Origin: an uncultured Verrucomicrobiae bacterium | GTDB taxonomy: Bacteria > Verrucomicrobiota > Verrucomicrobiia > Limisphaerales > UBA8199 | Reading direction: 5' to 3' | Assembly (NCBI GenBank): GCA_963809845.1 | Contig: CAWELO010000014.1 | Location: 157,307-221,306, forward strand | DNA: 64,000 nucleotides | Shown here: one piece after another, positions 1 to 64,000 of the stretch | How the letters are laid out: the number at the start of each line of letters is the position of its first letter | Numbering within the stretch: position 1 is the stretch's first letter | Notes under the pieces: model-generated | The model's database searches: none | What the model was told of the DNA's origin: nothing | Seen by the model: only the letters and a program-made list of their open reading frames with translations | Position numbers and translations under genes: made by a program

Positions 1-576
1 CAATTCCCGCACCAGTTGCCGCTGGCCGGGCAAGGTGGCGTGGGCGGGGCCGATGGCAACGACCTGGCCTTCGGCGGTGACGATTTCCAGCTCGCTCAGG
101 TGGTCGGCGGTGGTTCCATAGAACGGGGTGTGCGAGCCGCTGGAATTGTTGGCGATCATCCCGCCGAGCGTCGCGCGTGAACTCGTCGCCACGTCGGGTC
201 CAAACCGGAAGCCATGCGGCCGCAGGAAAGCATTTAGTTGATCGAGCACCACCCCCGGGCCGGCGCGCACCGTGCGTCGTTCGAGGTCGAGTTCAGAGAT
301 TTGGCGATTATGGCGCGAGAAGTCGATGACCAGCCCGTCCCCCAGGGCGCCGCCAACCAGCCCGGTGCCCGCCCCGCGCGGAATGACGGGAATGCCCGAG
401 TGCAGCGCCGCTTGCACCAGTGCGGCCGTTTGCCGCGCGTCCCGGGGAAAGGCCACCGCGTCGGGTTCAATCCGGTAAATGGAGGCGTCGGTGGAGTAGA
501 GTTGACGGGTGAGATTGTCGAAGGCGACTTCGCAACCAGTGGCGGAAAGGGCGGCGCGTTGTTGCGCGGAGAGCAT
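1..576 (-). CDS. FAD-binding oxidoreductase (GlcD / D-lactate dehydrogenase-like), first 192 codons; gene continues past the left edge
   Basis: Absent from the ORF track because no stop lies in the window. My minus-strand translation from the ATG at 576-574 reads MLSAQQRAALSATGCEVAFDNLTRQLYSTDASIYRIEPDAVAFPRDARQTAALVQAALHSGIPVIPRGAGTGLVGGALGDGLVIDFS...ATLGGMIANNSSGSHT. This is the PCMH-type FAD-binding pattern. Confidence 0.8.
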   Translation of the reverse strand, partial: MLSAQQRAALSATGCEVAFDNLTRQLYSTDASIYRIEPDAVAFPRDARQTAALVQAALHSGIPVIPRGAGTGLVGGALGDGLVIDFSRHNRQISELDLERRTVRAGPGVVLDQLNAFLRPHGFRFGPDVATSSRATLGGMIANNSSGSHTPFYGTTADHLSELEIVTAEGQVVAIGPAHATLPGQRQLVREL

Positions 577-836
577 GGCTAATACTGGCAGCCAGCCTGG
601 CGGCGGGTGCGGCTGCACAACCTCCGGCTGGGTCGCACCGCCGCCTGCGCCGCCGAGGGCACACCGCGGCGGACTCGCGGCACGAGCTGCTCCAACCCGG
701 CGCGGTCGAACCCGATCTCGACCCGTCCGGGGTCGCTCTGGATAATTTCGTCTGGCATCGGTAGTCTGTCGCGTCACACGCTATCGGCGGGGGCGCGTGT
801 TGACAATGAGGAGTTGAAGCCTGAAACTCCGCCGCC

Positions 837-1639
837 ATGAACAGAATCGAGGACCGGTTCGCCCGGCTCAAGCGGCAGGGGCAAAAGGGATTCATCGCCT
901 ACATTGGGGCCGGGGATCCCGATTTGGAAGCGACACGGAGATTGGGCCTGGCCTTTGATCAACTCGGCGTCGATGTGCTCGAATTGGGCGTCCCGTTCAG
1001 CGATCCGCTGGCCGATGGGCTGGTGAACCAACTGGCGGCCCAGCGCGGTCTCGAGTCGGGCACCACCCCCGCCCGGGTGCTGGAAACCGTGGCCGCCCTG
1101 CGGCGCGACTCGCAAATCCCGGTCGTGCTCTACATCTATTTCAACCTGGTCCATCGCTACGGCCTCGAGCGCTTTATCACGGAGGCGGGCAGCGCGGGGG
1201 TGGATGGGTTGCTGGTGCTGGATTTGCCGCCCTGAAGAAGGAGACAACTATGAGAAGCTCATGCGCGCCGCCGGCCTCTGCAACATTTACCTGGTCGCGC
1301 CTACCACGCCCGTTGCGCGGCTCGAGTTCATCGTGAAGCGGGCCGCCGGCTTTGTCTATTACGTGTCACGCGAGGGCGTGACGGGTATGCAAACCAGGGT
1401 CTCGGAGACGATTGGGGCGATGACCGCGGAGATCCGAAAGCATACGCCTCTGCCCATCGCGGTGGGTTTTGGCATCTCCACGCCCGAGCAGGCGCGTCGT
1501 CGTGGCCCGGAACGCCGACGCTGTGGTGGTCGGGAGCGCGATCGTCGATCAGATTGCCCGGCTGGGAAAAGCGGCGGATTTGGTCCCGCGGGTGAGCGGG
1601 TTTGTGGGTTCGCTGGTCGAGGCGGTTCAGCGGGGTTAG
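837..1639 (+). pseudogene. trpA: Tryptophan synthase alpha chain, interrupted by two +1 frameshifts (~1230-1232 and ~1495)
   Basis: ORF 837-1235 gives MNRIEDRFARLKRQGQKGFIAYIGAGDPD...ELGVPFSDPLADG...LLVLDLPP, then a stop. The next frame continues EEGDNYEKL...YYVSREGVTGMQ...GFGISTPEQA. The third frame continues VVARNADAVVVGSAIVDQIARLGK...VQRG, with the stop at 1637-1639. The first break is one extra C in the CCC run 1230-1232. Confidence 0.85.
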
Positions 1640-1772
1640 CCGCGCGCGGGAGATCCGCGGGTTGAGCGGTCTGAAGGGCCGTTGGGGAACCGGCAAAGGA
1701 AGAAGCCAGGGGAGCCGTCCGCGCCTGGCTTTTCTCCGGGCCAAGGGCGGCGTCGTCATCCCACGGGTTAAA

Positions 1773-2246
1773 TCACAAGCCGAATCGCAGGCGCAGTTCG
1801 CGGCGCACTCCGTTGACTTGAATCACCGCCGAGTCGGTCCCGATCTCACCACATTTGATGAGGACCTTCGTGCCGTTGGGGAGCTTGACTTCGCCTTCTT
1901 CGCCCGGCTCGAAGGTGCGTCCGTTAATCATGGCCGTCCGGCGGGGGGGGCTGGTGATTCCGTTCAGCAGGAACCCCGACATGTCGATAGCGCCCCCTTC
2001 CTTGGGTTTCACCACCGGCGCCACGACTGGAACCAACTGGGGAAAGAAGGGGTTGCGTCCGTCCTTTGGGCTGGCTGGTATGGCGAAAACCGACTGGGGG
2101 ATTTCAACGGGATTAAAGGTGGGAACACCCGGGCCATGGGCTTTGCCGGGGGCATTGGTCGAAGCGGCCACCGCGCACAGCGCGCTGGCCAGAAAAAGAG
2201 CAACCACGTGAGCAAGCGTGCGAAGGCGGTGAAGGTTCATAAGCAT
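1773..2246 (-). CDS. PilP/GspC-like pilus assembly protein (signal peptide, C-terminal beta-domain)
   Basis: 157-aa ORF starting 12 bp downstream of pilO. The N-terminus is hydrophobic (LAHVVALFLASALCAVAAS). The C-terminus FLLNGITSPPRRTAMINGRTFEPGEEGEV...IQVNGVRRELRL resembles the PilP/GspC HR domain. Assignment rests on operon position. Confidence 0.5.
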   Translation of the reverse strand: MLMNLHRLRTLAHVVALFLASALCAVAASTNAPGKAHGPGVPTFNPVEIPQSVFAIPASPKDGRNPFFPQLVPVVAPVVKPKEGGAIDMSGFLLNGITSPPRRTAMINGRTFEPGEEGEVKLPNGTKVLIKCGEIGTDSAVIQVNGVRRELRLRFGL

Positions 2247-2258
2247 CGAATTCCTGGC

Positions 2259-2840
2259 TCAGGTGGTGCCGGGTTTCACCAACGTGGCAATTTGCATCCT
2301 AAAGGAGAGCTTCTCGCGTTCAGCGGACGTCAATCCCGACACCGGTTCCACGGTCAGGTTAAGGACGCGGCTATAAGGGAACTGGTTTTCGAAGTCGGCC
2401 AGGAACTTGCCCAGATCGTTGAAGGTGGCCGTGCCGCCGATGGTCAGGGCGGCCTGCTTGTAGGGGAAGCCCGGCAGCATGGACATTTCGCGCGGTCCGT
2501 CGATCTGGCTGTACTGAGGAATATCGACCCGGTACGAAAGCTTGAATTGGCGGATGGTATTGATGAACCAGGAATATAAATCCCCCGACGCCATGCCTTC
2601 TTCGATTTTGTCCAACTGCTTCCGGGTATCACACAGGTGGGCCTCGATGAGGCTGGCTTCCTGGATGGTCTGCTTCATTTGCTCGAGCTTTTGCTCCGCC
2701 GCCTGGCGTTTGCTCGCGAGACTGGCCCGGGCTTGGTACTCCGGCCGGATCAGGCCGTACCCGAGGCCGGCGATTACGCCAACCGTGATGAGCGCCACCA
2801 GCGCGAGCTGTTTGCGTTTTTCGGGGGTGAGCTTATTCAT
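2259..2840 (-). CDS. pilO: Type IV pilus assembly protein PilO
   Basis: I start the ORF at MNKLTPEKRKQLALVALITVGVIAGLGY (one TM helix followed by coiled coil). Its ATG overlaps the pilN stop as ATGA (2840-2837). Position is third in the pilMNO order. Confidence 0.7.
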   Translation of the reverse strand: MNKLTPEKRKQLALVALITVGVIAGLGYGLIRPEYQARASLASKRQAAEQKLEQMKQTIQEASLIEAHLCDTRKQLDKIEEGMASGDLYSWFINTIRQFKLSYRVDIPQYSQIDGPREMSMLPGFPYKQAALTIGGTATFNDLGKFLADFENQFPYSRVLNLTVEPVSGLTSAEREKLSFRMQIATLVKPGTT

Positions 2841-3508
2841 CGTGTCCTTTCGGGGTAGCGGCACTCCAGCGTGAATTGAACGCAAGGTTTGCCGTCGAGA
2901 AACTGCGGAGGCGACAGGCTGGTCAGGCGGACCTCGTTGCTGCCGCCCAGGGCAGCTCGAAAGTAGGGGGATTCTGCGATCGCCTTTTTGAACTTGTTGA
3001 CCTGGTCGCCGGGGTTGGCCCCGCTGTCGCGCGCGTCGAGTGTCACGATGATTTTTTCCGTGACGCTTGCGCGTTTGCCCGGGATGACGCGCTCGTCGGC
3101 GCCAGTCTTGGGCTTGACTTCCTCGTTATAGACGTAGATCTGGTCGCCCCGCACCCGGAGCAGTTGGACATCATCGGCGGTGGCTTGCTGGAGGGAATTG
3201 AGGAGCGTGCCGTACAGGAGGCGGTTCGTGGCCATCTCTTGGAGCGCGGCCAACCGGCTAATGGTTTCGTTAAGCTTGCGCTGGTTCTCGAGCACCTGCT
3301 GGAACCCGTTGGTTTTGGAGGAAAGCTGGGCTTCGAGCCGGTTGACTTCACCGCGAGCCCACATCCCCTTGGCCCAGAGTGAACTCCACCAGGCCAGCAT
3401 GAGACAGACGATGAAAACACCCGCCCAGATGGCCCGTTTTACCGGGTCGCGCCGGCGCATTTCTTCCAGGGCCTGGGCTTCGGCGAGCAGGTTGATGCGT
3501 ATGGGCAT
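2837..3508 (-). CDS. pilN: Type IV pilus assembly protein PilN (fimbrial assembly family)
   Basis: The N-terminus MPIRINLLAEAQALEE...AIWAGVFIVCLMLAWW is the canonical PilN INLLP-type start followed by a TM helix. The gene lies directly downstream of pilM. Confidence 0.8.
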   Translation of the reverse strand: MPIRINLLAEAQALEEMRRRDPVKRAIWAGVFIVCLMLAWWSSLWAKGMWARGEVNRLEAQLSSKTNGFQQVLENQRKLNETISRLAALQEMATNRLLYGTLLNSLQQATADDVQLLRVRGDQIYVYNEEVKPKTGADERVIPGKRASVTEKIIVTLDARDSGANPGDQVNKFKKAIAESPYFRAALGGSNEVRLTSLSPPQFLDGKPCVQFTLECRYPERTR

Positions 3509-3512
3509 AGGC

Positions 3513-4586
3513 TTAAAAGGCTCCCAACCCCGCGCCCACGGCCACCGTCAGTTGCGGGGACACATGGTCGATCTCGGCGGCTTGTTGCGCGGGCAAGCTG
3601 GCTTCCAGAGCGCCGACCGGGCTCCAAGGTTTGCACTCCACCATCAGTTCGGTTTGCAGCATCTGCACGATGAACTCGGAGCGGGCGGACCCGCCGCTGA
3701 TATACACGCCGGAGACGGTCTTGTCCTGCTGGTGCTCGAAAAAGTCGATGGAGGCACGCAGTTCCCGGCCGAGGGGTGTCACCAGAGTTTCGAGGTTGGA
3801 CTGGACCTCCATGGGCATTCCGATCTTGATACCCTCGGCCTCGGCGTAACTGATTCCGAGCGATTCCGCGAGCCCATGGGTCAACCGGTCGCCGCCGATG
3901 TTAACCACCCGGCTCAGCATGAGTTCACCCTCTTGCAAGATGCATATCGTCGTGTTTTTAAACCCCACATCGACCAGGGCGATGACCTCGCGGGCGAAGA
4001 CCTCGGGCACGTTAAGCTCGAAGGCGTTTACCGGGCCAATGAGCCCGGGCACCACTTGATCGGCTTGCAGGCCGGTTGCGCGCACGGCCGTTTGGAGTTC
4101 GTCCATGAGTTGTCGTTTGGCTCCGGCGACCAGCACTTTGAATTTGAGTGCGTTGGAGCCGAGCTTGGGCTTTTCGACGGGCTTTTCGGCGGCGCGCGGC
4201 GGGATCACGAAGCAATCGAAGACGTGCCCCGGCAAATCCTGTTGCAGATAGTTCTTCGCGTTGTTCTTGAGGACCTGCCGCATATCACTCAGGGGCATCT
4301 GTGGGAAATCGGCGTGGCGCACGATGGAATCATTGACGCCGATGGCCAGGCTCAAGGATCGGGTTTTGGTGTCCAGTGCCTGGCATACTTTCTTCAGATG
4401 TTCACCCAGCAGGTCGGCCGAGAGATTTCGTTCGTACACCGGCGCATCCACCAAGGCGTAGGCGGTGAGCGCGAAGCGGTCGCCCTTGCGTTGCAAGTGA
4501 ACCGCTTTTGTGGTTCGTCCGCCCAAATCAACCGAGATCACCTGATCTCGCTTCTTCGCGGAGCCGTTTAGGAATGGCAATGCCAT
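3513..4586 (-). CDS. pilM: Type IV pilus assembly ATPase-fold protein PilM
   Basis: 357 aa with actin/HSP70-like motifs: ISVDLGGRTTK, ALVDVGFKNTTI, NIGGDRLT and VYISGGSA. Confidence 0.85.
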   Translation of the reverse strand: MALPFLNGSAKKRDQVISVDLGGRTTKAVHLQRKGDRFALTAYALVDAPVYERNLSADLLGEHLKKVCQALDTKTRSLSLAIGVNDSIVRHADFPQMPLSDMRQVLKNNAKNYLQQDLPGHVFDCFVIPPRAAEKPVEKPKLGSNALKFKVLVAGAKRQLMDELQTAVRATGLQADQVVPGLIGPVNAFELNVPEVFAREVIALVDVGFKNTTICILQEGELMLSRVVNIGGDRLTHGLAESLGISYAEAEGIKIGMPMEVQSNLETLVTPLGRELRASIDFFEHQQDKTVSGVYISGGSARSEFIVQMLQTELMVECKPWSPVGALEASLPAQQAAEIDHVSPQLTVAVGAGLGAF

Positions 4587-4797
4587 TGTCGCTTTCTCTG
4601 TTTCCTGAGTTTACTGCCACCGACCTCTCACACAGGGTCGGTGAGCGAAAAGAGAGCAACCTCCGGGCCATGCAGCCCGCCGGGGACGAGCGCAGCCCTC
4701 GCACGGTGTTTGGGGTTGGGGTTTCCCCCGAATCGGAGCTCGGCGATCGAGCGGAGTGTCTAAACACGAGGCACAATCTGCCCAGGAAACTCCCGAG

Positions 4798-5676
4798 TCA
4801 GGCCAGTCGCTTTGCCCGCAGATGCAGTTCGTCCAGGACGGTTTGCAGCAGCGCGGAGACCTTTCCGCGCCACAGGGCGCCTACGATCACGGGGGGAAAA
4901 TCAGCCTTGGGCAACGGGAGCGCCTGGACGTTCGGGGGGAGCACCGCCTTGGGCACCAGGACAGACAGGCCAATCCCGAGTCCGTGGCTGACGTAGGTTT
5001 CGACGAGGTCGATGGAGCTCACTTCGATGCTGGTAAACCAATCCACGCCCAGCCGGGCCAGCCCCTGTTGAAAATGACGGCAGATCGTCTCGGCCTCGGG
5101 GAGGCAGATCAACGGCTCGTCGATCCGGTCTCGCTTCCACAGTTGCTCCGGAGCGGCCACCCCGCTGCCTTTCTCGACCAGCAGCGTCAAGGGCAATTCG
5201 AGCAAGGCAGCCGTATGAATGCCCGGGGCGGATTTCTTTTCGATCAATGTCACGGCCAGGTCGATCTCCTCCTTCTGCAGCAGGCCTTCCAATTCGGCCT
5301 GATACCCTTCGCGCAACGCCATCCGCAAGGCGGGATACCGTTTCCGCAGGCTGTGGAAGAACTCCGGAAAGTGATCGCGCAGGACAATGGTCGAGGCGCC
5401 GATCCGGATCTGGCGCGTCTGGCCGCCCTGCAAATCACTGGCCATGGCGTCCAGCCCTGAAAAGAAGGGATGAATGAAGCGGTAGAGCTTTTCCCCCGCG
5501 GGGGTCAGCAGGAAGGGCCGGCGCTGGAACAGCGTCACGCCGAGGTGCGCCTCCAGTTGGGCGACCTGTCCGCTGACGGCCGGTTGCTGGATGCCATAAG
5601 GAATATTGCGCACCGCTTCCATGATGCCTCCGTGCTTCGCCACATAGTAGAACAGTTCCAGGTGATGAATGTTCAT
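4798..5676 (-). CDS. LysR-family transcriptional regulator
   Basis: Start chosen at MNIHHLELFYYVAKHGGIMEAVRNIPYGIQQPAVSGQVAQLEAHLGVTLFQR, the LysR wHTH. A periplasmic-binding-like effector domain follows. Confidence 0.85.
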   Translation of the reverse strand: MNIHHLELFYYVAKHGGIMEAVRNIPYGIQQPAVSGQVAQLEAHLGVTLFQRRPFLLTPAGEKLYRFIHPFFSGLDAMASDLQGGQTRQIRIGASTIVLRDHFPEFFHSLRKRYPALRMALREGYQAELEGLLQKEEIDLAVTLIEKKSAPGIHTAALLELPLTLLVEKGSGVAAPEQLWKRDRIDEPLICLPEAETICRHFQQGLARLGVDWFTSIEVSSIDLVETYVSHGLGIGLSVLVPKAVLPPNVQALPLPKADFPPVIVGALWRGKVSALLQTVLDELHLRAKRLA

Positions 5677-5809
5677 AATCAGGTGCCGTTTTGACCGAAT
5701 GCTCGACTCCCATCGCCGATGCAGGGTCGTAAATCCGGTCAACCTATGGCAAGGCTAATGTGGTTAGCGGGGCGCTCCGGTGACTTCCCTTGGTTCGTGG
5801 GGGTTCATC

Positions 5810-5905
5810 GGATGGGGCGTCGCTACGCGACGCGCGGTCTCGGGGGGACGGGGATCCATGGACTGAAGTCCATGGCTACCGTCGTTCGTCGCTACGCGAC
5901 AGGGA
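5810..5905. repeat. REP-like cluster of GC-rich hairpins
   Basis: GCGTCGC-TAC-GCGACGC (5817-5833). CCATGGAC-TGAA-GTCCATGG (5856-5875). A second CGTCGCTACGCGAC copy at 5887-5900. Confidence 0.6.
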
Positions 5906-5934
5906 TGGGGGCAGTTACTTCATTTGGGCAGTCA

Positions 5935-6017
5935 CTGTTTTTAGCTAACCCCTCCTTTGGCTAACCCCCTCTTCTGGTTAACGCCTCTTTGGCTGTCGCC
6001 TCTTTTGGCTGTCGCCT
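5935..6017. repeat. Five degenerate 15-18-bp tandem repeats (TTTGGCT[A/G][A/T]C[C]CCTC) about 60 bp upstream of glgA
   Basis: Read directly: ttagctaacccctcc / tttggctaaccccctcttc / tggttaacgcctc / tttggctgtcgcctc / ttttggctgtcgcctggg. Confidence 0.6.
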
Positions 6018-6077
6018 GGGCATTCGGTCCCCTAGAATCCGGGCTGGCGATGGAACCGCCTCGGGAATCGTAACGGG

Positions 6078-7547
6078 ATGTTTATCGTAATGGTCACACC
6101 GGAGTGCGCGCCGGCGGCCAAAGTTGGCGGCCTGGCGGACGTCGTGCAGGGGTTGTCCAAGGAGCTTGGACTGCGCGGCCACGCCGTGGAGATCATCCTG
6201 CCCAAATACGACTGCATGCGCTACGACCGCATCTGGGGACTCACCAAGTGCTACAGCGATCTCTGGGTCCCATTTTACCAGCATTGGATCCATTGCGATG
6301 TTTATTCCGGCTGGATGGACGGCCTGAAATGCTTCTTCATCGAACCCCACCTGGACCGCAATTTTTTTAACCGGGGCGTCTTTTACGGGCATCAGGATGA
6401 CGGCGAGCGCTTCGCCTTTTTCTGCCGGGCCGCGCTCGAGTTCATGCTCAAGACGAACAAGCACCCGGATATTATACACTGCCACGACTGGCAGACCGCG
6501 CTGGTGCCGGTGTTGCTTTACGAGATGTATCAGCAACTGGGCATGCGGCATTCCAGGGTTTGCTTTACGCTGCACAATGTTGGGCATCAGGGGATCAGTG
6601 GGGAGTTTTTGCTGCGGGCGGTCGGATTGAACCCCGCTCACCTTTTGAATCCGGATCGGTTGCTCGATGATCGCCACCGCGGGGCGATCAATCTGATGAA
6701 AGGCGGCATTGTGTATTCGAATTTCGTGACCACCGTCTCACCGCGATACGCCGACGAGATACGGTTTACCCCCCTGGGGATGGGCTTGCAGCGGATCTTG
6801 AGGGTGCACCACCAGAAATTTGGCGGTGTCCTCAACGGCATCGACTACGGGGTGTGGAACCCGGAATTGGACCCGCACATCGCCCGGCGCTATAGTATCG
6901 GGTCGTTGGACGATAAATATGCGAACAAGGAGGCGTTGCGGCATCGTTTGTGGCTGCGTCAGGGGATGAAACCGGTGGTGTCATTCGTCGGCCGTTTAGA
7001 TCCCCAGAAGGGGGTCGATCTGATTTTGCACGCGGTGCCCTATTGCCTCGAGCACGGCTGCCAGTTCGTGCTGCTGGGGTCGAGCTTGCAGGGTGACATC
7101 AACACCGTGTTCTGGAATTTAAAGTGGCGGTTTAACGACCACCCGGACTGTCATCTGGAAATCGGCTATAACGAAGAACTGGCGCACTTGATCTACGCCG
7201 GCTCCGATCTGATCCTGGTGCCCAGCGGATACGAGCCCTGCGGCCTCACCCAGATTATCGCGCTCCGGTACGGCACCGTGCCCGTCGTGCGAAACACCGG
7301 CGGGCTCGCCGACACCGTGTTCGACGCCAATTACGCCCCGAAGCCCTACCAAGAGCGCAACGGTTATGTGTTCAACGATTACAACTGGGCGGGGCTGGAA
7401 TCGGCGCTGCACCGGGCCATCGGCATGTGGCACCATTACCCGCAACATTTTCGCGAGCTGATGGCCAACGGCATGCGTTGCGACTATTCCTGGAACTACC
7501 CGGGACAGAACTATCTCAACATCTACAACCACATCAAAGCTCGGTGA
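6078..7547 (+). CDS. glgA: Glycogen/starch synthase (GT5, ADP-glucose type)
   Basis: 489 aa. The N-terminus MFIVMVTPECAPAAKVGGLADVV carries the KxGGL motif. It also has HCHDWQTAL and a C-terminal PSGYEPCGLTQIIALRYGTVPVVRNTGGLADTV. Confidence 0.95.
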   Translation: MFIVMVTPECAPAAKVGGLADVVQGLSKELGLRGHAVEIILPKYDCMRYDRIWGLTKCYSDLWVPFYQHWIHCDVYSGWMDGLKCFFIEPHLDRNFFNRGVFYGHQDDGERFAFFCRAALEFMLKTNKHPDIIHCHDWQTALVPVLLYEMYQQLGMRHSRVCFTLHNVGHQGISGEFLLRAVGLNPAHLLNPDRLLDDRHRGAINLMKGGIVYSNFVTTVSPRYADEIRFTPLGMGLQRILRVHHQKFGGVLNGIDYGVWNPELDPHIARRYSIGSLDDKYANKEALRHRLWLRQGMKPVVSFVGRLDPQKGVDLILHAVPYCLEHGCQFVLLGSSLQGDINTVFWNLKWRFNDHPDCHLEIGYNEELAHLIYAGSDLILVPSGYEPCGLTQIIALRYGTVPVVRNTGGLADTVFDANYAPKPYQERNGYVFNDYNWAGLESALHRAIGMWHHYPQHFRELMANGMRCDYSWNYPGQNYLNIYNHIKAR

Positions 7548-10500
7548 CGACATCCAGCCAGACGGTAACGGCGCAAACGGGCCTGAAGGTCGAGGCGCTG
7601 ATTTCCCGGCGAGACACCGGCCTCGAGGTTACCCTCAAGGCGCCGGCCGTGCCTCGCCTGCTTCTGCATTGGGGCTTGCGGCGGTCTGGTGCGGAGGCCT
7701 GGACGATACCGCCCCAGCCCGGCTGGCCTCCCGGGACCGTGGCCGCCGGCCCAGGTGCGTTGCAGACCCCGTTTGCCAAGATGGATGGCGAGGCCAGGCT
7801 CGTGATTCCGCTCAGCCCCGCTGACGATTACGCCGCGCTTGAGTTTGTCCTGTTTCTGCCGGACGAAGGACGCTGGGACAATAACAGCGGGCGCAATTAC
7901 CAAATTCCCCTCGGGGAGACGCCGGCCCCGGGCGCGAAACCGCTCGGAGTCCTGCGGGCGCAGGCGGGTTCGGAGGAGTCATTGCTGGACCGAGTCTTCG
8001 AGCTGGCGGGCGGAGGCCAGTTGGCGGTGGGTGTGGCCAAGGCCGGCGACCAATACCGGCTGCGCTTCGTTTGCGACCGCGCGCGACCACTCCTGCTCCA
8101 CTGGGGCGTGGCCCAGCGTTCGCCGCATGAGTGGCTGCTGCCGCCGGAAACCTCGCGTGGCAAGGCGGCAACCGTTTTTCATGACCAATCCGCGGAAACT
8201 CCGTTTTCACCGCAGGACGGTTTGAACACGCTCCTGCTGGGGTTTTCGGAACCTGAAGCCCCACTCGGGATCCAGTTTGTGTTGCGGGAAGGGCCGGAGG
8301 GCCGCTGGATCAATTACCGGGGCGGGAATTTCTACCTGCCGGTCAAGGTGCGCCAGGCAGCTATGGCCCACCCGGGCGCCCGCGAGCATGCGGACATCGC
8401 GGAGGAGATTGTGCGGGCGGAGACCACCCACAATTCCTGGACCCTGATGCACCGGTTCAACCTGTGTTACGACCTGCTCGACCGGGTCCGCGGCAGCCCC
8501 GATGGCTTGGCTCTGATTTATGTCTATTTGCGCTTTTCCGCCATTCGCCAGCTCACCTGGCAGCGCAACTACAATACCAAACCGAGGGAGCTGGCCCACG
8601 CGCAGGAACGCCTGACGCAGCGGCTCGCCGAGCTTTACCGCCAGGAGCCCGCCGGCCGGCCCCTGGCTCGCTTAACCCTTGCCACGGTAGGCCGGGGCGG
8701 CGAGGGGCAGCGCATTCGCGACGAGATCCTCAATATCATGCACCGCCACCATGTCAAGGAGGTGAGCGGTCATTTCCTCGAAGAGTGGCACCAGAAACTC
8801 CATAACAACACGACCCCCGATGACGTGGTGATTTGCGAGGCCTACCTGGCTTTTCTGAAGAGCAATGGTGACCAGGATACGTTCTATCGCACGCTCGAAG
8901 CGGGCGGGGTTACCCGCCAGCGCCTGGAGAGCTTCGAACGCCCGATTCGCAGCCATCCTGACTTCGTCCCGCACCTGAAGGACGCCCTCATTAATGATTT
9001 CAAGAACTTTCTAAAAATCCTCAAAGCCAGCCATTCCGGAACAGATCTCGAGACCGCGATCCAAGCCGCCCGAAGCCAGCTGGATGGAGACTTGCAGGGT
9101 CGGCTGAACCAGGTCTGGGAGCAACGCAACGCCCCTCCGGAGCGCGCCCTGGATCTCGTCCGGCAGATCACCGAGGCGCGCCGCCGATTATCGAGTTCAT
9201 TCAACCGAACCGGCGGATTGCGCGAGTTGCTTTACCTCGATTTGGCTCTGGAACAACTGCTGCGCGCCATCATCGAGCGGAACATCCATTTGCCTTTCGG
9301 CGGTGACCCGTTGGTGGACTTCATCGGCTGCGTTCTGGAGAACCTGACCTTGTCCTACGAAGAACCCGAGCTGGCCGCGTGCTCGAGGCATTGGGAACGG
9401 CTTCGATCCCTGCCGCGTTTTGGCGACGCGTGGTCGCTGCATGCCAAATCCGTGCTCGACCGCGCCGCCCGGGCGCTCGGCGCGTGGATTGACCACTTTT
9501 ACCAACTCTTGCAACCCAAGGCGGAGCTGCTCGGCGGGGGTTTTAAAGCCGAGTCCTGGACGATCACGCTGTTCAGCGAAGAGGTGGTGCGCGGCAGCAG
9601 CCTGGGGTTTGCGCTTTCGGGTTTGTTGCGCCACTTGGATCCGGTCTTGCGCCGGGCGGCCCACATTGGGAATTGGCAGATCATCAGCCGCGGTCGTGGG
9701 GCGGGGCGGGTTGAGGTGGTCGAGGCCTTGAGCTCGGTCCAGGGCCGCCGGTTCGACGGGCCGAGGGTTATTGTCGCCGACCGTGTGACCGGGGAGGAGG
9801 AGATCCCGGACCAAGTGACCGCGGTGATCGCTCCGGATGTGGTTGATATGGTCTCCCACGTGGCGGTGCGCGCCCGCAATGCCGGCGTGCTCTTTGCGTC
9901 GTGCCACGATCCGGAGCTGTTCCAGCACCTGAAATCCCTGCAGGGCCGGCAAGTCCACCTCGAAGTGAGCGCTGCCGGTGATGTTCTGGCTGCCGAGGGC
10001 ATGGGAGAAACCGCCACGCAACCTCCGGCACACGAGCCTCAACGGCTGAGTCTTCCCCAGCGATCCTTCACCCGCTACGCCATTCCGTTCTCCGATTTTA
10101 CTGAACACCTGGTCGGTGGCAAAGCGCTGCACCAGGCTGAACTGCGAAAGCGGTTGCCGGACTGGATTCACCAGCCGGCCTCCGCCGCGCTGCCCTTTGG
10201 CGTGTTCGAGCGCGTGTTGAGCTTTGAGTCGAACCGCAGCGTCGCGAAACGCTATCTCGAGCTGGCCCGGCAGACCGCCTCGACGGGCACGGAACCGCTG
10301 GCGGAGCTCAGGCAAGCCATCCTTTCACTCCAAGCCCCCGCTGAGTTGATAGAGGCCCTGCGCGCGGCGATGGCAGCGTCCGGGCTCGCCTGGCCTGACG
10401 ATTGGGAGACGGCCTGGACGCGGATCAAACAGGTTTGGGCTTCCAAGTGGAATGACCGCGCGTTTCTCAGCCGCCAGCGTATCGGTTTGCCCCACGACTC

Positions 10501-11032
10501 GCTCTTTATGTCGGTTCTCGTCCAGCAGGTCGTGCCGGCTGAATACGCTTTCGTGATCCATACCGTGAACCCCTCCAATGGGAATCGTGGTGAACTCTTC
10601 GCCGAAGTGGTGCTGGGTCTGGGTGAAACGCTGGTCGGCAATTACCCCGGTCGAGCGCTTGCGTTCGTGTGGAACAAGGAAACCCTGCAACCGCGCCTGC
10701 TCTCGTTTCCGAGCAAGAGCGTGGGTCTGTATGGTGAGGGCCTGATTTTTCGGTCGGATTCCAACGGCGAGGATCTGGCCGGCTACGCGGGGGCGGGCCT
10801 GTATGACAGCGTTTTGCTCAAAGAACCGCGGCGTGTTGAGCTGGATTATTCGAACGAGCGGCTGGTCTGGGATGAGTCCTTTCGCCAAAACCTGTTTGCC
10901 AGCATCGCCCGCATCGGCCAGGAGTTGGAGCGCGCCACCGGGTCACCCCAGGACGTCGAAGGCGCCCTCACCGGCAGTGACTATTACGTCGTGCAAACTC
11001 GACCGCAGGTGGGTCTCGATGCGCATGAATGA
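7544..11032 (+). CDS. Alpha-glucan,water dikinase (GWD)-like enzyme with two CBM45-like N-terminal repeats
   Basis: Start taken at GTG 7544, overlapping the glgA TGA as GTGA. No ATG lies downstream in frame near the glgA stop. Two N-terminal repeats contain LLLHWG (7658-7675 and 8090-8107) and RWDNNSGRNYQIPL / RWINYRGGNFYLPV. The phosphohistidine motif is DMVSHVAVRARNAGVLFASC (His codon 9857-9859). The C-terminus reads WASKWNDRAFLSRQ...YAFVIHTVNPSNG...GLGETLVGNYPGRALAF...FRSDSNGEDLAGYAGAGLYDSV...SPQDVEG...YVVQTRPQ, which closely matches my recollection of plant GWD1 (potato R1). Confidence 0.85.
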   Translation: MTTSSQTVTAQTGLKVEALISRRDTGLEVTLKAPAVPRLLLHWGLRRSGAEAWTIPPQPGWPPGTVAAGPGALQTPFAKMDGEARLVIPLSPADDYAALEFVLFLPDEGRWDNNSGRNYQIPLGETPAPGAKPLGVLRAQAGSEESLLDRVFELAGGGQLAVGVAKAGDQYRLRFVCDRARPLLLHWGVAQRSPHEWLLPPETSRGKAATVFHDQSAETPFSPQDGLNTLLLGFSEPEAPLGIQFVLREGPEGRWINYRGGNFYLPVKVRQAAMAHPGAREHADIAEEIVRAETTHNSWTLMHRFNLCYDLLDRVRGSPDGLALIYVYLRFSAIRQLTWQRNYNTKPRELAHAQERLTQRLAELYRQEPAGRPLARLTLATVGRGGEGQRIRDEILNIMHRHHVKEVSGHFLEEWHQKLHNNTTPDDVVICEAYLAFLKSNGDQDTFYRTLEAGGVTRQRLESFERPIRSHPDFVPHLKDALINDFKNFLKILKASHSGTDLETAIQAARSQLDGDLQGRLNQVWEQRNAPPERALDLVRQITEARRRLSSSFNRTGGLRELLYLDLALEQLLRAIIERNIHLPFGGDPLVDFIGCVLENLTLSYEEPELAACSRHWERLRSLPRFGDAWSLHAKSVLDRAARALGAWIDHFYQLLQPKAELLGGGFKAESWTITLFSEEVVRGSSLGFALSGLLRHLDPVLRRAAHIGNWQIISRGRGAGRVEVVEALSSVQGRRFDGPRVIVADRVTGEEEIPDQVTAVIAPDVVDMVSHVAVRARNAGVLFASCHDPELFQHLKSLQGRQVHLEVSAAGDVLAAEGMGETATQPPAHEPQRLSLPQRSFTRYAIPFSDFTEHLVGGKALHQAELRKRLPDWIHQPASAALPFGVFERVLSFESNRSVAKRYLELARQTASTGTEPLAELRQAILSLQAPAELIEALRAAMAASGLAWPDDWETAWTRIKQVWASKWNDRAFLSRQRIGLPHDSLFMSVLVQQVVPAEYAFVIHTVNPSNGNRGELFAEVVLGLGETLVGNYPGRALAFVWNKETLQPRLLSFPSKSVGLYGEGLIFRSDSNGEDLAGYAGAGLYDSVLLKEPRRVELDYSNERLVWDESFRQNLFASIARIGQELERATGSPQDVEGALTGSDYYVVQTRPQVGLDAHE

Positions 11033-11129
11033 CTCGCCCGGGCATGCGGTCGGAAGTGGGCGCGCCGTCCCCGGCGAAAGCGTTTGCCGCGCCGTTCCAA
11101 ACATTCCGCGCCAGCGCGTGCGCTAGGCC

Positions 11130-14100
11130 ATGCTCTACATCGGCAACCAGACCTCCTGCTGGACGCCCGCGCCTGCGGAGCCGTTTGATTATGCCTTGGC
11201 GCAGGGGTTCGACGCCTTCGAATGGTTTCCGGACAAGAAGCCCGAGGGCGGATGGGATGACGCCGATCTCGATGGCCCGACTCGGACACTGATCCGGGAA
11301 CGTGCTCGCGCCCTGGGGGTGCGCCTGTCGGTTCATGCCCGGTGGCAAGCCAGCCCATTTTCGTCTGAGGGGTATGCGCTCCTGTGGAACGATCTGGAAC
11401 TAGCGCGAGACCTCGGGGCCGCCCTGTTGAATATCCACTTGTCGCACGAACAAGGCGTTGAAGCGTTCATCCATGCCCTTCGACCGTTGATCGAAAGAAC
11501 GGCTCAAACAGGTCTGCAGCTTGCCATCGAGAACACGCCGCTCCATTCACCTGAAGACTTCAACGAATTCTTCGGCCGGCTCAAGCAGGCCATGCCGATC
11601 AACGCCGCCCACGTGGGGATGTGCTTTGACCTCGGACATGCCAATTTGTGCGCCGCCACGCGCAACGATTACCTGAAGTTCTACGATCGACTTGCCTCGC
11701 AGGTGCCGGTTATCCATCTCCATTTCCACGAAAACTGGGGCGATTCGGATTCACACCTGCCACTCTTTACCGGTCCGGCCGCGCGGGACGACGCCGGAAT
11801 CCGCGGCTTGCTGGACCGGCTCCGGCGGCGAACGTTCGAGGGATCGGTCATTCTCGAACAATGGCCCACTCCCCCGTCGCTTCTGGACCAGGCGCGAGAT
11901 CGCCTGCTGCAGTTGTGGAGTGTCGAGGTGAAGACGGGAGCGCCCGTCGAGCCTGTGGTCGCTTCGGCTTCGGTCCCAGAAAAATCCGTCGCCCCCAAGC
12001 CGAGGGAGGAAGCGGCGGCTCATCCCGGCGACCCTCCGCTCGAGGAGGGGAGGGACCAAGGCCGAGGATCAGCGGCTACCGCCACGGCCGAATCTGGCCG
12101 GGCGCCGGGGGCCGCCGCCACGTCCGACGAGTTTATCGGCCGGCTGACCACTGGAAACCAGCGCGCTCGTAGCTGGCGTGAGAAGCTGGATTTGGTGCTC
12201 CACCTTTTGACCGATGGAACGCATCCGATTGCCGCGGAGGGCTTGATCGATCTTGCCATTTACCTGCGATTCCTCGGGACCGGCGAGATCCCCTGCGTGG
12301 AAGACGGGCGGCACTTCCGTCCGGCGAGTCACGCCCGGATTTCCGCTCAAATCCAGGAGGGTCTGGGGCGCGTGACGGGCAATGGAAATGAATTCATCGT
12401 GCGCCGGATTTGGCCCTGGCTGCCTTCCGCCGCGCCCGCCTTTCAGCGCCCGGAGCCTCTGACCCGGATTCGGGACATCGCGCACCGGAACGACATCGAT
12501 CCAGATCTGAAGCGAGAGCTCAAAACGACGCTTCAGAACAAGCTGCACCGCTGTGCCGGGCCGGAGGACCTGGCCACCTCCTCGGCTATTCTGCGGCGCA
12601 TTACCGCTCCGGGCGCCGCGTATTCGCCGGGCTTCGTCGAACAATTCAAGATCTTCCACGAGGAGCTCAAGGAGTTCTTTAACGCGCAATCGCTGGATCA
12701 ACGCCTCGAAGAACTTAAGCCGTCGGCCTCTCCGAGCCAGAGGGAACGGATCGAAGGGTTCCTGCGTGGACGACACGGCAAAACGGTCCCGGAGCAGTTG
12801 GCGGCCCTGCGGCTGCTGACCACGTTGCGTGGGGCACTGCTTCCTGCCGGCAAGCCGCCCGCCGCGGCCCCAACCCAGCCTCATATCCTGGCCGATGTGG
12901 CCCTCGAAGGTTTTGCGTTTGTACTGCTCAGCCAGATCATCAACGGCTCTGAATCCCTGGTATCGGAACAAGGCCGGAAATCTCAGATCGAGGCGCTCAG
13001 CCTGGCCTTGGACAACCTGGTGTTCAGTGGTATCGAGGTGTCCGAATCCCAGGCCCTGGCCCACGAACTTCGCGAATTCACATCCTCGAAGGTTGCACCA
13101 CTCGAGGGCGCGGTCGCGCGGCGTGCGGCCGCGGTCAGAGGCCCGTTCCTCCCTCCCGGCAGCCCATCTGCCCGCGCTCGATCCCCGCGATGATTTGCTC
13201 CGATTCAAAGCCAGCTTGTTGCGCGCTCGCCGCCTGGCGGACAGCTTCAGTGAACGAATCCTGGCGTTGTTTGGGGGCCGGGCGGAACAGCTTGGCCGGG
13301 CTTTGGGGGTGGCCGATCATGCGATTCGGGTTTTCTGCGAATCCGAACTTCGTGGACACCTCGTTTTTCAGATTTCGAAGCTGGTTTCGAGTTTGCTGCG
13401 TCAGGTTCGAACCGAGCTTCGCGCCTCACCTTGGGATGTGCTGGTGGCCGGGCGCGCGCTCGGGCGGCTTACCACCGTCGATACTTTGGATCAACTCCAA
13501 CCGGTGCCCGGCGAATCGATCATCGCGCTGCTCCAGCAGGCGGCGGGGGACGAGGAAATGCCGAAGAACCTGACCGCGGTGCTGCTGGCGCACGAGCTCC
13601 GCACCTTTCGCACTTGGGCGTCCGCGCCCGTCAAGCCGGCGTGGTGTTTGCCACCTGCGAGGAGCCGCGGGAATGGGACCGTCTGCGCGAGCTCGCAGGC
13701 CAGACCATTTCCGTCAACGCCCTTCCCGATGCGGTGACCTGGGAGATCGCCATCGCTCCCAAACCGCCCCTTGCCGAAGCGCCGCGCCGCCGGCCTCGAA
13801 TCCCTTCCATTCGCCTGAATCCCGAGGCCGCCTGGTTCCCGCTCGAACGGGCAACCCCCGAGACGACCGGCGGCAAGGCCAATGCCGCCCGCCGGTTGGC
13901 CGAACTCGCGCGCACGTCGCCGGGTTTCCACACGCCCCGCTCGCTGGTCGTCCCCTTCGGTGTCCTGGAGCAAACCTTGAGCACCGTCCCGGGAGTGGCG
14001 GCGGAATATCGAGCTTTGAAGGAAGGAATCAACGGGCTCCCGCTCCGAGGCGATCCCCGCCCGAGCCCAAAAGCTGCGCGATTGCCTGGAAAAGCTGGCC

Positions 14101-14802
14101 GTGCCACCGGCGATCGGTTCTGAGATCACCCATCAGTTTTCTTCCGAGACCGCGCTGATCGTTCGCTCGAGCGCCAATTGCGAGGATCTCGAAGGTTTTG
14201 CGGGCGCCGGCCTCTACGAATCGGTCCTCAACGTGCCGGCTTCGGAGGTGGGCCCAGCGATCCGGGCGGTGTGGGCTTCGCTCTGGACCGATCGCGCAAC
14301 GCTCAGCCGCCGCGAGGCGGGCATCCCTCACGAGCAGGCCCATATGGCGGTGCTGATCCAGGAATTGTTGGATCCCGATTTGTCCTTTGTGCTGCACACG
14401 GTCAATCCGCTGACCTCGAATGCGCGGGAGCTGTATGCTGAAATTGTGGTGGGCTTGGGCGAGACGCTTGCCTCCGCGGCCACCCGCGGCAATCCCTATC
14501 GGTTGGTAAGTCACAAGGACTCCGGCGCGGTAACCACCTTGGCCTTCGCCGACTTCAGCCAGGCATTGCACCCCAAGGCCGGAGGCGGCTTGCGCCGGGA
14601 AACCGTGGACTACGCGGCGATCGATCTCAGCCGTTGTTCGGAGGCTCGGCAGCGGCTGGGCGCGCAGTTAGCTTCAGTTGGGGCCGCCGTCGAGCGCGCC
14701 TTCGGCGGGCCGCAGGACATCGAAGGAGTCGTGGTCCAGGGTCGAGTTTATCTTGTCCAAACCCGCCCCCAGCAGGGATTATCGCGCCGAGAGCCAAAAT
14801 GA
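11130..14802 (+). pseudogene. Xylose-isomerase-fold TIM barrel fused to a phosphoglucan,water dikinase (PWD/GWD3)-like enzyme; reading frame broken three times (~13.10-13.18 kb, ~13598, ~14048)
   Basis: Frame 0 (11130-13193) holds the TIM barrel (LAIENTP, CFDLGHAN, IHLHFHENWGDSDSHLPL), a Pro/Ala linker and the GWD-type middle region (LIDLAIYLRFLGTGEI). The sequence continues in ORF 12829-13737 (DDLLRFKASLL...AVLLAHEL). It then continues in ORF 13431-14123 (PHLSHLGVRARQAGVVFATCEE; His codon 13611-13613). It ends in ORF 14101-14802 (IVRSSANCEDLEGFAGAGLYESV...VWASLWTDRATLSRR...SFVLHTVNPL...GLGETLAS...TLAFADFS...PQDIEGVVVQGRVYLVQTRPQ). The PHLSHLGVRARQ, SFVLHT and TLAF-NFS motifs match my recollection of plant PWD. 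Confidence 0.8.
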
Positions 14803-15914
14803 AAACCGTGCTTCCCACCGGGGTCAAAACGCTGGCCCTTTTTGAAAAGCGCTTCGAGGGCGACGACGCCCTGTTCGAGTTGGCCCGGCGGCGTTTCCTC
14901 AAAGCCGGCATGGGAGCGGAAATGCACGCCGGCACACCGGAGCAGTTGCAGTCGCTCTTGAAGTTCCGGCCGGGGCAAGAGGCCCCGCTGGTGGTCCATC
15001 TGCCGCGCGATTTCAATCTCATCGACGGTTCGAGCCCCGGGAGGATCCTGGAGCTGGCCACCCGGTTCGCCGGTCAAATCCATGGCCTGGTGATTCACGA
15101 TCACCCCACGATCGCCACGCGCCGTGCGGAATATGTCGCGGCTGCCTGGAAACTGGATGACCAGTTCGAGAAGATCGAGGGCTGCCCGATGCTGTTTGTG
15201 GAATACGCCGCCGGGGTCGAGCCGGGAGAGTTCGCCGGGTTCTTTGCCGAAATCCCCGACCTGGAGCACCTGAGCGCCTGCATCGATATCGGGCATGTGG
15301 GGATTCGCGCCGCGCAAGCGGACTACGCTCGAAAGCACGGGGGCGACGATATCTTCCTCTTGAAGGCTCAGGGCCCGAGGCTGCCACAGGTCATCGCGGA
15401 AGTGCAAGCTTCGGTGGCCGCAGGGGTGGCGGAGGTTTTGGAACTGATCCAGGCGCTCTCCACGCTCCGCAAGCCCTTCCACTTTCATTTGCACGACGGC
15501 CATCCGCTTTCGACGTTCAGTCCTTTCGGGGTTTCCGATCACTTGAGCTTCTTCAGCGAGATTCCGCTGAACTTCGAGCACGAGGGCCGCCGGACTGTGC
15601 CGGCCATGTTCGGGCCAGGGGGCCTGGCCAAGGTGGTCAGCCGGGTCCTCGGGTTCATGATCCCCGAGCGCGTTTCTTTTACCCTCGAAATTCATCCCAC
15701 CGGCGAACGCTTGCCCCCGGGGGCGGAGTCCTCCTTATTTGACCACTGGACCGACAAGACCAATGCGGAGCGCATGAACCACTGGATCGAGCTGCTGAGC
15801 CGTAATCGCGCACTGTTGCGCCAGACCATTGATTCAGCCCTCGCACTCAAAAACCCTCAACCGCTTATCCCGGCACCACCGGTCGAGATGGAGAGTGGAG
15901 CCTGCGACATTTGA
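14799..15914 (+). CDS. Xylose-isomerase-like TIM-barrel protein (AP endonuclease 2 / sugar-phosphate isomerase-epimerase family), paralogous to the N-terminus of the preceding gene
   Basis: Start at MKTVLPTGV, with an ATGA overlap on the upstream stop (14799-14802). Motifs are LVIHDHP, LFVEYAAG, ACIDIGHVG and FHFHLHDGHP...VSDHLSF. The equivalent fused-domain motifs are IENTP, FDLGHAN and HLHFHEN...DSHLPL. Confidence 0.75.
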   Translation: MKTVLPTGVKTLALFEKRFEGDDALFELARRRFLKAGMGAEMHAGTPEQLQSLLKFRPGQEAPLVVHLPRDFNLIDGSSPGRILELATRFAGQIHGLVIHDHPTIATRRAEYVAAAWKLDDQFEKIEGCPMLFVEYAAGVEPGEFAGFFAEIPDLEHLSACIDIGHVGIRAAQADYARKHGGDDIFLLKAQGPRLPQVIAEVQASVAAGVAEVLELIQALSTLRKPFHFHLHDGHPLSTFSPFGVSDHLSFFSEIPLNFEHEGRRTVPAMFGPGGLAKVVSRVLGFMIPERVSFTLEIHPTGERLPPGAESSLFDHWTDKTNAERMNHWIELLSRNRALLRQTIDSALALKNPQPLIPAPPVEMESGACDI

Positions 15915-15954
15915 CCTGGACCACACCCAATCCTCGAGCCCGCTTAGCTTTTTC

Positions 15955-17135
15955 ATGCGAACGATTTCTCACGCTCTCGTCCTGAATCTCCATCAACCCC
16001 TGGGCAATCTCGAAGCCCTGCTCGAGACCAAGGAATGGGAGGCTAAGGAAATCCTTTTTGCCATGGATCGCATCCCGCGTTCTCTTTGGGGCTATGAAGA
16101 TGTCGGGCGGGTGCACCTCGCTCTTTCGGGAACGCTATTGGAAACCCTCTCGCGCTCCGACTTCCAGGAACGCGTGTATGGGATCGTGAAATGCGGCGAT
16201 CTGCTGTGGCACCTGCAAAATGACCGCGCTCTGCAGGTGCTGGGCACCGGTTATTACCATCCCGTTTTGCCTCTGATACCCGCGGAGGACTGGCAGGCGC
16301 ATTTAGAGCGCTGGCAGGGCATCGCGCGGCACTTGTTTTGGCGCGCCCGCTTCCCCGGCTTCTGGCCGCCCGAGATGGGCTTTTGCATGGAGCTCATCCC
16401 GCTGCTCAAACGGTTGGGCTATGAATATGTGCTGGTGGACAGCCAGCATGTCGCACCCGTCACCCCCATGCGTTGGGAGGAAATCCGCTACCGTCCGCAT
16501 GTCGCCCGCCATGGCGGCGAGGAGATCATCGTCGTGGTCCGGGATCGTGAACTCTCCGACGCGCAAGAAGCGGGGATGGATACCGGCTGGTTCATGCACG
16601 AGGTGCGCGAGCGGACCCGGTTTTGCGACTTCCCCCCGCTGGTCACCACTTGCAGCGACGGCGACAACGGCGGCTGGTTCCGCAACCTCTCCGAAAAGGG
16701 CAACTTTTGGGGGGTATTCTATTCAGCCGTTGCTCGAACGGGTGCGGCGGGGTGAAACCGAAGTGCGTCCGGTTTTCATTGACGAATACCTTCGGGGCCC
16801 ACGGCGCGCATGGCGAGGTGCGCGTGCAGACCGGGGCTTGGAACACCGGCTGGCACAGTGGCTTCGGCTTCACTCAGTGGACGGGCACCCAGGTACAGAA
16901 GGACGCCCTGCGGCGGCTCGCCGAAACCAGCCGTGCCTTCCACGAGGTGGCGCAGGCCACCGGGGGAGCCGGAAGTGGAAGTCCGGACAGCCGCCGCCGG
17001 CTCGAAGAGGCCCATTGGCGCCTGCTCCGAGCCGAGACGAGCTGCAATTTCTTCTGGGGCGAGGCCTGGGTGCCGCGCTGCCACGCGGATCTCGATCAGG
17101 TCTGGGCCATCCTGAATGGCCTCAACGCGAGGTGA
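15955..17135 (+). pseudogene. Glycoside hydrolase family 57 protein, two +1 frameshifts (~16714 in a G6 run, ~16799 in a CCC run)
   Basis: MRTISHALVLNLHQPLGN (the HQP motif), GTGYYHPVLPLI, FWPPEMGF and TTCSDGDNGGWF. The protein then continues in the next frame as YSIQPLLERVRRGETEVRPVFIDEYLRG. The third frame follows with HGAHGEVRVQTGAWNTGWHSGFGFTQWTG...NFFWGEAW. Confidence 0.8.
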
Positions 17136-17218
17136 TTTCGGTTGCGTAACCGCGGCCCAAGCCGCGTCGCAACGCCCTGCGCTGTTGCCGCCGCCCGCCA
17201 AAGGCCGGCGGCCTTCAG

Positions 17219-18577
17219 TTACGGCCCATTCCGGACGCTATAAAAGGCCGCGCCTTTGGCCGCGGCGTTGGCGTCCGATATACGCACGAGTGTGCCGGGG
17301 CTGTTGGTCGTGAGCAGCACGGCCCACGAGCTCAGCGGCAAGCCGCAGTTGGTGGTCGAGACCACGGTAAGCATCTGCCCGGGGACCGTCGCAATATCGA
17401 ATCCAAAAGCGCTCCCGCTCCACCCGGGATTTGAGACCACTGGCAAGGGACTCACGCCGCCCGCGGTGATTAAACTCAGCTTGGTGGAGGTGGCACGGTA
17501 GGCCACGGTCGCATAAACCGAATTACTGGCCCATGCGCCGTGATAAAAACCCACGCTGAGGTCGTAGGTCGAGTTCGGCAGCAGAGTTCCGGCTGGGATG
17601 ATCACGGAAGTTGCCGTTCCGTTCAACGCGCCGGGGGTTAGGATGTCGCCGCTGCTCCAAACGTTGCTGGCCGATCCGACTATGACGCTAATGTAATCCG
17701 CTGTGCCGCCCCCGACAAAAGGGTCCCAGGTGATTGTGAACGGCTTGGTTGCATCCACGGCCTGGGCCGCCGCATAGTTTGAAACGTGGGGGGCGTTCGG
17801 CTGGGCGATCGTGCTGGGCAACGAGACCGCAACGGTTTGGTTGGAGGTCGAAGCCATCACGTCAAAACTGTAGTTTCCTTCCGGGTACGCCGCCTCGAGC
17901 ACGTTGGAATCGACCGTGAAATAGAAGAAATAGTACGTCTCGTGCTGCACAAAGTTCTGGGTTAGGTTCGTAACGGCGCTTGAAGGCGAGGTCAGTGTGA
18001 TGGCGGTAGCCGTCCGGTTCGACGCCAGGGTGACCGAAGCGCCGAAGGCAAACGGAACATTTGTCATCAGCGATGGCGCCGCGGCCGAGTTTTGCTCGTA
18101 GGAATATATTTTTCCCACGTTGAAGGTGGTAATTCGATTGGTGCCCGAACCGGAAGTCGTGCCGCCTCCCCCGCTGCCCGTCGTGAAGGAGCCCGTGGGG
18201 ATGCCACCCAACGGGGTGCTATCGGCGGCTTGACCGGAAACGGCCCACGTGAGCGATTTGTTGGAGGGAAAGGCCGGACTGGGGGTGCAGGTCAGGACGG
18301 TGCCCGCCGCGTTCCAGTCCTGGATGGTGGTCAAGGGACCCGTTGGATTCGAGATATCGATGAAAAAGGCCGTGGTGGCATTCGTATCCATTGCCCCGCT
18401 GAAGGTAAAAACCACCGCCGCGCTGGGCGAGACGCCGGTCGCCCCATTGGGCGGCACCATGGAACTGATCGTGACCTGGGCCTGCGCGCCCGCACCGCAA
18501 AGCCCCAGCCAAAGGAGGGCCAGGATGGCGGCCCGGCCGGCCCGAATTGAAAACCGAAGAAATGCGTACCCATTCAT
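17219..18577 (-). CDS. Secreted Ser/Thr-rich protein with an N-terminal Ig-like (SbsA/Big_5-type) domain and a C-terminal FYR-type tail
   Basis: Start at MNGYAFLRF. Signal peptide is AILALLWLGLCGAGAQAQ. Then VTISSMVPPNGATGVSPSAAVVFTFSGAMD. The C-terminus reads GSAFGFDI...SSWAVLLTT...AAFYSVRNGP. Confidence 0.7.
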   Translation of the reverse strand: MNGYAFLRFSIRAGRAAILALLWLGLCGAGAQAQVTISSMVPPNGATGVSPSAAVVFTFSGAMDTNATTAFFIDISNPTGPLTTIQDWNAAGTVLTCTPSPAFPSNKSLTWAVSGQAADSTPLGGIPTGSFTTGSGGGGTTSGSGTNRITTFNVGKIYSYEQNSAAAPSLMTNVPFAFGASVTLASNRTATAITLTSPSSAVTNLTQNFVQHETYYFFYFTVDSNVLEAAYPEGNYSFDVMASTSNQTVAVSLPSTIAQPNAPHVSNYAAAQAVDATKPFTITWDPFVGGGTADYISVIVGSASNVWSSGDILTPGALNGTATSVIIPAGTLLPNSTYDLSVGFYHGAWASNSVYATVAYRATSTKLSLITAGGVSPLPVVSNPGWSGSAFGFDIATVPGQMLTVVSTTNCGLPLSSWAVLLTTNSPGTLVRISDANAAAKGAAFYSVRNGP

Positions 18578-18817
18578 ATTGCGTTGACCCTTCGCTACAC
18601 CTGATGATTCACCTGTTGATACCAACCGCTTTCGGAGAGTCTCTATAGCCTAAGGCCCGGCAGGAGGCCAGAATAAAGTTGACCGGCTCGCCGGGTGGTC
18701 ATCGAGCGCCCGCGCCCTGGAGGACTACAGCAGCGAGCGGGCCAATTTAGGGAAACTGAAAACGTGTGGCGGGCAGCCCGCCTTCTTGACTTCGCGCGGC
18801 TGGTTCGAAAGAATTGG

Positions 18818-19246
18818 ATGCAACGTATGCCGCGCAAACGCAGTGCTCAGAACAAACGGCTTTCCCGAAAGGAAGTGCGGGAGTTGGACCTCAAGATCAG
18901 TTTTTTGGAGGGGATCGTGCGGCGCGATGGCAATTACGTTGAAGCGCTGCAGGTGCTGGGTGATCATTACACGCAACGGGGTCAGTACGAGCACAGTTTG
19001 AAGGTGGATCAGCAACTCTCGCGGCTGGAACCGCTCAACCCCCTGGTCTTCTACAACCTGGCTTGCAGCTACGCGCTGAATTCGGAATTTGATTTGGCCG
19101 CCGTTGCCCTCGAACAAGCCCTGACGCTGGGCTATCGTGATTTCAAGTGGCTGGCCAGGGATCCCGACCTCCGGCGGTTGCGCAAGCACCCGCTGTATCG
19201 CACCATCGAGGATAAAATCCGGAAGATGAAGGTGAAGGTGACCTGA
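18818..19246 (+). CDS. TPR-repeat protein
   Basis: MQRMPRKRS...YVEALQVLGDHYTQRGQYEHSLKVDQQLSRLEPLNPLVFYNLACSYALNSEFDLAAVALEQAL is TPR-like. The exact start is uncertain (18818 or 18827). Confidence 0.6.
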   Translation: MQRMPRKRSAQNKRLSRKEVRELDLKISFLEGIVRRDGNYVEALQVLGDHYTQRGQYEHSLKVDQQLSRLEPLNPLVFYNLACSYALNSEFDLAAVALEQALTLGYRDFKWLARDPDLRRLRKHPLYRTIEDKIRKMKVKVT

Positions 19247-19340
19247 GCGCAGGTTTCACCCCGGCGGGCGGCCTTGTGCCCGCCTCCACCCGAGCAACCC
19301 CCCAGCGGACGCGCGTGCTGTGCCCCCGGCCCACCCGCTT

Positions 19341-20492
19341 ATGAACGTTAAGAACCACGGACGCATCCAGCATTACCGGACGGTTTGGTTCGACGCCGCC
19401 CGCAACGAGGTCCTGCTCATCGAGCAACGCCTGCTCCCGCATGTCTTCCGGGTGGTGCGCACCCGTGATTTTCGAGAGACCGCCGCGGCGATCCGCGACA
19501 TGGTCGTCCGTGGCGCCGGCGCCATTGGGGCCACGGCGGCTTATGGGTTTGCGCAGGGGGTGCGGGCGTTCCGTGGCGGCAACCTCGAGCGATTTCGTCG
19601 GCACGCCGAAGCGGTTTGCCAGACTTTGACGCGCGCTCGCCCCACCGCCGTCGATCCGGTCAACGCGATGCTTCAAGTGCGCCAGGCGATGCAGGCCGGC
19701 GAGACCGTCGGAGAGCGGCAGGCATTGGCCCTGGCGGCGGCGGAGGAATTCGCCAACGAGGATGTCCGCCATTGCGCGGCCATCGGCCGGCAGGGAGCCA
19801 GGTTGATTCGCAACGGGTTGAATGTGCTCACTCATTGCAATGCCGGCTGGCTGGCGTTCGTGGATATTGGCAGCGCCACCGCGCCGATTTATGAGGCCCA
19901 GGCGCGCGGGCGCCGGTTCCATGTGTTTTGCGACGAGACCCGGCCGCGGTCTCAGGGTGCCACGCTCACGGCATGGGAACTGGCGCAACAAAAGGTTTCC
20001 CATCAGATCATCGCCGACAACGCCGCCGGCCACCTCATGCAGCGAGGCAAGATTGATCTGGTGATTGTGGGCAGCGACCGCACCTTGGGGCGGACTGGAG
20101 AGGTGGCCAACAAAATCGGCACCTATACCAAGGCCGTGCTGGCGCGCCGCCATGGCATTCCGTTTTACGTGGCCATCCCGCTCTCGACCATCGACTGGCA
20201 GCTAAAATCCGGCTTCCAAATTCCAATCGAAGAGCGGCACGAAGGGGAAGTCCTCGGAGCCTGGGGCGTGGTCGCCCACCCGCATTCCAAGACCCGTCAC
20301 CCCAAGGTTGCCCGACGGGTCTATGTGCGCGTCGCTAACCCGGACAGCACGGCTCTGAATCCCGGATTCGACGTCACGCCCGCGGAGTTGATCACCGGCA
20401 TCATCACTCCCGCCGGCATTTTCAAGCCGGGTGAGTTGTGGGCGAACCGGGAACGATTGGGTGCACCGGCGAGTGCGAATCCGCGGCGCTGA
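19341..20492 (+). CDS. mtnA: S-methyl-5-thioribose-1-phosphate isomerase (eIF-2B alpha/beta/delta-like family)
   Basis: RGAGAIGATAAYG, THCNAGWLA, FCDETRPRSQGA.LTAWEL, VIVGSDRTLGRTGEVANKIGTY and NPGFDVTPAELITGIITPAGI. An upstream GTG at 19320 is an alternative start. Confidence 0.85.
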   Translation: MNVKNHGRIQHYRTVWFDAARNEVLLIEQRLLPHVFRVVRTRDFRETAAAIRDMVVRGAGAIGATAAYGFAQGVRAFRGGNLERFRRHAEAVCQTLTRARPTAVDPVNAMLQVRQAMQAGETVGERQALALAAAEEFANEDVRHCAAIGRQGARLIRNGLNVLTHCNAGWLAFVDIGSATAPIYEAQARGRRFHVFCDETRPRSQGATLTAWELAQQKVSHQIIADNAAGHLMQRGKIDLVIVGSDRTLGRTGEVANKIGTYTKAVLARRHGIPFYVAIPLSTIDWQLKSGFQIPIEERHEGEVLGAWGVVAHPHSKTRHPKVARRVYVRVANPDSTALNPGFDVTPAELITGIITPAGIFKPGELWANRERLGAPASANPRR

Positions 20493-20603
20493 TGGCGACC
20501 GTCGAGTTTCTGGAAAGGCATCTGCCACCCTTGCCGTCGTTTAGTCCCCGATCTTCGATCATTCCACAGCGCCCAGGCGGTCTGAAGCCCCGCAGTATTG
20601 GAG

Positions 20604-21723
20604 TTAGCCCTTCCGCATCAGGAACAGAAACTCTTTGTTCTTCTCGCGCGCATCATTGACCCACTCGTTGGTCCAGCGCATCTCCGCCATGACATTCCGC
20701 TGGTAATCGATCTCGATCACTTCGAGCAACTCGCCGACCGATGCAATCGCGGCGTTTAGTTCCTGAGCGGTAGCCCGCCCGCCGGAGCTGTAGGAGAGGA
20801 GGATGTGCTTTGCCCGGGTTTCCCGCAGGAGGCGCTCAATGGCTTCAACGACGACAAATCGCCCGGCGGGGCTGCGGCGAAAGTCCTCGAAAGGCGAATA
20901 GGCGACGCGGTCAGAGCTGTCTTCTCTGCGGTTGGCTTTGCCAAACACCCCCGGACGGTCGTTGAGGCAAATGGAAGTCCACAGATGGTAGTACGCGGCG
21001 TAGCGGACGCGCGAAGGCGGCATCTTCTCGTTGTTCGAGCCGTACGGCGGGTCAAAGTAGGCCAAATCCACGTCCACCGTCGGAACGAGGTCGAAGATGT
21101 CCCCTTGGTGAACACTATGCCGTCCCACGCTCTGGAAAAGCCGGGGGACTTTCAAATGGATTTTGCGGTACGAGCGATCCGACCAGGCGCCCAGGTAGGA
21201 GGCAAAGTGCCCGAGCGTGCTGTCCACCACATCCATCGCGAGGATCAGGCTGGTGAGCAAAACCGCCCGCTCAAGCGGGGCGAGGGGCAGGCGGTCAATC
21301 GCTTCGCGGATGGCGTCGAGTTTGCGGGTATTGTGGGTTTGCCAGGGCCGTTTGACCGCGCCGCCGCCGGCAGCCTCCGCGCCGTAATGCTCGGTAAACC
21401 AACCGTCTGTTCCGGGGAGGGCGTTGAGGTGATCCACGAGCGGCTGATAGTGCTCGGGCGGGTGCGGGTTTAGGAGGTAGCAGGTCCCGAAGATTTTTGA
21501 CCACATGGCTAGGTCGTTCGCGACGACGGAGATACCCCGATTGTGCCAGCGCCTGGGAGACGCGGGTGCTTCCCGAGAAGCCGTCGAGCACCGTTTTGGG
21601 ATTGACCCGGTGCACGAGCCGGAGGAGGTGCGGGAGCAGCTTGAGCTTCGAGCCAATGTATTTGACGCCTTCCGTTGGCGGCGCGCCAACGACGGGTATT
21701 CGCGGTTTCGTTGTGGCGTTCAT
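20604..21723 (-). pseudogene. D12-class N6-adenine DNA methyltransferase, one frameshift at ~21535 (GGGG run)
   Basis: The N-terminal frame gives MNATTKPRIPVVGAPPTEGVKYIGSKLKLLPHLLRLV...LDGFSGSTRVSQALAQSG. The protein continues in ORF 20604-21689 as ISVVANDLAMWS...DLAYFDPPYGSNN (DPPY motif IV)...ILLSYS. Confidence 0.75.
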
Positions 21724-22054
21724 TCGGTTGCGGACCGGCGGGCTCACGCCCTGGTCGCCAGCGAGGAGACAGCCTGCGTCCGAGCCGGGCGGCTTGCACT
21801 AAGAAAATTGGCGTGCTGCCGCCTGGCCGCCTGGCCCGAAGCGCCACGTTGTTCAACCACCTGGTGGCTGGGCGGAGGCGAGCCGCCCGCCGCCCGGGTT
21901 CGATCCAGGCGGAATCATCCACTCGATTAGGCGAAGTTCAATCTAACGTGGGCGGATTGAATCCTCGCGCGCGGCGGGATAAACTAAACTGAACAGGCGA
22001 GTGGGTCATGAAACATGGAACGGTCGCGCGATCCAAACTGGAAAGGGTAGGAAT

Positions 22055-22774
22055 ATGTCGCCGCAAATAGGGCTGGAGAGCTGCTTGAGCTTCATCAACT
22101 GTCACCTGCAATCGCCCCGGGGGCCGGGGAGCGATCATCCGGCGCCACCGGCGCGGCGGGTCGTGACGATTTCCCGCCAGACCGGCTCGGGCGGTCATAA
22201 CGTGGCTCAACGGTTGCTTGGCCTGCTTCAGTCGCCCTGGGCCAGCGGGCTCTGCCCGTGGGCGGTGTTCGACCGGGACCTGGTCGAGAAGGTTTTGCGG
22301 GACCACAACCTGCCCAAGCGCCTGGCCCGGTTCATGCCGGAGGATCGGATCCTCGAGATCTCCGATACCATGGACGAATTATTCGGCCTGCACCCCTCTT
22401 CCTGGACGCTGGTTCATAAGACGGCCGATACGATCCTGCGCTTGGCCGAGCTGGGCCATGTCATCCTCATCGGCCGGGGAGCGAACGTGATCACGCGGAA
22501 GCTGGATTACGCCTTCCATGTCCGGCTGGTTGGGGCATTCGAAACACGGGTCCGGTACATCCAGGAGATGAACCAATCGACCGATGCGGCTGCGCGGGAG
22601 CTGGTTCGGCACGAGGACCTGGGGCGCGCGCGCTATTTAAAGAAGTACTTTGACGAGGACATTGAGAACCCGCTTCTCTATCACCTGGTAATCAACACGG
22701 ACCTCGTCCCGCATGAGGAGGCAGCGGAGATGATTGCCCAAGCCGTCATGGGCAAGCTGAACGTGCCGGCCTGA
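22055..22774 (+). CDS. Cytidylate kinase-like family protein
   Basis: VVTISRQTGSGGHNVAQRL is the glycine-rich N-terminal signature of the cytidylate-kinase-like family. The start is uncertain (22001, or 22055 at MSPQIG). Confidence 0.55.
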   Translation: MSPQIGLESCLSFINCHLQSPRGPGSDHPAPPARRVVTISRQTGSGGHNVAQRLLGLLQSPWASGLCPWAVFDRDLVEKVLRDHNLPKRLARFMPEDRILEISDTMDELFGLHPSSWTLVHKTADTILRLAELGHVILIGRGANVITRKLDYAFHVRLVGAFETRVRYIQEMNQSTDAAARELVRHEDLGRARYLKKYFDEDIENPLLYHLVINTDLVPHEEAAEMIAQAVMGKLNVPA

Positions 22775-22805
22775 AGGGCGAGCGAAATCCGGCGGCCCGC
22801 AATGG

Positions 22806-23252
22806 CTACGCGGGCACCAGCGTGAACGCGGGCGTATGCCGGTGGTGCGACCAATGCGCCTCGGGGCGGTAGCTGCCCACCACGGACGGGCGCTCTCGGG
22901 CCAGGCGTTCGATTTCGACAATCTGCACGGTGGTGAGACCTTTGAAATAGTCATCCCACCAATTAAACCAGCGCCAGAAAAAGGGCGAGAACTGGCCGTA
23001 ATCCATCACGGGCAGGACAATGTCGAACCGTTCGGTGGCCGACACCGCTTCGTTGAAGTGGCCCAGCAGCGAGTTGGATTTGTCGAGAAAGGCCGCCCGG
23101 TCAATTTCGGCGTTCTTGAACGCGCGCTCCAACGCGCGCAGTTGATTGACGATGACCAGGCAATGAATGAAGACGGAGACTTCCGGGGCGCGCACCAGGA
23201 TCTCCTGGTCCCGCTCGATTCCCAAGCCTGATTTGACGGTCGTTTTAGGCAT
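22806..23252 (-). CDS. Hypothetical protein
   Basis: ORF with good coding look, starting at MPKTTVKSGLGIERDQEIL. I recognise no motif. Confidence 0.45.
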   Translation of the reverse strand: MPKTTVKSGLGIERDQEILVRAPEVSVFIHCLVIVNQLRALERAFKNAEIDRAAFLDKSNSLLGHFNEAVSATERFDIVLPVMDYGQFSPFFWRWFNWWDDYFKGLTTVQIVEIERLARERPSVVGSYRPEAHWSHHRHTPAFTLVPA

Positions 23253-23320
23253 CTTGCTGCGAGCTAGGTAATTCCTCGCAGAAGCCGGACCGGTTTGCCA
23301 TGCCAATGAGTACGGATGGA

Positions 23321-25072
23321 TCATCGTGCCAAAAACGGATACGCCGCGCTGTCGTGGGTCAGCTTGCTCCACAGCCGCTCGAGAACATCCCCACAGGGCG
23401 GCGGGGCGGCGCCCGCATAAGCCACCTGGGCGTAAAGGCGGCCAACTTGCCCAACTTCAGGATCGCAATCCGGAAACTGTTCACCAACCCGGCAGGCAAA
23501 CTCGAAGGGCGTCTGCTCGGGCTGCCGGCCACAGCCGCATCCCTCCGCCCAAGCCTCGAGGGCTTCAAAGGTGTAGATGATGAGGTCCCGAGCCGGCATC
23601 GCTGAAGCCTGCCCGGAGCTGAAAGGGTTGGAGAAGGCGGCGAACGGGCGGGGAGCGGACCGCCGGGGAACAGGCACGGACTGAACGGACGCGCTTGGCT
23701 TGGAAGCGAACAGGCCGTGCCAAAAATCCTGCAAAGCGCGCCAAAGCGTTTGGATGAGCACTGCCAGGTGATGCCGGTTCTTGATCAACAGGAAGAGCAG
23801 CAGCGCCAGCAAAACAGCGTAAGCAGCGGACTTGGGCCAATTCAGGGTGAGCCGGCTTGCCGGCGCGGGACTTGGGCGCGGCTGAACGGCCTGCCCGCCA
23901 GGACCCGAAACCCTGCCGCCACTCACACTTGGGTTTCCGCTCGGGTGGTTCTCCCCCCCTCCGGTCCGCCCGGCGGCGGGTTTTTCGCCGGCCGTATCGT
24001 CCCGGGATGTCGCCACCTGCCGTGCCCGGTCGTCGGGGGTGGCGCCTGGCTGTTCGCCGGCGGTTTCTGATTGGGGATTCGCCTTTTCCGCGAAGTAGGA
24101 ATTGGTGGACTCCCGCGTGGATCGAGAGCGTGGATCGCCGAACCGGTCCATCAGGGAGCCAAACGACCAGGTGGCATTGGGACGTGGCAACAGGATGCAG
24201 GTCACCAATATGGCCAGACCCAAGGTCGAGCCCAGGCTGATCCAAGCCGCCGAGACGGCTGGTGGCATGACCAGTTGGCGCTGCCGCAGGTAACGGCGCA
24301 GGCCCAGGAAGCTGGTCAGCAGCAGCAGGCCCAGGGCCGAGGCGAGGTAAACGACAACGAAAAGAAAGGCGCGCGCTCGCGCGGCCGGATCGGAGGAGGG
24401 GAGGAGACTCTGGCCAAGGCCAAAGATGGGGAGCGCCGCGAGTGAGAAATAGATCACCCACAGGCCGGGGGCGTGCGGTTCGGTGGCGGCTTTGGGTTTG
24501 GGGCGGTAGAGCAGCTTCCACCAAGGCGGCTTGGCGGACGCGGACCTGGCGTGGCCGTCCGGGTTTGTGGGAGCGGTGCCATCCGGGGTGTCCCCGGCCG
24601 GAACGGCTGAAGCGGCGCGGGGAATATCCAGTTTGGCCGCTTGCAGCAGCCCCTCACCCGAGGCGTCCGCTTCCTCATCGATGACCGTGCAGTCCCAGGT
24701 CAGTTTGTTCGTGGCCCACCAGATCAGACCGAGGATGCACCAGGCGCCGAGGTAGTTGTCGATGTATTGCGTGAGGACAAAGGCCGTGGCGGCAGCCAAC
24801 CCGAGGCCGTAAATGCCGGCGTGGTCGTAGCCCTTTTCGATGGCGATGCGCGACACCAGGACCATGGCCAGCACGAACCAGAAGAGCGTCCAGCGCAGTT
24901 TCGCCAGGTGCGACCCGGCATAGCCGATTTCGATGAGAAAGAACACGAACGTGCCGACCACCAGCATGATGAGGATCGGGCAGACCGCGATGGCCGCGTA
25001 ATCGGCCAGCGTTTTGGCCGGTCGGAAACGAGGCAACGGCTGCAGAAAACTCCTGGGTGCGGGCGGGCTCAT
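23321..25072 (-). CDS. Multi-pass membrane protein with a C-terminal DUF4129-like domain (third gene of the MoxR operon)
   Basis: The second Met gives an ATGA overlap with the DUF58 stop (25072-25069). It has several TM helices and a long Pro/Gly/Ala-rich linker. The C-terminus is LIIYTFEALEAWAEGCGCGRQPEQTPFEFACRVG...LYAQVAYAG. Confidence 0.7.
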   Translation of the reverse strand: MSPPAPRSFLQPLPRFRPAKTLADYAAIAVCPILIMLVVGTFVFFLIEIGYAGSHLAKLRWTLFWFVLAMVLVSRIAIEKGYDHAGIYGLGLAAATAFVLTQYIDNYLGAWCILGLIWWATNKLTWDCTVIDEEADASGEGLLQAAKLDIPRAASAVPAGDTPDGTAPTNPDGHARSASAKPPWWKLLYRPKPKAATEPHAPGLWVIYFSLAALPIFGLGQSLLPSSDPAARARAFLFVVVYLASALGLLLLTSFLGLRRYLRQRQLVMPPAVSAAWISLGSTLGLAILVTCILLPRPNATWSFGSLMDRFGDPRSRSTRESTNSYFAEKANPQSETAGEQPGATPDDRARQVATSRDDTAGEKPAAGRTGGGENHPSGNPSVSGGRVSGPGGQAVQPRPSPAPASRLTLNWPKSAAYAVLLALLLFLLIKNRHHLAVLIQTLWRALQDFWHGLFASKPSASVQSVPVPRRSAPRPFAAFSNPFSSGQASAMPARDLIIYTFEALEAWAEGCGCGRQPEQTPFEFACRVGEQFPDCDPEVGQVGRLYAQVAYAGAAPPPCGDVLERLWSKLTHDSAAYPFLAR

Positions 25073-26394
25073 CGCAGGATGCGTTCGGCGCAAAGCTGAG
25101 ACAGGGAGGCCTCATCATCGATCCGGCGGAAATCAATGCCCTGAGCGACCAGCCGATGCGCCCAATCGGGCGGTTGCGCCCAGTCGTAATACTCGGTTTC
25201 GCCAAAAAGGACCAGGACCGCGGTGACCGCGTAACCGCTGCGCTTTAAATTCCCCAGCGCCAGGGCGGACTCCTCGGTCACTTCCGTCAGAATGGCGATC
25301 ACCGTCGCGTCGCGCGTCAGCCGGCTGGCGGTTTCAGTGACCAGTTGGGAAAAGTCGAAGCCGTCGGTAAGTTCGAGCCGGGCCAGCGTTTCAAGGATCC
25401 GCTCCAATTGAGCGACGCCGCGCCGGGTCTCGACCCGGATCGGTTCGAGGCGCTCGGAGGCGTTCACCGTTTGTGCTTTGGCCTTGGCTGTGGTTCGTGT
25501 CCGAAATTCCTCCTGCCACCCCTCATACCGGATGCGCTCGGCGGCATCCCGGCCGTTGGTGATGAGCCCGACCTGCTCGCCCATCTGGTACACCGCATTG
25601 GCCAGCGAAGCGGCGGCCGTCACGGCCAGTTCCGCGCGGTAGTGGGGGTTGCGCAGCTTGAGCATGGCGGCGTGGAAATCGAGGAGAATCGTGGCGCCGG
25701 CGACGCATGAGGGGTCGTACACCTTGCTGTGGAGCTGCCCGGTTCGCGCGGTGGCCGGCCAGTGGAGCCGATTGAAGGGGTCGCCGAGCTGATAGGGGCG
25801 CACCCCCGCAATCCGGGTCGGGTCCTCGAAGAGCCGATGCGAAATGCGCACCTCGCCAATGGGGCGGCGCGAGGCGATATCGTAGCCTTCGAGCGGAACG
25901 ACTTTCGGATAGACCAGCACGCAGTGCGGCGCGGTGACCACGCGGTAGCGGCGGTGCAGCCCGAACAGATCACCGCTTTCCAGCAGCAGCGGACCCAGTT
26001 GATAATAGCCGCGCATGAGGAATTGCACCTGGTAGGTGAATGATTTTTCCACGCCGGGCGGCATTTGGGTCAGGAACAAGGTATGGCCTTCGAGCTTGAG
26101 CCGCGGCGGATGCTGGCGCAGGGCTTCGCCCGGCACCGAATCTTCCATCAGCAGCCAGGGCACCTTCAGGCCGCCCGAGTTTCGCACGGTGACGGTTACC
26201 TGGGCGGATTCCCCGATTTGAGCGGACTCCTTGTCCGCTTCGCGTGAAGCGGAGAGGTGGCCGGTCCAGGCCCAGGCCAGGTAGCGGCTGACCAGCAGCA
26301 CGCCCAGCAGGGTGTACATGGCATAGACCAGCAGGCCGAGCTTGAACACCAGGCCCAGGATCAGGAGCACGGTTGTTCCGAGGACCCATTTCAT
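25069..26394 (-). CDS. DUF58 domain protein (vWA-like partner of MoxR)
   Basis: 441 aa with two N-terminal TM helices. Motifs are GDPFNRLHWPATARTGQLHSKVYD and LLDFH. Its ATG overlaps the MoxR stop as ATGA (26394-26391). Confidence 0.8.
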   Translation of the reverse strand: MKWVLGTTVLLILGLVFKLGLLVYAMYTLLGVLLVSRYLAWAWTGHLSASREADKESAQIGESAQVTVTVRNSGGLKVPWLLMEDSVPGEALRQHPPRLKLEGHTLFLTQMPPGVEKSFTYQVQFLMRGYYQLGPLLLESGDLFGLHRRYRVVTAPHCVLVYPKVVPLEGYDIASRRPIGEVRISHRLFEDPTRIAGVRPYQLGDPFNRLHWPATARTGQLHSKVYDPSCVAGATILLDFHAAMLKLRNPHYRAELAVTAAASLANAVYQMGEQVGLITNGRDAAERIRYEGWQEEFRTRTTAKAKAQTVNASERLEPIRVETRRGVAQLERILETLARLELTDGFDFSQLVTETASRLTRDATVIAILTEVTEESALALGNLKRSGYAVTAVLVLFGETEYYDWAQPPDWAHRLVAQGIDFRRIDDEASLSQLCAERILR

Positions 26395-27527
26395 GCCTTG
26401 ACGATGCTGTCCGGCACCAACGGCACTTCCACCTTGTTGAGGATTTCATCCGCCACCGTGGTGGCGGTCATCTTGCGCAGGCGATTTTCCGGCCGGAGAA
26501 TGAGCCGGTGATCCAGCACCGCGTGGGCCAGTTGCTTGACGTCGTCGGGCAGGACGAAATCAAAGCCGTTGATCGCCGCCAGCGCCTGGGCGGTGTGGAA
26601 CAGGGCCAGTGAGGCGCGCGGACTTCCGCCCAGGCTGACGGCCGAATGCTCGCGCGTGGCGCGCACGATCTGCAAAATGTATTCGCGAACTTTTACATCG
26701 ACATGGATTGCACGCACAGCTTGCTGGCACGCCAACACCTCCTCCGCGGATACCACCGCTTCGAGCGTGTCGATGGGATGCTCGCTCTGCAAGCGTTCGA
26801 GCATCGTGTGTTCCGCTAGCAGGCTGGGATAGCCCAGGCGCATCCGCATCAGGAACCGGTCCAACTGGGCTTCCGGCAGCGAAAATGTTCCCTCATGATC
26901 CACCGGGTTTTGCGTGGCCATGACGAAGAACGGACGGTGCAGCGGGTAGATCGTGCCATCGACGGTCACCTGCCGTTCCGACATGGCTTCGAGCAGGGCG
27001 GATTGAGTGCGCGGGGTGGTGCGGTTGATCTCATCGGCCAGGACGACCTCGGCGAACAGGGGCCCGCGGCGGAACTCAAACTCCGTGGTTTTTGGGTTGA
27101 AGATCGAGGCCCCCGTGATGTCGTTGGGCAGCAGGTCCGGCGTGCATTGGATACGCTTGAAGGAGCAGCCGACGCTCTGGGCGATCGCCCGCGCCAGCAT
27201 GGTCTTGGCCACACCCGGCACGTCTTCCAACAATAGATGGCCCTCGGAGAAGAACGCGACCAGCGCCAGAACGATCTCGTCGTGCTTGCCGATGACCACT
27301 TGCTCGACGTTGTCGAGGATTCTTCGCGCCACTGGCGCGATTCCGGCGTTGCCGGGCTCCTGGTGGCGGGAAATCTGCCGCCGCTGGGGCGGGATGCGGA
27401 TGCGCGTGGGCTCCGAAGCCCTCAGCAGCGTTTGCGCTCCACAGGTCGGGCAGGGGATTTTTTGTCCGGACATTTCGACCGGGAACTCGATATTCTGGGC
27501 ACACTCGGCACAAGCGCACGTAGGCAT
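26391..27527 (-). CDS. MoxR-family AAA+ ATPase with an N-terminal CxxC...CxxC zinc ribbon
   Basis: MPTCACAECAQNIEFPVEMSGQKIPCPTCGAQ is the zinc ribbon. Then come Walker A-region LLLEDVPGVAKT, Walker B VVLADEINR and VMATQNPVDHEGTFSLPEAQLDRF. Confidence 0.9.
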   Translation of the reverse strand: MPTCACAECAQNIEFPVEMSGQKIPCPTCGAQTLLRASEPTRIRIPPQRRQISRHQEPGNAGIAPVARRILDNVEQVVIGKHDEIVLALVAFFSEGHLLLEDVPGVAKTMLARAIAQSVGCSFKRIQCTPDLLPNDITGASIFNPKTTEFEFRRGPLFAEVVLADEINRTTPRTQSALLEAMSERQVTVDGTIYPLHRPFFVMATQNPVDHEGTFSLPEAQLDRFLMRMRLGYPSLLAEHTMLERLQSEHPIDTLEAVVSAEEVLACQQAVRAIHVDVKVREYILQIVRATREHSAVSLGGSPRASLALFHTAQALAAINGFDFVLPDDVKQLAHAVLDHRLILRPENRLRKMTATTVADEILNKVEVPLVPDSIVKA

Positions 27528-27735
27528 AGGTGGTTAGGTTATGGCGGCAAGCATGTTGACACTGTGAGCAGGCGGCGGGCGAAAATCAAACCAGGCGGAG
27601 GACGGCCCGCCCGCCGCGGCAGGCCCTGGCCCTCACAGATCCCTCGTCAGAATGCCGGACGCCGATCTTGGGTTTAGACCGGGCTGGCTGCCCGGTGTCA
27701 CGGACGGGCCCGCGACTCCGTCTGCCCGGTTCGGA

Positions 27736-29139
27736 TCACGGCAGGGTCAGCGCGCGAAAAAAGCCGGGACCCGGAGCCAAAACCGGGAAGCGGATCGAGG
27801 ACGACAGATTGGTGGCCAGCAGCGTGAAATCGTCCAGCCATTGGATTAAATCCCCGCTGCTCTGCAACGCATACCGGCGGTCGGGTTCGGTCAGGAGCTC
27901 AAAGGCCGCGCCTTGAGGAGTCCACCGCGGGTTGCTGAGCCGCGCCGAGGCGGGCGGATCGGCGGGCACGAACTCGAACGATTGAATGATCACCTCGGCT
28001 TCCTGGCCGTTGGACGGCGGGGTGCCGTTATAGAGCCAGAGGTTCAACCGGACGTTTTCATCCCCCGGTTGAGGCGGCGCGAAGGTGTAGGTCCAGCCGG
28101 AGATCACGTTCGTTGGGTCGGGATTAGGCGAAAAATCCCCGCTTTGGCATTGAAAGACGACGCGGTTGCTTTGCCAGTTGAAAAAGTGGGTCGTATTGGT
28201 CCGTTGCGCGGGAACGGCGTAGCGGACGAGGTGACCCGGGCTGCCAAAGGGTTGGACAACGAACTGCGCGTTTCGCAGATCCGCGGCGTTGCTCCAACGC
28301 GAGCATTCAATGTCGATTTCGCGGTGCGTGAACGCGGGATCATCACTCCAAGTGAACAATCCCAGCACCACGTTGGGATCCAGGCGGTTCACGTCCGACA
28401 GGAGATGGAACCGGTAGTAGCCAAATCCGAAGCTGCGCGCCGAAACGATCTCTGCGCATTGCCACTGGTTCGAGCGATAGGTCTGCTTGAGGTGCAGGTA
28501 TCCCGTGTCGTCCACCCACACATTATTGGTGCTGTCGGAGAAATAATTTGGGCCGGGCCCGACCGGGTTCGCGCTGGTTTTAACCCACCAATCATAGCCG
28601 GAGAAGCGCAACCAGCGCGGGCCCGGGTAAGGCCGGGTGACCACGGCGCTGGCTGCCGCCAGTGCGAACGCGTTGGTCAGAAAAGGCTGGCCCTGGACAC
28701 AGTCCGGCGGCGAGTTGGCCGGCACCAGCACGGCGGCAATGCGGGTGGCCAGTGCGTCCGAGCCGCCGGTGGTGATGTCGGTGGCCCAGCTCCCGTCCGG
28801 GTGGATCGGCGTGAGCGGGTTGGCGCAGGTGGGTTTGCTCACCCAGCCATAGCCCGGCACGTAGATGCACACCGCAACGGCGTAGTTGGTGGCCACGACT
28901 CCCGTGACCACGCCACCGAGGTTCTGCGACGTGCCATACACGGGCAGATTGGTAATGACGATTCCCGGGGAGGCCCGGAGCGAACCGGAAACCCCGCACC
29001 AAAGCGCCACACCCAGGAACAGCTCCACCCATCGAGCGGGGCGAACCGCCGCCGCCGCGGGGCTCGGCCTGGGCCATTCCCGCGGCTTGTGCAAATGCCG
29101 TCCGTGGGTGTTAGAAAATGAAAAAAGATACATCGACAC
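27736..29139 (-). CDS. Secreted GH16-like (concanavalin-A-fold) glycoside hydrolase with a C-terminal FYR-type tail
   Basis: It has a signal-like N-terminus and the catalytic-type motif HREIDIECS (ExDxE). The C-terminus is AAFELLTEPDRRYALQSSGDLIQW...GFFRALTLP. Confidence 0.7.
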   Translation of the reverse strand: MSMYLFSFSNTHGRHLHKPREWPRPSPAAAAVRPARWVELFLGVALWCGVSGSLRASPGIVITNLPVYGTSQNLGGVVTGVVATNYAVAVCIYVPGYGWVSKPTCANPLTPIHPDGSWATDITTGGSDALATRIAAVLVPANSPPDCVQGQPFLTNAFALAAASAVVTRPYPGPRWLRFSGYDWWVKTSANPVGPGPNYFSDSTNNVWVDDTGYLHLKQTYRSNQWQCAEIVSARSFGFGYYRFHLLSDVNRLDPNVVLGLFTWSDDPAFTHREIDIECSRWSNAADLRNAQFVVQPFGSPGHLVRYAVPAQRTNTTHFFNWQSNRVVFQCQSGDFSPNPDPTNVISGWTYTFAPPQPGDENVRLNLWLYNGTPPSNGQEAEVIIQSFEFVPADPPASARLSNPRWTPQGAAFELLTEPDRRYALQSSGDLIQWLDDFTLLATNLSSSIRFPVLAPGPGFFRALTLP

Positions 29140-29422
29140 AGTTCAGACGTTTAGATTAAGAATGCAAATGTTATCGTCAAGCAATGTAATGCCTGGCTTC
29201 TATCGTTGCGATCACAGCGACAGCAACACCGATTCGTCCGGCCACGCCTTCATGACCGATAACTGGGCGCCACGCGGCGATTCTACCGGGTCAACACCCT
29301 GTAAGGACCGAGTCGGCACACAGTGGAGGCAGCCGCTTGGCTCCGGTTTTTAATGTGTGGAACGCGAACTCCTGATCCCCGCAAGCCCACCGCTACGGGT
29401 GAATCCGCGGGCTGCGCGCACC

Positions 29423-29518
29423 GCCGTTCAGACCAAAGGCCTGGGTCATACCAGCCCGGGGCAAACCACGCCCCGGGTTCATGGGCCCGAGAGCATAGTC
29501 TGAGCGCTGAAGGCGCGA
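29423..29518. repeat. REP-like triple-hairpin element, subfamily B
   Basis: gaccAAAGGCCTgggtcataccagCCCGGGGcaaaccacGCCCCGGGttcatgg...gagcgctgaaggcgcga. An inverted copy lies at 47337-47430. Confidence 0.7.
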
Positions 29519-29635
29519 CTCGGCCCGGAGCGTCGCGCGGGGGCGCTAAAGACAATCCGCGAAATAGCCCGGCTGAGGGATTGCGGTATAGGCGGTGTGA
29601 TCCCGCCGTGTTTGGATCGAATGTCGGGTGTCTAA

Positions 29636-29750
29636 TGAACGCAGTGAACCCTATGAGGCAGGCCGTTGGCCTGCAACCCTGAAGAACGGGCCATGAACCT
29701 AGGGCGCTGCCCTAGGCTGGTATGACTGACGCCGTTGGCGTCCAAAACCC
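29636..29750. repeat. REP-like triple-hairpin element, subfamily A
   Basis: CAGGCC-gtt-GGCCTG, CCTAGGGC-gct-GCCCTAGG and GACGCC-gtt-GGCGTC. Inverted copies lie at 37550-37672 and 47173-47298. Confidence 0.75.
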
Positions 29751-29909
29751 CCGGCGTGGTTGGTTCGGTCTCGCCTCCGAAGTGGACGCCGCGGCTTGCG
29801 TTCCGAGGCCCCTTCCTGGCGGCGGTACTGTGCCAGCGGCTTATTCGGAGGGGCGCGCTCCGGACTCCTAAAACCCTGTAAATCCTGTTCATCCTGTCTT
29901 CTCACCCGC

Positions 29910-31236
29910 TCAGGTCTTCGAGGCTTCGATGAATTTGATGATGGCGCGGACGTCGTGGTAGTTGCACTTCCAGTTGTGCGCTTTGGCGGTGTTTTTGGGT
30001 TTGCCATCCGCCGTGACGGTGTCGAGCCAGATGCCGTCGGCAGGGTTGGCCTGGTAGGTCAGGACGAAATTCAGGAGCTGGTCGAGGGCCTGGGAGTAGT
30101 CGGGGTTCGGCCGGTGCTGGAGCGCCTCAGTGAGGGCGGCCAGCATTTCCGCCTGCACCCACCACACCTTATCGGTGTCGGTCGCGGGTTGATCGTCGAA
30201 ACCCCGGCTGTACAGGCCGCCGCGGGTGTGGTCGAAACCATACTTCAGCGCGTGCTCCAAATGAGCATAGAAATGGCCCCAGGCGGGCGGTTGCCCCAGG
30301 ACGCGCTGGGCACGGATCATCAGCCAGGCAAATTCGACATTGTGCCCGTAGGAAACCCCGGCGCTCGACGGTTCGGTGACCGGCGTCCAATCCAGGTGCC
30401 GGTGGAACGCCGACTTGCCGGGGTCTTCGGGATAGAACCAGGTGGCGTTGATGCGCACTGCCTCTTCGAGCGACAGGCGGACCCCTGGATCCTTGGTCGC
30501 CTCGTAGAGTTCGGTGAGGGACTCGAGCAGGTGCAAGTGGGTGTTGGCGCTCTTGCACCCGGCGCGTTCGACGATGACCTCCGCCTTGGGATCCAGGATG
30601 GGCGTCCAGTCCCGTTGGAAATGTTCGAGCCAGCCGCCATGGTTCGGGTCATGGGCGCGCTTCTGCAAAACCTGGTACAGATCCATCGCGTGGCGCAGGG
30701 CGTCCTTGTCCCCGCTCGCCCGGTAGGTACTCGACCAGGCCGTAAATCGCGAAGGATTCACCATAAACAATCTTCCGCTGGTCCAGGGGCTTGCCGGTGA
30801 CGTCGGTTGTCCAATAGTAGCCGCCGTCCTTGGGATCCAGAAAATGATCCACCAGGAAACGGTAGCCTTGTTCGGCCGCTTTTAAATAGTCGCGATGGCT
30901 GCTGTTGAAGCCTTTCAGATACGCATGTGAGAACCCCCAAATCATGCGGGATTGGGTCACCAACTGTTTTTCGGTGGCCGGTGGCGAGGCCTTGGCGGCA
31001 TCGTCGGAGAGGAGGTAGCCGCCGTATTTTTGGTCGATGGCCGTGTCGTACCAATAGGGCAGGATTTTCTGCACCAACTGGGCATTTAATTCACGGGCAT
31101 ACTCGGAGCGCTCTTTGGCCAGAGCCTCCGCGGGCTGGTAAAACCCCAGCAGCAGGCAGGACAAACCGCACACGCCCCACCATCGCACGCCCGCGGCGAT
31201 GGTTTGATGGGGATAGAGCTTCGGCATCATGCCCAT
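29910..31236 (-). pseudogene. N-acylglucosamine 2-epimerase (AGE) superfamily (alpha/alpha)6-barrel protein, one frameshift at ~30727
   Basis: ORF 30649-31236 gives a signal/TM segment, then ILPYWYD...GGYLLS...QSRMIWGFSHAY...GGYYWTTD...IVYGESFAIYGLVEY. The protein continues in ORF 29910-30770 as YRASGDKDALRHAMDLYQ...HGGWLEHF...ANTHLHLLESLTELY...GHNVEFAWL. Confidence 0.75.
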
Positions 31237-31391
31237 GTGTTGCCCGAAAGGCGTGGCGGGCGCAATCTCGATCTTTTTTGGTACAACATTTGCTAATTCA
31301 AACCTGCGCGCAGGACTTCTCCCCCTGCGCGCCTGTTAACCGGGGCGGCGCGGATACTAAAAGCCCTGCCCCGCTTTCATAGCGGAGCCAC

Positions 31392-31427
31392 GGCGAACCG
31401 GCACGAATGCCGGCTCGCCCTTTTTTT
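31392..31427 (+). terminator. Intrinsic-terminator-like hairpin plus T7 run, with no upstream plus-strand gene
   Basis: GGCGA-a-CCGGC acgaat GCCGG-c-TCGCC c TTTTTTT. The flanking genes diverge from this spacer. Confidence 0.5.
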
Positions 31428-31429
31428 AA

Positions 31430-33654
<2,225 letters not shown>

Positions 33655-33776
33655 GCGGTGGCTCCGGTCGGGGCAGGATTCCACGCCCACCCAGGCCTGC
33701 CGCCGGGCGCGGCGCCCGCGCCGCGGGCGAGAAGCGGCGCCAATGCGCCTGTTGCCCGCCCGCTCGGGAAAGGTGG

Positions 33777-34199
33777 TTACTGTGTCTTCTGCTCGGCCGT
33801 GCCGGCGTTGGCGTTCGTCCCGCCTTGACGGTTCCGGCCTTGGGGACGCATCTTTTGCCACTGCGTGAACTGTTCGGGGGTGAGGATTTCCTTGAGCTTC
33901 TTGTTTTGTTCCTGCATCAAGGTGCGGCCCTTTTCACGCCGGTCCTCGCGGGAGAGGGCGGTATCGGCGCGCAATTCCTGGCGCTTTTTGGTTTCGGTTT
34001 CGAACAGCGTGGTGACTTTGGTTTTCTGTTCTTCGTTGAGTTTGAGTTCGGACGCCATGCGATCGACGCGCTGCTGGACGGTCATGCGGCGGCCGCCGCG
34101 GCCCGGGGCGTTGGTGCTTTGGGCGGAAGCGATGGTGGTGCAGGCCAGGAGACTGCCCAAGGCCAAGGCTGCGATCAGGCTGATTTTGCGTGTGCTCAT
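33777..34199 (-). CDS. Periplasmic Spy/CpxP-like LTXXQ-motif protein
   Basis: It has a signal peptide (LIAALALGSLLACTTIASA), LNEEQKTKV and LTPEQFTQWQ. Confidence 0.6.
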   Translation of the reverse strand: MSTRKISLIAALALGSLLACTTIASAQSTNAPGRGGRRMTVQQRVDRMASELKLNEEQKTKVTTLFETETKKRQELRADTALSREDRREKGRTLMQEQNKKLKEILTPEQFTQWQKMRPQGRNRQGGTNANAGTAEQKTQ

Positions 34200-34358
34200 A
34201 TAATGTAACTGCTTATAGTGGAAAACCTCTAGGACCCATCACCGGTTCTTCCCGGCCAGTCCGGTCTTCCTAATCCAACAGACGCGCAGCAGCGGATTTG
34301 GTTACAACCAACAATGGACGTGACATCAGGCGGCGGCCATGGGAGATTCTGGCGAATT

Positions 34359-34952
34359 ATGAAGATGTTGTTATCGATTTGTGCCTTTACTGTCGTATTG
34401 GGCCTGGCGACCGCCAGGGCTGAGGATTCGAAAAAGGAAAGCGCTTCCGCTGCGAAGGAAGTTGCCGTGATCAAGACCACCGAGGGTGAGATGGTCATCG
34501 AGTTTTGGCCGGATGTGGCGCCGAAGACCGTCGAAAACTTTAAGACGCTGGCGCGCAAGGGCTTTTACGACGGCACCTGCTTTCATCGCGTGATTAAGGG
34601 TTTTATGATTCAAGGTGGAGATCCGCTCACCAAGGATCCTGCCGCGGAGGGCCGTTGGGGCACCGGCGGTCCCGGTTACACCATCAAAGCTGAATTCAAC
34701 GATCACCATCATGACCGGGGGGTGATCTCGATGGCCCGCACCCAGGATCCCGACTCGGCCGGCAGCCAGTTCTTTATCTGTCACGGCAGCCCGCGACAGC
34801 TCGATCACCAGTACACCGCATTTGGCAAGGTGATCAAAGGCGATGATGTGCTCGAAAAGATCGCCACTACCCCCACCCATCCCCCCGACCGGCCTGACAA
34901 GCGCATGGGCATTGAATCCATCAAGATTGTGCCGGCGGATTCGATCAAGTAG
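34359..34952 (+). CDS. ppiA: Exported cyclophilin-type peptidyl-prolyl cis-trans isomerase
   Basis: Signal peptide starts at MKMLLSICAFTVVLGLATARA. Then FHRVIKGFMIQGGDP, ISMARTQDPDSAGSQFFI and YTAFGKV. Confidence 0.85.
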   Translation: MKMLLSICAFTVVLGLATARAEDSKKESASAAKEVAVIKTTEGEMVIEFWPDVAPKTVENFKTLARKGFYDGTCFHRVIKGFMIQGGDPLTKDPAAEGRWGTGGPGYTIKAEFNDHHHDRGVISMARTQDPDSAGSQFFICHGSPRQLDHQYTAFGKVIKGDDVLEKIATTPTHPPDRPDKRMGIESIKIVPADSIK

Positions 34953-35095
34953 GGTGCGCCCAACGCGGTTCTGCGGGATATCGAGCGGCTGCCGCCGCGC
35001 ATGAACTCGAATAACCACGAATCCCATCTGCCGCTCGACGCGATGACGCTTGAGCGGCTTGCGGCGGATTTGCGGTCGCAACGACAAGGAGATAT

Positions 35096-35623
35096 ATGAG
35101 CAACGGAAACAAAGAAGTGGCCGTGGTAAAAACCACCGCCGGGGAAATGGTCCTTGAATTATGGCCCGACGTGGCCCCCAAGACCGTCGAGAATTTCAAA
35201 ACCCTCGCGGAGAAGGGCTTTTATGATGGAACGGCGTTTCACCGGATCGTCAAGGGGTTCATGATCCAGGGCGGGGACCCGCTGACGAAGGATGCCGGCC
35301 AGGCGGATCGCTGGGGCACGGGCGGCCCGGGCCACACGGTGAAGGCCGAGTTCAATGACCGCTCGCACGAGCGGGGCGTGATCTCGATGGCGCGCTCGCA
35401 GGACCCCAACTCTGCCGGCAGCCAGTTTTTCATTTGCCTGGGCGATGCCGCGTTCCTGGATCGAAAGTACACGGCTTTTGGCAAACTGTTGCGCGGCGAC
35501 GATGTGCTGGCCAAAATCGGCGATACGCCGGTGGGGATGAGCAACGGCGGCGAGAAGAGCAAACCGCTTTCCCGCGTCGGCGTCGAGAGCATCCGCGTGG
35601 TGGTGTCCGATGCCTCCCACTGA
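35096..35623 (+). CDS. ppiB: Cytoplasmic cyclophilin-type peptidyl-prolyl cis-trans isomerase
   Basis: FHRIVKGFMIQGGDP, ISMARSQDPNSAGSQFFI and YTAFGKL. No signal peptide. Confidence 0.9.
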   Translation: MSNGNKEVAVVKTTAGEMVLELWPDVAPKTVENFKTLAEKGFYDGTAFHRIVKGFMIQGGDPLTKDAGQADRWGTGGPGHTVKAEFNDRSHERGVISMARSQDPNSAGSQFFICLGDAAFLDRKYTAFGKLLRGDDVLAKIGDTPVGMSNGGEKSKPLSRVGVESIRVVVSDASH

Positions 35624-35825
35624 TCCGCCTTTGGGGGAACTGGCGGCGGCGCTGGTGGCCCTGGGTTGCCCGGCGGCCAAAGCCCCCGAGATGGCCGCGC
35701 AGCTCGACAAACGGGCGAGGCAACTCGCCGAGCGGAAACAGCGTGGCTACGAGGAGGCCCTGGCCCATCTCCTCGGCCTCATGCGCCAGGGCTGGGCCGC
35801 GCAGGAAAAGGGCGCCGATGCTTAA
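35610..35825 (+). CDS. Small hypothetical protein (71 aa)
   Basis: The ORF overlaps the ppiB 3' end by 14 nt and the NUDIX gene start by 8 nt. It is supported only by this packing. Confidence 0.35.
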   Translation: MPPTDPPLGELAAALVALGCPAAKAPEMAAQLDKRARQLAERKQRGYEEALAHLLGLMRQGWAAQEKGADA

Positions 35826-36384
35826 ACCTTGGGAAAAAATTGGCTCCCGCCCGGCGGGTGACTTCAAAATATTTTCGATCCGCTCGGAGCGGCTGGTTTC
35901 ACCGCGCACCGGCCAGGCGCATGATTTCTTCGTCATCGATTGCGTCAACTGGGTCAACGTGATCGCCATAACCCCCGACCGACAGCTCGTGATGATCGAG
36001 CAGTACCGTCACGGCTCGGGCACGGTCGAGTTGGAAATACCCGGGGGCATGATCGATCCCACCGACGCCTCCCCTCAAGCGGCGGGCATCCGTGAGTTGC
36101 GGGAGGAAACCGGCTACGAAGGCGAAAGACCGCGGCTCATCGGCGAGGTTTTCCCCAACCCGGCCATCATGAGCAATACCTGCTTCACGTTGCTGGTCGA
36201 AAACTGCCGCTGCGTCCACCCGGTCGCCTTCGACCACGGGGAAGATTTGCTCACCCGCCTGGTTCCGCTGGCGGAGGTCCCGCGCCTGGTGGCGAGCGGA
36301 AAGATCCGTCACTGCCTGGTCGTGGCCGCGCTGTATTTTTTCGAACTCGGATCGCGAATCCCTGAACCGCCAAACGCGGTGTAA
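35818..36384 (+). CDS. NUDIX hydrolase (ADP-ribose pyrophosphatase-like)
   Basis: Start at MLKPWEKIGS. The Nudix box is GGMIDPTDASPQAAGIRELREETGY. Confidence 0.85.
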   Translation: MLKPWEKIGSRPAGDFKIFSIRSERLVSPRTGQAHDFFVIDCVNWVNVIAITPDRQLVMIEQYRHGSGTVELEIPGGMIDPTDASPQAAGIRELREETGYEGERPRLIGEVFPNPAIMSNTCFTLLVENCRCVHPVAFDHGEDLLTRLVPLAEVPRLVASGKIRHCLVVAALYFFELGSRIPEPPNAV

Positions 36385-36502
36385 GGGAGCCGGGTTTTGG
36401 GGGGCTGCGGCAGGGCGCTCCGGCCTCAGGCAGCGCCGGGAAGCTGCCAACTTACTCCGACCGCGGCATGCGCCCGCCCGGCGCAACGCCATACTCGGCC
36501 GC

Positions 36503-36784
36503 TTACGGTGCAGGGGCCCGGACCTTTTCCTTCTTTTCGTCAAAGTCCGCGCGCAGCGATTTGCGGTCGCTGACCAGTTGCTTTTCCAGTTGTTCCACCG
36601 CTTCGGCGTCCCCTTTGTCGATGGCCTTGACGATTTCGTCCTTCAGGAACAGTTCGCGTTCGGCGATGCGGGCGGCGCATTGGGATTCCAAATCGGCGAG
36701 CTTGGCTTTTTGGTCGTTGGTGAGCTTGACGGTGGGCGAACCCTTGCTGAGCCGCTCCATGGCTAATTCGTAGGCGCTTTTCAT
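36503..36784 (-). CDS. Hypothetical protein (93 aa, coiled-coil-like)
   Basis: MKSAYELAMERLSK... Its start overlaps the stop of the upstream TPR gene (36781-36784). Confidence 0.5.
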   Translation of the reverse strand: MKSAYELAMERLSKGSPTVKLTNDQKAKLADLESQCAARIAERELFLKDEIVKAIDKGDAEAVEQLEKQLVSDRKSLRADFDEKKEKVRAPAP

Positions 36785-37224
36785 TTCTTTTTCCAGGGCA
36801 TGTCGGGGAATTTCGAGGGGATCTTTACCGGCTGCGGCTTGGGCTTGGCCAGGCTGAGTTCCGGGTCTTCGGCGGCCGGGGCCAGGCCGGACTTGGCCTG
36901 CTGGGCGTCGGCGCGCCAGGAAGCGACGCGCGCTTGCAGCCCGTGGTGCTCCGCGGTCACCTTGTCGCCGGCCTTCATATAAAACAGCGACAGATTGGTA
37001 TGAACGAGTTGCTCGTGAGGCTTCAGTCGCTCGGCTTTGTGGCCCTCGCGGATGGCGGCGGCGTAGTCCCCCTTGCGGTAATAGGCCATGCCCAACGCCA
37101 GTTGCGCCTCAAAATGGTCCGCATCCGCGCCTACGATCGCGCCAAGCTTTTCAATGGCGCTGTCGTAGTCGCCCGTGCTGAAGGCGAACATCGCGTCGTC
37201 GTACTGGTCTTGCAAGTCCGGCAT
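36781..37224 (-). CDS. TPR-repeat protein
   Basis: FEAQLALGMAYYRKGDYAAAIREGHKAERLKPHEQLVHTNLSLFYMKAGD. Confidence 0.7.
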   Translation of the reverse strand: MPDLQDQYDDAMFAFSTGDYDSAIEKLGAIVGADADHFEAQLALGMAYYRKGDYAAAIREGHKAERLKPHEQLVHTNLSLFYMKAGDKVTAEHHGLQARVASWRADAQQAKSGLAPAAEDPELSLAKPKPQPVKIPSKFPDMPWKKK

Positions 37225-37285
37225 GGTTTGTTAAAGACAGGGTTAAGATAGGGGATGGGGGGTGGGGGGGCAAGGGGAGGCGTTG

Positions 37286-37451
37286 GGCGTAAGGACGTAA
37301 AACGTAATGACGTAAAACGTAACAACGTAACAACGGAATGACGTGATGACGTGATGACGTGATGACGTGATGACGGAATGACGTGATGACGGAATGACGC
37401 GATGACGGAATGACGTGATAACGTAACAACGTAATACGTAACGACGTAAGG
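37286..37451. repeat. Direct array of about 20 ACGT-core octamers (core run GTGATGAC / GGAATGAC)
   Basis: ...acgtaaaacgtaatgacgtaaaacgtaacaacgtaacaac ggaatgac gtgatgac gtgatgac gtgatgac gtgatgac ggaatgac gtgatgac ggaatgac gcgatgac ggaatgac gtgataac gtaacaac gtaatac gtaacgac gtaagggg. Confidence 0.8.
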
Positions 37452-37549
37452 GGAGATGCCGGGGGGGAGAAGCGTGAGGAGTAAGCGAGAGGGGGGAGGA
37501 ACGGGAGGGCAGGACAGAGTTCTTCTGGGGCGAGGCCGGACCAACCCCG

Positions 37550-37672
37550 CCGGAGTTTTGAGACGCCAAAGGCGTCGGTCATACCAGCCCAGGGCACACG
37601 CCCTGGGTTCGTGGCCGGGCCCTTGGGGTTGCAGGCCAACGGCCTGCCTCATAAGGTGTGCGCGGTTCATTT
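37550..37672. repeat. REP-like triple-hairpin element, subfamily A (inverted relative to 29636-29750)
   Basis: GACGCC-aaa-GGCGTC, CCAGGGC-acac-GCCCTGG and CAGGCC-aac-GGCCTG. Confidence 0.75.
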
Positions 37673-37885
37673 GGCCTGAACGGCCGGGTGCCCAGCCTAC
37701 GGAGTTGCCTGCAGCGGTGGGCTTAAGGGCCGTGGATATAGGGGCAAAGATCCAGGAATCGCCCAAACCCTCGGAGGCCTGCGGCCTGCGAAGAGATGCA
37801 TCCCGCATCCAAGGAACGGCAGCGGTAAAGAAAGAGCTTCACATGGGGGCTGGAAGATGTATAATAAAAGCAATTAAGCCCTTTT

Positions 37886-38797
37886 ATGAACACGAACTCG
37901 CGAGAGCTCAGTTGCGTGGAAAGAACCCACGCCTTCACCCTCATCGAATTATTGGTCGTCATTGCCATCATCGCCATCCTGGCGTCGATGTTGCTGCCGG
38001 CCTTGAGCAGGGCCAAAGCCAAGGCGCAGGGCATCGGCTGCATTAATAACAACAAGCAGCTTTGCCTGGCGTGGCATATGTACTCGACGGACAATTCCGA
38101 TCAAGTCGCGAATAATTTTGGAGTCGGTGAGACCACCACGGCCATCAACAACGGGAAGCTGAACAACTGGGTGAATAACGTTATGACCTGGGGGGCCGGT
38201 AATAATGTGGATGACCGGAGCAATACCAACCCCACTTGGGTTGCGAATGGGGTGCTGGGGAAATACACGGCCGGGGCGATCGGGGTTTACAAATGCCCCG
38301 CAGACAATTACCTGAGCCCTGCTCAGCGGCAGGCGGGTTTTACCCGGCGGAACCGGAGTCTTTCGATGAACTCGATATTCGGACTTTTCAGCAGCGATGC
38401 GGAGTCGGGCGACACCACCTACCAGGGTAAGAATTGGGGGTTTTCACAGTATGCCCAGTATCTTAAACAGGCTTCCGTCTTAAGGCCGGCGAAGACCTGG
38501 TTGTTCCTGGATGAACATCCCGATTCGATTAACGACGGCTACTTCATCAATAACCCTGCCGCTACTTCGTGGCAGGACACTCCGGCCTCGTATCATGGCG
38601 GGGCGTGCGGGTTTTCGTTCGCGGACGGTCACGCGGAGATTCGGAAGTGGCTGAGCAGGACCTCGAACTATCTGGTGCAATACAGCTACGGCAACCGGAT
38701 GAACTTCGATGCCGCCGGAAAACTGGACTTTCAGTGGTACCTGGAGCGGACGGGCTACGTGACCGCTGCCGGCGGGATACCGCAGTTTGGGTATTAG
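37886..38797 (+). CDS. Prepilin-type N-terminal cleavage/methylation-domain protein (type II secretion / pseudopilin-like, DUF1559-like)
   Basis: [44 protein letters not shown], followed near the C-terminus by [15 protein letters not shown]. Confidence 0.85.
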
Positions 38798-38837
38798 GCG
38801 AATGAGGCTCGGCCTCGGCCCGCCGTGCGTTGTGGGG

Positions 38838-41075
38838 TGGGCGAGGGCCGGAGGGCCGGAAGACGGAAGACGGAGGGCGGAGGGATTGGGGATGCCCTTC
38901 CGGAACTCGCCGTGTAACCATGCCTGTATCCCGAAGGGATTTGAGCACTCAGCCCAGGGTTGCGAGTCGGCGAGCTACCCTGGGTCTGCGACGCCCGAAG
39001 GAAAGTGTTCTATCCTGAAAGGATTGGAGCGCATGCCCGCGCGGACCGCGCTGAAACCCTTTCAGGGTAAATGACCCTCCGGCCGGTCTGGACCCAGGGT
39101 AGCTCGTGCCTCGCAACCCTGGGCTGAGTGCTCACGATCCTTTCAGGATGAGAATGGGTGCGTTCGTGGGCGCGGACCCTGCCGCGCGCATCGGCCCTGC
39201 TGGCGGGGAGGCTTCTTTTGTCCCGAAGAGGGCGGAGGGCCGGAAGACGGAGGACGGAGGACGGAGGGCGGAGGGCGGAGGGCGGAGGGCGGAGGGATTG
39301 GGGATGCTTCCGGAACTCTGGGTAACGTGGCTGTATCCCGAAGGGATTCTAGCACTCAGCCCAGGGTTGCGAGTCGGCGAGCTACCCTGGGTCTGCGACG
39401 CCCGAGGGAAAGTGTCCTATCCTGAAAGGATTGGAGCGCATGCCCCCGCGGACCGCGCTGAAACCCTTTCAGGGTAAATGACCCTCCGGCCGGTCTGGAC
39501 CCAGGGTAGCTCGTGCCTCGCAACCCTGGGCTGAGTGCTCACGATCCTTTCAGGATGAGAATGGGTGCGTTCGTGGGCGCGGACCCTGCCGCGCGCATCG
39601 GCCCTGCTGGCGGGGAGGCTTCTTTTGTCCCGAAGAGGGCGGAGGCCGGAAGACGGAGGGCCGGAGGGATTGGGGATGCCCTTCCGGAACTCGCTGGGTA
39701 ACGTGGCTGTATCCCGAAGGGATTTGAGCACTCAGCCCAGGGTTGCGAGTCGGCGAGCTACCCTGGGTCTGCGACGCCCGAAGGAAAGTGTTCTATCCTG
39801 AAAGGATTGGAGCGCATGCCCCCGCGGACCGCGCTGAAACCCTTTCAGGGTAAATGACCCTCCGGCCGGTCTGGACCCAGGGTAGCTCGTGCCTCGCAAC
39901 CCTGGGCTGAGTGCTCACGATCCTTTCAGGATGAGAATGGGTGCGTTCGTGGGCGCGGACCCTGCCGCGCGCATCGGCCCTGCTGGCGGGGAGGCTTCTT
40001 TTGTCCCGAAGAGGGCGGAGGGCCGGAAGACGGAGGACGGAGGACGGAGGGATTGGGGATGCCCTTCCGGAACTCGCTGTGTAACGTGGCTGTATCCCGA
40101 AGGGATTTGAGCACTCAGCCCAGGGTTGCGAGTCGGCGAGCTACCCTGGGTCTGCGACGCCCGAAGGAAAGTGTTCTATCCTGAAAGGATTGGAGCGCAT
40201 GCCCCCGCGGACCGCGCTGAAACCCTTTCAGGGTAAATGACCCTCCGGCCGGTCTGGCCCCAGGGTAGCTCGTGCCTCGCAACCCTGGGCTGAGTGCTCA
40301 CGATCCTTTCAGGATGAGAATGGGTGCGTTCGTGGGCGCGGACCCTGCCGCGCGCATCGGCCCTGCTGGCGGGGAGGCTTCTTTTGTCCCGAAGAGGGCG
40401 GAGGGCCGGAAGGCGGAGGGCGGAGGGATTGGGGATGCCTTTCCGGAACTCGCTGGGTAACGTGGCTGTATCCCGAAGGGATTTGAGCACTCAGCCCAGG
40501 GTTGCGAGTCGGCGAGCTACCCTGGGTCTGCGGGGCTCGAACGAAAGTGTTCTATCCTGAAAGGATTGGAGCGCATGCCCCCGCGGACCGCGCTGAAACC
40601 CCTTCAGGGTAAATGACCCTCCGGCCGGTCTGGACCCAGGGTAGCTCGTGCCTCGCAACCCTGGGCTGAGTGCTCACGATCCTTTCAGGATGAGAATGGG
40701 TGCGTTCGTGGGCGCGGACCCTGCCGCGCGCATCGGCCCTGCTGGCGGGGAGGCTTCTTTTGTCCCGAAGAGGACGGAGGGCCGGAAGGCGGAGGGCGGA
40801 GGGCGGAGGGATTGGGGATGCCCTTCCGGAACTCGCTGGGTAACGTGGCTGTATCCCGAAGGGATTTGAGCACTCAGCCCAGGGTTGCGAGTCGGCGAGC
40901 TACCCTGGGTCTGCGACGCCCGAGGGAAAGTGTTCTATCCTGAAAGGATTGGAGCGCATGCCCCCGCGGACCGCGCTGAAACCCTTTCAGGGTAAATCAC
41001 CCTCCGGCCGGTCTGGACCCAGGGTAGCTCGCGGACTCGCAACCCTGGGCTGAGTGCCGGAATCCTTTCAGGATG
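38838..41075. repeat. Tandem array of six ~376-406-bp composite palindromic units (last copy degenerate)
   Basis: The landmark gtatcccgaagggatt recurs at ~38927, 39333, 39709, 40090, 40467 and 40848. The landmark gggctgagtgctcacgatcctttcaggatg recurs at ~39121, 39527, 39904, 40287 and 40663, with a degenerate copy at 41047. Whole units are near-identical, so there are no unique spacers. Confidence 0.9.
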
Positions 41076-41077
41076 AG

Positions 41078-41392
41078 GTCGGAACCGAAGCCCAGAGTTG
41101 CGCCCGCATCCAGCAACGACCGGAACCTGTAGGCGCCTTGGGCGCGTTCCCGTCCGAGGCGCTTCTCACACCATCGCCCGTCGTCGGCGGCATCGGTACG
41201 GTTGCATGGAAGCGATGACATGTTCGGCGGCGAAGCTGGGGAAATCGCCGTGGCCCAGGTGCTGAGCGTGCTCGATGCGGAAGCGCCGGTCGCGCGGGCC
41301 GTTCGTTAGAGCGGCCAGGCGGTAGAGTCGAGGATGCGCCGGTTTGCCTCCTCACCGATGCGGTTGCCGGCGATGGCGATGGCCTGTGCCCG
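41078..41392 (-). pseudogene. Decayed amidohydrolase-family remnant (internally deleted, frameshifted, 3'-truncated at the repeat array)
   Basis: Minus-strand pieces lie in three frames: [12 protein letters not shown]..., [10 protein letters not shown]...VIASMQPY, and [36 protein letters not shown]. The last runs directly into repeat sequence at 41078. Confidence 0.5.
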
Positions 41393-41467
41393 GGGGGGAG
41401 CGAGCGGCGTCGGGGAATGCGGGCGGAATTGACCTGACCTGGCCGAGCATCCGTTGTAAGAAGGGAA

Positions 41468-42790
41468 ATGCGTTACCGACCGATCAACCCGGAATTGTTT
41501 CTCAACAACCGCGCGAACCTGGCCAAGCTGATGCCGCCCAACTCCCTGGCGCTAGTGAACGCGAATGACATCCTGCCCACCAACGCCGATGGCACGCTGG
41601 CTCTGCGGCAGAATTCGGATTTGTTCTATCTCACTGGCATTGACCAGGAGGAAAGCGTTCTGCTGGTGTATCCCGAGGCCGCTGAGGAAAACATGCGCGA
41701 GATCCTGTTCTTGCGCGAGACCAACGACCTGGTGGCCACGTGGGAAGGGCATAAGCTGACCAAAGCGGAGGCGAGGGCGGTTTCCGGCGTCAAGCGCGTC
41801 GAGTGGCTTTCGGAATTTCGCCCTTTGTTCCACCGGCTGATGTGTGAGTGCGATCAGGTTTATCTGAATACGAACGAGCACAAGCGGGCCGTCATCGAGG
41901 TGGAAACCCGCGATGCCCGCTTCATCGAGGACACCCAACGGCGCTATCCCCTGCACGACTACCGACGCCTGGCCCGTTTGATGCACCGGCTCCGCGCCGT
42001 GAAGTCCAATCTCGAAATCGATCTCCTTCGCCAGGCTTGCGCCATTACCAAGGCCGGGTTTCTGAGGGTCTGCCGCTTCGTCCGCCCGGGCGTCAACGAA
42101 ACGGAAATTGAAGCCGAGTTCGCCCACGAGTTTATCCGGCGCGGTGGGAATTTCGCCTACTGGCCCATCATTGCCAGCGGCCCCAACGCGTGTGTCCTGC
42201 ACTATATTCAAAACGACCAGACGTGCAGGAAAGGCGACCTGCTGCTGCTGGATGTCGCTGCCAGCTACGCCAACTACAACTCGGATCTGACCCGCACGAT
42301 TCCGGTGGGCGGCCGCTTTACGCGGCGTCAACGGCAGGTGTATAACGCCGTGCTGCGGGTCTTGCGAGCGGCCAGCCAGGCGGCGACCCCGGGAAAACTG
42401 CCCAAGGCCTGGCAGAAGGAGGCCGAGGCCTTCATGCAAAAGGAGCTGGTCGATTTGGGTTTGTTAAAAATGTCCGAGATCCGAAAGCAGGATCCCGACA
42501 AGCCCGCGCTCAAAAAGTACTTCATGCACGGGATTGGCCATCCGCTGGGGTTGGATGTTCACGACTTGGGCCTGACCACCGAACCCATCCAGGCCGGCTG
42601 GGTGCTCACGGTCGAGCCGGGGATCTACCTGCCCAAGGAAGGTTTTGCCGTGCGCCTGGAAAACGATGTGTTGGTCCAGGAAGGCGGAAACCTCGATCTC
42701 ATGGCGGACATCCCCATCGAGGCCGACGCGATCGAGCGCCTGATGCAGGTCCAGCGCGGGCCGAAACCCACTCGCAGGCGCGGGGCCTGA
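41468..42790 (+). CDS. pepP: Xaa-Pro aminopeptidase (M24B)
   Basis: SDLFYLTGIDQEESVLL, LLLLDVAASYANYNSDLTRT, FMHGIGHPLGLDVHD and VLTVEPGIY. Confidence 0.85.
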   Translation: MRYRPINPELFLNNRANLAKLMPPNSLALVNANDILPTNADGTLALRQNSDLFYLTGIDQEESVLLVYPEAAEENMREILFLRETNDLVATWEGHKLTKAEARAVSGVKRVEWLSEFRPLFHRLMCECDQVYLNTNEHKRAVIEVETRDARFIEDTQRRYPLHDYRRLARLMHRLRAVKSNLEIDLLRQACAITKAGFLRVCRFVRPGVNETEIEAEFAHEFIRRGGNFAYWPIIASGPNACVLHYIQNDQTCRKGDLLLLDVAASYANYNSDLTRTIPVGGRFTRRQRQVYNAVLRVLRAASQAATPGKLPKAWQKEAEAFMQKELVDLGLLKMSEIRKQDPDKPALKKYFMHGIGHPLGLDVHDLGLTTEPIQAGWVLTVEPGIYLPKEGFAVRLENDVLVQEGGNLDLMADIPIEADAIERLMQVQRGPKPTRRRGA

Positions 42791-42929
42791 CGGAGCGCCG
42801 GCTCTGACGGGATTGCGGCCTGTCGCGGGGCTTTGGATTACGAGATTCTGGAACGCGTCGCATTCCGGCGACTGGCACGGATCTGGCTCTGAAATTCTCC
42901 AGACGTCATTTTCGCATTCTCGATACCGC

Positions 42930-43700
42930 ATGAAGGCACCCGCAGCAAACCGAACCGGCGGCCGTGTAACCGAACGCAAGCCCGCGCTTGCAACGGGCAG
43001 TCTTACCGCAAGCGAAGCGCCGCGCTCGCCGGAAAAGCGGCTGCGCCTGCTCCTGGCCGAGGATCATCCCGTCGTCCGGAAAGGGCTGATCGCCCTGCTT
43101 GAGCACCAGCCGGGCATCGACGTCCTGGCGGAAGCCAGGGATGGACAGGAGGCTCTGCGTAAAGCCAAGGATTTGAAACCCGATGTAGTATTAGTGGACA
43201 TCGAGATGCCGCAGTTGAACGGGTTTGTACTTACCGAACTGCTTCACAGAGATCTCCCCCAGATTGCCGTCTTGATCCTGTCCAGCCATTCGGGGGCGCA
43301 ATGCGTGCCCCGCATCATCCAATCGGGTGCGCGGGGTTACCTCAGCAAAGAAGCTTCCGCCGAGGAGTTGGTGACCGCGGTCCGGGCCGTCGCCGCAGGG
43401 GGCACTTATTTTGGACCGGAAGTCGCCCAGCTTGCCATGGCACACCTGGTCAAATCGAACGGCCAAGCAAGCGTCCCGGCCTTGACGTCCCGGGAAAGGG
43501 AAGTGCTGACCCTCATCGCCGAGGGGCTATACAACAAGGAAATCGCCGCCCGCCTGAATATCGGGACACGCACCGTCGAGACCCACCGCGAGCGCATCAT
43601 GCGCAAGCTCGGAGTGCACAGTGCCGCCGGCTTGACCACGTACGCTGTAGCCAATGGCTTTGTGGTCGTGACCCAAGCGCCGACCTTCCAGACCGATTGA
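42930..43700 (+). CDS. NarL/FixJ-type response regulator (REC + LuxR HTH)
   Basis: LRLLLAEDHPVVRKGL...DVVLVDIEMPQLNG, plus LTSREREVLTLIAEGLYNKEIAARLNIGTRTVETHRERIMRKLG. Confidence 0.9.
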   Translation: MKAPAANRTGGRVTERKPALATGSLTASEAPRSPEKRLRLLLAEDHPVVRKGLIALLEHQPGIDVLAEARDGQEALRKAKDLKPDVVLVDIEMPQLNGFVLTELLHRDLPQIAVLILSSHSGAQCVPRIIQSGARGYLSKEASAEELVTAVRAVAAGGTYFGPEVAQLAMAHLVKSNGQASVPALTSREREVLTLIAEGLYNKEIAARLNIGTRTVETHRERIMRKLGVHSAAGLTTYAVANGFVVVTQAPTFQTD

Positions 43701-43796
43701 CACCGTCGAATCTCAGCCGCAGGGGCGGAGATACAAGGTTGGGAATCGTAGGGGCGCGCCGGGCGGGGGGAACACCCCGCCCCGACAGGCAATTGC

Positions 43797-44267
43797 CTAA
43801 CGCCAGTGGCCGCCAATCCAGACGTAACCTCGGCCGCGCCTGCCCCAATGGCCCCCAACCCACAGGGCATGCGGGTAAGGGCGGATCATATAATGGCCTC
43901 CCACCCAAACCCAGCCTCCACCTACGCCCACGGTCCAGTAACCGGGCATCCAGAGATATTGAGGCCCGGGGGCGATGGGCACCACCTCGACCTCCGGCGC
44001 GGGAGGAGCGGCCTGGACCACGACCGGCGGAGGCGCTTGCGGGGGCGGCACCGTGGCGGCGTCGGGCACTGTAGCCGGCTGGCCGGGGGCGGGCAGAGGT
44101 CCGTTCGTTCCGTAAGTGGCTTGGGGTTGGTAGGTGTAAGCGGGCGCGCCCTGGTAAGCTGGTTGGACCTGGTACGCGGGCACATATTCCACCCGCCGCT
44201 CGACGCATCCGCTCGCCAAGGCGGCCATTCCCGCCGCCGAAAGTATCAATAATGCATTTTTTTTCAT
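43797..44267 (-). CDS. Lipoprotein with a Pro-rich linker and a YxWxxGxW-repeat C-terminus
   Basis: The lipobox is MKKNALLILSAAGMAALASGC. The C-terminus is YLWMPGYWTVGVGGGWVWVGGHY...LWVGGHWGRRGRGYVWIGGHW. Confidence 0.7.
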   Translation of the reverse strand: MKKNALLILSAAGMAALASGCVERRVEYVPAYQVQPAYQGAPAYTYQPQATYGTNGPLPAPGQPATVPDAATVPPPQAPPPVVVQAAPPAPEVEVVPIAPGPQYLWMPGYWTVGVGGGWVWVGGHYMIRPYPHALWVGGHWGRRGRGYVWIGGHWR

Positions 44268-44417
44268 GGCAACTTGGTTTTTCAAGTTCTGCCTTAATGG
44301 ACGCCCGGTGCGCGGGGTTTTTCAACCAGAAAAGGAGAAAAATTAGGCGCCTGCCTGTAACCTGTCCGCCAGCCCAGCCGTCTTGGTCCCCCTGGCCGGA
44401 AAGGCCGTTAATCCGGG

Positions 44418-45161
44418 CTAAGCCGGCTTGCCGGGACCAAAAAGGGCCGCGATCCGCCGCTGGATATCCTCGGCTTGCGCCCGGGGATCCGGGGCCTTTC
44501 GGATGGGCCGCCCGACCACGATATAATCCGCTCCGTTCCTGAAGGCCTGCTCGATATCCACGGTGCGTTTTTGGTCGTCAAGTTCACGGTTCACGACCGG
44601 TCGAATGCCCGGGCTGACGATGAGGAAGTTCGGGCCCAAATCGGCCCGCAGTTTGGGAGCTTCCAAGCCGGAGGAGATCACGCCGTCGCAGCCGATTTCC
44701 AGGGCGCGCTTCGCCCGCGACAAGACCAGCGCTTGAACGTCGCACTGGAATCCCAGCGCGGTGAGATCGCCCTGATCCAGGCTGGTCAACACCGTCACGG
44801 CCAGAATCTTCACTTCGCCTTTCCTCCGGACCGCCGCCTGCAGGATGGCATCGTTGCCGTGGACCGTCGCGAACTCGATATGCTTGCCCGGAAGCTGCGC
44901 CACCGCCGACTCGACGGTTTCGGGCACATCGAAGAATTTTAGATCGGCAAACACCTTTTTTCCCCGTGCGTGCAGCCAATCGATCAGCTCGAAATAGCCG
45001 CCCGCCATGAAGAGCTGCAAACCCAGCTTGTAAAACGCGACCTCGTCGCCGAGTTTTTCGACCCATTCCCGGGCCGCGGCCACGCTGGGCACGTCCAGGG
45101 CAAAGATCAGGCGCTCCCGGACGGGGATTGCCTTCGCGGAAAGAGCGGGCACGGCATTCAT
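44418..45161 (-). CDS. pyrF: Orotidine-5'-phosphate decarboxylase
   Basis: LIFALDV, FYKLGLQLF, VFADLKFFDVPETV, ATVHG and IVVGRPI. Confidence 0.9.
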   Translation of the reverse strand: MNAVPALSAKAIPVRERLIFALDVPSVAAAREWVEKLGDEVAFYKLGLQLFMAGGYFELIDWLHARGKKVFADLKFFDVPETVESAVAQLPGKHIEFATVHGNDAILQAAVRRKGEVKILAVTVLTSLDQGDLTALGFQCDVQALVLSRAKRALEIGCDGVISSGLEAPKLRADLGPNFLIVSPGIRPVVNRELDDQKRTVDIEQAFRNGADYIVVGRPIRKAPDPRAQAEDIQRRIAALFGPGKPA

Positions 45162-45472
45162 CCGTTGATGATCCGCGCCGGGGGAAGCTGTGGAAATTCA
45201 TTTTTATTGAAACCTATGCGCATCCTTTTCACAAAACGGACATGAGGATTGAGGGTTGATTCCACGAGGGTTGCGGCTGGTCGTGCCTCGTTGCTCACAG
45301 CCTGTCAATAACCTGCCACGGCTTATTCACAGCCGCTGGCGAGTGGCGGGTTTCGAGAGAACGTCAAACCCACCGCGGCAGTGAGATGGCGTATCCGCAC
45401 CGCGCAGGCATCGCTGGACACCAGGTTTGGACTTTGGACTGCGGGGCCGCTGGAGTTAGATTCCCTGGCGGC

Positions 45473-45868
45473 ATGAAAACCAAACCTGGTCCGGTCCTCT
45501 CCATACTACCCCGGCTGCGCATTGTGTTGGGCAGCCAGATCGCGATGGGGCCGGGCAAGGCGGAGTTGTTGGGGCTGGTGCGCGAAACCCATTCCATTGC
45601 GGAAGCTGCCCGGCGCATGGGCATGTCTTACATGCGGGCCTGGTCTCTGATTCAAACGATGAACGGCTGCTTCCGGGAACCCGTCGTCCTAACCCGGCGC
45701 GGCGGATCGGCCCGGGGCGGTGCGCGCCTCAGCAAAACCGGCGAGCGACTGCTCACCTTGTATCAAGGCCTGGAAACCGAGTTCCTCGCCGCGAGCGCAG
45801 ACACTCGCCGGCGGATGGCCGCCTTGCTGAGGCCGGCCCCGGCCAGCCGGCCCGGGAGAGACGCTTGA
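45473..45868 (+). CDS. ModE N-terminal-domain-like winged-helix regulator (no Mop domains)
   Basis: GPGKAELLGLVRETHSIAEAARRMGMSYMRAWSLIQTMN...RRGGSARGGARLSKTGERLLTLY parallels the E. coli ModE N-terminal HTH (SISQGAKDAGISYKSAW...GGKGGGGA.LT..G..L) as I recall it. Confidence 0.7.
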   Translation: MKTKPGPVLSILPRLRIVLGSQIAMGPGKAELLGLVRETHSIAEAARRMGMSYMRAWSLIQTMNGCFREPVVLTRRGGSARGGARLSKTGERLLTLYQGLETEFLAASADTRRRMAALLRPAPASRPGRDA

Positions 45869-45947
45869 GCGATCGGTTGCCGCCGCGGGGATCGGTTGCG
45901 AGCCGCGCATCCTGGCCGGACGAACGGACCGGGCCGAGCCTGGTTTG

Positions 45948-45983
45948 CGATATATTTGACAAAATATATCGGCAAGTTAGAAT
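45948..45983 (+). promoter_or_regulatory. Perfect 10-4-10 palindrome (ModE-operator-like) overlapping a sigma70-type promoter
   Basis: CGATATATTT-gaca-AAATATATCG lies at 45948-45971. TTGACA lies at 45956-45961. After 16 nt comes TAGAAT at 45978-45983. The downstream ATG is at 46016. Confidence 0.6.
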
Positions 45984-46015
45984 CTGCGCGTCCCAGATTA
46001 GCCACCAACCCGATC

Positions 46016-47017
46016 ATGCCTATGCGATGGAACAACCGAGATTTGCGGGCGGGCGAGCCCACCCTGGCTTTCGGCCGCCAGGGCTGGCCGAACAGCGAAG
46101 GGCTTGGTCAGGGCGTGACGAGTCGATCACAGGCTGGCGCCACCTTCCTGGCCATGGCGCTCTGGTTGCTGGCGGCCGGGACCGCCTGTCGCGCGGGTGA
46201 CGACTCGGCCGCAGCCGGCGGCGACGGAGCCTCGGCCAACCCGGTGGCGGGCTACTTCCAGAATTGGTTCATGCGCGTATCGGCGATCCAGGCGGAACAA
46301 CCCCACTGGGTTACGCCGTTGGTGACCGTGACTCCGCGCTTGGAAGAGGAGTTGCGGTATGATCAGCTTTGGGAATCGCTGCCGGGCGGGCACACGCTGA
46401 CCAGTTACGGCGGGGGCGGCGGCAAGGGCCTCGAGCTGATCCCGTTCGACCCGGTCGAAGTCATCATCGGGGTGCCCTCGTGGCAGACCCAGAATACCTC
46501 ACCGGCCCGGAACGGATGGAGCGACGAGAGCTTCCTGCTCAAGTACCGCCTTCTCGCCGGCAACGAACAACACGGTGATTATATCCTGACGGCCTTCATG
46601 GGTTTGACGGTGCCCAACGGCAGCGACAACCTGACTTCGCACCATTTCGCCTACAGCCCGACGCTGGCCTTTGGCAAGGGGTGGGGCGATTTTGATTTCC
46701 AGAGCACACTCGGCATCTCGGTGCCCGACGATGGCGCGTCCCGGACTGGCGCCGGAACGCCGATTTTGTTCAACACAGCTTTCCAATACCGGGTGTTCAA
46801 ATACTTCTGGCCGGAGGTCGAAGCCAATTACACCTATTGGCCGAACGGCAAACATAGCGGTTTGAACCAGCTCTTTGTCACGCCGGGTTTGGTCATTGGG
46901 CGAATCCCCATCGCCGGGCGAGTCGGACTCACCTTCGGCGCCGGTTGCCAGGTCGCGGTCACGGACCACCCGTTATATCACCGGAACATTATCCTGACCG
47001 CCCGTCTGCCGTTCTGA
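46016..47017 (+). CDS. Outer-membrane beta-barrel channel (MetA/phenol-degradation-like transporter family)
   Basis: It has a signal-like segment (ATFLAMALWLLAAGTACRA), alternating beta-strand-like sequence and a C-terminal ...LTARLPF ending in Phe. The start could instead lie further downstream. Confidence 0.6.
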   Translation: MPMRWNNRDLRAGEPTLAFGRQGWPNSEGLGQGVTSRSQAGATFLAMALWLLAAGTACRAGDDSAAAGGDGASANPVAGYFQNWFMRVSAIQAEQPHWVTPLVTVTPRLEEELRYDQLWESLPGGHTLTSYGGGGGKGLELIPFDPVEVIIGVPSWQTQNTSPARNGWSDESFLLKYRLLAGNEQHGDYILTAFMGLTVPNGSDNLTSHHFAYSPTLAFGKGWGDFDFQSTLGISVPDDGASRTGAGTPILFNTAFQYRVFKYFWPEVEANYTYWPNGKHSGLNQLFVTPGLVIGRIPIAGRVGLTFGAGCQVAVTDHPLYHRNIILTARLPF

Positions 47018-47109
47018 GGTAAATTGGGAGCGCGCCCATCCACGCCGCCGACAGGCCCCCCCGGTGAAGGGGCGCAGGACGAGGCTCCCCGGGAGCGAGA
47101 CCGAACCAA

Positions 47110-47193
47110 CCCGCAGGGATTTTGTGACAACCTGCAGGGTTTTTGAGACAACGCGCAGGGGTTTTGAGACAACGCGCAGGGGTTTTGAGACGC
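47110..47193. repeat. Four tandem 21-bp copies of the terminal segment of REP subfamily A
   Basis: ccgcagggattttgtgacaac / ctgcagggtttttgagacaac / gcgcaggggttttgagacaac / gcgcaggggttttgagacgcc. Confidence 0.8.
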
Positions 47194-47298
47194 CAACGGC
47201 GTCGCTCATACCAGCCCAGGGCACCCGCCCTGGGTTCATGGCCCGGCGTCTGGGGTTGCAGGCCAACGGCCTGCTTCATAAGGTGCGCTGGGTTCATC
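47173..47298. repeat. REP-like element, subfamily A
   Basis: GACGCC-aac-GGCGTC, CCAGGGC-accc-GCCCTGG and CAGGCC-aac-GGCCTG. Confidence 0.75.
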
Positions 47299-47336
47299 AA
47301 GCACCCTAATTGAATCCATACAGCCAGGCGGAGGAT

Positions 47337-47430
47337 GAATCGCGCCTTCAGCGCTCAGAATGTTTTCTTGAGCCATCAACCCAGGGCGTGTGCCCTGGGC
47401 TGGTATGATGCAGGCCTTTGGCCTGAACGG
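47337..47430. repeat. REP-like element, subfamily B (inverted relative to 29423-29518)
   Basis: tcgcgccttcagcgctcag...CCAGGGC-gtgt-GCCCTGG-gctggtatga-tgCAGGCC-ttt-GGCCTG. Confidence 0.7.
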
Positions 47431-47439
47431 CAGGTTGCC

Positions 47440-47555
47440 CAGCCCACGGATTGCCCACACGGATGCCCACAGGATTGCCCACATGGATTGCCCACATGGA
47501 TTGCCCACACGGATTGCCCGCGCGGATTGGCCGCACGGATTGGCCGCAGGGTTTG
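47440..47555. repeat. Nine tandem ~13-bp repeats (GCCCACAYGGATT, drifting to GGCCGCACGGATT)
   Basis: Read directly: agcccacggatt gcccacacggat gcccacaggatt gcccacatggatt gcccacatggatt gcccacacggatt gcccgcgcggatt ggccgcacggatt ggccgcagggttt. Confidence 0.8.
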
Positions 47556-47671
47556 CCGTAAGGCCGGGTTCGATGGCCGTTTATTTTCGGGCAAACATCC
47601 AGGATCGTCCAAACTCCCGCAGCACTGTGCGGCCTTCGAAGCACGCTGTCCTGCGCCCCCCCTCTCCAAGA

Positions 47672-47820
47672 GCGCATCCCGGCAGTATCCCCCCGCCGAA
47701 CACGGCTAGACGCGGGAGCGCCGGCTTTGAGCCGGCTTAGCGCCTCCCATATCCATAGGAGCACGACAAGGATCGCCGAGCGCCGTAAGCCGGCTCTCCG
47801 GGGGTACTGCCGGGACGCAC
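47672..47820. mobile_element. MITE-like ~150-bp element with ~20-bp terminal inverted repeats (family C)
   Basis: The left TIR is gcgcatcccggcagtatcccc and the right TIR is ggggtactgccgggacgcac. An internal hairpin is GCCGGCT-ttg-AGCCGGC. A second copy lies at 57696-57852. Confidence 0.55.
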
Positions 47821-47937
47821 CCCCTCTCCAAAATCCCCTGCCATCGGGCTTGACCCATTCGCATTTGTCGCCAATCCTGGCAGCACCGAAGCAGGCTTTT
47901 GTCGTCTCCCGCCAACCGCCGGCTCCGAATAAATTGC

Positions 47938-50019
47938 ATGAACGAAAGAACTTTGTTTACTCACGCCCTCGTCGCCTTCGCCTGTGCCAGTCTTTCGGCC
48001 GCTCTTGGTTCCCAGGACCCGGCGGGAACCTCCTCCGCCTCTGCCGATGCCGGCATGGGCCCTCGAATCCCCCGGTTTGATGTCGGCTACATGGATGACG
48101 CGATCCAACCGGGAACCGATTTCTATCATTACGCGGACGGCGGCTGGCTCAAGCGCAATCCCATCCCCGCCGACAAGTCGCGGTGGGGGGCCTTTATGGA
48201 GCTGCAGGAGCGAAACTGGTTTCTCATTCATGGAATTTTGAACAATGCCCTCACCTGCAATCCGCCGGCCAATTCGCCGACCGAAAAAGTTGCCAACTTT
48301 TTCCGTTCGGCCATGGATACCAACCGGCTGGAGGAACTCGGGTTAAAGCCGTTGCAGCCGGATCTGAAGCGGATCGATGATCTGGGCTCCGCCGCGGACG
48401 TGTTGAAATTGCTGGCTGATTTCCACGGGCGGGGTGTGGGCGCCTGTTTTTCGCGATCGGCCTCACCGGATGCCAAGAACAGTTCGGTCTATGCGTTCTA
48501 CCTGGGGCAAGGGGGGCTGGGGCTTCCCGACCGCGACTATTACCTGACGGAGCGGTTTGCCAAGCAGCGCGAGGCGTACGCCGAGCACGTGGCGAAGATG
48601 TTCGGTTTGCTGGGCGAGGCGCCGGAGGTGGCTAAGGCCCATGCCGCTACCGTGCTGGACCTCGAGACCGCCCTGGCCAAGGCCAGCAAGTCCCGGGTCG
48701 ATCTGCGTGATCCGGTTGCCAATTACCACAAGGTTTCCGTGGCCAGCCTGCTCGCGGATTACCCGGACAGCGATTTCAAGGTCTATCTCGAGGCTTCCGG
48801 CGTGGGCGGTCTCACCGATGTCATCATCGAGCAGCCGGAGTTTTTCCGTTCCCTTTACGCCATGAGCCGGGAACGTCCGCTGGACGACTGGAAGACCTAT
48901 TTGCGCTGGCACTTGATTCACGCCAGCGCCCCGTATCTGAACGCGGCGGCGGAGCAGGAGTCGTTTCACTTTTATGGCCAGGTGCTCCGCGGCCAGGAAG
49001 TGCAGGAGCCGCGCTGGCAGCGCTCGGCCCGGGTGATCGATGGGGAAATCGGCGAGGCCCTGGGCCAGCTCTTTGTGGAAAAGTATTTCCCGCCGGCCGC
49101 GCGCGCCCGCATGACGGAGCTGGTGCAAAATCTCAAGGCCGTGTTTCGCGACCGGCTGCAAAAGCTGGATTGGATGACGGAGACCACCCGCGACAAGGCG
49201 CTGGCCAAGTTCGACCGCTTCACCCAGAAAATCGGTTACCCGGAGAAATTCCGCGATTACTCGACCGTCGAGATTCGCCCGGACGATTACCTGGGGAATA
49301 TCCAGCGGGCGGACCAATTTGAGACTCAGCGGAGGCTGCGGCGCATTGGCCAGCCGGTGGATCGGACCGAGTGGCACATGACCCCCGAGACGGTCAATGC
49401 CTACTTCAACCCGTTGCAGAATGAAATCGTCTTCCCGGCCGGCATTCTGCAACCGCCTTTCTTCGACATGCAGATGGATGATGCGGTGAATTACGGCGGC
49501 ATTGGCGCCGTGATCGGACATGAGATGACCCACGGTTATGATGACGAGGGGCGAAAGTACGACGCGGATGGGAACCTGAACGACTGGTGGAGCGAGGCGG
49601 ACGCCAAGGCCTTCGACGAGCGCGCCCAAAAGGTGGTGGACCAGTACAACGCCTATGAAGTCTTGCCCGGCACCCACGTGAATGGGAAATTGACCCTCGG
49701 CGAGAACATTGCCGACCTGGGTGGCGTCACCATCGCCTACGAGGCGCTGGAACGCGTGCTGGCCAAAGACCCGTCCAAACGGAAGAACATCGACGGCTTT
49801 ACCCCCGAACAACGGTTCTTCCTGTCGTTCTCGCAAATCTGGCGCACGAACTGCCGGGAAGCGGAGGCCCGGCGATTGGTTACTGTGGACCCGCACAGCC
49901 CCGGTCAATTCCGCGCCATCGGCGCCCATGTCAACCTGGAGCAGTTCTTCGACGCCTTTGGAATTAAATCCGGCATGCCCATGTGGCGTCCGGTCGAGGC
50001 GCGGGCAAAGATCTGGTGA
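47938..50019 (+). CDS. M13-family zinc metallopeptidase (PepO / endothelin-converting-enzyme-like)
   Basis: Start at MNERTLFTHALVAFACASLSAALG (signal peptide). Motifs are NAYFNPLQNEIVFPAGILQPPFF, the HExxH site VIGHEMTHGYDDEGR, and GENIADLGG. Confidence 0.9.
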   Translation: MNERTLFTHALVAFACASLSAALGSQDPAGTSSASADAGMGPRIPRFDVGYMDDAIQPGTDFYHYADGGWLKRNPIPADKSRWGAFMELQERNWFLIHGILNNALTCNPPANSPTEKVANFFRSAMDTNRLEELGLKPLQPDLKRIDDLGSAADVLKLLADFHGRGVGACFSRSASPDAKNSSVYAFYLGQGGLGLPDRDYYLTERFAKQREAYAEHVAKMFGLLGEAPEVAKAHAATVLDLETALAKASKSRVDLRDPVANYHKVSVASLLADYPDSDFKVYLEASGVGGLTDVIIEQPEFFRSLYAMSRERPLDDWKTYLRWHLIHASAPYLNAAAEQESFHFYGQVLRGQEVQEPRWQRSARVIDGEIGEALGQLFVEKYFPPAARARMTELVQNLKAVFRDRLQKLDWMTETTRDKALAKFDRFTQKIGYPEKFRDYSTVEIRPDDYLGNIQRADQFETQRRLRRIGQPVDRTEWHMTPETVNAYFNPLQNEIVFPAGILQPPFFDMQMDDAVNYGGIGAVIGHEMTHGYDDEGRKYDADGNLNDWWSEADAKAFDERAQKVVDQYNAYEVLPGTHVNGKLTLGENIADLGGVTIAYEALERVLAKDPSKRKNIDGFTPEQRFFLSFSQIWRTNCREAEARRLVTVDPHSPGQFRAIGAHVNLEQFFDAFGIKSGMPMWRPVEARAKIW

Positions 50020-50304
50020 AGCGCCGGTCCGGGCTATCACCTGTTGGATCCTGGCGGCGGCAACGGGGTGAAACCAAGGCTCCTGCTGGACGCCCTGATC
50101 GAGCCGGCCGCCTGCCTCCCGGTGGAGGTCTCGGGTGAACAGCTCGTCGCTTGCGCCAGCCAGCTCGCGCGCGAACACCCCCGGCTCCGGGTTCCGCCGC
50201 TCCGCGCGGATTACACCCGGGAGTTCGAACTCGCCGACTTGCCTGCGAACGGAGCGCGGCGCGCGGTGGACAGCGGGAGGCATCCCTGCCACACTTTTCC
50301 CGCA

Positions 50305-51561
50305 ATGAACGTCCAGCTCGCCTATGGCCAGGGCCGGCTCCCGGTGGAACTGCCGGAGGCTTGCACCACCGTGATCGAACCATCCCACGCGCTGGGTCTT
50401 CCGGACGAACGCGGCGCGGTCCTCAACGCCCTGGCCCAACCCGTCGCCGCTCGTCCGCTGCGCGAGTGGATAAAACCCGGGGCGCACATTTGCGTGGTGT
50501 TCACCGACATTACCCGGGCGACTCCGAACCACCGTCTGATTCCTTGGTTGCTGGACTACCTCGAAGACGTGCCCCACGAGGCCATTACGCTCTTGAACGC
50601 GCTGGGTGGGCACCGCCCCAACACCCAAGCCGAGCTCGAGACGATGCTGACCCCTGTGGTCGCGCGAAAATACCGCGTGCTGAATCACGAGCCGGAAAAT
50701 CCGCAGGCGCTGGTTCCGCTCGGCACGACTCGCGACGGCGTCCCGGCGCTCCTCAACCGCACATTTGTGGAAGCCGATGTGCGCATCGTCACCGGTTTTA
50801 TCGAACCCCACTTTTTTGCCGGGTTCAGCGGCGGTCCCAAGGGGATCATGCCGGGCGTGGCCGGCCTGAAAACGATCGTAAGCAATCATGGCGCGAAGAA
50901 CATCGGCGACCCTCGGGCCACCTTCGGGATTACCCAGGGCAACCCGATCTGGGAGGAAATGCGCGATATCGCCCTGCGCGCGGGGTCCAGCTTCCTTCTG
51001 AATGTCGCGTTGAACAACGACCGCAAAATCACCGGGGTATTCGCCGGAGATCTTGTGGCCGCCCACCGGCTCGGTTGCGAGTTCGTGAGGGCTTCGGCGA
51101 TGCAGCAGGTCGAAGCACCGTTCGACCTCGTGATCACCACGAACAGCGGGTATCCGCTGGATCAAAACCTGTATCAGGGGGTCAAGGGCATGAGCGCAGG
51201 GGCGCGCATCGTCAAGCCGGGTGGCACGCTGATCCTGGCGTGCGAATGCCGCGAGGGCGTTCCGGCCAACAGCAGCTTCGAGCAAATCCTCCGCCGGTCC
51301 GCAAGCCCGGAAGCGGTGCTGACCTTGTTGGCGGATCCGAACTGTTCTTTGCCCGACCAGTGGCAGGCGCAAATTCAAGCCCTCATCCAACGCCAGGCGC
51401 GCGTGCTGCTTTATAGCTCCCTTCCCGAGGAGGCGGTCCGGGCCGCGCACCTCATCCCTTGCCAGGACATCCGTGCCGCCGTTCGGGAATGCCTCGACCG
51501 GAATCCCGCGGCCCGCATCGCGGTCCTGCCCCAGGGGCCACTGACCATCCCCTATCTATGA
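50305..51561 (+). CDS. larA: LarA-like (nickel-dependent lactate racemase family, DUF2088) protein
   Basis: Start at MNVQLAYGQGRLPVELPE. Motifs are VFTDITRATP, ALGGHRP, TGFIEPHFFAGFSGGPKGIMPG and QGVKGMSAGA. The true substrate is unknown. Confidence 0.75.
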   Translation: MNVQLAYGQGRLPVELPEACTTVIEPSHALGLPDERGAVLNALAQPVAARPLREWIKPGAHICVVFTDITRATPNHRLIPWLLDYLEDVPHEAITLLNALGGHRPNTQAELETMLTPVVARKYRVLNHEPENPQALVPLGTTRDGVPALLNRTFVEADVRIVTGFIEPHFFAGFSGGPKGIMPGVAGLKTIVSNHGAKNIGDPRATFGITQGNPIWEEMRDIALRAGSSFLLNVALNNDRKITGVFAGDLVAAHRLGCEFVRASAMQQVEAPFDLVITTNSGYPLDQNLYQGVKGMSAGARIVKPGGTLILACECREGVPANSSFEQILRRSASPEAVLTLLADPNCSLPDQWQAQIQALIQRQARVLLYSSLPEEAVRAAHLIPCQDIRAAVRECLDRNPAARIAVLPQGPLTIPYL

Positions 51562-52436
51562 GGTCAATGGCCCGGATCCCGACCGATTCGGAGGCCGGTG
51601 CCGCGCTCCCGGGCGGGGAAGCCCGGCCTTTCTTGAAATGGGCCGGGGGCAAAGCCCAGTTGCTGGCGCAGTTCGAGCCGTTTTTCCCCTCCGCCTTCCA
51701 GCGCTATGTCGAGCCGTTCGTCGGAGGCGGCGCGGTCTTCTTTCATCTCCGGGCTCGGTTTCCCGGCGTTCCCTGCCGGCTGTGCGATCGCAATGAAGAA
51801 CTGATTCATTGCTACACCGCCGTTCGGGATGACGCGGTCGCGTTGATGCGGAAACTGGACGGACACCTGGAGCGCTTTCTCGCCCGTCCCAAAGACTATT
51901 ACTACCAGGTTCGCGCCCGGCATCACCTCAGCGATCCAGTGGACCGGGCGGCGCGCATGATCTTTCTCAACAAGACCTGTTTTAACGGGCTCTGGCGGGT
52001 GAACGCGAAAGGAGAGTTTAACGTGCCGATTGGGTCGCGGAAAAAGACCGTCCTCTATGATCCGGACAAACTCCTCGCCGCCAGCCAGGCTCTCCAAGGG
52101 GTTCAACTCGCCGTCCAGGATTTTCAAACCACGCTCAGCCGGACCGGTCCGGGGGATTTCGTTTACCTTGATCCACCGTATGACCCGGCGTCCCGGACGG
52201 CTTGTTTTACCTCGTACACCAAGGACGAATTCGGACCGGCGCGGCAAAAGGAACTTGCCGCGAGCTTCCGCGCGGCCAGCAAACGAGGCGCAAAGCTGCT
52301 CTTGTCCAACTCGAACACGCCTTTGATCCGCGAACTCTATAAGGGGTGCCGAATCGAACTCGTGCAGGCGCGGCGGCGGATCAATTCGGAAGGCAAGGGC
52401 AGGGGGGCTGTGGCTGAAGTGCTGGTCGCAGCCTGA
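51558..52436 (+). CDS. dam: Dam-family (D12 class) N6-adenine DNA methyltransferase
   Basis: PFLKWAGGKAQLL, EPFVGGGAVFF, FLNKTCFNGLWRVN, FNVP.G and YLDPPY. The ATG at 51558 overlaps the larA-like TGA as ATGA. Confidence 0.85.
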   Translation: MRSMARIPTDSEAGAALPGGEARPFLKWAGGKAQLLAQFEPFFPSAFQRYVEPFVGGGAVFFHLRARFPGVPCRLCDRNEELIHCYTAVRDDAVALMRKLDGHLERFLARPKDYYYQVRARHHLSDPVDRAARMIFLNKTCFNGLWRVNAKGEFNVPIGSRKKTVLYDPDKLLAASQALQGVQLAVQDFQTTLSRTGPGDFVYLDPPYDPASRTACFTSYTKDEFGPARQKELAASFRAASKRGAKLLLSNSNTPLIRELYKGCRIELVQARRRINSEGKGRGAVAEVLVAA

Positions 52437-52521
52437 GCGGAGCGCCGGCGTTCGCGCCCGGGAAAAAGGGTGGGGGCGGCCGCAGGTCGCCAGGGAAAGC
52501 GAGCCCGGTTGGGTGGAGCTT

Positions 52522-53139
52522 TTAGCCCGGGCGTCCGGCCAGACCCGAAGTCTTGCCGCGCGTCAGGTCAGGGAAGTTCAGTTGCAAGGTTTGGTAGAAG
52601 ACCTCGGGGTGCTCCTTGTCCCACAGCGGCATCGCGGCATCGAGCGCGTCCAACAAATCCCGCACCTGTTCCGAACTCGGCAAGAGAAACCGGCAGCCAT
52701 GCTTTTGGCGCAGTTCATAGACCTGCGCCGAGCCCACCCGCATTTCCTTAACCTCGCGGAACGTATCGAGCCAGAACTCGACGCGCACGGCTTTAGCCGC
52801 GGCTGCCTCCGCCGCGGGAGGGGTGGTTTCGGGCCTGGCCAGTTTGAAATGCGCGGGAGGCTCGCTTTGCGCCTGAAGGGGCCGGCCCTGCGTTCGGCTC
52901 ATTTCGCCACCACCTTCCCGCGCCGGCGCGGCCGGGAGGCCAGGCTTTCCGGCCGAGCTTCCTGCTGGGGGAACTTCAGGTTGCGGAGGGGCGGGGGAGA
53001 CCGGGCGGGGCGGGCCTTTCTTGTATTGGCGGATGAGGCTGGCCGCCTGGGTCAGAGTGAGTGGCCGGGCGATCATGTAGCCGAGCTTCTTCAACTGATC
53101 GACCTGCTGTTCGGTAGCCGGTTCGTCTGGCCAGTCCAT
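52522..53139 (-). CDS. Hypothetical protein with a central Pro-rich linker
   Basis: 205-aa ORF. The N-terminus is MDWPDEPATEQQVDQLKKLGY and the C-terminus is WLDTFREVKEMRVGSAQVYELRQKHG. I recognise no family. Confidence 0.5.
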   Translation of the reverse strand: MDWPDEPATEQQVDQLKKLGYMIARPLTLTQAASLIRQYKKGPPRPVSPAPPQPEVPPAGSSAGKPGLPAAPAREGGGEMSRTQGRPLQAQSEPPAHFKLARPETTPPAAEAAAAKAVRVEFWLDTFREVKEMRVGSAQVYELRQKHGCRFLLPSSEQVRDLLDALDAAMPLWDKEHPEVFYQTLQLNFPDLTRGKTSGLAGRPG

Positions 53140-53394
53140 ACCAGGACAAGTGGGGTTAAAGGCTTACCGTTTACTCTGCTCCCCTGGTCGTCGCTTTGCA
53201 AGTCCCTTTCCATACCCCGAAGCCGCAGGCACGCGCCCGCAAGACTTCCGAAAGAGACACGAAAAACGCGAAATACGCGAAAGAATGAGCCGCTTTTTCA
53301 CGGTGCGTGCATTTCGCAGCGGGACGCGCTCACGCTCGGGCCGCCTGGTGCATGGCCCGTGGTGCATCGGTCGCGCCGATGCGACTTGGGCGCG

Positions 53395-53862
53395 CTACTT
53401 CCAAAATTGCCACCAGCGTTTTCGAGGCGGGTGCTTCCACTCCTCGTAGCGCCGCGTAATGACTGGCGCGAGCTTTTCATAGTTCTCCCAGGTGTCCGCC
53501 ACGTGCCAAAAACTCGGCAACCCCGCCGCCAGCACTCGCTTATAATCGGCGAAGTACGCCCCACGTTCGCCGGCCTCGTCCCGGTAGTAATGTTCGGCGA
53601 AGGCGTTGCCCTCGACATTCAAATCCTTTTCGGCGAATTGCTCTTTGCAAGCGGCTGCGAAGAACTGCCGGCCGGTAATTTGGCGGTCGCGCAACTGGGC
53701 GACGAGCGCGGAGGAATGTTGCTCGTGAAAATCGTTCAGGAGTTTGCCCATGGCCGCCCAGGCCAGGAACATCCCCATGTGCGTCGCCGCATGTCCCTTC
53801 GGCAAAGGCTCGGCCTCGGTGCTGTAATCGTAATCGGCGCGATCGTAAGCCATGGATGGCAT
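53395..53862 (-). CDS. Hypothetical protein
   Basis: 155-aa ORF with a conserved-looking core, GHAATHMGMFLAWAAMGKLL. The family is not confidently recalled. Confidence 0.5.
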   Translation of the reverse strand: MPSMAYDRADYDYSTEAEPLPKGHAATHMGMFLAWAAMGKLLNDFHEQHSSALVAQLRDRQITGRQFFAAACKEQFAEKDLNVEGNAFAEHYYRDEAGERGAYFADYKRVLAAGLPSFWHVADTWENYEKLAPVITRRYEEWKHPPRKRWWQFWK

Positions 53863-54311
53863 TCTATACCCAAAGGCGGCGGCGCTAATCGAGGGAAATC
53901 TGGGCTCGGTCCCGCCCTTTTACAAAGAGGCGCCCAGGGGTCGCGCGAGGCAGGATCAGGCGTGTCAGGCCATCGGTCAGTTCCATTTCGTGGAAGTTAA
54001 CGGCCAGCCCCAGTAGTATTTTCAGCCGCTTCATAGAGCTCGGGAGCTGTGGCTTGTGGATCGGCAGGATCTCCTGACCACACTTGGGTTCCAACCAGGG
54101 GCAACCCTCGACCGGAGCGTCGAGGGGGCGCCAATTACGTGCTGGCTCAATTCTTCAGCCCTGGGGAACAGCACACCAAGCAAACAAAGGAAACGAAGCC
54201 CCTTGTCCCGCACCCCCCCAGCGCGCTTACGGGCTTTGTATCATTGACACTCTCAGGCTACATTTGGAGAATAACATTTCAGGAAACCGGGCCTTAAGCT
54301 TTGGAGCTGAC

Positions 54312-54755
54312 ATGAGTGCCTTCGCAGTGCTGCATATCGACGACGATCCGAACGACGCGTTCTTCGTCCAGCGAGCCTTTCTGAAAGCGAACCTGGGAGT
54401 CACGGTCTTTCATGTGCCGGATGGCGTGAAAGCGATGGACTATCTTTCCGGCGCAGGTGCCTACGCCGATCGCGCGCATTTCCCTCTTCCGTCCGTGGTG
54501 CTTTTGGATCTTAAAATTCCGCTGCTGGATGGCTTCGAGCTGCTGTCCTGGGCTCGCAACCAGGCGCCACTCCGGCGCCTGCCCATCTACATTCTGAGCT
54601 CGTCGGATCATGTGCGCGATCGCACGCGGGCGCGGGAGCTCGGCGCCGACGAATTTTTCGTCAAGACGGCGACGTTTCCGGACGTGATTGAAAAGGTGAG
54701 GAGTTTGCTGCCCGCAAGCGCGTCCGCGGCGGCCGCCCGGCTTCGGACAGTTTGA
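54312..54755 (+). CDS. Single-domain response regulator (CheY-like receiver)
   Basis: MSAFAVLHIDDDPNDAFFV... The phospho-acceptor region is VVLLDLKIPLLDG. Then ILSSS and DEFFVKT. Confidence 0.85.
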   Translation: MSAFAVLHIDDDPNDAFFVQRAFLKANLGVTVFHVPDGVKAMDYLSGAGAYADRAHFPLPSVVLLDLKIPLLDGFELLSWARNQAPLRRLPIYILSSSDHVRDRTRARELGADEFFVKTATFPDVIEKVRSLLPASASAAAARLRTV

Positions 54756-54830
54756 AAGCGGCGGGGCGGTCGAGGGCTGGGGTAGCTTTGGGGTAGCGGA
54801 CGCTTCGTTGCTTCACTGCGGGTGCCGAGA

Positions 54831-56594
54831 TCACCCCGGCAGTTCGGAGGAAACATCGAAGCGATCGAACCAATACCCGAGCAGGAGGAATCCCAGGGCG
54901 GCCTCGCCGGCGAGCACCAGGGCCGCGGCCAGAGCGGCGAGCGGGATGGCGGGTGTTGCGCCGAGCACGAACCTGGCCAAAAAGAATACCAGCGTGAAGA
55001 CAATCGCCGCGGGAATGAGCGCCAGGAGAAAAATCAGGAGCTGGCCCAGCATGAAAATGATTCGTTGACCGGTGGCTTCGATGCCCTGCGCGGCTTCCTT
55101 GCCGGGCTGGAACCACGCGGGGAAAAGCAGCACGGCGGAATTTGGGATGAGCAACAGGATCAGGTTGAGCACCGGCACCAACAGGGCGGCGCCGAGCCCG
55201 ATCGCCAGGCTGCTCACGCCGCCCGGGAGCCGTTCATCGCTGCGCCAGACCAGGCCGGCGCCGACGATGAGCAGGCACCATTGGATGGCGGTCAAAATTA
55301 CAGCCGGGGCCAGCAACTCCCCGAGCACCACCTGCCAGCCGCGCAAGGGGTAGAGCTTGAGGACATCCGCCACCGCCAGGTCCTGGCGCAGGTCCTGCCG
55401 CAACACCTGGGGCCCGAGGAATAAGGACCAAACGAGCAAACCGCACACCACCATGCCGGTGGCGAAAAGCCCGCCGGAATCCGAGGCGATCTGGCGCACG
55501 AGAACGCACAAAACCACCGCCAGCATCACCAGGATAACCCACATCCGCACCGTGAAGGCCTGGCCCGTGCTGATCACATTCTTCCAAATCAAAGCCACCA
55601 TCGGCGGGCCGGTGGGACTGAGGGTAAACGGCGGGCGCTTGGGGGAAAACCCCTTCCTGGCCTGCCAGTTGCCCGAGCGAACTGCCGCGACTTTTTCCGC
55701 CAGCCGCCGCGAGGCGGTGATCGACGCTTCTTCGAAGGCCACATTGGATCGAATGACCCAGAGATAATGCAAGGCCAGGAGCAACGCCGCCGGCAGGAGC
55801 GCCTCGAGGAACGCCACGCCGTTCGGCGCCAAATACGGACGCACGACCAACCGCAGCGGGTAGAGCACGTAGGGCACCGGTCCGGAAGTGACGACGAGAT
55901 GAAAATAGTGCTGCGCCCGGGCTGCGAGTTGGTCCAGCGGCTGTGAGACATCCCACCCGGAGGCGTCGAAAGGGGGCAGGGTGCGCCAGGCCCACAGTCC
56001 GACCGCGGCAGCCAGGGCGGCGACCAGCGCGAGGATCATCCCACGGCGCTGCCAGTTGCTGATGCCCCGCTCGAGCAGCATCGTCCGCGCGAACGATGAG
56101 CCCAGCAGGTGCAGGTTCAGCGTCGAGAGGATCACCCACCAGCCCGCGGCGTGAATCCAGAATCGGCCGCCAAACCGGTTCGTGACCAGCATGAGAAAAA
56201 GGGTCGTGAACAGGATGGCGGTCTGCGAGCGCAAGAGTTTGAAGTGGATCAGACCGCGGCGGCTGATGGGCGCCGGAAAAAGGAAGGCCACCTCCGCTTC
56301 GGTGAACGCCAGCGCGGCGCGCTCGTGCGGCACCAGCCACGCCAGCAACACCGCGACGAACAGCAGGCACGCGCCAATGGCTTCGAACAGCCCGGCATCG
56401 GCGGCAAACCCCGGCGCCGCCAGGGCGGGACGGGAACCGCCCCTGCCAAACAGATACCGCACGAAGTAAAAATAGAAATAAAGCGCGCCTACCAGGGCGC
56501 CGGCGAGGTATTTGGGCCGCTTGAGCCGCTTGAGCCGCTGCCAGGTGCGGTTCTTGAAGGAACAAGCCTGCAGATAGAGCAGCGCGCGGTACAC
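54831..56594 (-). CDS. Polytopic membrane protein, putative ABC-exporter permease partner
   Basis: 587 aa with at least 10 hydrophobic segments. It starts 13 bp downstream of the ABC ATPase. Confidence 0.7.
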   Translation of the reverse strand: MYRALLYLQACSFKNRTWQRLKRLKRPKYLAGALVGALYFYFYFVRYLFGRGGSRPALAAPGFAADAGLFEAIGACLLFVAVLLAWLVPHERAALAFTEAEVAFLFPAPISRRGLIHFKLLRSQTAILFTTLFLMLVTNRFGGRFWIHAAGWWVILSTLNLHLLGSSFARTMLLERGISNWQRRGMILALVAALAAAVGLWAWRTLPPFDASGWDVSQPLDQLAARAQHYFHLVVTSGPVPYVLYPLRLVVRPYLAPNGVAFLEALLPAALLLALHYLWVIRSNVAFEEASITASRRLAEKVAAVRSGNWQARKGFSPKRPPFTLSPTGPPMVALIWKNVISTGQAFTVRMWVILVMLAVVLCVLVRQIASDSGGLFATGMVVCGLLVWSLFLGPQVLRQDLRQDLAVADVLKLYPLRGWQVVLGELLAPAVILTAIQWCLLIVGAGLVWRSDERLPGGVSSLAIGLGAALLVPVLNLILLLIPNSAVLLFPAWFQPGKEAAQGIEATGQRIIFMLGQLLIFLLALIPAAIVFTLVFFLARFVLGATPAIPLAALAAALVLAGEAALGFLLLGYWFDRFDVSSELPG

Positions 56595-56607
56595 TCAGTT
56601 CACCTGC

Positions 56608-57336
56608 TCATTGGCGATCTTCGGTTGCGCGGAAGAACACCTCTTCCAGCGTCGTGTCGCCGGCGCGCTCGGAGAATTTCTGCCGGATCTCCGCGATCGT
56701 GCCATCGGCGATCTTTCGCCCGCTCTTCAGGATCAGGATGTGAGAGCAAATCTCCTCGACCACGTGCAGCAGGTGCGAGCTGATAATGATCGCCGCCCCG
56801 TCCCGGGCGCGTTTCAGGATCGAGTCCTTCATTCGCCGGATGCCGATGGGATCCAGGCCGGTCAAGGGTTCGTCGAAATAAATCACCTTCGGGGCGTGCA
56901 ACAGGCCGCAGGCAATGGCCAGTTTCTGCTTCATGCCCCGCGACAATTCGCCCGGCAACGCGTCCCGCTTGGGGCCGAGTTCCAATTCTTCGAGCAACGG
57001 GTTCGCGATGGTTTCGTAGTCCCGCACCTGGTAGATCCGCGCGGTAAAGGCCAGGTGTTGCCGCACCGTCAGGTAATCAAAGAGGCGGGGTTCGTCGGTG
57101 AAAAACGCCAGTTGGCGTTTGGCGGCGATGGGCTCGCGGCCCAGGTCGTGCCCGCAGATGCTGACCGTTCCGCGCGTTGGGGGGATAATGCCCGAGAGGC
57201 AGCGCAACGTGGTGGTCTTGCCGGCCCCGTTCGGTCCGACCAGGCCCAGGACCTCCCCCAGCCGCACCGAAAAGGATAACTGGTCCACAGCGACGAATTC
57301 GCCGTACAATTTGGTCAGGCCTTCAACCTGGATCAT
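56608..57336 (-). CDS. ABC transporter ATP-binding protein
   Basis: Start at MIQVEGLTKLYGEF. Walker A is GPNGAGKTT, the signature is LSRGMKQKLAIA, and Walker B is VIYFDEPLTGLD. Confidence 0.9.
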   Translation of the reverse strand: MIQVEGLTKLYGEFVAVDQLSFSVRLGEVLGLVGPNGAGKTTTLRCLSGIIPPTRGTVSICGHDLGREPIAAKRQLAFFTDEPRLFDYLTVRQHLAFTARIYQVRDYETIANPLLEELELGPKRDALPGELSRGMKQKLAIACGLLHAPKVIYFDEPLTGLDPIGIRRMKDSILKRARDGAAIIISSHLLHVVEEICSHILILKSGRKIADGTIAEIRQKFSERAGDTTLEEVFFRATEDRQ

Positions 57337-57510
57337 GGGAGCTCCTCGGCATGAACCGCGCCATCCGCAAGCGGATTGCCGAGGCGCCAGAGTTTCATGG
57401 CCGGATACTAACGCCTGGGGCGCGCCGAGTAAAGTTGAGCGGCGATGATCAGGCGCGCCTCGGAACCGGGCGCGCCTCGCAATCGGGTGAGGCTCGTCGT
57501 CGGTTGATTT

Positions 57511-57590
57511 GTCCCGAAGGGACAGGCGAAAACAGCCCAATGCTTCAGCATTGGGTCAGGGGCAGACAAAGCGACAAGTCCCGAAGGGAC
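57511..57590. repeat. Hairpin triplet (family D): GTCCC-gaa-GGGAC / CCCAATGC-ttca-GCATTGGG / GTCCC-gaa-GGGAC
   Basis: Hairpins at 57511-57523, 57536-57555 and 57578-57590. A degenerate copy lies at ~60248-60292. Confidence 0.6.
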
Positions 57591-57695
57591 GATCGAGACC
57601 CGGCAGCAGCCGTCTTCGGGCAATGACTCGGTTGTCCTGACGGGACTTGGTTCCTTTCCCGAGCTTACCCAACGCCGAAGCTTTGCGAAAGCGTC

Positions 57696-57852
57696 GCGCC
57701 CGGGCAGTACCCCCCGTCGAACACGGCCAGACGCCGGAGCGCCGGCTTGGAGCCGGCTTAGCGCGTCCAATATCCATAGGAGCACCATAAGCATCGCCGG
57801 GCGCCGTAAGCCGGCTCCAAGCCGGCGCTGCGGGGGTGCTGCCGGGATGCGC
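57696..57852. mobile_element. MITE-like element, family C, second copy
   Basis: gcgcccgggcagtacccc ... gggggtgctgccgggatgcgc. The interior is collinear with 47672-47820 (cgaacacggc.agacgc.ggagcgccggctt.gagccggcttagcgc...atatccataggagcac). Confidence 0.55.
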
Positions 57853-58379
57853 TCTCGGACGAGGCGCCTATTCCTTTTTTTCTTGGCTTCGGGCGGGGAC
57901 CGGCGTAGGAATGCATCGTTCTTTGATAGCGGTGGATCTTGTGTCCACCTGTAGTCACAGCCAGGCGTCAGGGAACCCCGTGAGAATCGGGGACGGTTGC
58001 GCCACTGTAACGGGTTACGAGCTCCCACCCGCGGGTTAACGCCGCGGCTTGAGCCACTGGTTTCTTTCGAGACCGGGAAGGCGGGAGTGAGGTTTTGATG
58101 CCCGAAGTCAGGATATCGGCTTGGTTGTGCTCGTCATGGTCGTCGTCAAAGACAGGCGAAATCCTGTCCGCCCGGCGGCCAACTTCTCCGTCAAGAGAAG
58201 GATGAGGCCAGCCCGGCGCGCGTGTGCGCGCGGGGATTCGTCGGATGCCTTCATTCTCCGTTTTGCCGAGGGCTGAAGGTTTTTTGTTGCCACTGAACAG
58301 GTTTCCTTCGGCTTCCGCGCTGGTCTCTCAATCGCAACCCGCCCTGTGTGTCCCACGGGGCAATTGAAAGATCAGCCTT

Positions 58380-59375
58380 ATGCCACATGCTCGTTCCTTC
58401 GCGCTGGCGCTGGCCGGCGCGTCCGTTCTGTTTGTCGCCCACACCCGGGGAGCTTCGCGCCTCGAGGATTTCTCCACCGATCCCGCTTCGAGCGGTTGGC
58501 AGACCTTCGGTGATGCCGGCCTCTTCGCCTGGGATGCCACCAATCACGATCTCCGGGTGACTTGGGATTCATCTCAAACCAACAGCTACTTCTATCATCC
58601 GCTGGGCACCGTTTTGGCCCGGGACGACGACTTCGCATTCGAGTTTGATCTCCGGCTGTCGGACATCGCGACCAATGCCAAAAGCGGCCCCTTCGAAATC
58701 GCCATCGGTTTCCTGAATTTCGCCGAGGCGGCCGCCACGAATTTCGAGCGCGGCAGTGGCGTGGACGCCGTGCATGGCCCCCGGGATATTGTCGAATTTG
58801 ATTATTTCCCAGCCGGATATTATCCCGATTACGGTGATGTTCTGCCGAGCCTGTCGCCGACGCTGGTCTCGCGAGATAATGGGTTTGCCTCGGGGTTCGA
58901 CCTGCTCACGTTTACCACCAACGATCTCTTTCACATCGCGCTGAGCTATGCTTCGTCCAACCAGACGCTGCACACACAAATCACGCGCAACGGCGCGCCG
59001 TTTGGGCCGGTCAGCGATGTCAGCCTGGGAACCAACTTCACGGATTTTCGCGTGGATACGTTTGCGGTGAGCAGTTACTCGGATTACGGCGACATTTACG
59101 ATTCTGTGCTGGCCCACGGCACGGTGGACAACCTGCTCATCACCTTGCCGCCCTCGCCGGTGGGTGAACTGAACGGCAGCCGGACCGGTGGTTCCTGGCA
59201 GGTGCAATTCGCCAGCCGGACCAACTGGCTTTACACCCTCGAACGAACGGCGGACTTTCATTCATGGACAGCAGTCTCGACCAGCGTTCCGGGGAGTGGC
59301 GGCAACTTGCTGGTGCAGGACACCAACCCGCCGCCGGTGCAGGCGTTTTACCGGATCAACGCACAGCGTCCGTGA
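58380..59375 (+). CDS. Secreted protein, LamG/concanavalin-like N-terminal region and C-terminal FYR-type tail
   Basis: Signal peptide is MPHARSFALALAGASVLFVAHT. The C-terminus is GGSWQVQFASRTNWLYTLERTADFHSWTAV...VQAFYRINAQRP. Confidence 0.7.
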   Translation: MPHARSFALALAGASVLFVAHTRGASRLEDFSTDPASSGWQTFGDAGLFAWDATNHDLRVTWDSSQTNSYFYHPLGTVLARDDDFAFEFDLRLSDIATNAKSGPFEIAIGFLNFAEAAATNFERGSGVDAVHGPRDIVEFDYFPAGYYPDYGDVLPSLSPTLVSRDNGFASGFDLLTFTTNDLFHIALSYASSNQTLHTQITRNGAPFGPVSDVSLGTNFTDFRVDTFAVSSYSDYGDIYDSVLAHGTVDNLLITLPPSPVGELNGSRTGGSWQVQFASRTNWLYTLERTADFHSWTAVSTSVPGSGGNLLVQDTNPPPVQAFYRINAQRP

Positions 59376-60196
59376 GTGCGGGTACGGCAGCAGCCCGTGG
59401 GCGGCCTGTTTACGGGCCGCCGGTCGATCCGCGCCAGCCCCGGCTTTTACAGCGGGCAGCGTGGGGCGTCCGGCGTTCGGCTTTCACGCTGGTTGAACTG
59501 CTCGTCGTCATTGCGATCCTAGGAGTCATGGCCGCGCTCCTGCTGCCGGCGTTGACGCGGGGGCGGGTCTCCGCCCAGCAAGTCCAATGCGCCAGCAACG
59601 TGCGTCAACTGGGATTGGCGGCGCACATGTACTGGGACGACAACGGGGGGAAATGTTTCCGTTACGGGGGTGTGGCGACCAACGGCGGCCAACTCTACTG
59701 GTTCGGCTGGATCGGTCCCGGTCCCGAGGGGCAGCGGGCGCTGGATCTGGCCCAAGGCGTTCTGTTCCCCTACGTCAGGGGCCGTGGCGTCGAGGTTTGT
59801 CCCTCGTTCAACTATGTTTCCGCGCAGCTTAAGCTCAAGGCGGCGGGTTCGTCCTACACTTACGGGTACAATTTATTCCTCTCCGCGTCGTCGAGCCAGG
59901 CGCCGGTCGATTCGACGCGCCTGTCGCGGCCCGCCGGCCTTGCGTTGCTGGCGGATGCGGCCCAGATAAATACCTGGCAATCGCCCGCCTCGCCCACCCA
60001 TCCGCTGCTCGAAGAATGGTCCTACATCAACGGGGATACGAATCAGCCCAATGGGCATTTCCGCCATTCCCGCCGGGCCAACGTTGTCTTCTGCGACGGG
60101 CACGTGGGTTTGGAAACCATGGTCCCCGGCTCGCTGGATATGCGCCTGCCTGATCAGTTCATCGGTCGATTCCGGCCCGGCGCGCTGGGTGAATAG
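59372..60196 (+). CDS. Prepilin-type N-terminal cleavage/methylation-domain protein (DUF1559-like)
   Basis: [46 protein letters not shown] and HSRRANVVFCDGHVG. No in-frame ATG lies upstream of the motif. GTG at 59372 overlaps the upstream TGA as GTGA. Confidence 0.75.
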   Translation: MSAGTAAARGRPVYGPPVDPRQPRLLQRAAWGVRRSAFTLVELLVVIAILGVMAALLLPALTRGRVSAQQVQCASNVRQLGLAAHMYWDDNGGKCFRYGGVATNGGQLYWFGWIGPGPEGQRALDLAQGVLFPYVRGRGVEVCPSFNYVSAQLKLKAAGSSYTYGYNLFLSASSSQAPVDSTRLSRPAGLALLADAAQINTWQSPASPTHPLLEEWSYINGDTNQPNGHFRHSRRANVVFCDGHVGLETMVPGSLDMRLPDQFIGRFRPGALGE

Positions 60197-60433
60197 TTCG
60201 ACCCGATTGGATTTCCTGGGAAAGATGGGCAACCTGCCGGCAGTTTCATCCCGGAGGGACGCCTGGGAATAGCCCAACGCTTCAGCGTCGGGATCGAGGA
60301 TTTGAAGCGGGCAAGACCCGACGGGACGGCTGAGTGCCGTGCATCAACCAATAAGTTTGTCCTGCATCCCCGCCGCGCCGCGGAGCAACAAGGTGCTGGA
60401 CTGCGGCCAGGCCAAACCCCAAATTGCCTGCGA

Positions 60434-62788
60434 ATGGCCGCAGAGCTCGAGCAAGTTAACGCACCCAGTCCCGCGCCTATTTCGTTCATTCCTCCGCAAG
60501 CCACGCTGAGGGAATTGACCCCGCGAGCGGTGATTCTCGGTGCGTTGCTGGGGGTGGTGTTCGGCGCGTCGTCGCTTTACCTCGTGCTCAAGGTGGGGAT
60601 TACCGTCAGCGCGTCCATTCCGGTGGCGGTTATCTCGCTGACCCTGTTCCGGCTCTGGTCAAAACTGGGCGGCCGCGACGCCACGATCCTGGAAAACAAC
60701 ATCGTGCAGACGGCCGGCTCCGCGGGGGAATCGATTGCGTTTGGGTTGGGCGTGACGATGCCCGCCATTATGATCCTGGGGTTCGACCTCGAAATCGGGC
60801 GGGTGATGCTGGTGGGATTATTGGGCGCGCTGCTGGGCATTCTGATGATGATCCCTTTGCGCCGGGCTCTGATCGTGGCCCAGCACGGCCAGCTCAAATA
60901 CCCGGAAGGAACCGCCTGCGCCGAGGTGCTCAAGGCCGGGGCTTCGGAGGAGTCGATCCTCGCAGCGGGGACGGGCGGTGCCGCGGGAGCGGGCCGGGCA
61001 CAGGTTTCCAACCCGGCGGGACTCGGCGCGACCGGCGCCAGCCAAGGCATTGGCGCCGGAACAATCTTCGGCGGGTTTGGCCTGGGGCTTCTCTACAAAA
61101 GCCTCATGGACGCCTTTAAGCTGTGGAAGGATACACCGGAGAAGGTTTTCTCGGCGCCGCTTAAGGGCGGCTCTATTTCCGCCGAGATTTCTCCCGAGCT
61201 GTTGGGCGTTGGTTATATTATCGGTCCCCGCATCGCCTCGATCATGATGGCGGGCGGAGTGCTCAGCGCGCTGCTGCTGACGCCTTTGATCCAGTTTTTT
61301 GGCGGCGGCCTCACCGGAGCGCTGGCCCCGGCAAGCAAACCGATTTTCGAGTTGAGCCCGGCGGAGATCCGCGGCGCCTACATCCTGTACATCGGCGCCG
61401 GAGCGGTGGCCGCCGGGGGCATCATCAGCCTGGTGCGTTCGTTGCCCCTGATCTGGCATGGCATGCGCTCGGGTTTTGCGGACTTCCGGAGCGCCGCGGT
61501 GGCCGGCGCTTCGCTGCTGCGCACCGAGCGGGATCTGCCGATGAAGTTTGTGGCCGGTGGCGTGCTCGCGCTGGTGGTTGCCATCCTGGTGGCGCCCGGT
61601 TTGCACATGAATGTGCTGGGCGCGGTGCTGATCGTGGTGTTCGGCTTTCTCTTTGTGACGGTGTCGTCGCGGTTGACCGGCGAGATCGGCTCGTCCTCGA
61701 ACCCGATCTCCGGCATGACCGTCGCCACACTGCTGCTCACCTGCTTGATTTTCCTGGTCGTGGGCTGGACGGGCGGAAACTACTACGTCACCGCGCTGTC
61801 GGTGGGCGGGATTGTCTGCGTCGCCGCCTCCAACGGCGGCGCGACTTCCCAGGATTTGAAGACGGGGTTTCTAGTGGGCGCCACTCCCCGCTCCCAGCAA
61901 ATCGCAATTCTGATCGGGGCGTCGGCCAGCGCGCTGTTCCTGGGGCCGATCCTGCTGGGCTTAAACAACAGCGCCACGGTTTATGTCCCGGTCGCGCAGG
62001 TCGCGCCCGGGTTGCGCGCGCCGGCGGATGCCACCTTGGCGGGGCCGGAAAAATTGCGCGGGCCGCAGTCGGGCTCGGATACAAATGCGTATCGCGTTTG
62101 GCAAAAGACGGATGATGCCGGCGGTCCGGCGGGCCGCTACCTGGTGGACCCATCCGGGGCGGTGGTCTGGCTGGTCGATCCCGGGATTAACGGAAACTTC
62201 ACCAAGCGCCCGGATGGAACGGAAGCGCAGAAGCTGCTGGCGCCGAAAGCCACCCTCATGAGTTACATCATCCAGGGCATACTCGGCGGGAAATTGCCGT
62301 GGGCGTTGGTGCTCTTCGGCGTCATGACCGCCGTGGTGCTGGAATTATGCGGGGTCTCCTCGCTGGCGTTTGCGGTCGGGGTGTATCTTCCGATCTCGAC
62401 CTCGGCGCCCATCTTTGTGGGCGGCTTGGTGCGTTGGCTGGTGGATTTTCGCCGGCGCCGGCAATTGCTCGAGCACCAGCTCGACGAGACTCAATTGGCA
62501 GCCGACAGCGACAAGAGCCCGGGGGTCTTGCTCGCCAGTGGTTACATCGCCGGTGGGGCGATCGCCGGCATCGTCATCGCCTTCATGGCCGGGGCTCTGC
62601 CGCATGCCGACGCCGCGCTGACCAATTGGGCGGTGGCCCACAACCCGTTCTTCGCCGGGCCAAACTCCGATGCGCTGGCCCTCGTGCCGTTCGTGGCGCT
62701 GACGGCTTTGCTCTACCTGGTTGGGCGGGGACGGCCAGACCGAGGGAATGAAGCCCGGTCTCAGGCCATCGGCGCGTCGGGCGGATAA
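60434..62788 (+). CDS. OPT-family oligopeptide transporter
   Basis: About 780 aa and polytopic. It contains TPRAVILGALLGVVFGASSLYLVLKVG, NIVQTAGSAGESIAFG and KYPEGTACAEVL. The start is uncertain (60302 or 60434). Confidence 0.8.
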   Translation: MAAELEQVNAPSPAPISFIPPQATLRELTPRAVILGALLGVVFGASSLYLVLKVGITVSASIPVAVISLTLFRLWSKLGGRDATILENNIVQTAGSAGESIAFGLGVTMPAIMILGFDLEIGRVMLVGLLGALLGILMMIPLRRALIVAQHGQLKYPEGTACAEVLKAGASEESILAAGTGGAAGAGRAQVSNPAGLGATGASQGIGAGTIFGGFGLGLLYKSLMDAFKLWKDTPEKVFSAPLKGGSISAEISPELLGVGYIIGPRIASIMMAGGVLSALLLTPLIQFFGGGLTGALAPASKPIFELSPAEIRGAYILYIGAGAVAAGGIISLVRSLPLIWHGMRSGFADFRSAAVAGASLLRTERDLPMKFVAGGVLALVVAILVAPGLHMNVLGAVLIVVFGFLFVTVSSRLTGEIGSSSNPISGMTVATLLLTCLIFLVVGWTGGNYYVTALSVGGIVCVAASNGGATSQDLKTGFLVGATPRSQQIAILIGASASALFLGPILLGLNNSATVYVPVAQVAPGLRAPADATLAGPEKLRGPQSGSDTNAYRVWQKTDDAGGPAGRYLVDPSGAVVWLVDPGINGNFTKRPDGTEAQKLLAPKATLMSYIIQGILGGKLPWALVLFGVMTAVVLELCGVSSLAFAVGVYLPISTSAPIFVGGLVRWLVDFRRRRQLLEHQLDETQLAADSDKSPGVLLASGYIAGGAIAGIVIAFMAGALPHADAALTNWAVAHNPFFAGPNSDALALVPFVALTALLYLVGRGRPDRGNEARSQAIGASGG

Positions 62789-62842
62789 TTCAGGGTTGGG
62801 GAGCGAGAGCGTCGGCGCGGGAGGAGCACCGGTCCAGCCGTC

Positions 62843-63985
62843 TTATTTCCACTCGCGCAACACGTCCGCTACCGGTGGCCAGTGGGCGGTGCCGGGGATG
62901 CGGACCTTGCCCCAGGTCGTACAGAGGTAACCGAGCATCCGCGGGTTTGTCTCCTGCCGCGCGAAGTGGCTGAAGGCCTTCGAGGCTTCGAGCGGCTGCC
63001 ATCCTGAGGGCCAGACCCGGAACCCCTTTTGCAGCAGCAGTGGCACCGAGGGGTATGACTCCCGCCGCTCATAGTGCCAGTCGCACATGACGATATCCTT
63101 CGGGAGCCGATCGATGGCGCCGGCGGTGTGATTGCGTGAAGCCTCCCATTCCGAGTAGCCAAGCGCTTTGGAATCCAGCAGGCGGTCGGCCCACATCAGC
63201 ATTTCAAGCTTCTTCGACCCCACGATATGGCGGTGCAGGTCGTTGACGCAGCGCGCGAACAGTTCCGCCGGATCCTTTCCGCGGCAGCGCGGACAGTACT
63301 CCGAGCCGAGCAGAAAAACCTCGTCCATCCCGACATGGACGGCATCCGCTTGGAACGCATCGACGAGTTCGTCGATCAGCGCGAACACCACCGGGTTGAC
63401 CTCCGGATTCAGAGGGCACCAACTGCGGCAATAGATATCCCTGTTCCCCGGAAATTGGCCGGGCGTCTCGTCGAACTGCGGATATTTCGTCAGCAGTGGG
63501 AAGGTGGTTTTGCTCCACGACTGGTGGCCGAGGCAGTTGAACTGGGGAATCAGGCGAATTCCCCGCGCGTGCGCCGCCTCGGTCAATTCCCGCGCCCGGC
63601 CCCGGGTCAGGCAGGTTCGGGACCGCAGTTCAGGGTGCGATTGAAACTCAAAGCTGTAGTCGATCTCGACGACCAGCACGTTGACCCCGGTGTCGGCCAA
63701 ATCCGGCATCGCGGCGATCAGTTGGGCGGCCTGGTCATCGTTGTTGACGGCCAGGTGGACACCCCGCCAGGTAGGATTGGCCGACCGCCAGTGACGCACC
63801 CAAGCTGTCGAGGGGCCGGAGGCTCCGCCGGTCCGGCACCCCGTCGGCAACAGGATCAGGCCCAATAGCATCAGGGCCGCGATCCATTGAACTCGCAGCC
63901 GGAAAATCCGGATTAGTACGGAATGGCCGAAGGCGGTCGCTCGCTTCATGCGAGCCTTTGTTAGGTCTTTCGGCGCCGTTCGCAA
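62843..63985 (-). CDS. GH20-like glycoside hydrolase (beta-N-acetylhexosaminidase catalytic-domain family), lipoprotein-like N-terminus
   Basis: IRLIPQFNCLGHQSW, AVHVGMDEV (an H.G.DE-type motif) and WADRL. The N-terminus has LLGLILLPTGC. An alternative start is at 63949. Confidence 0.65.
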   Translation of the reverse strand: MRTAPKDLTKARMKRATAFGHSVLIRIFRLRVQWIAALMLLGLILLPTGCRTGGASGPSTAWVRHWRSANPTWRGVHLAVNNDDQAAQLIAAMPDLADTGVNVLVVEIDYSFEFQSHPELRSRTCLTRGRARELTEAAHARGIRLIPQFNCLGHQSWSKTTFPLLTKYPQFDETPGQFPGNRDIYCRSWCPLNPEVNPVVFALIDELVDAFQADAVHVGMDEVFLLGSEYCPRCRGKDPAELFARCVNDLHRHIVGSKKLEMLMWADRLLDSKALGYSEWEASRNHTAGAIDRLPKDIVMCDWHYERRESYPSVPLLLQKGFRVWPSGWQPLEASKAFSHFARQETNPRMLGYLCTTWGKVRIPGTAHWPPVADVLREWK

Positions 63986-64000
63986 GCCTTTTATTCCGAC

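Follow-up and report, generated by a model that had tools for sequence, protein, structure and literature searches.

Phosphorylation of glucan is viewed as a hallmark of eukaryotic starch, and the closest described counterpart of the locus reported here is the starch cycle of plants and algae, comprising the dikinases GWD1 and PWD (GWD3), the latter requiring pre-phosphorylated starch, and the dual-specificity phosphatases SEX4 and LSF2. A second point of reference is endonuclease IV (Nfo), an AP endonuclease with a trinuclear zinc site that also acts as a 3'-phosphoesterase. Regarding the dikinases, CBM45_1 and CBM45_2 are both present in StGWD1, and PPDK and rifampin phosphotransferase display a domain arrangement other than that of GWD and PWD (PMC13553574). 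For glycogen, it is not settled if the bacterial polymer is phosphorylated at all, nor which enzyme adds the phosphate of the animal one (PMC13011383). A sequence-only reading of the present DNA had been aware of no described bacterial glycogen operon with both dikinase types, a remark that needs softening since bacterial GWD homologues are already in a published GWD tree, where they are flagged as possible lateral transfers (PMC6260743).

The window, a DNA stretch of 64,000 nucleotides, originates from a soil-type Verrucomicrobia genome, in which the cluster adjoins the glycogen synthase gene (Table 1). Like the plant and algal cycle, the locus combines two GWD-family dikinases with two candidate phosphate-removing enzymes, and it lies beside genes for a glucan synthase and a hydrolase. 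The bacterial module is however organized as an operon with a presumably glycogen-like substrate, and its candidates for phosphate removal are endonuclease-IV-like metal TIM barrels, in contrast to the CX5R phosphatases SEX4 and LSF2. What the analysis shows directly is sequence homology, the make-up of the domains, the catalytic and ligand residues, and the order and fusions of the genes. With moderate confidence we read the cluster as one instance, here from Verrucomicrobiae, of an alpha-glucan phosphorylation module that is widespread among bacteria and set among glycogen genes, and in which candidate metallo-phosphoesterases would replace SEX4 and LSF2.

Table 1. Features of the cluster and its surroundings, in window coordinates.
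Feature	Position	Strand	Evidence
LysR-family transcriptional regulator	4798-5742	-	Pfam HTH_1 and LysR_substrate; NCBIfam LysR matches only sub-threshold
glgA, ADP-glucose-type glycogen/starch synthase (GT5), 489 aa, intact	6078-7547	+	Glyco_transf_5, NCBIfam
GWD-type alpha-glucan, water dikinase homologue, 1162 aa, intact, GTG start	7544-11032	+	Pfam, PDB, plant GWD matches
GWD homologue, N-terminal tandem CBM45-type Ig-like domains	7544-8341	+	PF23166, 148.9 bits, two stretches
GWD homologue, central helical domain, aa 298-706	8435-9661	+	phmmer against potato GWD1 chain 9HA9_A
GWD homologue, phosphohistidine domain	9671-9988	+	PF22973, 117 bits
GWD homologue, C-terminal ATP-binding (PPDK_N-type) domain	10223-11011	+	Pfam; PDB chains
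DK2, TIM::dikinase fusion gene, repaired product 1223 aa	11130-14802	+	tblastn with P0004 and P0002
TIM1, xylose-isomerase-like/endonuclease-IV-like metal TIM barrel, DK2 N-terminus	11130-11930	+	PF01261, hhalign, Foldseek
DK2 frameshift 1 (+1), variable linker, exact base not locatable	13083-13185	+	frame analysis, tblastn
DK2 frameshift 2 (-1), GAGCTCCGCAC should be GAGCTCCCGCAC	13597-13601	+	frame analysis; break in Pfam pHisD match
DK2 frameshift 3 (+1), variable segment upstream of ATP-binding domain	about 14043-14047	+	frame analysis, tblastn
DK2, ATP-binding domain	14125-14795	+	PPDK_N on last frame piece, 124.6 bits
TIM2, highly divergent endonuclease-IV-like TIM barrel, 371 aa, intact	14799-15914	+	AF2/Foldseek, hhalign
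Small GH57-family gene, ~392 aa repaired, two +1 frameshifts	15955-17135	+	PF03065; tblastn

Layout of the cluster and its frameshifts

The cluster had been described as five genes on the same strand, and it is indeed real, however only glgA, the GWD-like gene and the TIM2 gene are intact here, the genes of the second dikinase (DK2) and the GH57 protein being broken by three and two frameshifts, respectively. Three gene junctions agree with the earlier description: the GTG of the GWD-like gene (7544-7546) overlaps the TGA of glgA (7545-7547) as GTGA, a gap of 97 nt precedes the DK2 ATG at 11130, and the ATG of TIM2 (14799-14801) overlaps the TGA of DK2 (14800-14802) as ATGA. The glgA assignment is borne out by an uninterrupted frame and a GT5 domain (E = 1e-68 against Pfam Glyco_transf_5), with scores above the curated NCBIfam cut-offs (NF001905, 861 bits versus 560; TIGR02095, 526 versus 328), and its 90%-identity cluster includes proteins from Verrucomicrobiae MAGs. 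Divergent from glgA lies the LysR-family gene, the product of which may regulate the cluster.

Searching with the intact homologues P0004 and P0002 by tblastn, DK2 is spanned in four frame segments, the longest uninterrupted piece being an ORF of 687 aa (11130-13193). Thus, the proposed fusion of a TIM barrel to a dikinase is present in intact relatives, but 11130-14802 is not a single ORF in this genome. The second frameshift sits four codons ahead of the catalytic His codon (13611-13613, motif PHLSHLGVRARQ), and the Pfam match to the phosphohistidine domain splits between two frames at profile position 57/58. Analogously, the GH57 gene is supported as a family member by PF03065 without forming one ORF, as the frame changes twice, once at a surplus T (16723) and once where the GGCC of 16796-16799 holds one base too many. 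Followed through three frames by tblastn, it is 75-79% identical to intact homologues of ~392 aa from three related loci (L004, L014 and L015). The product shows no BE_C domain in Pfam and no match to an NCBIfam family.

Five frameshifts within 3.7 kb (13.1-16.8 kb), in a cluster whose other three genes are intact, raise the question of decay, with DK2 and GH57 as recent pseudogenes and the module as a remnant that no longer works in this genome. The proximity of one of them to the catalytic His would fit such a scenario, as would the nature of the sites (runs of 1-3 nt, not long homopolymers), the near absence of similar breaks outside the cluster in a frame segmentation of the whole window (one split gene in the other ~58 kb), and the deposited contig, which records DK2 as the truncated 687-aa product. 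On the other hand, the repaired DK2 is free of in-frame stops and maintains 237 of 242 family-invariant columns, GH57 retains the above identity to intact homologues, glgA, GWD and TIM2 between and around the breaks are uninterrupted, the one split gene elsewhere is an unrelated GlcNAc-2-epimerase-like gene (29.9-31.2 kb), and comparable defects are found in related long-read MAG loci. We therefore judge decay to be unlikely. Assembly errors are the more likely source of the DK2 and GH57 frameshifts, given the full conservation of both proteins after repair and the split in a window gene that has no relation to the cluster.

Two dikinases of the GWD family

The first dikinase, identical to the protein on record for the source contig, is a true GWD homologue judging from its sequence. 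Its Pfam domains are ordered as Ig_N_CWD1 (twice), GWD1_pHisD and PPDK_N, with the best PF23166 stretch at aa 150-266 (7991-8341). The central domain matches the central-domain crystal chains of potato GWD1 (9HA9/9QVI) with E = 6e-88 in phmmer (6.2e-88 for 9HA9_A), and would constitute the glucan-binding and phosphotransfer domain. The catalytic His772 (codon 9857-9859) resides in the motif DMVSHVAVRARN, of the xSHVSVRARN type. As in plant GWD1, the full architecture is present, with 40-47% identity to the GWDs of cotton, Nymphaea, Picocystis, Cyanidium and Gloeochaete (42% over ~1025 aa for cotton GWD1), and named plant and algal GWD1/GWD2 proteins are recovered at 40-44% identity within the best 150 of 1.84 billion representatives. 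In a neighbor-joining tree the split between GWD and DK2 is supported by 100% bootstrap; inside the GWD part the branching of bacteria and eukaryotes is supported at just 15-47%. The earlier assignment as GWD-like is hence upheld by the paired CBM45-type domains, the central domain, the His motif and the grouping with eukaryotic GWDs. The predicted activity would be C6 phosphotransfer from the ATP beta-phosphate to alpha-glucan.

DK2 aligns to the GWD homologue of the window with 26% identity (E = 2e-59) over aa 263-1148, encompassing the central, His and ATP domains, and weakly matches the GWD1 central domain (E = 5e-5). Its intact homologues of ~1150 aa comprise AP_endonuc_2, GWD1_pHisD and PPDK_N, and the His of the motif is invariant in the family; the corresponding motif of plant PWD is approximately HLSHLGVRARQ. 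By its sequence, DK2 thus belongs among the GWD-family dikinases, its domains being ordered as in GWD and PWD. It may be an orthologue of plant PWD or an independent bacterial paralogue, and the designation 'PWD-like' is not established. The core, the domain order and the catalytic His fit it, but the starch-binding end does not: Pfam detects no CBM_20 in the DK2 pieces of the window or in the intact homologues, and where plant PWD has CBM20, DK2 bears the TIM barrel. The name 'phosphoglucan, water dikinase' for DK2 derives only from automatic annotation by JGI.

With PEP synthase, PPDK and rifampin phosphotransferase, the two dikinases share the ATP-grasp nucleotide domain and the swivelling phospho-histidine chemistry, and the ATP domain of the GWD homologue matches PEP synthase and rifampin phosphotransferase chains with E ~1e-11. 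One may consequently ask if the dikinases modify something other than glucan, be it a small molecule, as rifampin and phenolic phosphotransferases do, or a different polymer, with an incidental linkage to glycogen genes, a view to which the lack of a recognizable carbohydrate-binding module in DK2 also lends itself. We consider this very improbable. The GWD homologue carries two CBM45-type domains next to the potato GWD1-like central domain, both dikinases match GWD1_pHisD and differ from those enzymes in acceptor domain, the order of central, His and ATP domains is that of GWD/PWD, unlike PPDK and rifampin phosphotransferase, and all recurrent neighbors and fusion partners (see below) are alpha-glucan enzymes.

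The putative metal sites of TIM1 and TIM2

The two barrels had been presented as paralogous proteins of the xylose-isomerase fold, which stands only at the profile or structure level, however TIM2 is without a Pfam match. TIM1 aligns to E. coli Nfo in hhalign with 83% probability (E = 9.5e-6), and the residues at the Nfo ligand positions are H69, H103, E134, D167, H170, H198, D207, H209 and E243, all nine being invariant in 24 of 24 sequences. The zinc ligands of Nfo we take to be H69, H109, E145, D179, H182, H216, D229, H231 and E261, a list reportedly originating from Hosfield in 1999, and the residue types at these positions in Nfo agree with it. Nine ligands are also stated for endonuclease IV elsewhere, with H109 named (PMC5636811). 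The proposed link to endonuclease IV is in this respect substantiated for TIM1.

The AF2 model of TIM1 (pLDDT 90.8) has as its best Foldseek match 3WQO, followed by the ASFV AP endonuclease. The former is MJ1311 of Methanocaldococcus jannaschii, deposited as 'D-tagatose 3-epimerase-like protein' and the closest solved relative of TIM1 (E = 1e-5, TM 0.73), both proteins exhibiting the motifs D-x2-H, HxHxH and D-x-H. Uechi et al. are said to have described in 2014 that MJ1311 keeps the nine zinc ligands of endonuclease IV without the DNA groove. It differs from TIM1 in being a stand-alone archaeal protein without known function or dikinase fusion, at ~19% identity.

TIM2 has no sequence match in Pfam, NCBIfam or PDB, and its homologues, at least 1664, are every one named 'hypothetical'. 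Its AF2 model (pLDDT 91.8) is nevertheless closest in Foldseek to T. maritima endonuclease IV (4HNO, TM ~0.45-0.55), followed by the L-xylulose-5-P 3-epimerase UlaE. In hhalign the N-terminal half aligns to TIM1 with 96% probability, the C-terminal half is in register but weak (9%), and the N-terminal half against Nfo is likewise weak (23.5%) with four ligands aligned. Placed in the order of the Nfo ligands, the invariant residues of TIM2 are H67, H100, E135, D163 (26 of 27), H166, H230, D247, H248 and E297, and TIM2 thus apparently keeps counterparts of the nine ligands, within a weak alignment.

Both barrels accordingly resemble endonuclease IV in TIM-barrel superfamily, TIM1 in its nine ligand positions and TIM2 in its best PDB fold, but they are only ~14-22% identical to it and reside in a context of glucan metabolism rather than DNA repair. 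Neither Pfam nor NCBIfam assigns TIM1 or TIM2 to the Nfo family proper, and as the NCBIfam Nfo models match neither, we do not count them as members of that family, the metal-site plan alone being common, apparently so in the case of TIM2. The sole curated NCBIfam model touching TIM1 is CbiR, at E = 5e-8 and 32.6 bits, well under the cut-off of 105. CbiR of Akkermansia is a cobamide-remodelling phosphodiesterase of the AP_endonuc_2 superfamily that hydrolyzes a sugar-phosphate bond of a substrate other than DNA (PMC7733943), however substrate and gene context differ from those of TIM1.

The candidate phosphoesterase role has to be weighed against functions other than phosphate removal. With the dikinases still acting on alpha-glucan, the barrels might instead be sugar enzymes that depend on metal (isomerases, epimerases or lyases) and operate on glucan ends or released sugars, or TIM1 could be a non-hydrolytic binder of phospho-glucan that guides DK2 to glucan phosphorylated by GWD, the latter paralleling the requirement of plant PWD. 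Indeed, Pfam places TIM1 in a xylose-isomerase-like family, Foldseek matches it to D-tagatose/psicose 3-epimerases (TM 0.65-0.71) and the 3-keto-D-glucoside 4-epimerase YcjR about equally well as to endonuclease IV, UlaE is the second-best match of TIM2, and TIM1 occupies the N-terminal place held by CBM20 in PWD and CBM45 in GWD. The four core metal ligands of TIM1 are moreover present in those epimerases too. Ketose epimerases however possess the Glu-Asp-His-Glu metal set only, whereas TIM1 has five further invariant ligand-type residues, which correspond to those at the remaining two zinc sites in endonuclease IV and argue for a multi-metal site. The invariant His cluster of TIM2 is richer still, and no dehydrogenase recurs in the neighborhood to supply a keto-sugar substrate. 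We hence regard a non-phosphatase function as rather unlikely, if a serious contender.

Conservation of the module and a possible phosphorylation cycle

A survey of the gene neighborhood in relatives, suggested by the sequence-only reading, demonstrated that GWD, TIM::dikinase and TIM2 recur across phyla. Intact TIM::dikinase fusions of ~1150 aa exist in at least 293 species, within Verrucomicrobiota, Desulfobacterota, Nitrospirota, Planctomycetota, Proteobacteria, Chloroflexota and Acidobacteriota, and dozens of loci, spread over at least 7 phyla, show the identical gene order, a recurrence beyond chance. GWD sits immediately upstream of the fusion (within 400 nt) in 40 of 51 loci; on the downstream side, TIM2 follows directly within the same distance in 63 of 70. 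The conserved core unit is GWD, TIM::dikinase and TIM2 in that order. Of the proposed five-gene unit these three are therefore conserved, but glgA (25 of 80 loci) and GH57 (8 of 80) are variable accessories. A relative at 60% identity nonetheless maintains all five genes together with a GH13 gene, and the further recurring neighbors include, besides glgA, a GH57 branching enzyme, DUF4912, GlgB, isoamylase and GlgP. TIM::DK::TIM2 forms a single ORF in three loci (L043, L047 and L060), and TIM2 is fused to GH13/hDGE_amylase in another three (L036, L046 and L077). Congruent with the claim that a dual-specificity phosphatase is missing, the CX5R motif [HV]CxxGxxR[ST] is absent from every ORF of at least 120 aa in the window, and across the 855 ORFs taken from 80 related loci it occurs just once, probably by chance.

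In the phosphorylation cycle that we favor, glucan would be produced by GlgA, and the GWD-type dikinase would move the ATP beta-phosphate onto glucosyl residues by means of its swivelling phospho-histidine domain. DK2, lacking a CBM and equipped with an N-terminal metal TIM barrel instead, would put on further phosphate. TIM1 and TIM2 would then, via an endonuclease-IV-type tri-metal site of nine residues, bind and hydrolyze glucan phosphate esters, in the role of the plant phosphatases SEX4 and LSF2. Phosphorylation would in this way loosen or solubilize the glucan for GH57 and GH13 enzymes, before the phosphate is taken off. Glucan as the substrate, the positions that receive phosphate and a phosphoesterase role for the barrels are inferred, and a semi-crystalline target could at most be conjectured. 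One objection is that joining a kinase to the phosphatase which undoes its work makes sense only if the two differ in the positions they act on or in the timing of their action; otherwise the fusion would be futile.

Extending this further, it is possible, albeit tentatively proposed, that many bacteria phosphorylate and dephosphorylate storage glucan through a dedicated three-gene module, that the metallo-TIM barrels form a new class of glucan phosphatases non-homologous to SEX4, LSF2 and laforin, and that GWD is of bacterial origin rather than a plastid-linked invention. The carriers would then include Verrucomicrobiota, Planctomycetota, sulfate reducers, Nitrospirota and methylotrophs, and TIM2 would be a phosphoesterase of a previously unrecognized family. 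The operon, conserved in multiple phyla, provides direct candidates for a bacterial cycle of phosphorylation and dephosphorylation, and a new phosphatase class, if real, would be of interest to starch engineering and Lafora-type biology. Furthermore, a function is suggested for the uncharacterized TIM2 family (at least 1600 members), with a lead for MJ1311-like proteins, and the data add to where GWD came from, which if true would bear on the origin of starch phosphorylation in eukaryotes. The idea is testable, since at least one carrier of the module, 'Desulfobacterota bacterium M19' (locus L068), is apparently cultured.

Two GWD-family dikinases in an alpha-glucan cluster

All five genes that the sequence-only reading had placed on one strand were re-found in the window with the boundaries it claimed, including the GTG at 7544 that overlaps the TGA of glgA, the 97 nt separating the end of the GWD gene from the ATG at 11130, and the ATGA at 14799-14802 through which the TIM::dikinase fusion gene (DK2) overlaps the gene of a separate TIM-barrel protein (TIM2). 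The genes for glgA, GWD and TIM2 are intact, whereas DK2 and GH57 are frameshifted. For co-transcription, the overlaps are the sole computational evidence either way; scans of 5.6-17.4 kb returned 3 promoter hits (1.8 expected from shuffling) and 10 terminator hits (11.4 expected), neither above expectation. The divergent LysR/glgA intergenic region also holds, 177 nt 5' of the glgA start, the first of three matches to the Acido-Lenti-1 RNA motif of Rfam (5856-5901 (+), 57510-57555 (-) and 60247-60292 (-)), which score 37-43 bits with a gathering score of 37.

Genes of the alpha-glucan cluster and the state of their reading frames
Gene	Position	Strand	State in the window
glgA	6078-7547	+	intact ORF, 489 aa
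GWD homologue	7544-11032	+	intact ORF, 1162 aa, GTG start
DK2 (TIM::dikinase fusion)	11130-14802	+	ATG start; four frame segments, no single ORF
TIM2	14799-15914	+	intact ORF, 371 aa
GH57-like gene	15955-17135	+	frame changes twice, no single ORF

The best-supported reading of the cluster is a bacterial alpha-glucan phosphorylation module, in which the GWD homologue and a second GWD-family dikinase, DK2, would add phosphate to alpha-glucan, and two endonuclease-IV-like metallo-TIM barrels, the N-terminal barrel of DK2 (TIM1) and TIM2, would be candidate phosphoesterases filling the role of plant SEX4/LSF2. Homology, architecture and context give the dikinase part good support; the phosphoesterase role, the weakest link, we infer from ligand pattern and precedent. 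The self-contained cycle of glucan phosphorylation and dephosphorylation proposed earlier is supported in part and, as regards the endonuclease IV metal site, strengthened; DK2 and GH57 are frameshifted here, and 'PWD-like' comes from an automatic name.

The GWD homologue carries two Ig_N_CWD1 domains (CBM45-type), GWD1_pHisD and a C-terminal PPDK_N in Pfam, as well as the catalytic motif DMVSHVAVRARN, and its segment 298-706 hits the central-domain crystal chains of potato GWD1 at E = 6e-88. This protein is already recorded for the source contig. When 1.84 billion representatives were scanned in full with HMMER, 585 clusters fell below 1e-30, the best 150 of which include cotton GWD1, Nymphaea GWD2 and proteins of Picocystis, Cyanidium, Gloeochaete, Volvox, Mesostigma and dinoflagellates. 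Architecture, the potato match and these plant and algal relatives bear out the earlier designation as GWD-like. Bacterial GWDs from other phyla share 44-58% identity over the conserved core, and the eukaryotic ones, at 37-44% among the best 150, are about equally close. An acceptor other than glucan could be envisaged for the dikinases; it is contradicted by the CBM45 domains, the GWD1 central-domain match and the all-glucan neighbourhood.

DK2 presents an AP_endonuc_2 TIM barrel at the N-terminus, followed by GWD1_pHisD and PPDK_N, shares 26% identity with the GWD of the window when aligned over their central, His and ATP domains, and matches the GWD1 central domain weakly. Therefore, judged by its sequence, DK2 belongs to the GWD family and has its domains in the order of GWD and PWD. 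The reported TIM-barrel::PWD-like fusion accordingly stands as a GWD-family dikinase fused to a TIM barrel, but it is not a single ORF here, no CBM20 was found in DK2, and the label 'PWD-like' rests only on JGI automatic product naming.

In a neighbor-joining tree (Kimura distances, 123 sequences, 847 columns), GWD and DK2 split at 100% bootstrap. The main bacterial GWD clade sits among algal groups, with Auribacterota and Margulisbacteria GWDs near the root, and at 15-47% bootstrap for their branching order the tree favors neither bacterial nor eukaryotic GWDs as ancestral. Two divergent homologues, P0368 (Candidatus Auribacterota) and P0375 (Candidatus Margulisiibacteriota), share 34-36% identity with the GWD of the window. 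They attach closest to the DK2 outgroup and do not join the main bacterial clade, a poorly supported placement that bears on where GWD came from.

Reading frames of DK2 and GH57

Aligned with intact homologues by tblastn, DK2 switches frame within 13083-13185, at 13597-13601 and near 14043-14047, the second switch corresponding to one C missing from GAGCTC(C)CGCAC, four codons ahead of the catalytic histidine. The two changes of the GH57 gene, a surplus T at 16723 and a surplus base in GGCC at 16796-16799, lie at most 76 nt apart. Noise was too high in a GC3 frame plot and in a sliding codon score; a seven-state codon-usage HMM worked, and across the whole window it placed same-strand switches away from ORF ends in DK2 and GH57 only. 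Pfam revealed one further split gene, of the GlcNAc 2-epimerase family (30649-31236 and 29910-30770, (-)). Its two ORFs, spanning 29910-31236, overlap in different frames and cover Pfam positions 14-89 and 93-346; the gene has no relation to the glucan cluster.

Once repaired, DK2 is free of stop codons and retains 237 of the 242 columns invariant among 14 intact homologues, the five changes being conservative, while repaired GH57 shares 75-79% identity with intact relatives. Several related long-read MAG loci display stops or insertions in these same genes. Very recent decay, with DK2 and GH57 of the window as pseudogene relics, could be behind the broken frames; we favor assembly error, since the repaired frames are conserved, another gene is split and related MAG loci are similarly defective. 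Neither programmed frameshifting nor phase variation is a tenable explanation, as the sites have no common slippery motif or long repeat and the intact homologues require no shift.

Metal ligands of the TIM barrels

TIM1 is a xylose-isomerase-like barrel in Pfam, with MJ1311 (3WQO) as nearest solved relative both by sequence and by fold (TM 0.73), followed in fold by the AP endonuclease of ASFV and ketose 3-epimerases. Profile alignment with E. coli endonuclease IV (Nfo) gave 83% probability and E = 9.5e-6. The zinc ligands of Nfo are reportedly H69, H109, E145, D179, H182, H216, D229, H231 and E261 (Hosfield et al. 1999), a list with which the residue types at these positions agree. All nine align with TIM1 residues invariant in 24 of 24 fusions, namely H69, H103, E134, D167, H170, H198, D207, H209 and E243, which strengthens the link to endonuclease IV drawn earlier. 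MJ1311 is said to have these nine residues without the DNA groove, in work by Uechi et al. from 2014. The site of endonuclease IV is trinuclear and comprises nine residues, with H109 named as one of them (PMC5636811). Among curated NCBIfam models, TIM1 is touched only by that of the cobamide phosphodiesterase CbiR, far below threshold; CbiR demonstrates that members of the superfamily of TIM1 can hydrolyse a sugar-phosphate bond in a non-DNA substrate (PMC7733943).

TIM2 found no match in Pfam, NCBIfam or the PDB by sequence, nor in the PDB by profile, and none of its at least 1664 homologues is named. Its confident AF2 model (pLDDT 91.8) best matches T. maritima endonuclease IV in the PDB, at a TM of only about 0.45-0.55, and hhalign relates TIM2 to TIM1 at 96% probability over the first half. 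The invariant H67, H100, E135, D163, H166, H230, D247, H248 and E297 of TIM2 follow the order of the TIM1/Nfo set.

The barrels could instead isomerize or epimerize sugars, or serve as a module that binds phospho-glucan without hydrolysing it, with which the fold matches agree; the extra invariant ligands speak against this. Whereas plants remove glucan phosphate by SEX4/LSF2, the candidates here are endonuclease-IV-like barrels: congruent with the earlier claim that no dual-specificity phosphatase is encoded, the CX5R motif is absent from the window and from the surroundings of the module at related loci.

Recurrence of the module and further features of the window

Intact TIM::dikinase fusions of about 1150 aa make up 648 or more 90%-identity clusters and occur in 293 GTDB species representatives, from Verrucomicrobiota, Desulfobacterota, Nitrospirota, Planctomycetota (including anammox), Beta-/Gammaproteobacteria, Chloroflexota, Acidobacteriota and Myxococcota. 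The order GWD, fusion, TIM2 recurs in many phyla: among 80 loci, counting those with enough flanking sequence, a GWD homologue ends at most 400 nt upstream of the fusion in 40 of 51, and in 63 of 70 the start of TIM2 lies no more than 400 nt downstream of it. Other neighbours are glgA (25/80), GH57 branching enzyme (16), small GH57 (8), GlgB (7), isoamylase (5) and glucan phosphorylase (3). One relative, at 60% identity, carries precisely the set glgA, GWD, fusion, TIM2 and GH57, with a GH13/hDGE-type gene in addition. TIM::DK::TIM2 is a single ORF at three loci, and TIM2 is joined to a GH13/hDGE_amylase domain at three Nitrospirota loci, gene fusions that link the parts of the module. A DUF4912 gene lies directly 5' of the GH57 branching enzyme gene, a few kb downstream of TIM2 (loci include L009, L010, L011, L022, L025, L028, L039, L040, L065, L069 and L070); because it is found in 20 of 80 loci, its protein appears part of the extended glucan cluster.

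Bacterial GWD homologues have already been displayed, as gold branches of a GWD tree and possible lateral transfers (PMC6260743), and the fusions carry automatic names in IMG. Open-access papers and bioRxiv held no description of the GWD, TIM::dikinase, TIM2 module or the fusion itself, of a glucan-associated site of the endonuclease IV type, or of a TIM2 family. A 2026 structural GWD1 paper does not mention bacteria (PMC13553574), and bacterial glycogen phosphorylation is an open question according to a 2025 paper (PMC13011383).

On the upstream side of the LysR gene, two small ORFs come after a PilM-like gene (3513-4586, (-)), namely 2837-3508 (-) with no Pfam match and 2259-2885 (-) with a sub-threshold T2SSM match only; this stretch, 2259-4586 (-), has no evident tie to the glucan cluster. 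The small ORFs on the minus strand at 0.4-3.5 kb are separate pilM/N/O-like genes rather than a fragmented proS. At 38846-41135, inside a 2.7-kb stretch without an ORF of at least 150 aa in any frame, a ~380-nt unit is repeated six times in tandem, each copy with a 300-nt core (79-99% identity) and a spacer of the G-rich GGCGGAGGG type. The ORF at 50044-51561 (+) has LarA-type lactate racemase domains, yet residues 1-72 align with positions 67-138, in the middle of a histidine-specific methyltransferase profile; the junction is unusual and may reflect truncation or fusion. Finally, a cobalamin riboswitch (57946-58138 (+), 62.8 bits) lies upstream of the ORF at 58380-59375.

Follow-up and report, generated by a model that had tools for sequence, protein, structure and literature searches.

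A glucan, water dikinase gene in a soil-type Verrucomicrobia-like operon suggests a bacterial counterpart of the plant starch phosphorylation cycle

The stretch of DNA analysed here (64,000 nucleotides; "the window") contains an intact gene for an α-glucan, water dikinase (GWD) homologue within a same-strand, overlap-coupled gene cluster, as follows: glgA, GWD, a fusion of a TIM barrel with a PWD-like dikinase (DIK2), a second TIM-barrel gene (TIM2), and a GH57 gene. We propose, at a probability of roughly 0.7, that the cluster specifies a bacterial glucan phosphorylation/dephosphorylation cycle, a counterpart of reversible starch phosphorylation in plants, with activities predicted from the encoded proteins. 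This soil-type Verrucomicrobia-like operon suggests that a counterpart of the plant cycle, so far unstudied, is widespread in bacteria. In the literature searched, GWD is treated as a signature enzyme of starch-accumulating eukaryotes, dating from the primary plastid, and bacterial copies as incidental lateral transfers (PMC6260743). The GWD described here is part of a large bacterial family, and its conserved partners appear to mirror the two dikinases and the dephosphorylating enzymes of the plant cycle. What is new is the TIM-barrel gene directly after GWD, which has all nine metal ligands of endonuclease IV and in some loci, this one included, is fused to a PWD-like dikinase and followed by a second such barrel.

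The GWD gene and its domains

All features lie on the + strand unless stated otherwise. The GWD gene (7544-11032) starts with the GTG at 7544, within a frame open from 7427 to 11032, and its 1162-residue product is present in public databases (P0001, 100% identity and coverage). A preliminary description, made from the sequence alone, had read the gene as a plant-type GWD with a duplicated CBM45-like N-terminus. Both parts of that reading held, since two adjacent CBM45-type modules and the central, phosphohistidine and ATP-binding domains were all found. Pfam places PF23166, the GWD1 Ig-like N-terminal domain, twice in the protein (E 9.3e-44). Module 1 (residues 14-126, 7583-7921) and module 2 (residues 148-269, 7985-8350; best PF23166 stretch residues 150-266) lie close to the repeats first placed at about 7600-7910 and 8010-8350. 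By BLAST, module 1 is 34.5% identical to CBM45-1 of cotton GWD1 (residues 133-214; E 1e-9 to 2e-12), and the module alignment shows that it keeps the LLLHW, W..P and RW.N.G.N positions. Module 2 is collinear with cotton CBM45-2, placed by BLAST at residues 431-551, inside a long alignment of query residues 127-1156 with cotton residues 409-1471. PF23166 also matches cotton GWD1 twice; the stretch given, residues 98-214, is where the literature puts CBM45-1. Both GWD modules and the cotton modules align collinearly, and three Trp positions are invariant. By sequence, the repeats are CBM45 (CAZy) modules with conserved aromatics, and glucan binding is predicted for them. A single-sequence AF2 model of the N-terminus is poor (pLDDT 45.6) and has β strands only; a 2025 preprint describes CBM45 as lacking any structural information (PMC12458248).

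The GWD-specific central helical domain (residues 298-706, 8435-9661) was identified with phmmer against the PDB, where entries named "Alpha-glucan water dikinase, chloroplastic" are matched, 9ha9_A (potato GWD) with E 6.2e-88 and 9qvi_A with E 2.4e-87. The phosphohistidine, or swivel, domain (9671-9988) matches PF22973, GWD1_pHisD, with E 3.1e-34. The 9ha9 and GWD1_pHisD matches put the assignment far beyond chance. The phosphohistidine loop, SHVAVRARN, is at residue 771 (nt 9854), the predicted catalytic His772 being encoded by nt 9857-9859; the SHVSVRARN given beforehand for plants is indeed what cotton GWD1 reads. The C-terminal PPDK_N-type ATP-binding domain (10154-11029; PF01326, E 2.4e-24) carries a RSDSNGEDL.GYAGAGLYDSV segment relocated as in GWDs. 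Downstream of the His loop the motifs WASKWNDRA, YAFVIHTVNPS, GLGETLVGNYPGRALAF, FRSDSNGEDLAGYAGAGLYDSV, SPQDVEG and VVQTRPQ follow one another, and the order WASKWN ... GLGETLVG ... RSDSNGEDL.GYAGAGLYDSV is identical in cotton GWD1. Near-collinearity of the last ~330 residues with plant GWD1 had also been claimed; the quoted motifs are all in place, and every C-terminal pattern matches cotton.

Over 1079 aligned positions GWD is 40.5% identical to cotton GWD1, and over its full length 43% identical to a glaucophyte GWD. Across about 1000 residues, identities to eukaryotic GWDs are 37-43% (cotton, glaucophyte, red and green algae, a ciliate), with a gregarine at 31%. In the C-terminal 330 residues the values rise to 49.7% (cotton) and 52% (glaucophyte), against 22-25%, over partial stretches only, for E. 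coli PpsA. NCBIfam PEP-synthase models score 58-68 bits on GWD, far under their cut-offs of 598-883. The gene thus belongs to the α-glucan, water dikinase family as a real, full-length bacterial representative, with predicted catalysis. NCBI names such proteins "PEP/pyruvate-binding domain-containing protein", and JGI already labels relatives "alpha-glucan, water dikinase".

Strong similarity to plant GWD is the sole point in favour of eukaryotic contamination or a chimeric contig, which we regard as extremely improbable. The gene has a GC content of 0.634, a GC3 of 0.758 and a codon-usage correlation of 0.93, in line with housekeeping and neighbouring genes, and GC is uniform over the whole window. 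The GTGA overlap joins it to a bacterial glgA, and the flanking genes (NAD-dependent LigA, MoxR, prepilin-type proteins) are bacterial. Stretches encoding relatives number 187 in the GTDB species-representative genome collection, and many of 80 retrieved loci are syntenic, the gene order recurring in dozens of independent MAGs. Three findings had been set beforehand as counting against the GWD reading: repeats with no CBM45 similarity, a C-terminus no closer to plant GWD than to PpsA, and a contaminant or chimeric contig. All three were looked for, and none applies.

The cluster, its second dikinase and its spread

The first cluster gene, glgA (6078-7547), encodes an ADP-glucose-type glycogen/starch synthase of family GT5 (Pfam Glyco_transf_5, E 1e-68; NCBIfam GlgA NF001905, 861 bits, cut-off 560), and its TGA stop overlaps the GTG of GWD as GTGA. 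A LysR-family regulator gene (4798-5742, - strand; Pfam HTH_1 and LysR_substrate) lies upstream in divergent orientation. Downstream of GWD is DIK2 (11130-14802), in which an endonuclease IV-like TIM barrel (TIM1, 11130-11939) is fused to a PWD-like glucan dikinase. DIK2 is broken in this assembly by three frameshifts, at about 13075-13185, about 13597 and about 14037-14100. Two related loci, L005 and L023, have intact DIK2 ORFs of 1270-1274 residues in the same position, and the frameshifted segments of the window are conserved as well as the intact orthologues. The ATG of TIM2 (14799-15914), a divergent endonuclease IV-like TIM-barrel protein recognised from a 20-sequence alignment and hhalign, overlaps the DIK2 stop as ATGA. 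The last gene (15955-17135), with frameshifts at about 16722 and about 16796, encodes a GH57-family glucan-active enzyme; its L023 orthologue matches Pfam Glyco_hydro_57 (E 1.3e-18), and in the PDB there is a weak match to the GH57 4-α-glucanotransferase 1k1w. Should the DIK2 and GH57 frameshifts be real, this organism has lost the function of part of the cassette.

The DIK2 ATP domain (14101-14799) is collinear with, and 50-54% identical to, plant PWD, for which C-terminal fragments only were compared; the window GWD is 30% identical to PWD. The sequence VRSSAN.EDL..AGAGLYES stands ahead of VWAS in DIK2, in Auribacterota proteins and in plant PWD, and not in GWD. A clade of DIK2 with PWD was recovered in 178/200 bootstraps in one tree and in 18-44/100 with another taxon sample and PpsA rooting, and the split of GWD from the rest in 100/100. 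In the L023 orthologue Pfam finds AP_endonuc_2, GWD1_pHisD and PPDK_N, and no CBM20. It follows that DIK2 is PWD-like rather than a canonical PWD, with C3 phosphorylation of pre-phosphorylated glucan as a candidate activity.

The GWD family has more than 2000 matches at E 1e-10 (scored candidates, 90% clustering) and occurs in Verrucomicrobiota, Nitrospirota, Desulfobacterota, anammox Planctomycetota and Myxococcota. The host had been called PVC-like, which is reasonable because the closest taxon-named relatives are mostly labelled Verrucomicrobia or Verrucomicrobiota; the family itself is not PVC-specific and spans at least five phyla. Linkage was counted in 76 related loci with room downstream of GWD. 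A TIM gene directly follows GWD in 61 of them, on its own in 32, fused to DIK2 or next to it in 26, and cut off by a contig end in three; in the other 15 it is not directly downstream. TIM2, GH57 and glgA genes are often near GWD in related loci, and at least four phyla have GWD and DIK2 side by side in an operon. The core of the cluster recurs in several bacterial phyla.

A proposed glucan phosphorylation cycle

We propose that GWD, as in plants, would transfer the β-phosphate of ATP to His772 and from there to a glucosyl hydroxyl of an α-1,4/1,6-glucan, with AMP and Pi as the other products; C6 would be the target position by analogy with plants. The CBM45 pair may keep the enzyme on the polymer. 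The storage glucan of the cell itself is the most likely substrate, since there is no obvious signal peptide, ATP is needed, and co-transcription with glgA is predicted. DIK2 would add a second phosphate. TIM1 and TIM2 are the best candidates for phosphoglucan phosphatases that would clear the phosphate so that degradation proceeds, because they keep the trinuclear-metal ligands of endonuclease IV, a phosphoesterase. The plant cycle behind this analogy, including dephosphorylation by SEX4, LSF2 and laforin, has been described (PMC6243121, PMC5578133). Against the proposal, a 2025 paper regards covalent phosphate as perhaps absent from bacterial glycogen (PMC13011383).

A GWD-fold dikinase might act on something other than endogenous α-glucan, for instance a different polysaccharide or a starch fragment taken up by the cell. 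Related dikinase folds use diverse substrates, CBM45 affinity is low even in plants (PMC6243121), and the nearest NCBIfam models, those for rifamycin phosphotransferase and PEP synthase, all score well short of their cut-offs. Translational coupling to glgA and clustering with the GH57 gene argue against such a substrate, as do a catalytic core about 40-50% identical to that of plant GWD1 and CBM45 modules that retain the Trp positions of plant starch-binding modules. We consider it quite improbable.

The phosphatase assignment depends on the ligands. Nine residues, H69 H103 E134 D167 H170 H198 D207 H209 E243, are invariant in 57 TIM1 sequences and align one-to-one with H69 H109 E145 D179 H182 H216 D229 H231 E261 of E. 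coli Nfo. TIM2, related to the TIM1 family by hhalign (probability 88.6%, E 2.7e-6) and without a Pfam or NCBIfam match in its L023 orthologue, has H65 H98 E133 D161 H164 H226 H228 D231 H233 E295 invariant in its 20-sequence alignment; the first five ligands were equated by hhalign and the remainder read from motifs. Against the PDB, the TIM1 profile gives a marginal E of 0.005 for endonuclease IV and 0.87 for a ketose 3-epimerase. Foldseek TM-scores for the TIM1 model (pLDDT 95) are 0.73 for MJ1311, 0.71 for the ASFV AP endonuclease and about 0.58-0.71 for epimerases, and do not separate phosphoesterases from ketose epimerases. The closest solved structure, MJ1311, is uncharacterised and was deposited under the name "D-tagatose 3-epimerase-like".

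The same barrels could be sugar or sugar-phosphate isomerases or epimerases handling a small product of glucan breakdown, not phosphoglucan phosphatases. Databases name the family "sugar phosphate isomerase/epimerase" (the NCBI label for the TIM proteins), Pfam assigns it to the xylose isomerase-like TIM barrels, and many top structural neighbours, the best included, are ketose 3-epimerases or labelled as such. Nonetheless, the bona fide epimerase YcjR, used as a control, has five of the nine ligand positions (E, D, H, H, E) and no equivalents of the other four, all nine being invariant in TIM1 and the same ligands retained in TIM2 despite deep divergence. TIM1 also weakly matches the phosphodiesterase CbiR in NCBIfam, and a small-sugar isomerase would not readily explain the fusion with a glucan dikinase. 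We therefore judge isomerase activity unlikely, though deserving real weight, and favor the phosphatase assignment.

Origin and comparison with known systems

It is tempting to propose that this cluster represents the whole plant cycle in a bacterial and possibly ancestral form (GWD, a PWD-like dikinase and, in place of SEX4/LSF2, two putative metal-dependent glucan phosphatases of a new type with endonuclease IV fold), and that the Archaeplastida took both dikinases from such an operon, as opposed to inventing GWD at the primary plastid. This remains tentative, and we would give it less than even odds. A slightly less probable course is that bacteria received the clade laterally from a eukaryote, an alga or a plant, and that it later spread among bacterial phyla with the same function, in which case bacterial GWD carries no information on how starch phosphorylation arose. 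Such a transfer has been suggested in the literature (Cenci et al.). The main bacterial clade, monophyletic in only 14/100 bootstraps, also lacks one residue at GGEG|GQRIR, a derived deletion found in neither the outgroup nor eukaryotes, so the eukaryotic GWDs do not come from inside that clade. A simple eukaryote-to-bacterium origin is nevertheless argued against by the presence of bacteria on the deepest branches and by a fused paralogue that is bacterial too. When the tree is rooted on the DIK2 paralogues, bacteria branch off first, with Auribacterota basal in 97/100 bootstraps, and monophyly of all eukaryotes is recovered in 8/100 and of all bacteria in 0/100. Auribacterota and Margulisiibacteriota share the outgroup indel states, and the bacterial protein P0248, with a CBM45 module and an unrelocated ATP domain, is an apparent intermediate. 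Among the sequences examined, TIM-fused DIK2, to which plant PWD is most similar, occurs only in bacterial loci; the GWD-DIK2 neighbourhood in several phyla, and a codon usage with no sign of recent import, point the same way.

If the proposed cycle is real, bacteria too phosphorylate glucan reversibly, TIM1 and TIM2 are concrete candidates for glucan phosphatases of a new class, a defined bacterial sequence set makes it possible to test where both plant starch dikinases came from, and the NCBI names for the GWD and TIM proteins need correcting.

Plant and algal GWD1 (potato R1, Arabidopsis SEX1; EC 2.7.9.4) have the same order of two CBM45, central helical, phosphohistidine and ATP-binding domains, the relocated segment, and a SH.(A/S)VRARN loop common to the cotton, glaucophyte, red-alga and green-alga enzymes. 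They differ in length, about 1400-1470 residues against 1162 in the bacterial protein, which has no transit peptide, and in CBM45 spacing, about 220 residues with two DUF7067 repeats against about 20. The GGEG|GQRIR deletion and the operon position alongside glgA are also peculiar to the bacterial GWD, whose compact layout is shared by the 1177-residue GWD of the glaucophyte Gloeochaete. Members of the PEP synthase/pyruvate phosphate dikinase superfamily have the ATP-grasp PPDK_N domain and the swivelling phosphohistidine mechanism; they also have a PEP/pyruvate-binding TIM domain that is absent from GWD, and the similarity to PEP synthase (22-25%) covers part of the ATP domain.

Plant PWD/GWD3 (EC 2.7.9.5) shares with DIK2 a ELPHLSHLGVRARQ-type His loop and the unrelocated VRSSAN.EDL motif ahead of VWASL(Y/W)T.RA, and has an N-terminal CBM20 where DIK2 has the TIM barrel. 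Endonuclease IV shares with TIM1 and TIM2 the xylose isomerase-like barrel and all nine metal ligands, in a context of DNA repair rather than glucan metabolism. SEX4, LSF2 and laforin have the role proposed for TIM1 and TIM2, removal of the phosphate added by GWD and PWD for continued degradation. They are dual-specificity, Cys-based phosphatases with CBM20 or CBM48; TIM1 and TIM2, with another fold and another predicted chemistry, would be their analogues, not their homologues.

A plant-type glucan, water dikinase with two CBM45 modules

The α-glucan, water dikinase (GWD) gene lies in an open frame at 7427–11032 (+), in which a GTG start at 7544 gives a protein of 1162 residues; the identical protein is present in a public collection (P0001, NCBI/ENA, on a contig of 359 kb). 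[quoted passage not shown] Residues 298–706 correspond to the central domain of the chloroplast enzyme, for which structures exist (9ha9, 9qvi; E 6e-88). All the motifs listed in a preliminary description of this DNA were found, and the C-terminal patterns each match cotton GWD1 as well. The phosphohistidine loop is as claimed there, SHVAVRARN against SHVSVRARN in cotton GWD1.

With cotton GWD1 the protein shares 40.5% identity across 1079 aligned positions. It is 43% identical over its full length to the GWD of the glaucophyte Gloeochaete, and 37–43% identical to GWDs of red algae, green algae and a ciliate. The last 330 residues, described earlier as plant-like, are indeed so, with 49.7% identity to cotton GWD1 and only 22–25% to the PEP synthase of E. 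coli, PpsA. NCBIfam contains no model for the GWD family, the best matches being rifamycin phosphotransferase and PEP synthase, far under their cut-offs. This accounts for the name that NCBI gives to such proteins, "PEP/pyruvate-binding domain-containing protein".

The duplicated N-terminus had been proposed to be CBM45-like, and both the PF23166 profile and a collinear alignment with plant and algal GWDs bear this out. On cotton GWD1 the profile gives two matches, the reported stretch being residues 98–214, just past the transit peptide; the second module, located with the window repeats as BLAST query, is at about residues 431–551. These two modules coincide with the literature positions of CBM45-1 and CBM45-2 of plant GWD (PMC6243121). 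Both window repeats are collinear with both cotton modules and with those of the glaucophyte and Picocystis, and three tryptophans are invariant across the alignment, in HW, (E/K/D)W and (R/K/Q)W. According to a 2025 preprint, no solved CBM45 structure exists (PMC12458248). An AF2 single-sequence model of residues 1–299 was poor (pLDDT 45.6) and was left out of fold comparison. In cotton GWD1, two DUF7067 repeats stand between the CBM45 modules, whereas the GWD of Gloeochaete wittrockiana (P0130, 1177 residues, MMETSP transcriptome) has two adjacent modules and no DUF7067, a compact layout that is also that of the bacterial GWDs. P0130 has the eukaryote-type residue at the indel between GGEG and GQRIR and therefore cannot be explained simply as a contaminant that belongs to the main bacterial clade.

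A bacterial gene cluster and its distribution

Eukaryotic contamination or a chimeric contig was considered as the source of the gene and rejected, on the GC content along the window, the bacterial neighbours and the native codon usage. The GWD gene has a GC of 0.634, a GC3 of 0.758 and a codon usage (r 0.93) that match those of its window neighbours, with the LigA, MoxR, M13 peptidase and OPT transporter genes as reference. Typical bacterial genes flank it. Immediately upstream is glgA (6078–7547, +), whose product scores 861 bits against the NCBIfam GlgA model NF001905. The GTG of the GWD gene (7544–11032, +) overlaps the TGA of glgA as GTGA (7544–7547). Downstream follow a second dikinase gene, DIK2 (11130–14802, +), a gene that we call TIM2 (14799–15914, +) and a GH57 gene (15955–17135, +). 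The ATG of TIM2 overlaps the DIK2 stop as ATGA (14799–14802), and the two overlaps suggest translational coupling in the cluster.

More than 2000 database proteins are similar to the window GWD at E 1e-10 or better. The best 120 of them are all 58–100% identical to it, and the few that have a taxon name are mostly from Verrucomicrobia. In the GTDB species-representative genome collection, 187 stretches that encode relatives were picked out by a pattern scan. Of these, 80 loci were retrieved, nearly all of them labelled as MAGs; they are spread over Verrucomicrobiota, Nitrospirota/Thermodesulfovibrionia, Desulfobacterota, anammox Planctomycetota, Myxococcota and others. The earlier label "PVC-like" is reasonable for the host, probably a verrucomicrobium, but the GWD family is not PVC-specific. 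According to the literature, GWD is otherwise known from starch accumulators only (PMC6260743), and our literature searches for a characterised bacterial GWD gave only a passing mention, by Cenci et al. 2018.

A gene for an endonuclease IV-like barrel, TIM1, lies directly 3′ of the GWD gene in 61 of the 76 loci that have downstream room. TIM1 stands alone in 32 of these, is fused or adjacent to DIK2 in 26, and is cut by contig ends in 3. In nearly all the fused cases, TIM2 comes next after DIK2.

The window DIK2 appears frameshifted at three places (13075–13185, about 13597 and 14037–14100), and the GH57 gene at two (about 16722 and about 16796). With one apparent frameshift in a D12-class N6-adenine DNA methyltransferase gene (20604–21747, −), this makes six in the window, five of them within 4 kb. 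Recent inactivation, which would make DIK2 and GH57 pseudogenes, is not the reading we favour. One of the sites reads as the loss of a single C within a short C run, and another adjoins a TTTTGGGGGG run; no stop codons were seen in the DIK2 and GH57 stretches aligned in their correct frames; and conservation of the shifted segments equals that among intact orthologues. The GWD, glgA, TIM2, LigA, M13 peptidase and OPT transporter genes are intact. Judged from these sequence features, assembly error is likelier than decay. A second D12-class methyltransferase gene is found at 51459–52436 (+). A LarA-like lactate racemase ORF (50044–51561, +) begins with a short stretch, in frame, of the histidine-specific methyltransferase domain Methyltransf_33, which may reflect a mis-set start or a fusion or frameshift with the upstream gene. 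A row of MoxR AAA+ ATPase, DUF58 and DUF4129 genes (23321–27527, −) is unrelated to the GWD cluster.

The second dikinase and the TIM barrels

In L005 and L023, two relatives about 71–72% identical, the DIK2 position is an intact ORF of 1270–1274 residues. In the L023 protein, a xylose isomerase-like TIM barrel at the N-terminus is followed by a phosphohistidine domain of the GWD type and by PPDK_N. C-terminal fragments of plant phosphoglucan, water dikinase (PWD), among them named ones from Cocos and Phalaenopsis, were retrieved with a bait sequence, to which the top match is 95% identical. Over about 220 residues, the ATP domain of the window DIK2 (14101–14799) shares 50–54% identity with these fragments, against 30% for the window GWD. 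The segment VRSSAN.EDL..AGAGLYES precedes VWAS in DIK2, in an Auribacterota protein and in plant PWD; in all GWDs, bacterial and eukaryotic, the equivalent segment is relocated behind GLGETLVG. The shifted position seems to set GWD proper cleanly apart. In the window, the RSS/RSD...GEDL..AGAGLY(D/E)S segment is at 10748–10813 in GWD and at 14150–14215 in DIK2. By neighbour-joining, all of 100 bootstraps recover GWD as a monophyletic group. A clade of DIK2 with PWD appears in 178 of 200 (89%) in one sample and in 18–44 of 100 with other taxon sampling and rooting. Because this support shifts, and because DIK2 lacks the CBM20 of plant PWD, we call DIK2 PWD-like, that is, neither an orthologue nor a canonical PWD.

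In an alignment of 57 sequences, TIM1 has the invariant residues H69, H103, E134, D167, H170, H198, D207, H209 and E243. When E. coli endonuclease IV (Nfo) is added, its nine metal ligands, H69, H109, E145, D179, H182, H216, D229, H231 and E261, fall exactly on these columns; the residues are present in the K-12 sequence. In YcjR, a genuine epimerase that shares the fold, five of the nine positions are retained (E, D, H, H, E), and the other four have no equivalents. Against the PDB, the TIM1 profile ranks MJ1311, a protein of unknown function, first (1.5e-11), then endonuclease IV (0.005), with a ketose 3-epimerase at only 0.87. AF2 models TIM1 with confidence (pLDDT 95.3). A Foldseek search of the PDB with this model did not tell AP endonucleases and epimerases apart, so that we rely instead on ligand conservation with Nfo and YcjR as controls. 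TIM2, a conserved protein of about 335–370 residues that nearly always follows DIK2 (at 17297–18400 in L023), matches no sequence in Pfam, NCBIfam or the PDB. By hhalign it is nevertheless a distant homologue of TIM1 (probability 88.6%), a remote endonuclease IV-like barrel with an equivalent set of invariant residues. Given the Nfo ligand set, the partial set of YcjR and the PDB ranking, we infer that TIM1 and TIM2 are metal-dependent phosphoesterases.

Origin and proposed role of the bacterial GWDs

The preliminary description considered the direction of transfer worth resolving. A deep GWD tree was built by neighbour-joining from simple corrected distances over 819 core columns, rooted with DIK2, and rare indels served as additional characters. 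An Auribacterota sequence branches first (97 of 100 bootstraps) and a Margulisiibacteriota sequence next. The crown unites the main bacterial clade with all eukaryotic groups, and the tree does not resolve the branching within it. Monophyly of all eukaryotes is found in 8 of 100 bootstraps, of all bacteria in 0 and of the main bacterial clade in 14; with support this low at the key nodes, we claim no direction of transfer. The indels agree with the tree. Both deep bacterial lineages have insertion states common to the outgroup, and a derived deletion of one residue, absent in all eukaryotes, marks the main bacterial clade. It follows that eukaryotic GWDs did not arise within the main bacterial clade as sampled. 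The two deep-branching dikinases, P0248 (Auribacterota) and P0255 (Margulisiibacteriota), have one CBM45 module each; P0248 combines its module with an unrelocated ATP domain of the PWD/DIK2 type, possibly an intermediate architecture. The deepest lineages are bacterial, as are the apparent intermediate and the TIM-fused DIK2 paralogue, and a bacterial origin of the family seems somewhat more likely than transfer from a eukaryote to a bacterium.

By homology, GWD would pass the β-phosphate of ATP through His772 to a glucosyl hydroxyl of an α-glucan, with the pair of CBM45 modules tethering the enzyme to the polymer. The gene context suggests that the substrate would be the cell's own GlgA-made glucan, that the PWD-like enzyme would add further phosphate, and that TIM1 and TIM2 would take phosphate off again. 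The scheme that we propose parallels the plant cycle of GWD and PWD with SEX4 and LSF2 (PMC5578133).

What the first reader, a model, noticed from the sequence alone, without database searches (positions are those of the whole stretch)
11130..14802. Rosetta-stone fusion of a xylose-isomerase-fold TIM barrel to a PWD-like dikinase, with the frame broken four codons before the catalytic histidine
One uninterrupted frame (11130-13193) joins three parts. First is a complete TIM barrel with metal-ligand-type motifs (IENTP, DLGHAN, HLHFHEN..D.D.H). Then comes a Pro/Ala-rich linker. Then comes the GWD-type helical middle region.

The rest of the enzyme is recognisable in three further frames. It carries PHLSHLGVRARQ, SSANCEDLEGFAGAGLYES, SFVLHTVNPL and TLAFADFS, motifs I recall as diagnostic of plant PWD (GWD3).

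Plant PWD has an N-terminal CBM20, whereas here a catalytic-looking TIM barrel occupies that position.

The -1 shift at ~13598 (CC where CCC is required) sits immediately upstream of the His codon at 13611-13613. Whether the gene is functional therefore depends on a single base call.
Basis: partly seen in the sequence, partly recalled or inferred. Interest (0 to 1): 0.75.

Follow-up and report, generated by a model that had tools for sequence, protein, structure and literature searches.

The report
Metal TIM barrel fused to glucan dikinase
This is a real and widely conserved bacterial gene that joins an endonuclease-IV-like metal enzyme to a plant-type starch-phosphorylating kinase; its three reading-frame breaks in this window are most likely assembly errors, and the fusion hints at an undescribed bacterial enzyme that removes phosphate from glucans.

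Summary
**Observation: confirmed.** Bases 11130-14802 encode a PF01261 TIM barrel, a Pro/Ala linker, a GWD-type middle region, a GWD phosphohistidine domain and a PPDK_N nucleotide-binding domain.
- The reading frame breaks three times: inside 13080-13185, at 13599/13600 (CC where CCC is needed, four codons before His 13611-13613) and at about 14043.

**The fusion is not unique.**
- All 119 best database relatives are intact proteins of 1064-1295 aa with the same three Pfam domains. JGI names them "phosphoglucan, water dikinase".
- In 11 of 21 related loci the TIM barrel is a separate gene. In 8 of those it sits directly after a GWD1-like dikinase, so the Rosetta-stone logic holds.

**The frame breaks are probably assembly indels (about 0.65).**
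- The neighbouring GH57 gene has two breaks. A D12 methyltransferase and a GlcNAc-2-epimerase have one each.
- A recent pseudogene (about 0.3) cannot be excluded without reads.

**New here.**
- All nine endonuclease-IV metal ligands align with invariant residues of the TIM barrel.
- Its nearest sequence relatives are MJ1311, the Endo IV family and the phosphodiesterase CbiR.
- The next gene (14799-15914) is a distant paralogue.
- The window encodes two dikinases and two such barrels; GWD1-only loci have one dikinase and one barrel where the DNA allows a count. I infer, untested, that the barrels are metal-dependent glucan phosphoesterases.

The parts
6078..7547 (+). glgA-type glycogen/starch synthase, first gene of the cluster. 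Its stop overlaps the GTG start of the next gene (GTGA at 7544-7547).
   Evidence: PF08323 E = 1e-68 plus PF00534. The GTGA overlap is seen. Synteny with L001, L002 and L005-L008.
7544..11032 (+). Intact GWD1-like alpha-glucan, water dikinase (1162 aa). It has two CBM45-like Ig_N_CWD1 repeats, a pHis domain (VSHVAVRARN) and PPDK_N.
   Evidence: PF23166 E = 1e-43 (2 stretches), PF22973 E = 3.2e-34, PF01326. JGI names homologues 'alpha-glucan, water dikinase'.
11130..11927 (+). N-terminal TIM barrel of the fusion (residues 1-266). Invariant H69, H103, E134, D167, H170, H196, D207, H209 and E243 align with the nine Endo IV metal ligands. H198, H200, E201 and D205 are also invariant.
   Evidence: PF01261 E = 6.9e-23. 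AF2 model pLDDT 92.6. Foldseek. Profile against PDB. Alignment with E. coli Nfo. Invariant columns. CbiR hit at 9.4e-10.
11928..12134 (+). Pro/Ala-rich linker of variable length and sequence between the barrel and the dikinase.
   Evidence: No consensus across these columns in the family alignment. Composition read from the translation.
12135..13079 (+). GWD/PWD-type helical middle region, in the same frame as the barrel.
   Evidence: Nearly invariant blocks (RIRDIAHRNDI..LQNKLHRCAGPEDL, FVEQFxxFHxELKEFFNA). Aligns with the GWD1-like paralogue at 23-31% identity.
13080..13185 (+). Variable loop of 106 nt (3n+1) that holds frame break 1. The shift is +1: one base too many or two too few.
   Evidence: Three-frame translation. 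Homologues have 8 to about 60 residues here.
13186..13599 (+). Segment read in frame 1: end of the middle region and first half of the phosphohistidine domain.
   Evidence: PF22973 positions 2-56. tblastn segments from about 10 intact homologues end at 13599.
13597..13604 (+). Frame break 2 (-1). The window reads CTCCGCAC where CTCCCGCAC (Leu-Pro-His) is required.
13611..13613 (+). Codon of the presumed catalytic (phospho-accepting) histidine, in LSHLGVRARQ.
   Evidence: Nearly invariant P-H-L-S-H-L-x-V-R-A-R-Q in 31 homologues. Lies within PF22973. The assignment as phospho-acceptor rests on homology to the GWD/PPDK family (established knowledge).
13599..14042 (+). Segment read in frame 3: second half of the pHis domain and start of the nucleotide-binding domain.
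   Evidence: PF22973 positions 59-108. tblastn.
14043..14046 (+). Frame break 3 (+1). GGG CTC CCG [C] TCC GAG gives G-L-P / S-E-A-I.
   Evidence: With one base removed, the length matches the homologues exactly.
14044..14802 (+). PPDK_N-type ATP-binding domain, read in frame 1. The stop at 14800-14802 overlaps the ATG of the next gene (ATGA).
   Evidence: PF01326 E = 1.1e-36. PDB PEP synthase / rifampicin phosphotransferase entries at E = 2.8e-26. ATGA overlap.
14799..15914 (+). Intact 371-aa protein with no Pfam family. It is a divergent TIM barrel and a remote paralogue of the fused barrel, and it keeps H43, H100, E135, D163 and H166.
   Evidence: hhalign of A2 against A3: probability 90.8%, E = 1.2e-6. 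AF2 pLDDT 91.0 with a (beta/alpha)8 pattern. Best Foldseek match is UlaE. 1664 homologues, all listed as 'hypothetical'. Found after the fusion in 9 of 10 fusion-type loci and detected in no GWD1-only locus; only about 6 of those 11 loci (L012, L014, L015, L017, L019, L020) extend far enough past the barrel to tell.
15955..17135 (+). GH57 glycoside hydrolase, also frame-broken. There is an extra T at about 16723 and an extra base at about 16793.
   Evidence: PF03065. Alignment to intact GH57 of L007, L012, L014 and L017 switches frame 1->2->3.

Best explanation
**What it is**
- The locus encodes one member of a large, conserved bacterial family, seen mainly in Verrucomicrobiota, with members in MAGs labelled Planctomycetota, Candidatus Acidoferrum and Myxococcales.
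- In this family an Endo-IV/MJ1311/CbiR-like metal TIM barrel is joined by a flexible Pro/Ala linker to a PWD-type glucan dikinase.
- The gene sits in a tightly packed cluster. Start and stop codons overlap at two junctions (GTGA and ATGA).
- Gene order: glgA, GWD1-like dikinase, TIM::PWD-like dikinase, a second divergent TIM barrel, GH57.

**The frame breaks**
- The three frame breaks in this window are most likely single-base consensus errors of the assembly, not biology.

**Dikinase half** (shown by homology)
- The C-terminal PPDK_N domain binds ATP.
- A phosphate is passed to the histidine of LSHLGVRARQ (codon 13611-13613) and from there to an alpha-glucan.

**TIM barrel half** (inferred)
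- The barrel is a metal-dependent phosphoesterase that takes the phosphate off the glucan or off released phospho-oligosaccharides.
- It would play the part that the unrelated DSP phosphatases SEX4 and LSF2 play in plants.
- The cluster would then run a phosphorylate / degrade / dephosphorylate cycle on a stored glucan.
For: **Family and fusion**
- Of 750 hits, all 119 listed relatives carry PF01261 + PF22973 + PF01326 in one protein of 1064-1295 aa.
- Among representatives clustered at 50% identity, about 40 fused (about 1100-1300 aa) and about 25 stand-alone (257-350 aa) barrels are listed.
- Repair of the three breaks restores full-length domain matches.

**Artefact reading**
- GH57 has two breaks, and a D12 methyltransferase and a GlcNAc-2-epimerase have one each.
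- Six of the seven breaks are of the +1 type, and three of the four that can be placed lie in or next to short homopolymer runs (13599/13600, ~16723, ~16793; the base at ~14043 does not).
- There are no in-frame stops in the repaired frames.
- Identity to homologues, relative to identity among the homologues themselves, is flat before and after the breaks (0.95-1.04).
- The stop in the last frame keeps the ATGA overlap with the next gene.
- A related MAG (L012, a 767-kb contig) has its GWD1 gene cut into at least four frame segments. Multi-hit breaks therefore recur in this kind of assembly.

**Phosphoesterase reading**
- The nine Endo IV metal ligands (H69, H109, E145, D179, H182, H216, D229, H231, E261) align with invariant H69, H103, E134, D167, H170, H196, D207, H209 and E243.
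- The family profile finds MJ1311 (2.6e-11) and then only Endo IV enzymes in PDB (1.4e-4 to 2e-3).
- The only NCBIfam hit is the phosphodiesterase CbiR (9.4e-10). CbiR is described in PMC7733943.
- In 8 of the 11 loci where the barrel is a separate gene, it starts 10-80 nt after the stop of a GWD1-like gene; in three (L014, L015, L019) no GWD1 gene lies in the fetched DNA.
- The gene after the fusion is a remote paralogue of the barrel.
- The window and three related loci encode two dikinases and two barrels; five further fusion loci show no separate GWD1 gene beside the fusion (L002, L006, L008 have glgA directly upstream of the fusion; L003 is cut within the fusion; L009 has neither GWD1 nor X371). 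GWD1-only loci have one dikinase and one barrel where the DNA extends far enough to tell.
- No DSP-type phosphatase domain is found in the fusion or in the following protein.
Against: **Against the artefact reading**
- No reads are available, so the artefact reading is indirect.
- The breaks are clustered. Five of seven lie within 13.1-16.8 kb. Under a uniform rate, the chance of three or more of seven falling in this 3.7-kb gene is about 0.006 (my binomial estimate).
- About 40 other genes of the window give complete domain matches.
- The assembly is therefore not uniformly poor, and local decay of the PWD and GH57 genes remains possible.
- The identity-ratio test has little power, because the nearest relative is only about 60% identical.

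**Against the phosphoesterase reading**
- Foldseek ranks ketose 3-epimerases and YcjR about as high as Endo IV.
- The CbiR score (38 bits) is far below the family cut-off (105 bits).
- MJ1311 has no known activity.
- Ligand geometry was judged from alignment, not from model coordinates.
- A phosphatase fused to a kinase for the same substrate could form a futile cycle.
Confidence: 0.62

Rival explanations
1. The breaks are real. The PWD-like gene and the GH57 gene are recently inactivated pseudogenes in this lineage, which is moving towards the simpler GWD1 + stand-alone barrel + GH57 arrangement seen in other genomes.
For: - Five of the seven breaks found in 64 kb fall in these two genes. Most other genes are intact.
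- Clusters without any PWD-like gene exist in 11 of 21 related loci, so loss of PWD is evolutionarily tolerated.
- The source genome was not among the GTDB species representatives found by the scan. No independent copy could be consulted.
Against: - GH57 is kept in both cluster types, so its decay is not expected.
- The gene between the two broken genes is intact (P0256).
- There are no nonsense codons, and all catalytic motifs are intact.
- Two unrelated genes elsewhere in the window are also broken.
- Multi-hit pseudogenes are unusual in a compact, otherwise intact genome.
- A related MAG, L012, shows the same kind of multi-break in GWD1.
Confidence: 0.3
2. The gene is real, but the TIM barrel is not a phosphoesterase. 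It could be a sugar or sugar-phosphate epimerase/isomerase acting on products of glucan breakdown. Or it could be a non-catalytic module that recognises glucan or glucan-bound phosphate and replaces the CBM20 of plant PWD.
For: - Foldseek matches to ketose 3-epimerases, YcjR (3-keto-glucoside 4-epimerase) and UlaE are as good as those to Endo IV.
- The E-D-H-E core shared by all PF01261 enzymes is present.
- The barrel occupies the position of CBM20. That AtGWD3 has an N-terminal CBM20 is stated in PMC6243121.
Against: - The five extra ligands that separate the trinuclear Endo IV site from the one-metal epimerases are all invariant.
- Sequence profiles reach Endo IV and CbiR but no epimerase.
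- A pure binding module would not need 13 invariant His/Asp/Glu residues.
- A pure binding module would not be expected as a separate gene next to GWD1, which has its own CBM45-like domains.
Confidence: 0.3
3. The frame changes are programmed: ribosomal frameshifting or transcriptional slippage produces the full-length protein.
For: None beyond the fact that conserved protein sequence continues in the shifted frames.
Against: - Three shifts in different directions would be needed.
- No slippery heptamer is present at 13597-13604 or at about 14043.
- All 119 listed homologues encode the protein in one frame.
Confidence: 0.01

Closest known systems
Plant phosphoglucan, water dikinase (PWD / GWD3, EC 2.7.9.5)
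   Same: - Same order of middle region, phosphohistidine domain and PPDK_N nucleotide-binding domain.
- The His motif is LSHLGVRARQ, where the GWD1-like neighbour has VSHVAVRARN.
- JGI's automatic annotation gives the PWD name to this family and the GWD name to the neighbour's family.
   Different: - There is no CBM20. An Endo-IV-like metal TIM barrel sits at the N-terminus.
- The host is a bacterium, and the gene lies in an operon.
- Substrate and position specificity are untested.
Plant alpha-glucan, water dikinase GWD1 (EC 2.7.9.4)
   Same: - PF22973 and PF01326 are shared.
- The window itself encodes a GWD1-like paralogue with two CBM45-like Ig_N_CWD1 repeats directly upstream.
   Different: - Only 23-31% identity to that paralogue.
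- The fusion has no Ig_N_CWD1 domains.
Endonuclease IV (Nfo) family, trinuclear-metal phosphodiesterase / 3'-phosphatase on DNA
   Same: - Same TIM-barrel fold (Foldseek E = 5e-9, TM 0.73 to 1qtw).
- All nine metal ligands align with invariant residues.
   Different: - Sequence similarity is weak (E = 1e-4 to 2e-3).
- The barrel has an extra invariant HxHxHEN..GDxDxH cluster.
- The genomic context is glucan metabolism, not DNA repair.
- The DNA-binding loops were not examined.
MJ1311 of Methanocaldococcus jannaschii (PDB 3wqo, 'D-tagatose 3-epimerase-like protein')
   Same: - Closest solved structure by sequence (profile E = 2.6e-11) and by fold (Foldseek E = 7.7e-13, TM 0.74).
- It shares DxGHAN and HxHxHxN.G.DxxH.
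- It is listed as a predicted Endo IV homologue in PMC2770678.
   Different: - Only about 19% identity.
- Stand-alone archaeal protein.
- I know of no demonstrated activity for it.
CbiR cobamide-remodelling phosphodiesterase (Akkermansia muciniphila; PMC7733943)
   Same: - It is the only NCBIfam model hit by the barrel (9.4e-10), and it is weakly hit by the next gene too (0.0086).
- It is a PF01261 member that hydrolyses a sugar-phosphate ester, from the same phylum.
   Different: - The score of 38 bits is far below the 105-bit cut-off, so the barrel is not a CbiR.
- There is no cobamide gene context.
SEX4 / LSF2 / laforin glucan phosphatases (dual-specificity phosphatase fold)
   Same: - They hold the proposed role: removal of C6 and C3 phosphate placed by GWD and PWD (roles as stated in PMC6243121).
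- The plant enzymes form two kinase/phosphatase pairs. The window likewise has two dikinases and two TIM barrels.
   Different: - Fold and chemistry are unrelated (Cys-based DSP against a metal TIM barrel).
- The analogy is inferred, not tested.

Membership tests
GWD/PWD glucan dikinases | C-terminal PPDK_N-type ATP-binding domain | tested here: met
   PF01326 at E = 1.1e-36 on the last frame piece. It matches 5-316 of 328 in one stretch after repair.
GWD/PWD glucan dikinases | GWD-type phosphohistidine domain with the conserved His | tested here: met
   PF22973 is split across break 2 (positions 2-56 and 59-108). It matches 2-107 of 115 after repair. PHLSHLGVRARQ is nearly invariant in 31 homologues.
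GWD/PWD glucan dikinases | One uninterrupted coding frame | tested here: not met
   There are three frame breaks in the window. All 119 listed homologues are intact.
PWD (GWD3) subtype | Closer to PWD than to GWD1 | tested here: inconclusive
   The evidence is indirect only. JGI names this family 'phosphoglucan, water dikinase' and the neighbour's family 'alpha-glucan, water dikinase'. No plant sequence was available for a tree or a direct alignment.
PWD (GWD3) subtype | N-terminal CBM20 starch-binding module | tested here: not met
   Pfam finds only PF01261, PF22973 and PF01326. The CBM20 of AtGWD3 is described in PMC6243121.
PWD (GWD3) subtype | Phosphorylates C3 of glucan already phosphorylated by GWD | not testable with these tools
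   This needs an enzyme assay.
Xylose-isomerase-like TIM barrel superfamily (PF01261) | Profile match above the gathering score, and a (beta/alpha)8 fold | tested here: met
   82.1 bits against a cut-off of 31.1. AF2 model pLDDT 92.6 with eight strand/helix units. 402 Foldseek matches at E <= 0.001, and every one of the 50 listed is a PF01261-type TIM barrel.
Endonuclease IV family | Nine ligands of the trinuclear metal site | tested here: met
   The alignment gives H69/H69, H109/H103, E145/E134, D179/D167, H182/H170, H216/H196, D229/D207, H231/H209 and E261/E243 (Nfo/barrel). All are invariant in 21 sequences. This was judged from sequence alignment, not from 3D geometry.
Endonuclease IV family | Family-level sequence similarity, and DNA-binding / AP-site recognition loops | tested here: inconclusive
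   Only weak profile hits were found (E = 1.4e-4 to 2e-3). No Endo IV NCBIfam model was hit. The loops were not examined. I do not file the barrel as an Endo IV.
CbiR phosphodiesterase (NF041277) | Score above the curated cut-off | tested here: not met
   38.4 bits against a cut-off of 105.
Ketose 3-epimerases / sugar isomerases of PF01261 | One-metal E-D-H-E site and family-level similarity | tested here: inconclusive
   The E134-D167-H196-E243 core is present, and the fold matches are good. No sequence-profile hit to any epimerase was found at E <= 10.
DSP-type glucan phosphatases (SEX4, LSF2, laforin) | Dual-specificity phosphatase domain | tested here: not met
   No such Pfam domain is found in the fusion or in the following gene. 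Only a functional analogy is proposed.

The most novel reading that the evidence does not exclude
**Claim**
- The fused TIM barrel and its divergent paralogue downstream are a new, metal-dependent class of glucan phosphatase, unrelated to the DSP enzymes of plants and animals.
- Verrucomicrobiota and other bacteria that carry the cluster then run a complete GWD/PWD-plus-phosphatase cycle of reversible glucan phosphorylation from one operon.
- That cycle has been regarded as a hallmark of starch-storing eukaryotes.

**Possible extensions**
- Each barrel could be matched to one dikinase, in the way SEX4 is matched to C6 and LSF2 to C3.
- The bacterial GWD/PWD pair could bear on where the plant enzymes came from.
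Probability: 0.35. Interest if true: 0.8.

Novelty: new variant of a known kind. Interest (0 to 1): 0.55.

Why it matters
**Background**
- Phosphorylation of storage glucan by GWD and PWD, followed by dephosphorylation, controls starch breakdown in plants.

**What this window and its relatives show**
- Both dikinase types are common in uncultured bacteria. Searches returned more than 2000 relatives of the GWD1-like protein and 750 of the fusion.
- The dikinase genes sit beside glycogen synthase and GH57 genes.
- The bacterial PWD type is fused to an Endo-IV-like metal barrel in all 119 listed relatives, and the barrel follows the GWD1 gene in 8 of the 11 loci where it is a separate gene.

**What becomes testable**
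- The barrel is a concrete candidate for the missing bacterial glucan phosphatase, and its chemistry differs from that of SEX4, LSF2 and laforin.
- Purified protein and phosphorylated glucan would be enough to test this.

**The frame breaks**
- The breaks themselves matter little. They mainly warn that this assembly carries local indel errors.

Tried and rejected
- **Source contig.** I looked for the source contig and its gene calls by exact protein look-up, using the 687-aa ORF and glgA. Neither is on record. The cluster look-up shows only that the source is a 359-kb NCBI/ENA contig, so the sequencing platform is unknown.
- **GC3 frame plot.** It was too noisy at 62% G+C to find frameshifts. 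A codon-usage scan gave candidates, which I then checked with Pfam.
  - Confirmed as split genes: 20607-21747 and 29913-31236.
  - Not split, but separate complete genes or uninformative: 22809-25093, 35096-36381, 58380-60193, 47899-51558, 42813-44071 and 52525-53862.
- **Relaxed selection after the breaks.** The ratio of identities is flat. I judge the test weak, because the nearest relative is only about 60% identical.
- **Literature.** Searches for bacterial GWD/PWD, for a TIM-barrel fusion and for MJ1311 found no description of this family. The library does not hold most subscription journals, so this is not proof of absence.
- **Sequence search of the following protein.** The 371-aa protein gave nothing against PDB, and its Foldseek matches are poor (TM about 0.4-0.5). 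Only the profile-profile comparison links it to the fused barrel.
- **A 5557-aa protein with MJ1311-like barrels (P0463).** It was too long for the Pfam tool, and I read it by eye only. I judged it not relevant.
- **Programmed frameshifting.** Considered and rejected.
- **Scan of JGI metagenomes for the repaired CCC allele.** Not run. The closest relative in the protein database, which includes those metagenomes, is about 60% identical, so an exact 30-40-nt match was not expected.

Full report
**1. What is in the sequence**

The window (62% G+C) carries a plus-strand gene cluster.

| Coordinates | Gene |
|---|---|
| 6078-7547 | glgA-type glucan synthase |
| 7544-11032 | intact GWD1-like dikinase (two Ig_N_CWD1/CBM45-like repeats, GWD1_pHisD, PPDK_N) |
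| 11130-14802 | the flagged gene |
| 14799-15914 | 371-aa protein without a Pfam family |
| 15955-17135 | GH57 hydrolase |

- glgA and the GWD1-like gene overlap as GTGA.
- The flagged gene and the 371-aa gene overlap as ATGA.

The flagged gene starts as one open frame of 687 aa (11130-13193).
- It holds PF01261 at residues 19-256 (E = 6.9e-23), a Pro/Ala-rich linker, and a region that aligns with the GWD1-like neighbour.
- The rest of the enzyme continues in alternating frames.

**2. The three breaks**

I aligned about ten intact homologues from related loci to the DNA. I also aligned a repaired protein with 27 database homologues.

| Break | Position | Type | Detail |
|---|---|---|---|
| 1 | within 13080-13185 | +1 | a loop of 106 nt (3n+1) whose length varies among homologues from 8 to about 60 residues, so the break cannot be placed more exactly |
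| 2 | 13599/13600 | -1 | the window reads CTCCGCAC where Leu-Pro-His needs CTCCCGCAC |
| 3 | about 14043 | +1 | GGG CTC CCG [C] TCC GAG; removing one base gives exactly the homologues' length |

- At break 2 the repaired HELPHLSHLGVRARQ matches every homologue.
- The presumed catalytic His is codon 13611-13613, four codons downstream.
- After repair the protein is 1223 aa.
- GWD1_pHisD (2-107 of 115) and PPDK_N (5-316 of 328) then each match in one stretch, as in the intact homologue P0002.

**3. The fusion is a large conserved family**

- The 119 listed relatives are 50-60% identical and 1064-1295 aa long. All carry PF01261, PF22973 and PF01326 in one protein.
- JGI names them "phosphoglucan, water dikinase".
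- Relatives of the upstream paralogue are named "alpha-glucan, water dikinase". An independent automatic annotation therefore separates the two genes of this window as PWD-type and GWD-type.
- Genome loci come mostly from MAGs labelled Verrucomicrobiota. Others are labelled Planctomycetota, Candidatus Acidoferrum, Myxococcales and Proteobacteria.
- No DNA relative is closer than about 79% identity.

**4. Two cluster types, and the Rosetta-stone logic**

Among the 21 related loci that hold the barrel:
- Ten loci have the fusion. Nine of them also have the 371-aa gene directly after it.
- Eleven loci have the barrel as a separate gene. None of these has a PWD-like part, and the 371-aa gene was detected in none; only about six of them extend far enough past the barrel to tell.
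- In eight of those eleven, the separate barrel gene starts 10-80 nt after the stop of a GWD1-like gene.
- In four of the eleven, the barrel is followed directly by GH57.

A search of 1.84 billion cluster representatives with the barrel alone gave a tight family. There were 523 hits at E <= 0.001 and 101 at E <= 1e-30. Among the full-length hits, about 40 are fused and about 25 stand-alone.

The barrel is therefore linked to glucan dikinases both by fusion and by conserved adjacency.

**5. What the barrel looks like**

- With a 32-sequence alignment, AlphaFold2 gives a confident (beta/alpha)8 barrel (pLDDT 92.6).
- The top Foldseek matches are MJ1311 (3wqo), the ASFV AP endonuclease, ketose 3-epimerases, YcjR, TTHB071 and Endo IV. 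Fold alone does not decide the chemistry.
- Sequence does more:
  - A profile of 21 fused and stand-alone barrels finds MJ1311 (2.6e-11). After that, the only other hits below E = 0.01 are Endo IV enzymes (3aam, 5zhz, 6khy, 1qtw; 1.4e-4 to 2e-3).
  - The only NCBIfam hit is the phosphodiesterase CbiR (9.4e-10, below its cut-off). CbiR is a PF01261 enzyme of Akkermansia that hydrolyses a phosphodiester (PMC7733943).
- All nine ligands of the Endo IV trinuclear site align with residues that are invariant in the family: H69, H103, E134, D167, H170, H196, D207, H209 and E243.
- H198, H200, E201 and D205 are invariant as well.
- That these nine residues are the E. coli Endo IV ligands is established knowledge (Hosfield et al. 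1999), recalled from memory. My recalled Nfo sequence carries the expected residue at each numbered position and aligned identically to the PDB entry.

**6. The next gene is a distant copy of the barrel**

- The 371-aa protein has 1664 relatives, all listed as "hypothetical" and without Pfam domains.
- Its model is a confident TIM barrel (pLDDT 91.0) with weak matches to UlaE.
- A profile-profile comparison links it to the fused barrel (probability 90.8%, E = 1.2e-6).
- That comparison aligns H43, H100, E135, D163 and H166 with H69, H103, E134, D167 and H170.
- The window and three related loci thus have two dikinases and two barrels. GWD1-only loci have one of each where the DNA allows a count.

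**7. Are the breaks real?**

Points in favour of assembly error:
- GH57 has two breaks: an extra T at about 16723 and an extra base at about 16793, next to GGGG.
- A D12 methyltransferase (about 21530) and a GlcNAc-2-epimerase (about 30725) have one break each.
- Six of the seven breaks are of the +1 type.
- The repaired frames hold no stop codons.
- Identity to homologues, relative to identity among the homologues themselves, is flat across the breaks (0.95-1.04).
- A related MAG with a 767-kb contig (L012) has its GWD1 gene in at least four frame segments.

Points against assembly error:
- The breaks cluster. Five lie in 3.7 kb, and about 40 other genes look complete.
- By my estimate, three or more of seven breaks falling in this gene has a probability of about 0.006 under a uniform rate.
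- The identity test is weak.
- No reads or close relatives are available.

My estimates are assembly error about 0.65, recent pseudogene about 0.3, and programmed shifts about 0.01.

**8. How it most likely works**

Shown by homology:
- ATP binds the PPDK_N domain.
- A phosphate is carried by the His of LSHLGVRARQ to a glucan.

Inferred from context:
- The substrate is the glucan made by the neighbouring synthase.
- The GWD1-like enzyme probably acts on it first.

Inferred from the ligand pattern, the nearest relatives and the gene-neighbourhood pattern:
- The barrel is a metal-dependent phosphoesterase that removes glucan-bound phosphate.
- This is the role of SEX4 and LSF2 in plants (PMC6243121), carried out with unrelated chemistry.

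I give this last step about 0.35-0.4. The main rivals are a sugar epimerase/isomerase or a phosphate-recognising targeting module.

**9. Novelty and score**

- The family is already in public data under an automatic name.
- I found no paper that describes it. The library is incomplete, so this is not proof of absence.
- It is a new variant of a known kind: a PWD-type dikinase whose starch-binding module is replaced by a catalytic-looking metal barrel.
- The frame-break story is probably an artefact and carries little interest.
- The barrel/dikinase pairing is a good, testable lead.
- Interest: 0.55.

Noticed in passing
window 38846-41135: Six tandem copies of a unit of about 376-383 bp, mostly 96-99% identical to the reference copy (the last copy 79%). 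They lie in a 2.6-kb stretch with no ORF of 150 aa or more. Each unit begins with a G-rich heptad run, (GAGGGCG)n.
   Followed up: partly
window 15955-17135: The GH57 gene next to the cluster is also frame-broken twice, at about 16723 and about 16793. It is intact in L007, L012, L014, L015 and L017.
   Followed up: yes
window 20607-21747 (-) and 29913-31236 (-): A D12-class adenine methyltransferase and a GlcNAc-2-epimerase-family gene are each split into two frames, with consecutive Pfam profile coordinates. The breaks lie at about 21530 and about 30725.
   Followed up: partly
window 14799-15914: The 371-aa protein belongs to a family with more than 1600 relatives, no Pfam domain and only 'hypothetical' names. 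It is a divergent metal-ligand-bearing TIM barrel that follows the TIM::PWD fusion in 9 of 10 fusion-type loci.
   Followed up: yes
window 5856-5901 (+), 57510-57555 (-), 60247-60292 (-); 57946-58138 (+): There are three Acido-Lenti-1 sRNA matches and one cobalamin riboswitch, all above the Rfam gathering scores.
   Followed up: no
L012:7985-11460: In a related MAG (a 767-kb contig), the GWD1-like gene is itself cut into at least four frame segments. This is a useful comparison for judging assembly indels in this clade.
   Followed up: partly
window 50044-50260: The ORF that holds a complete LarA (lactate racemase) gene has an upstream extension. The extension matches a fragment of Methyltransf_33 (profile 67-138 of 304) and may be a gene remnant.
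   Followed up: no
window 34314-34952 and 35096-35623: Two complete cyclophilin-type peptidyl-prolyl isomerase genes lie side by side.
   Followed up: no
protein P0463 (5557 aa): This giant multidomain protein contains at least two MJ1311-like TIM barrels with the same DVGHANL / HFHDNNG..DH motifs. Its architecture was not analysed because it is too long for the Pfam tool.
   Followed up: partly
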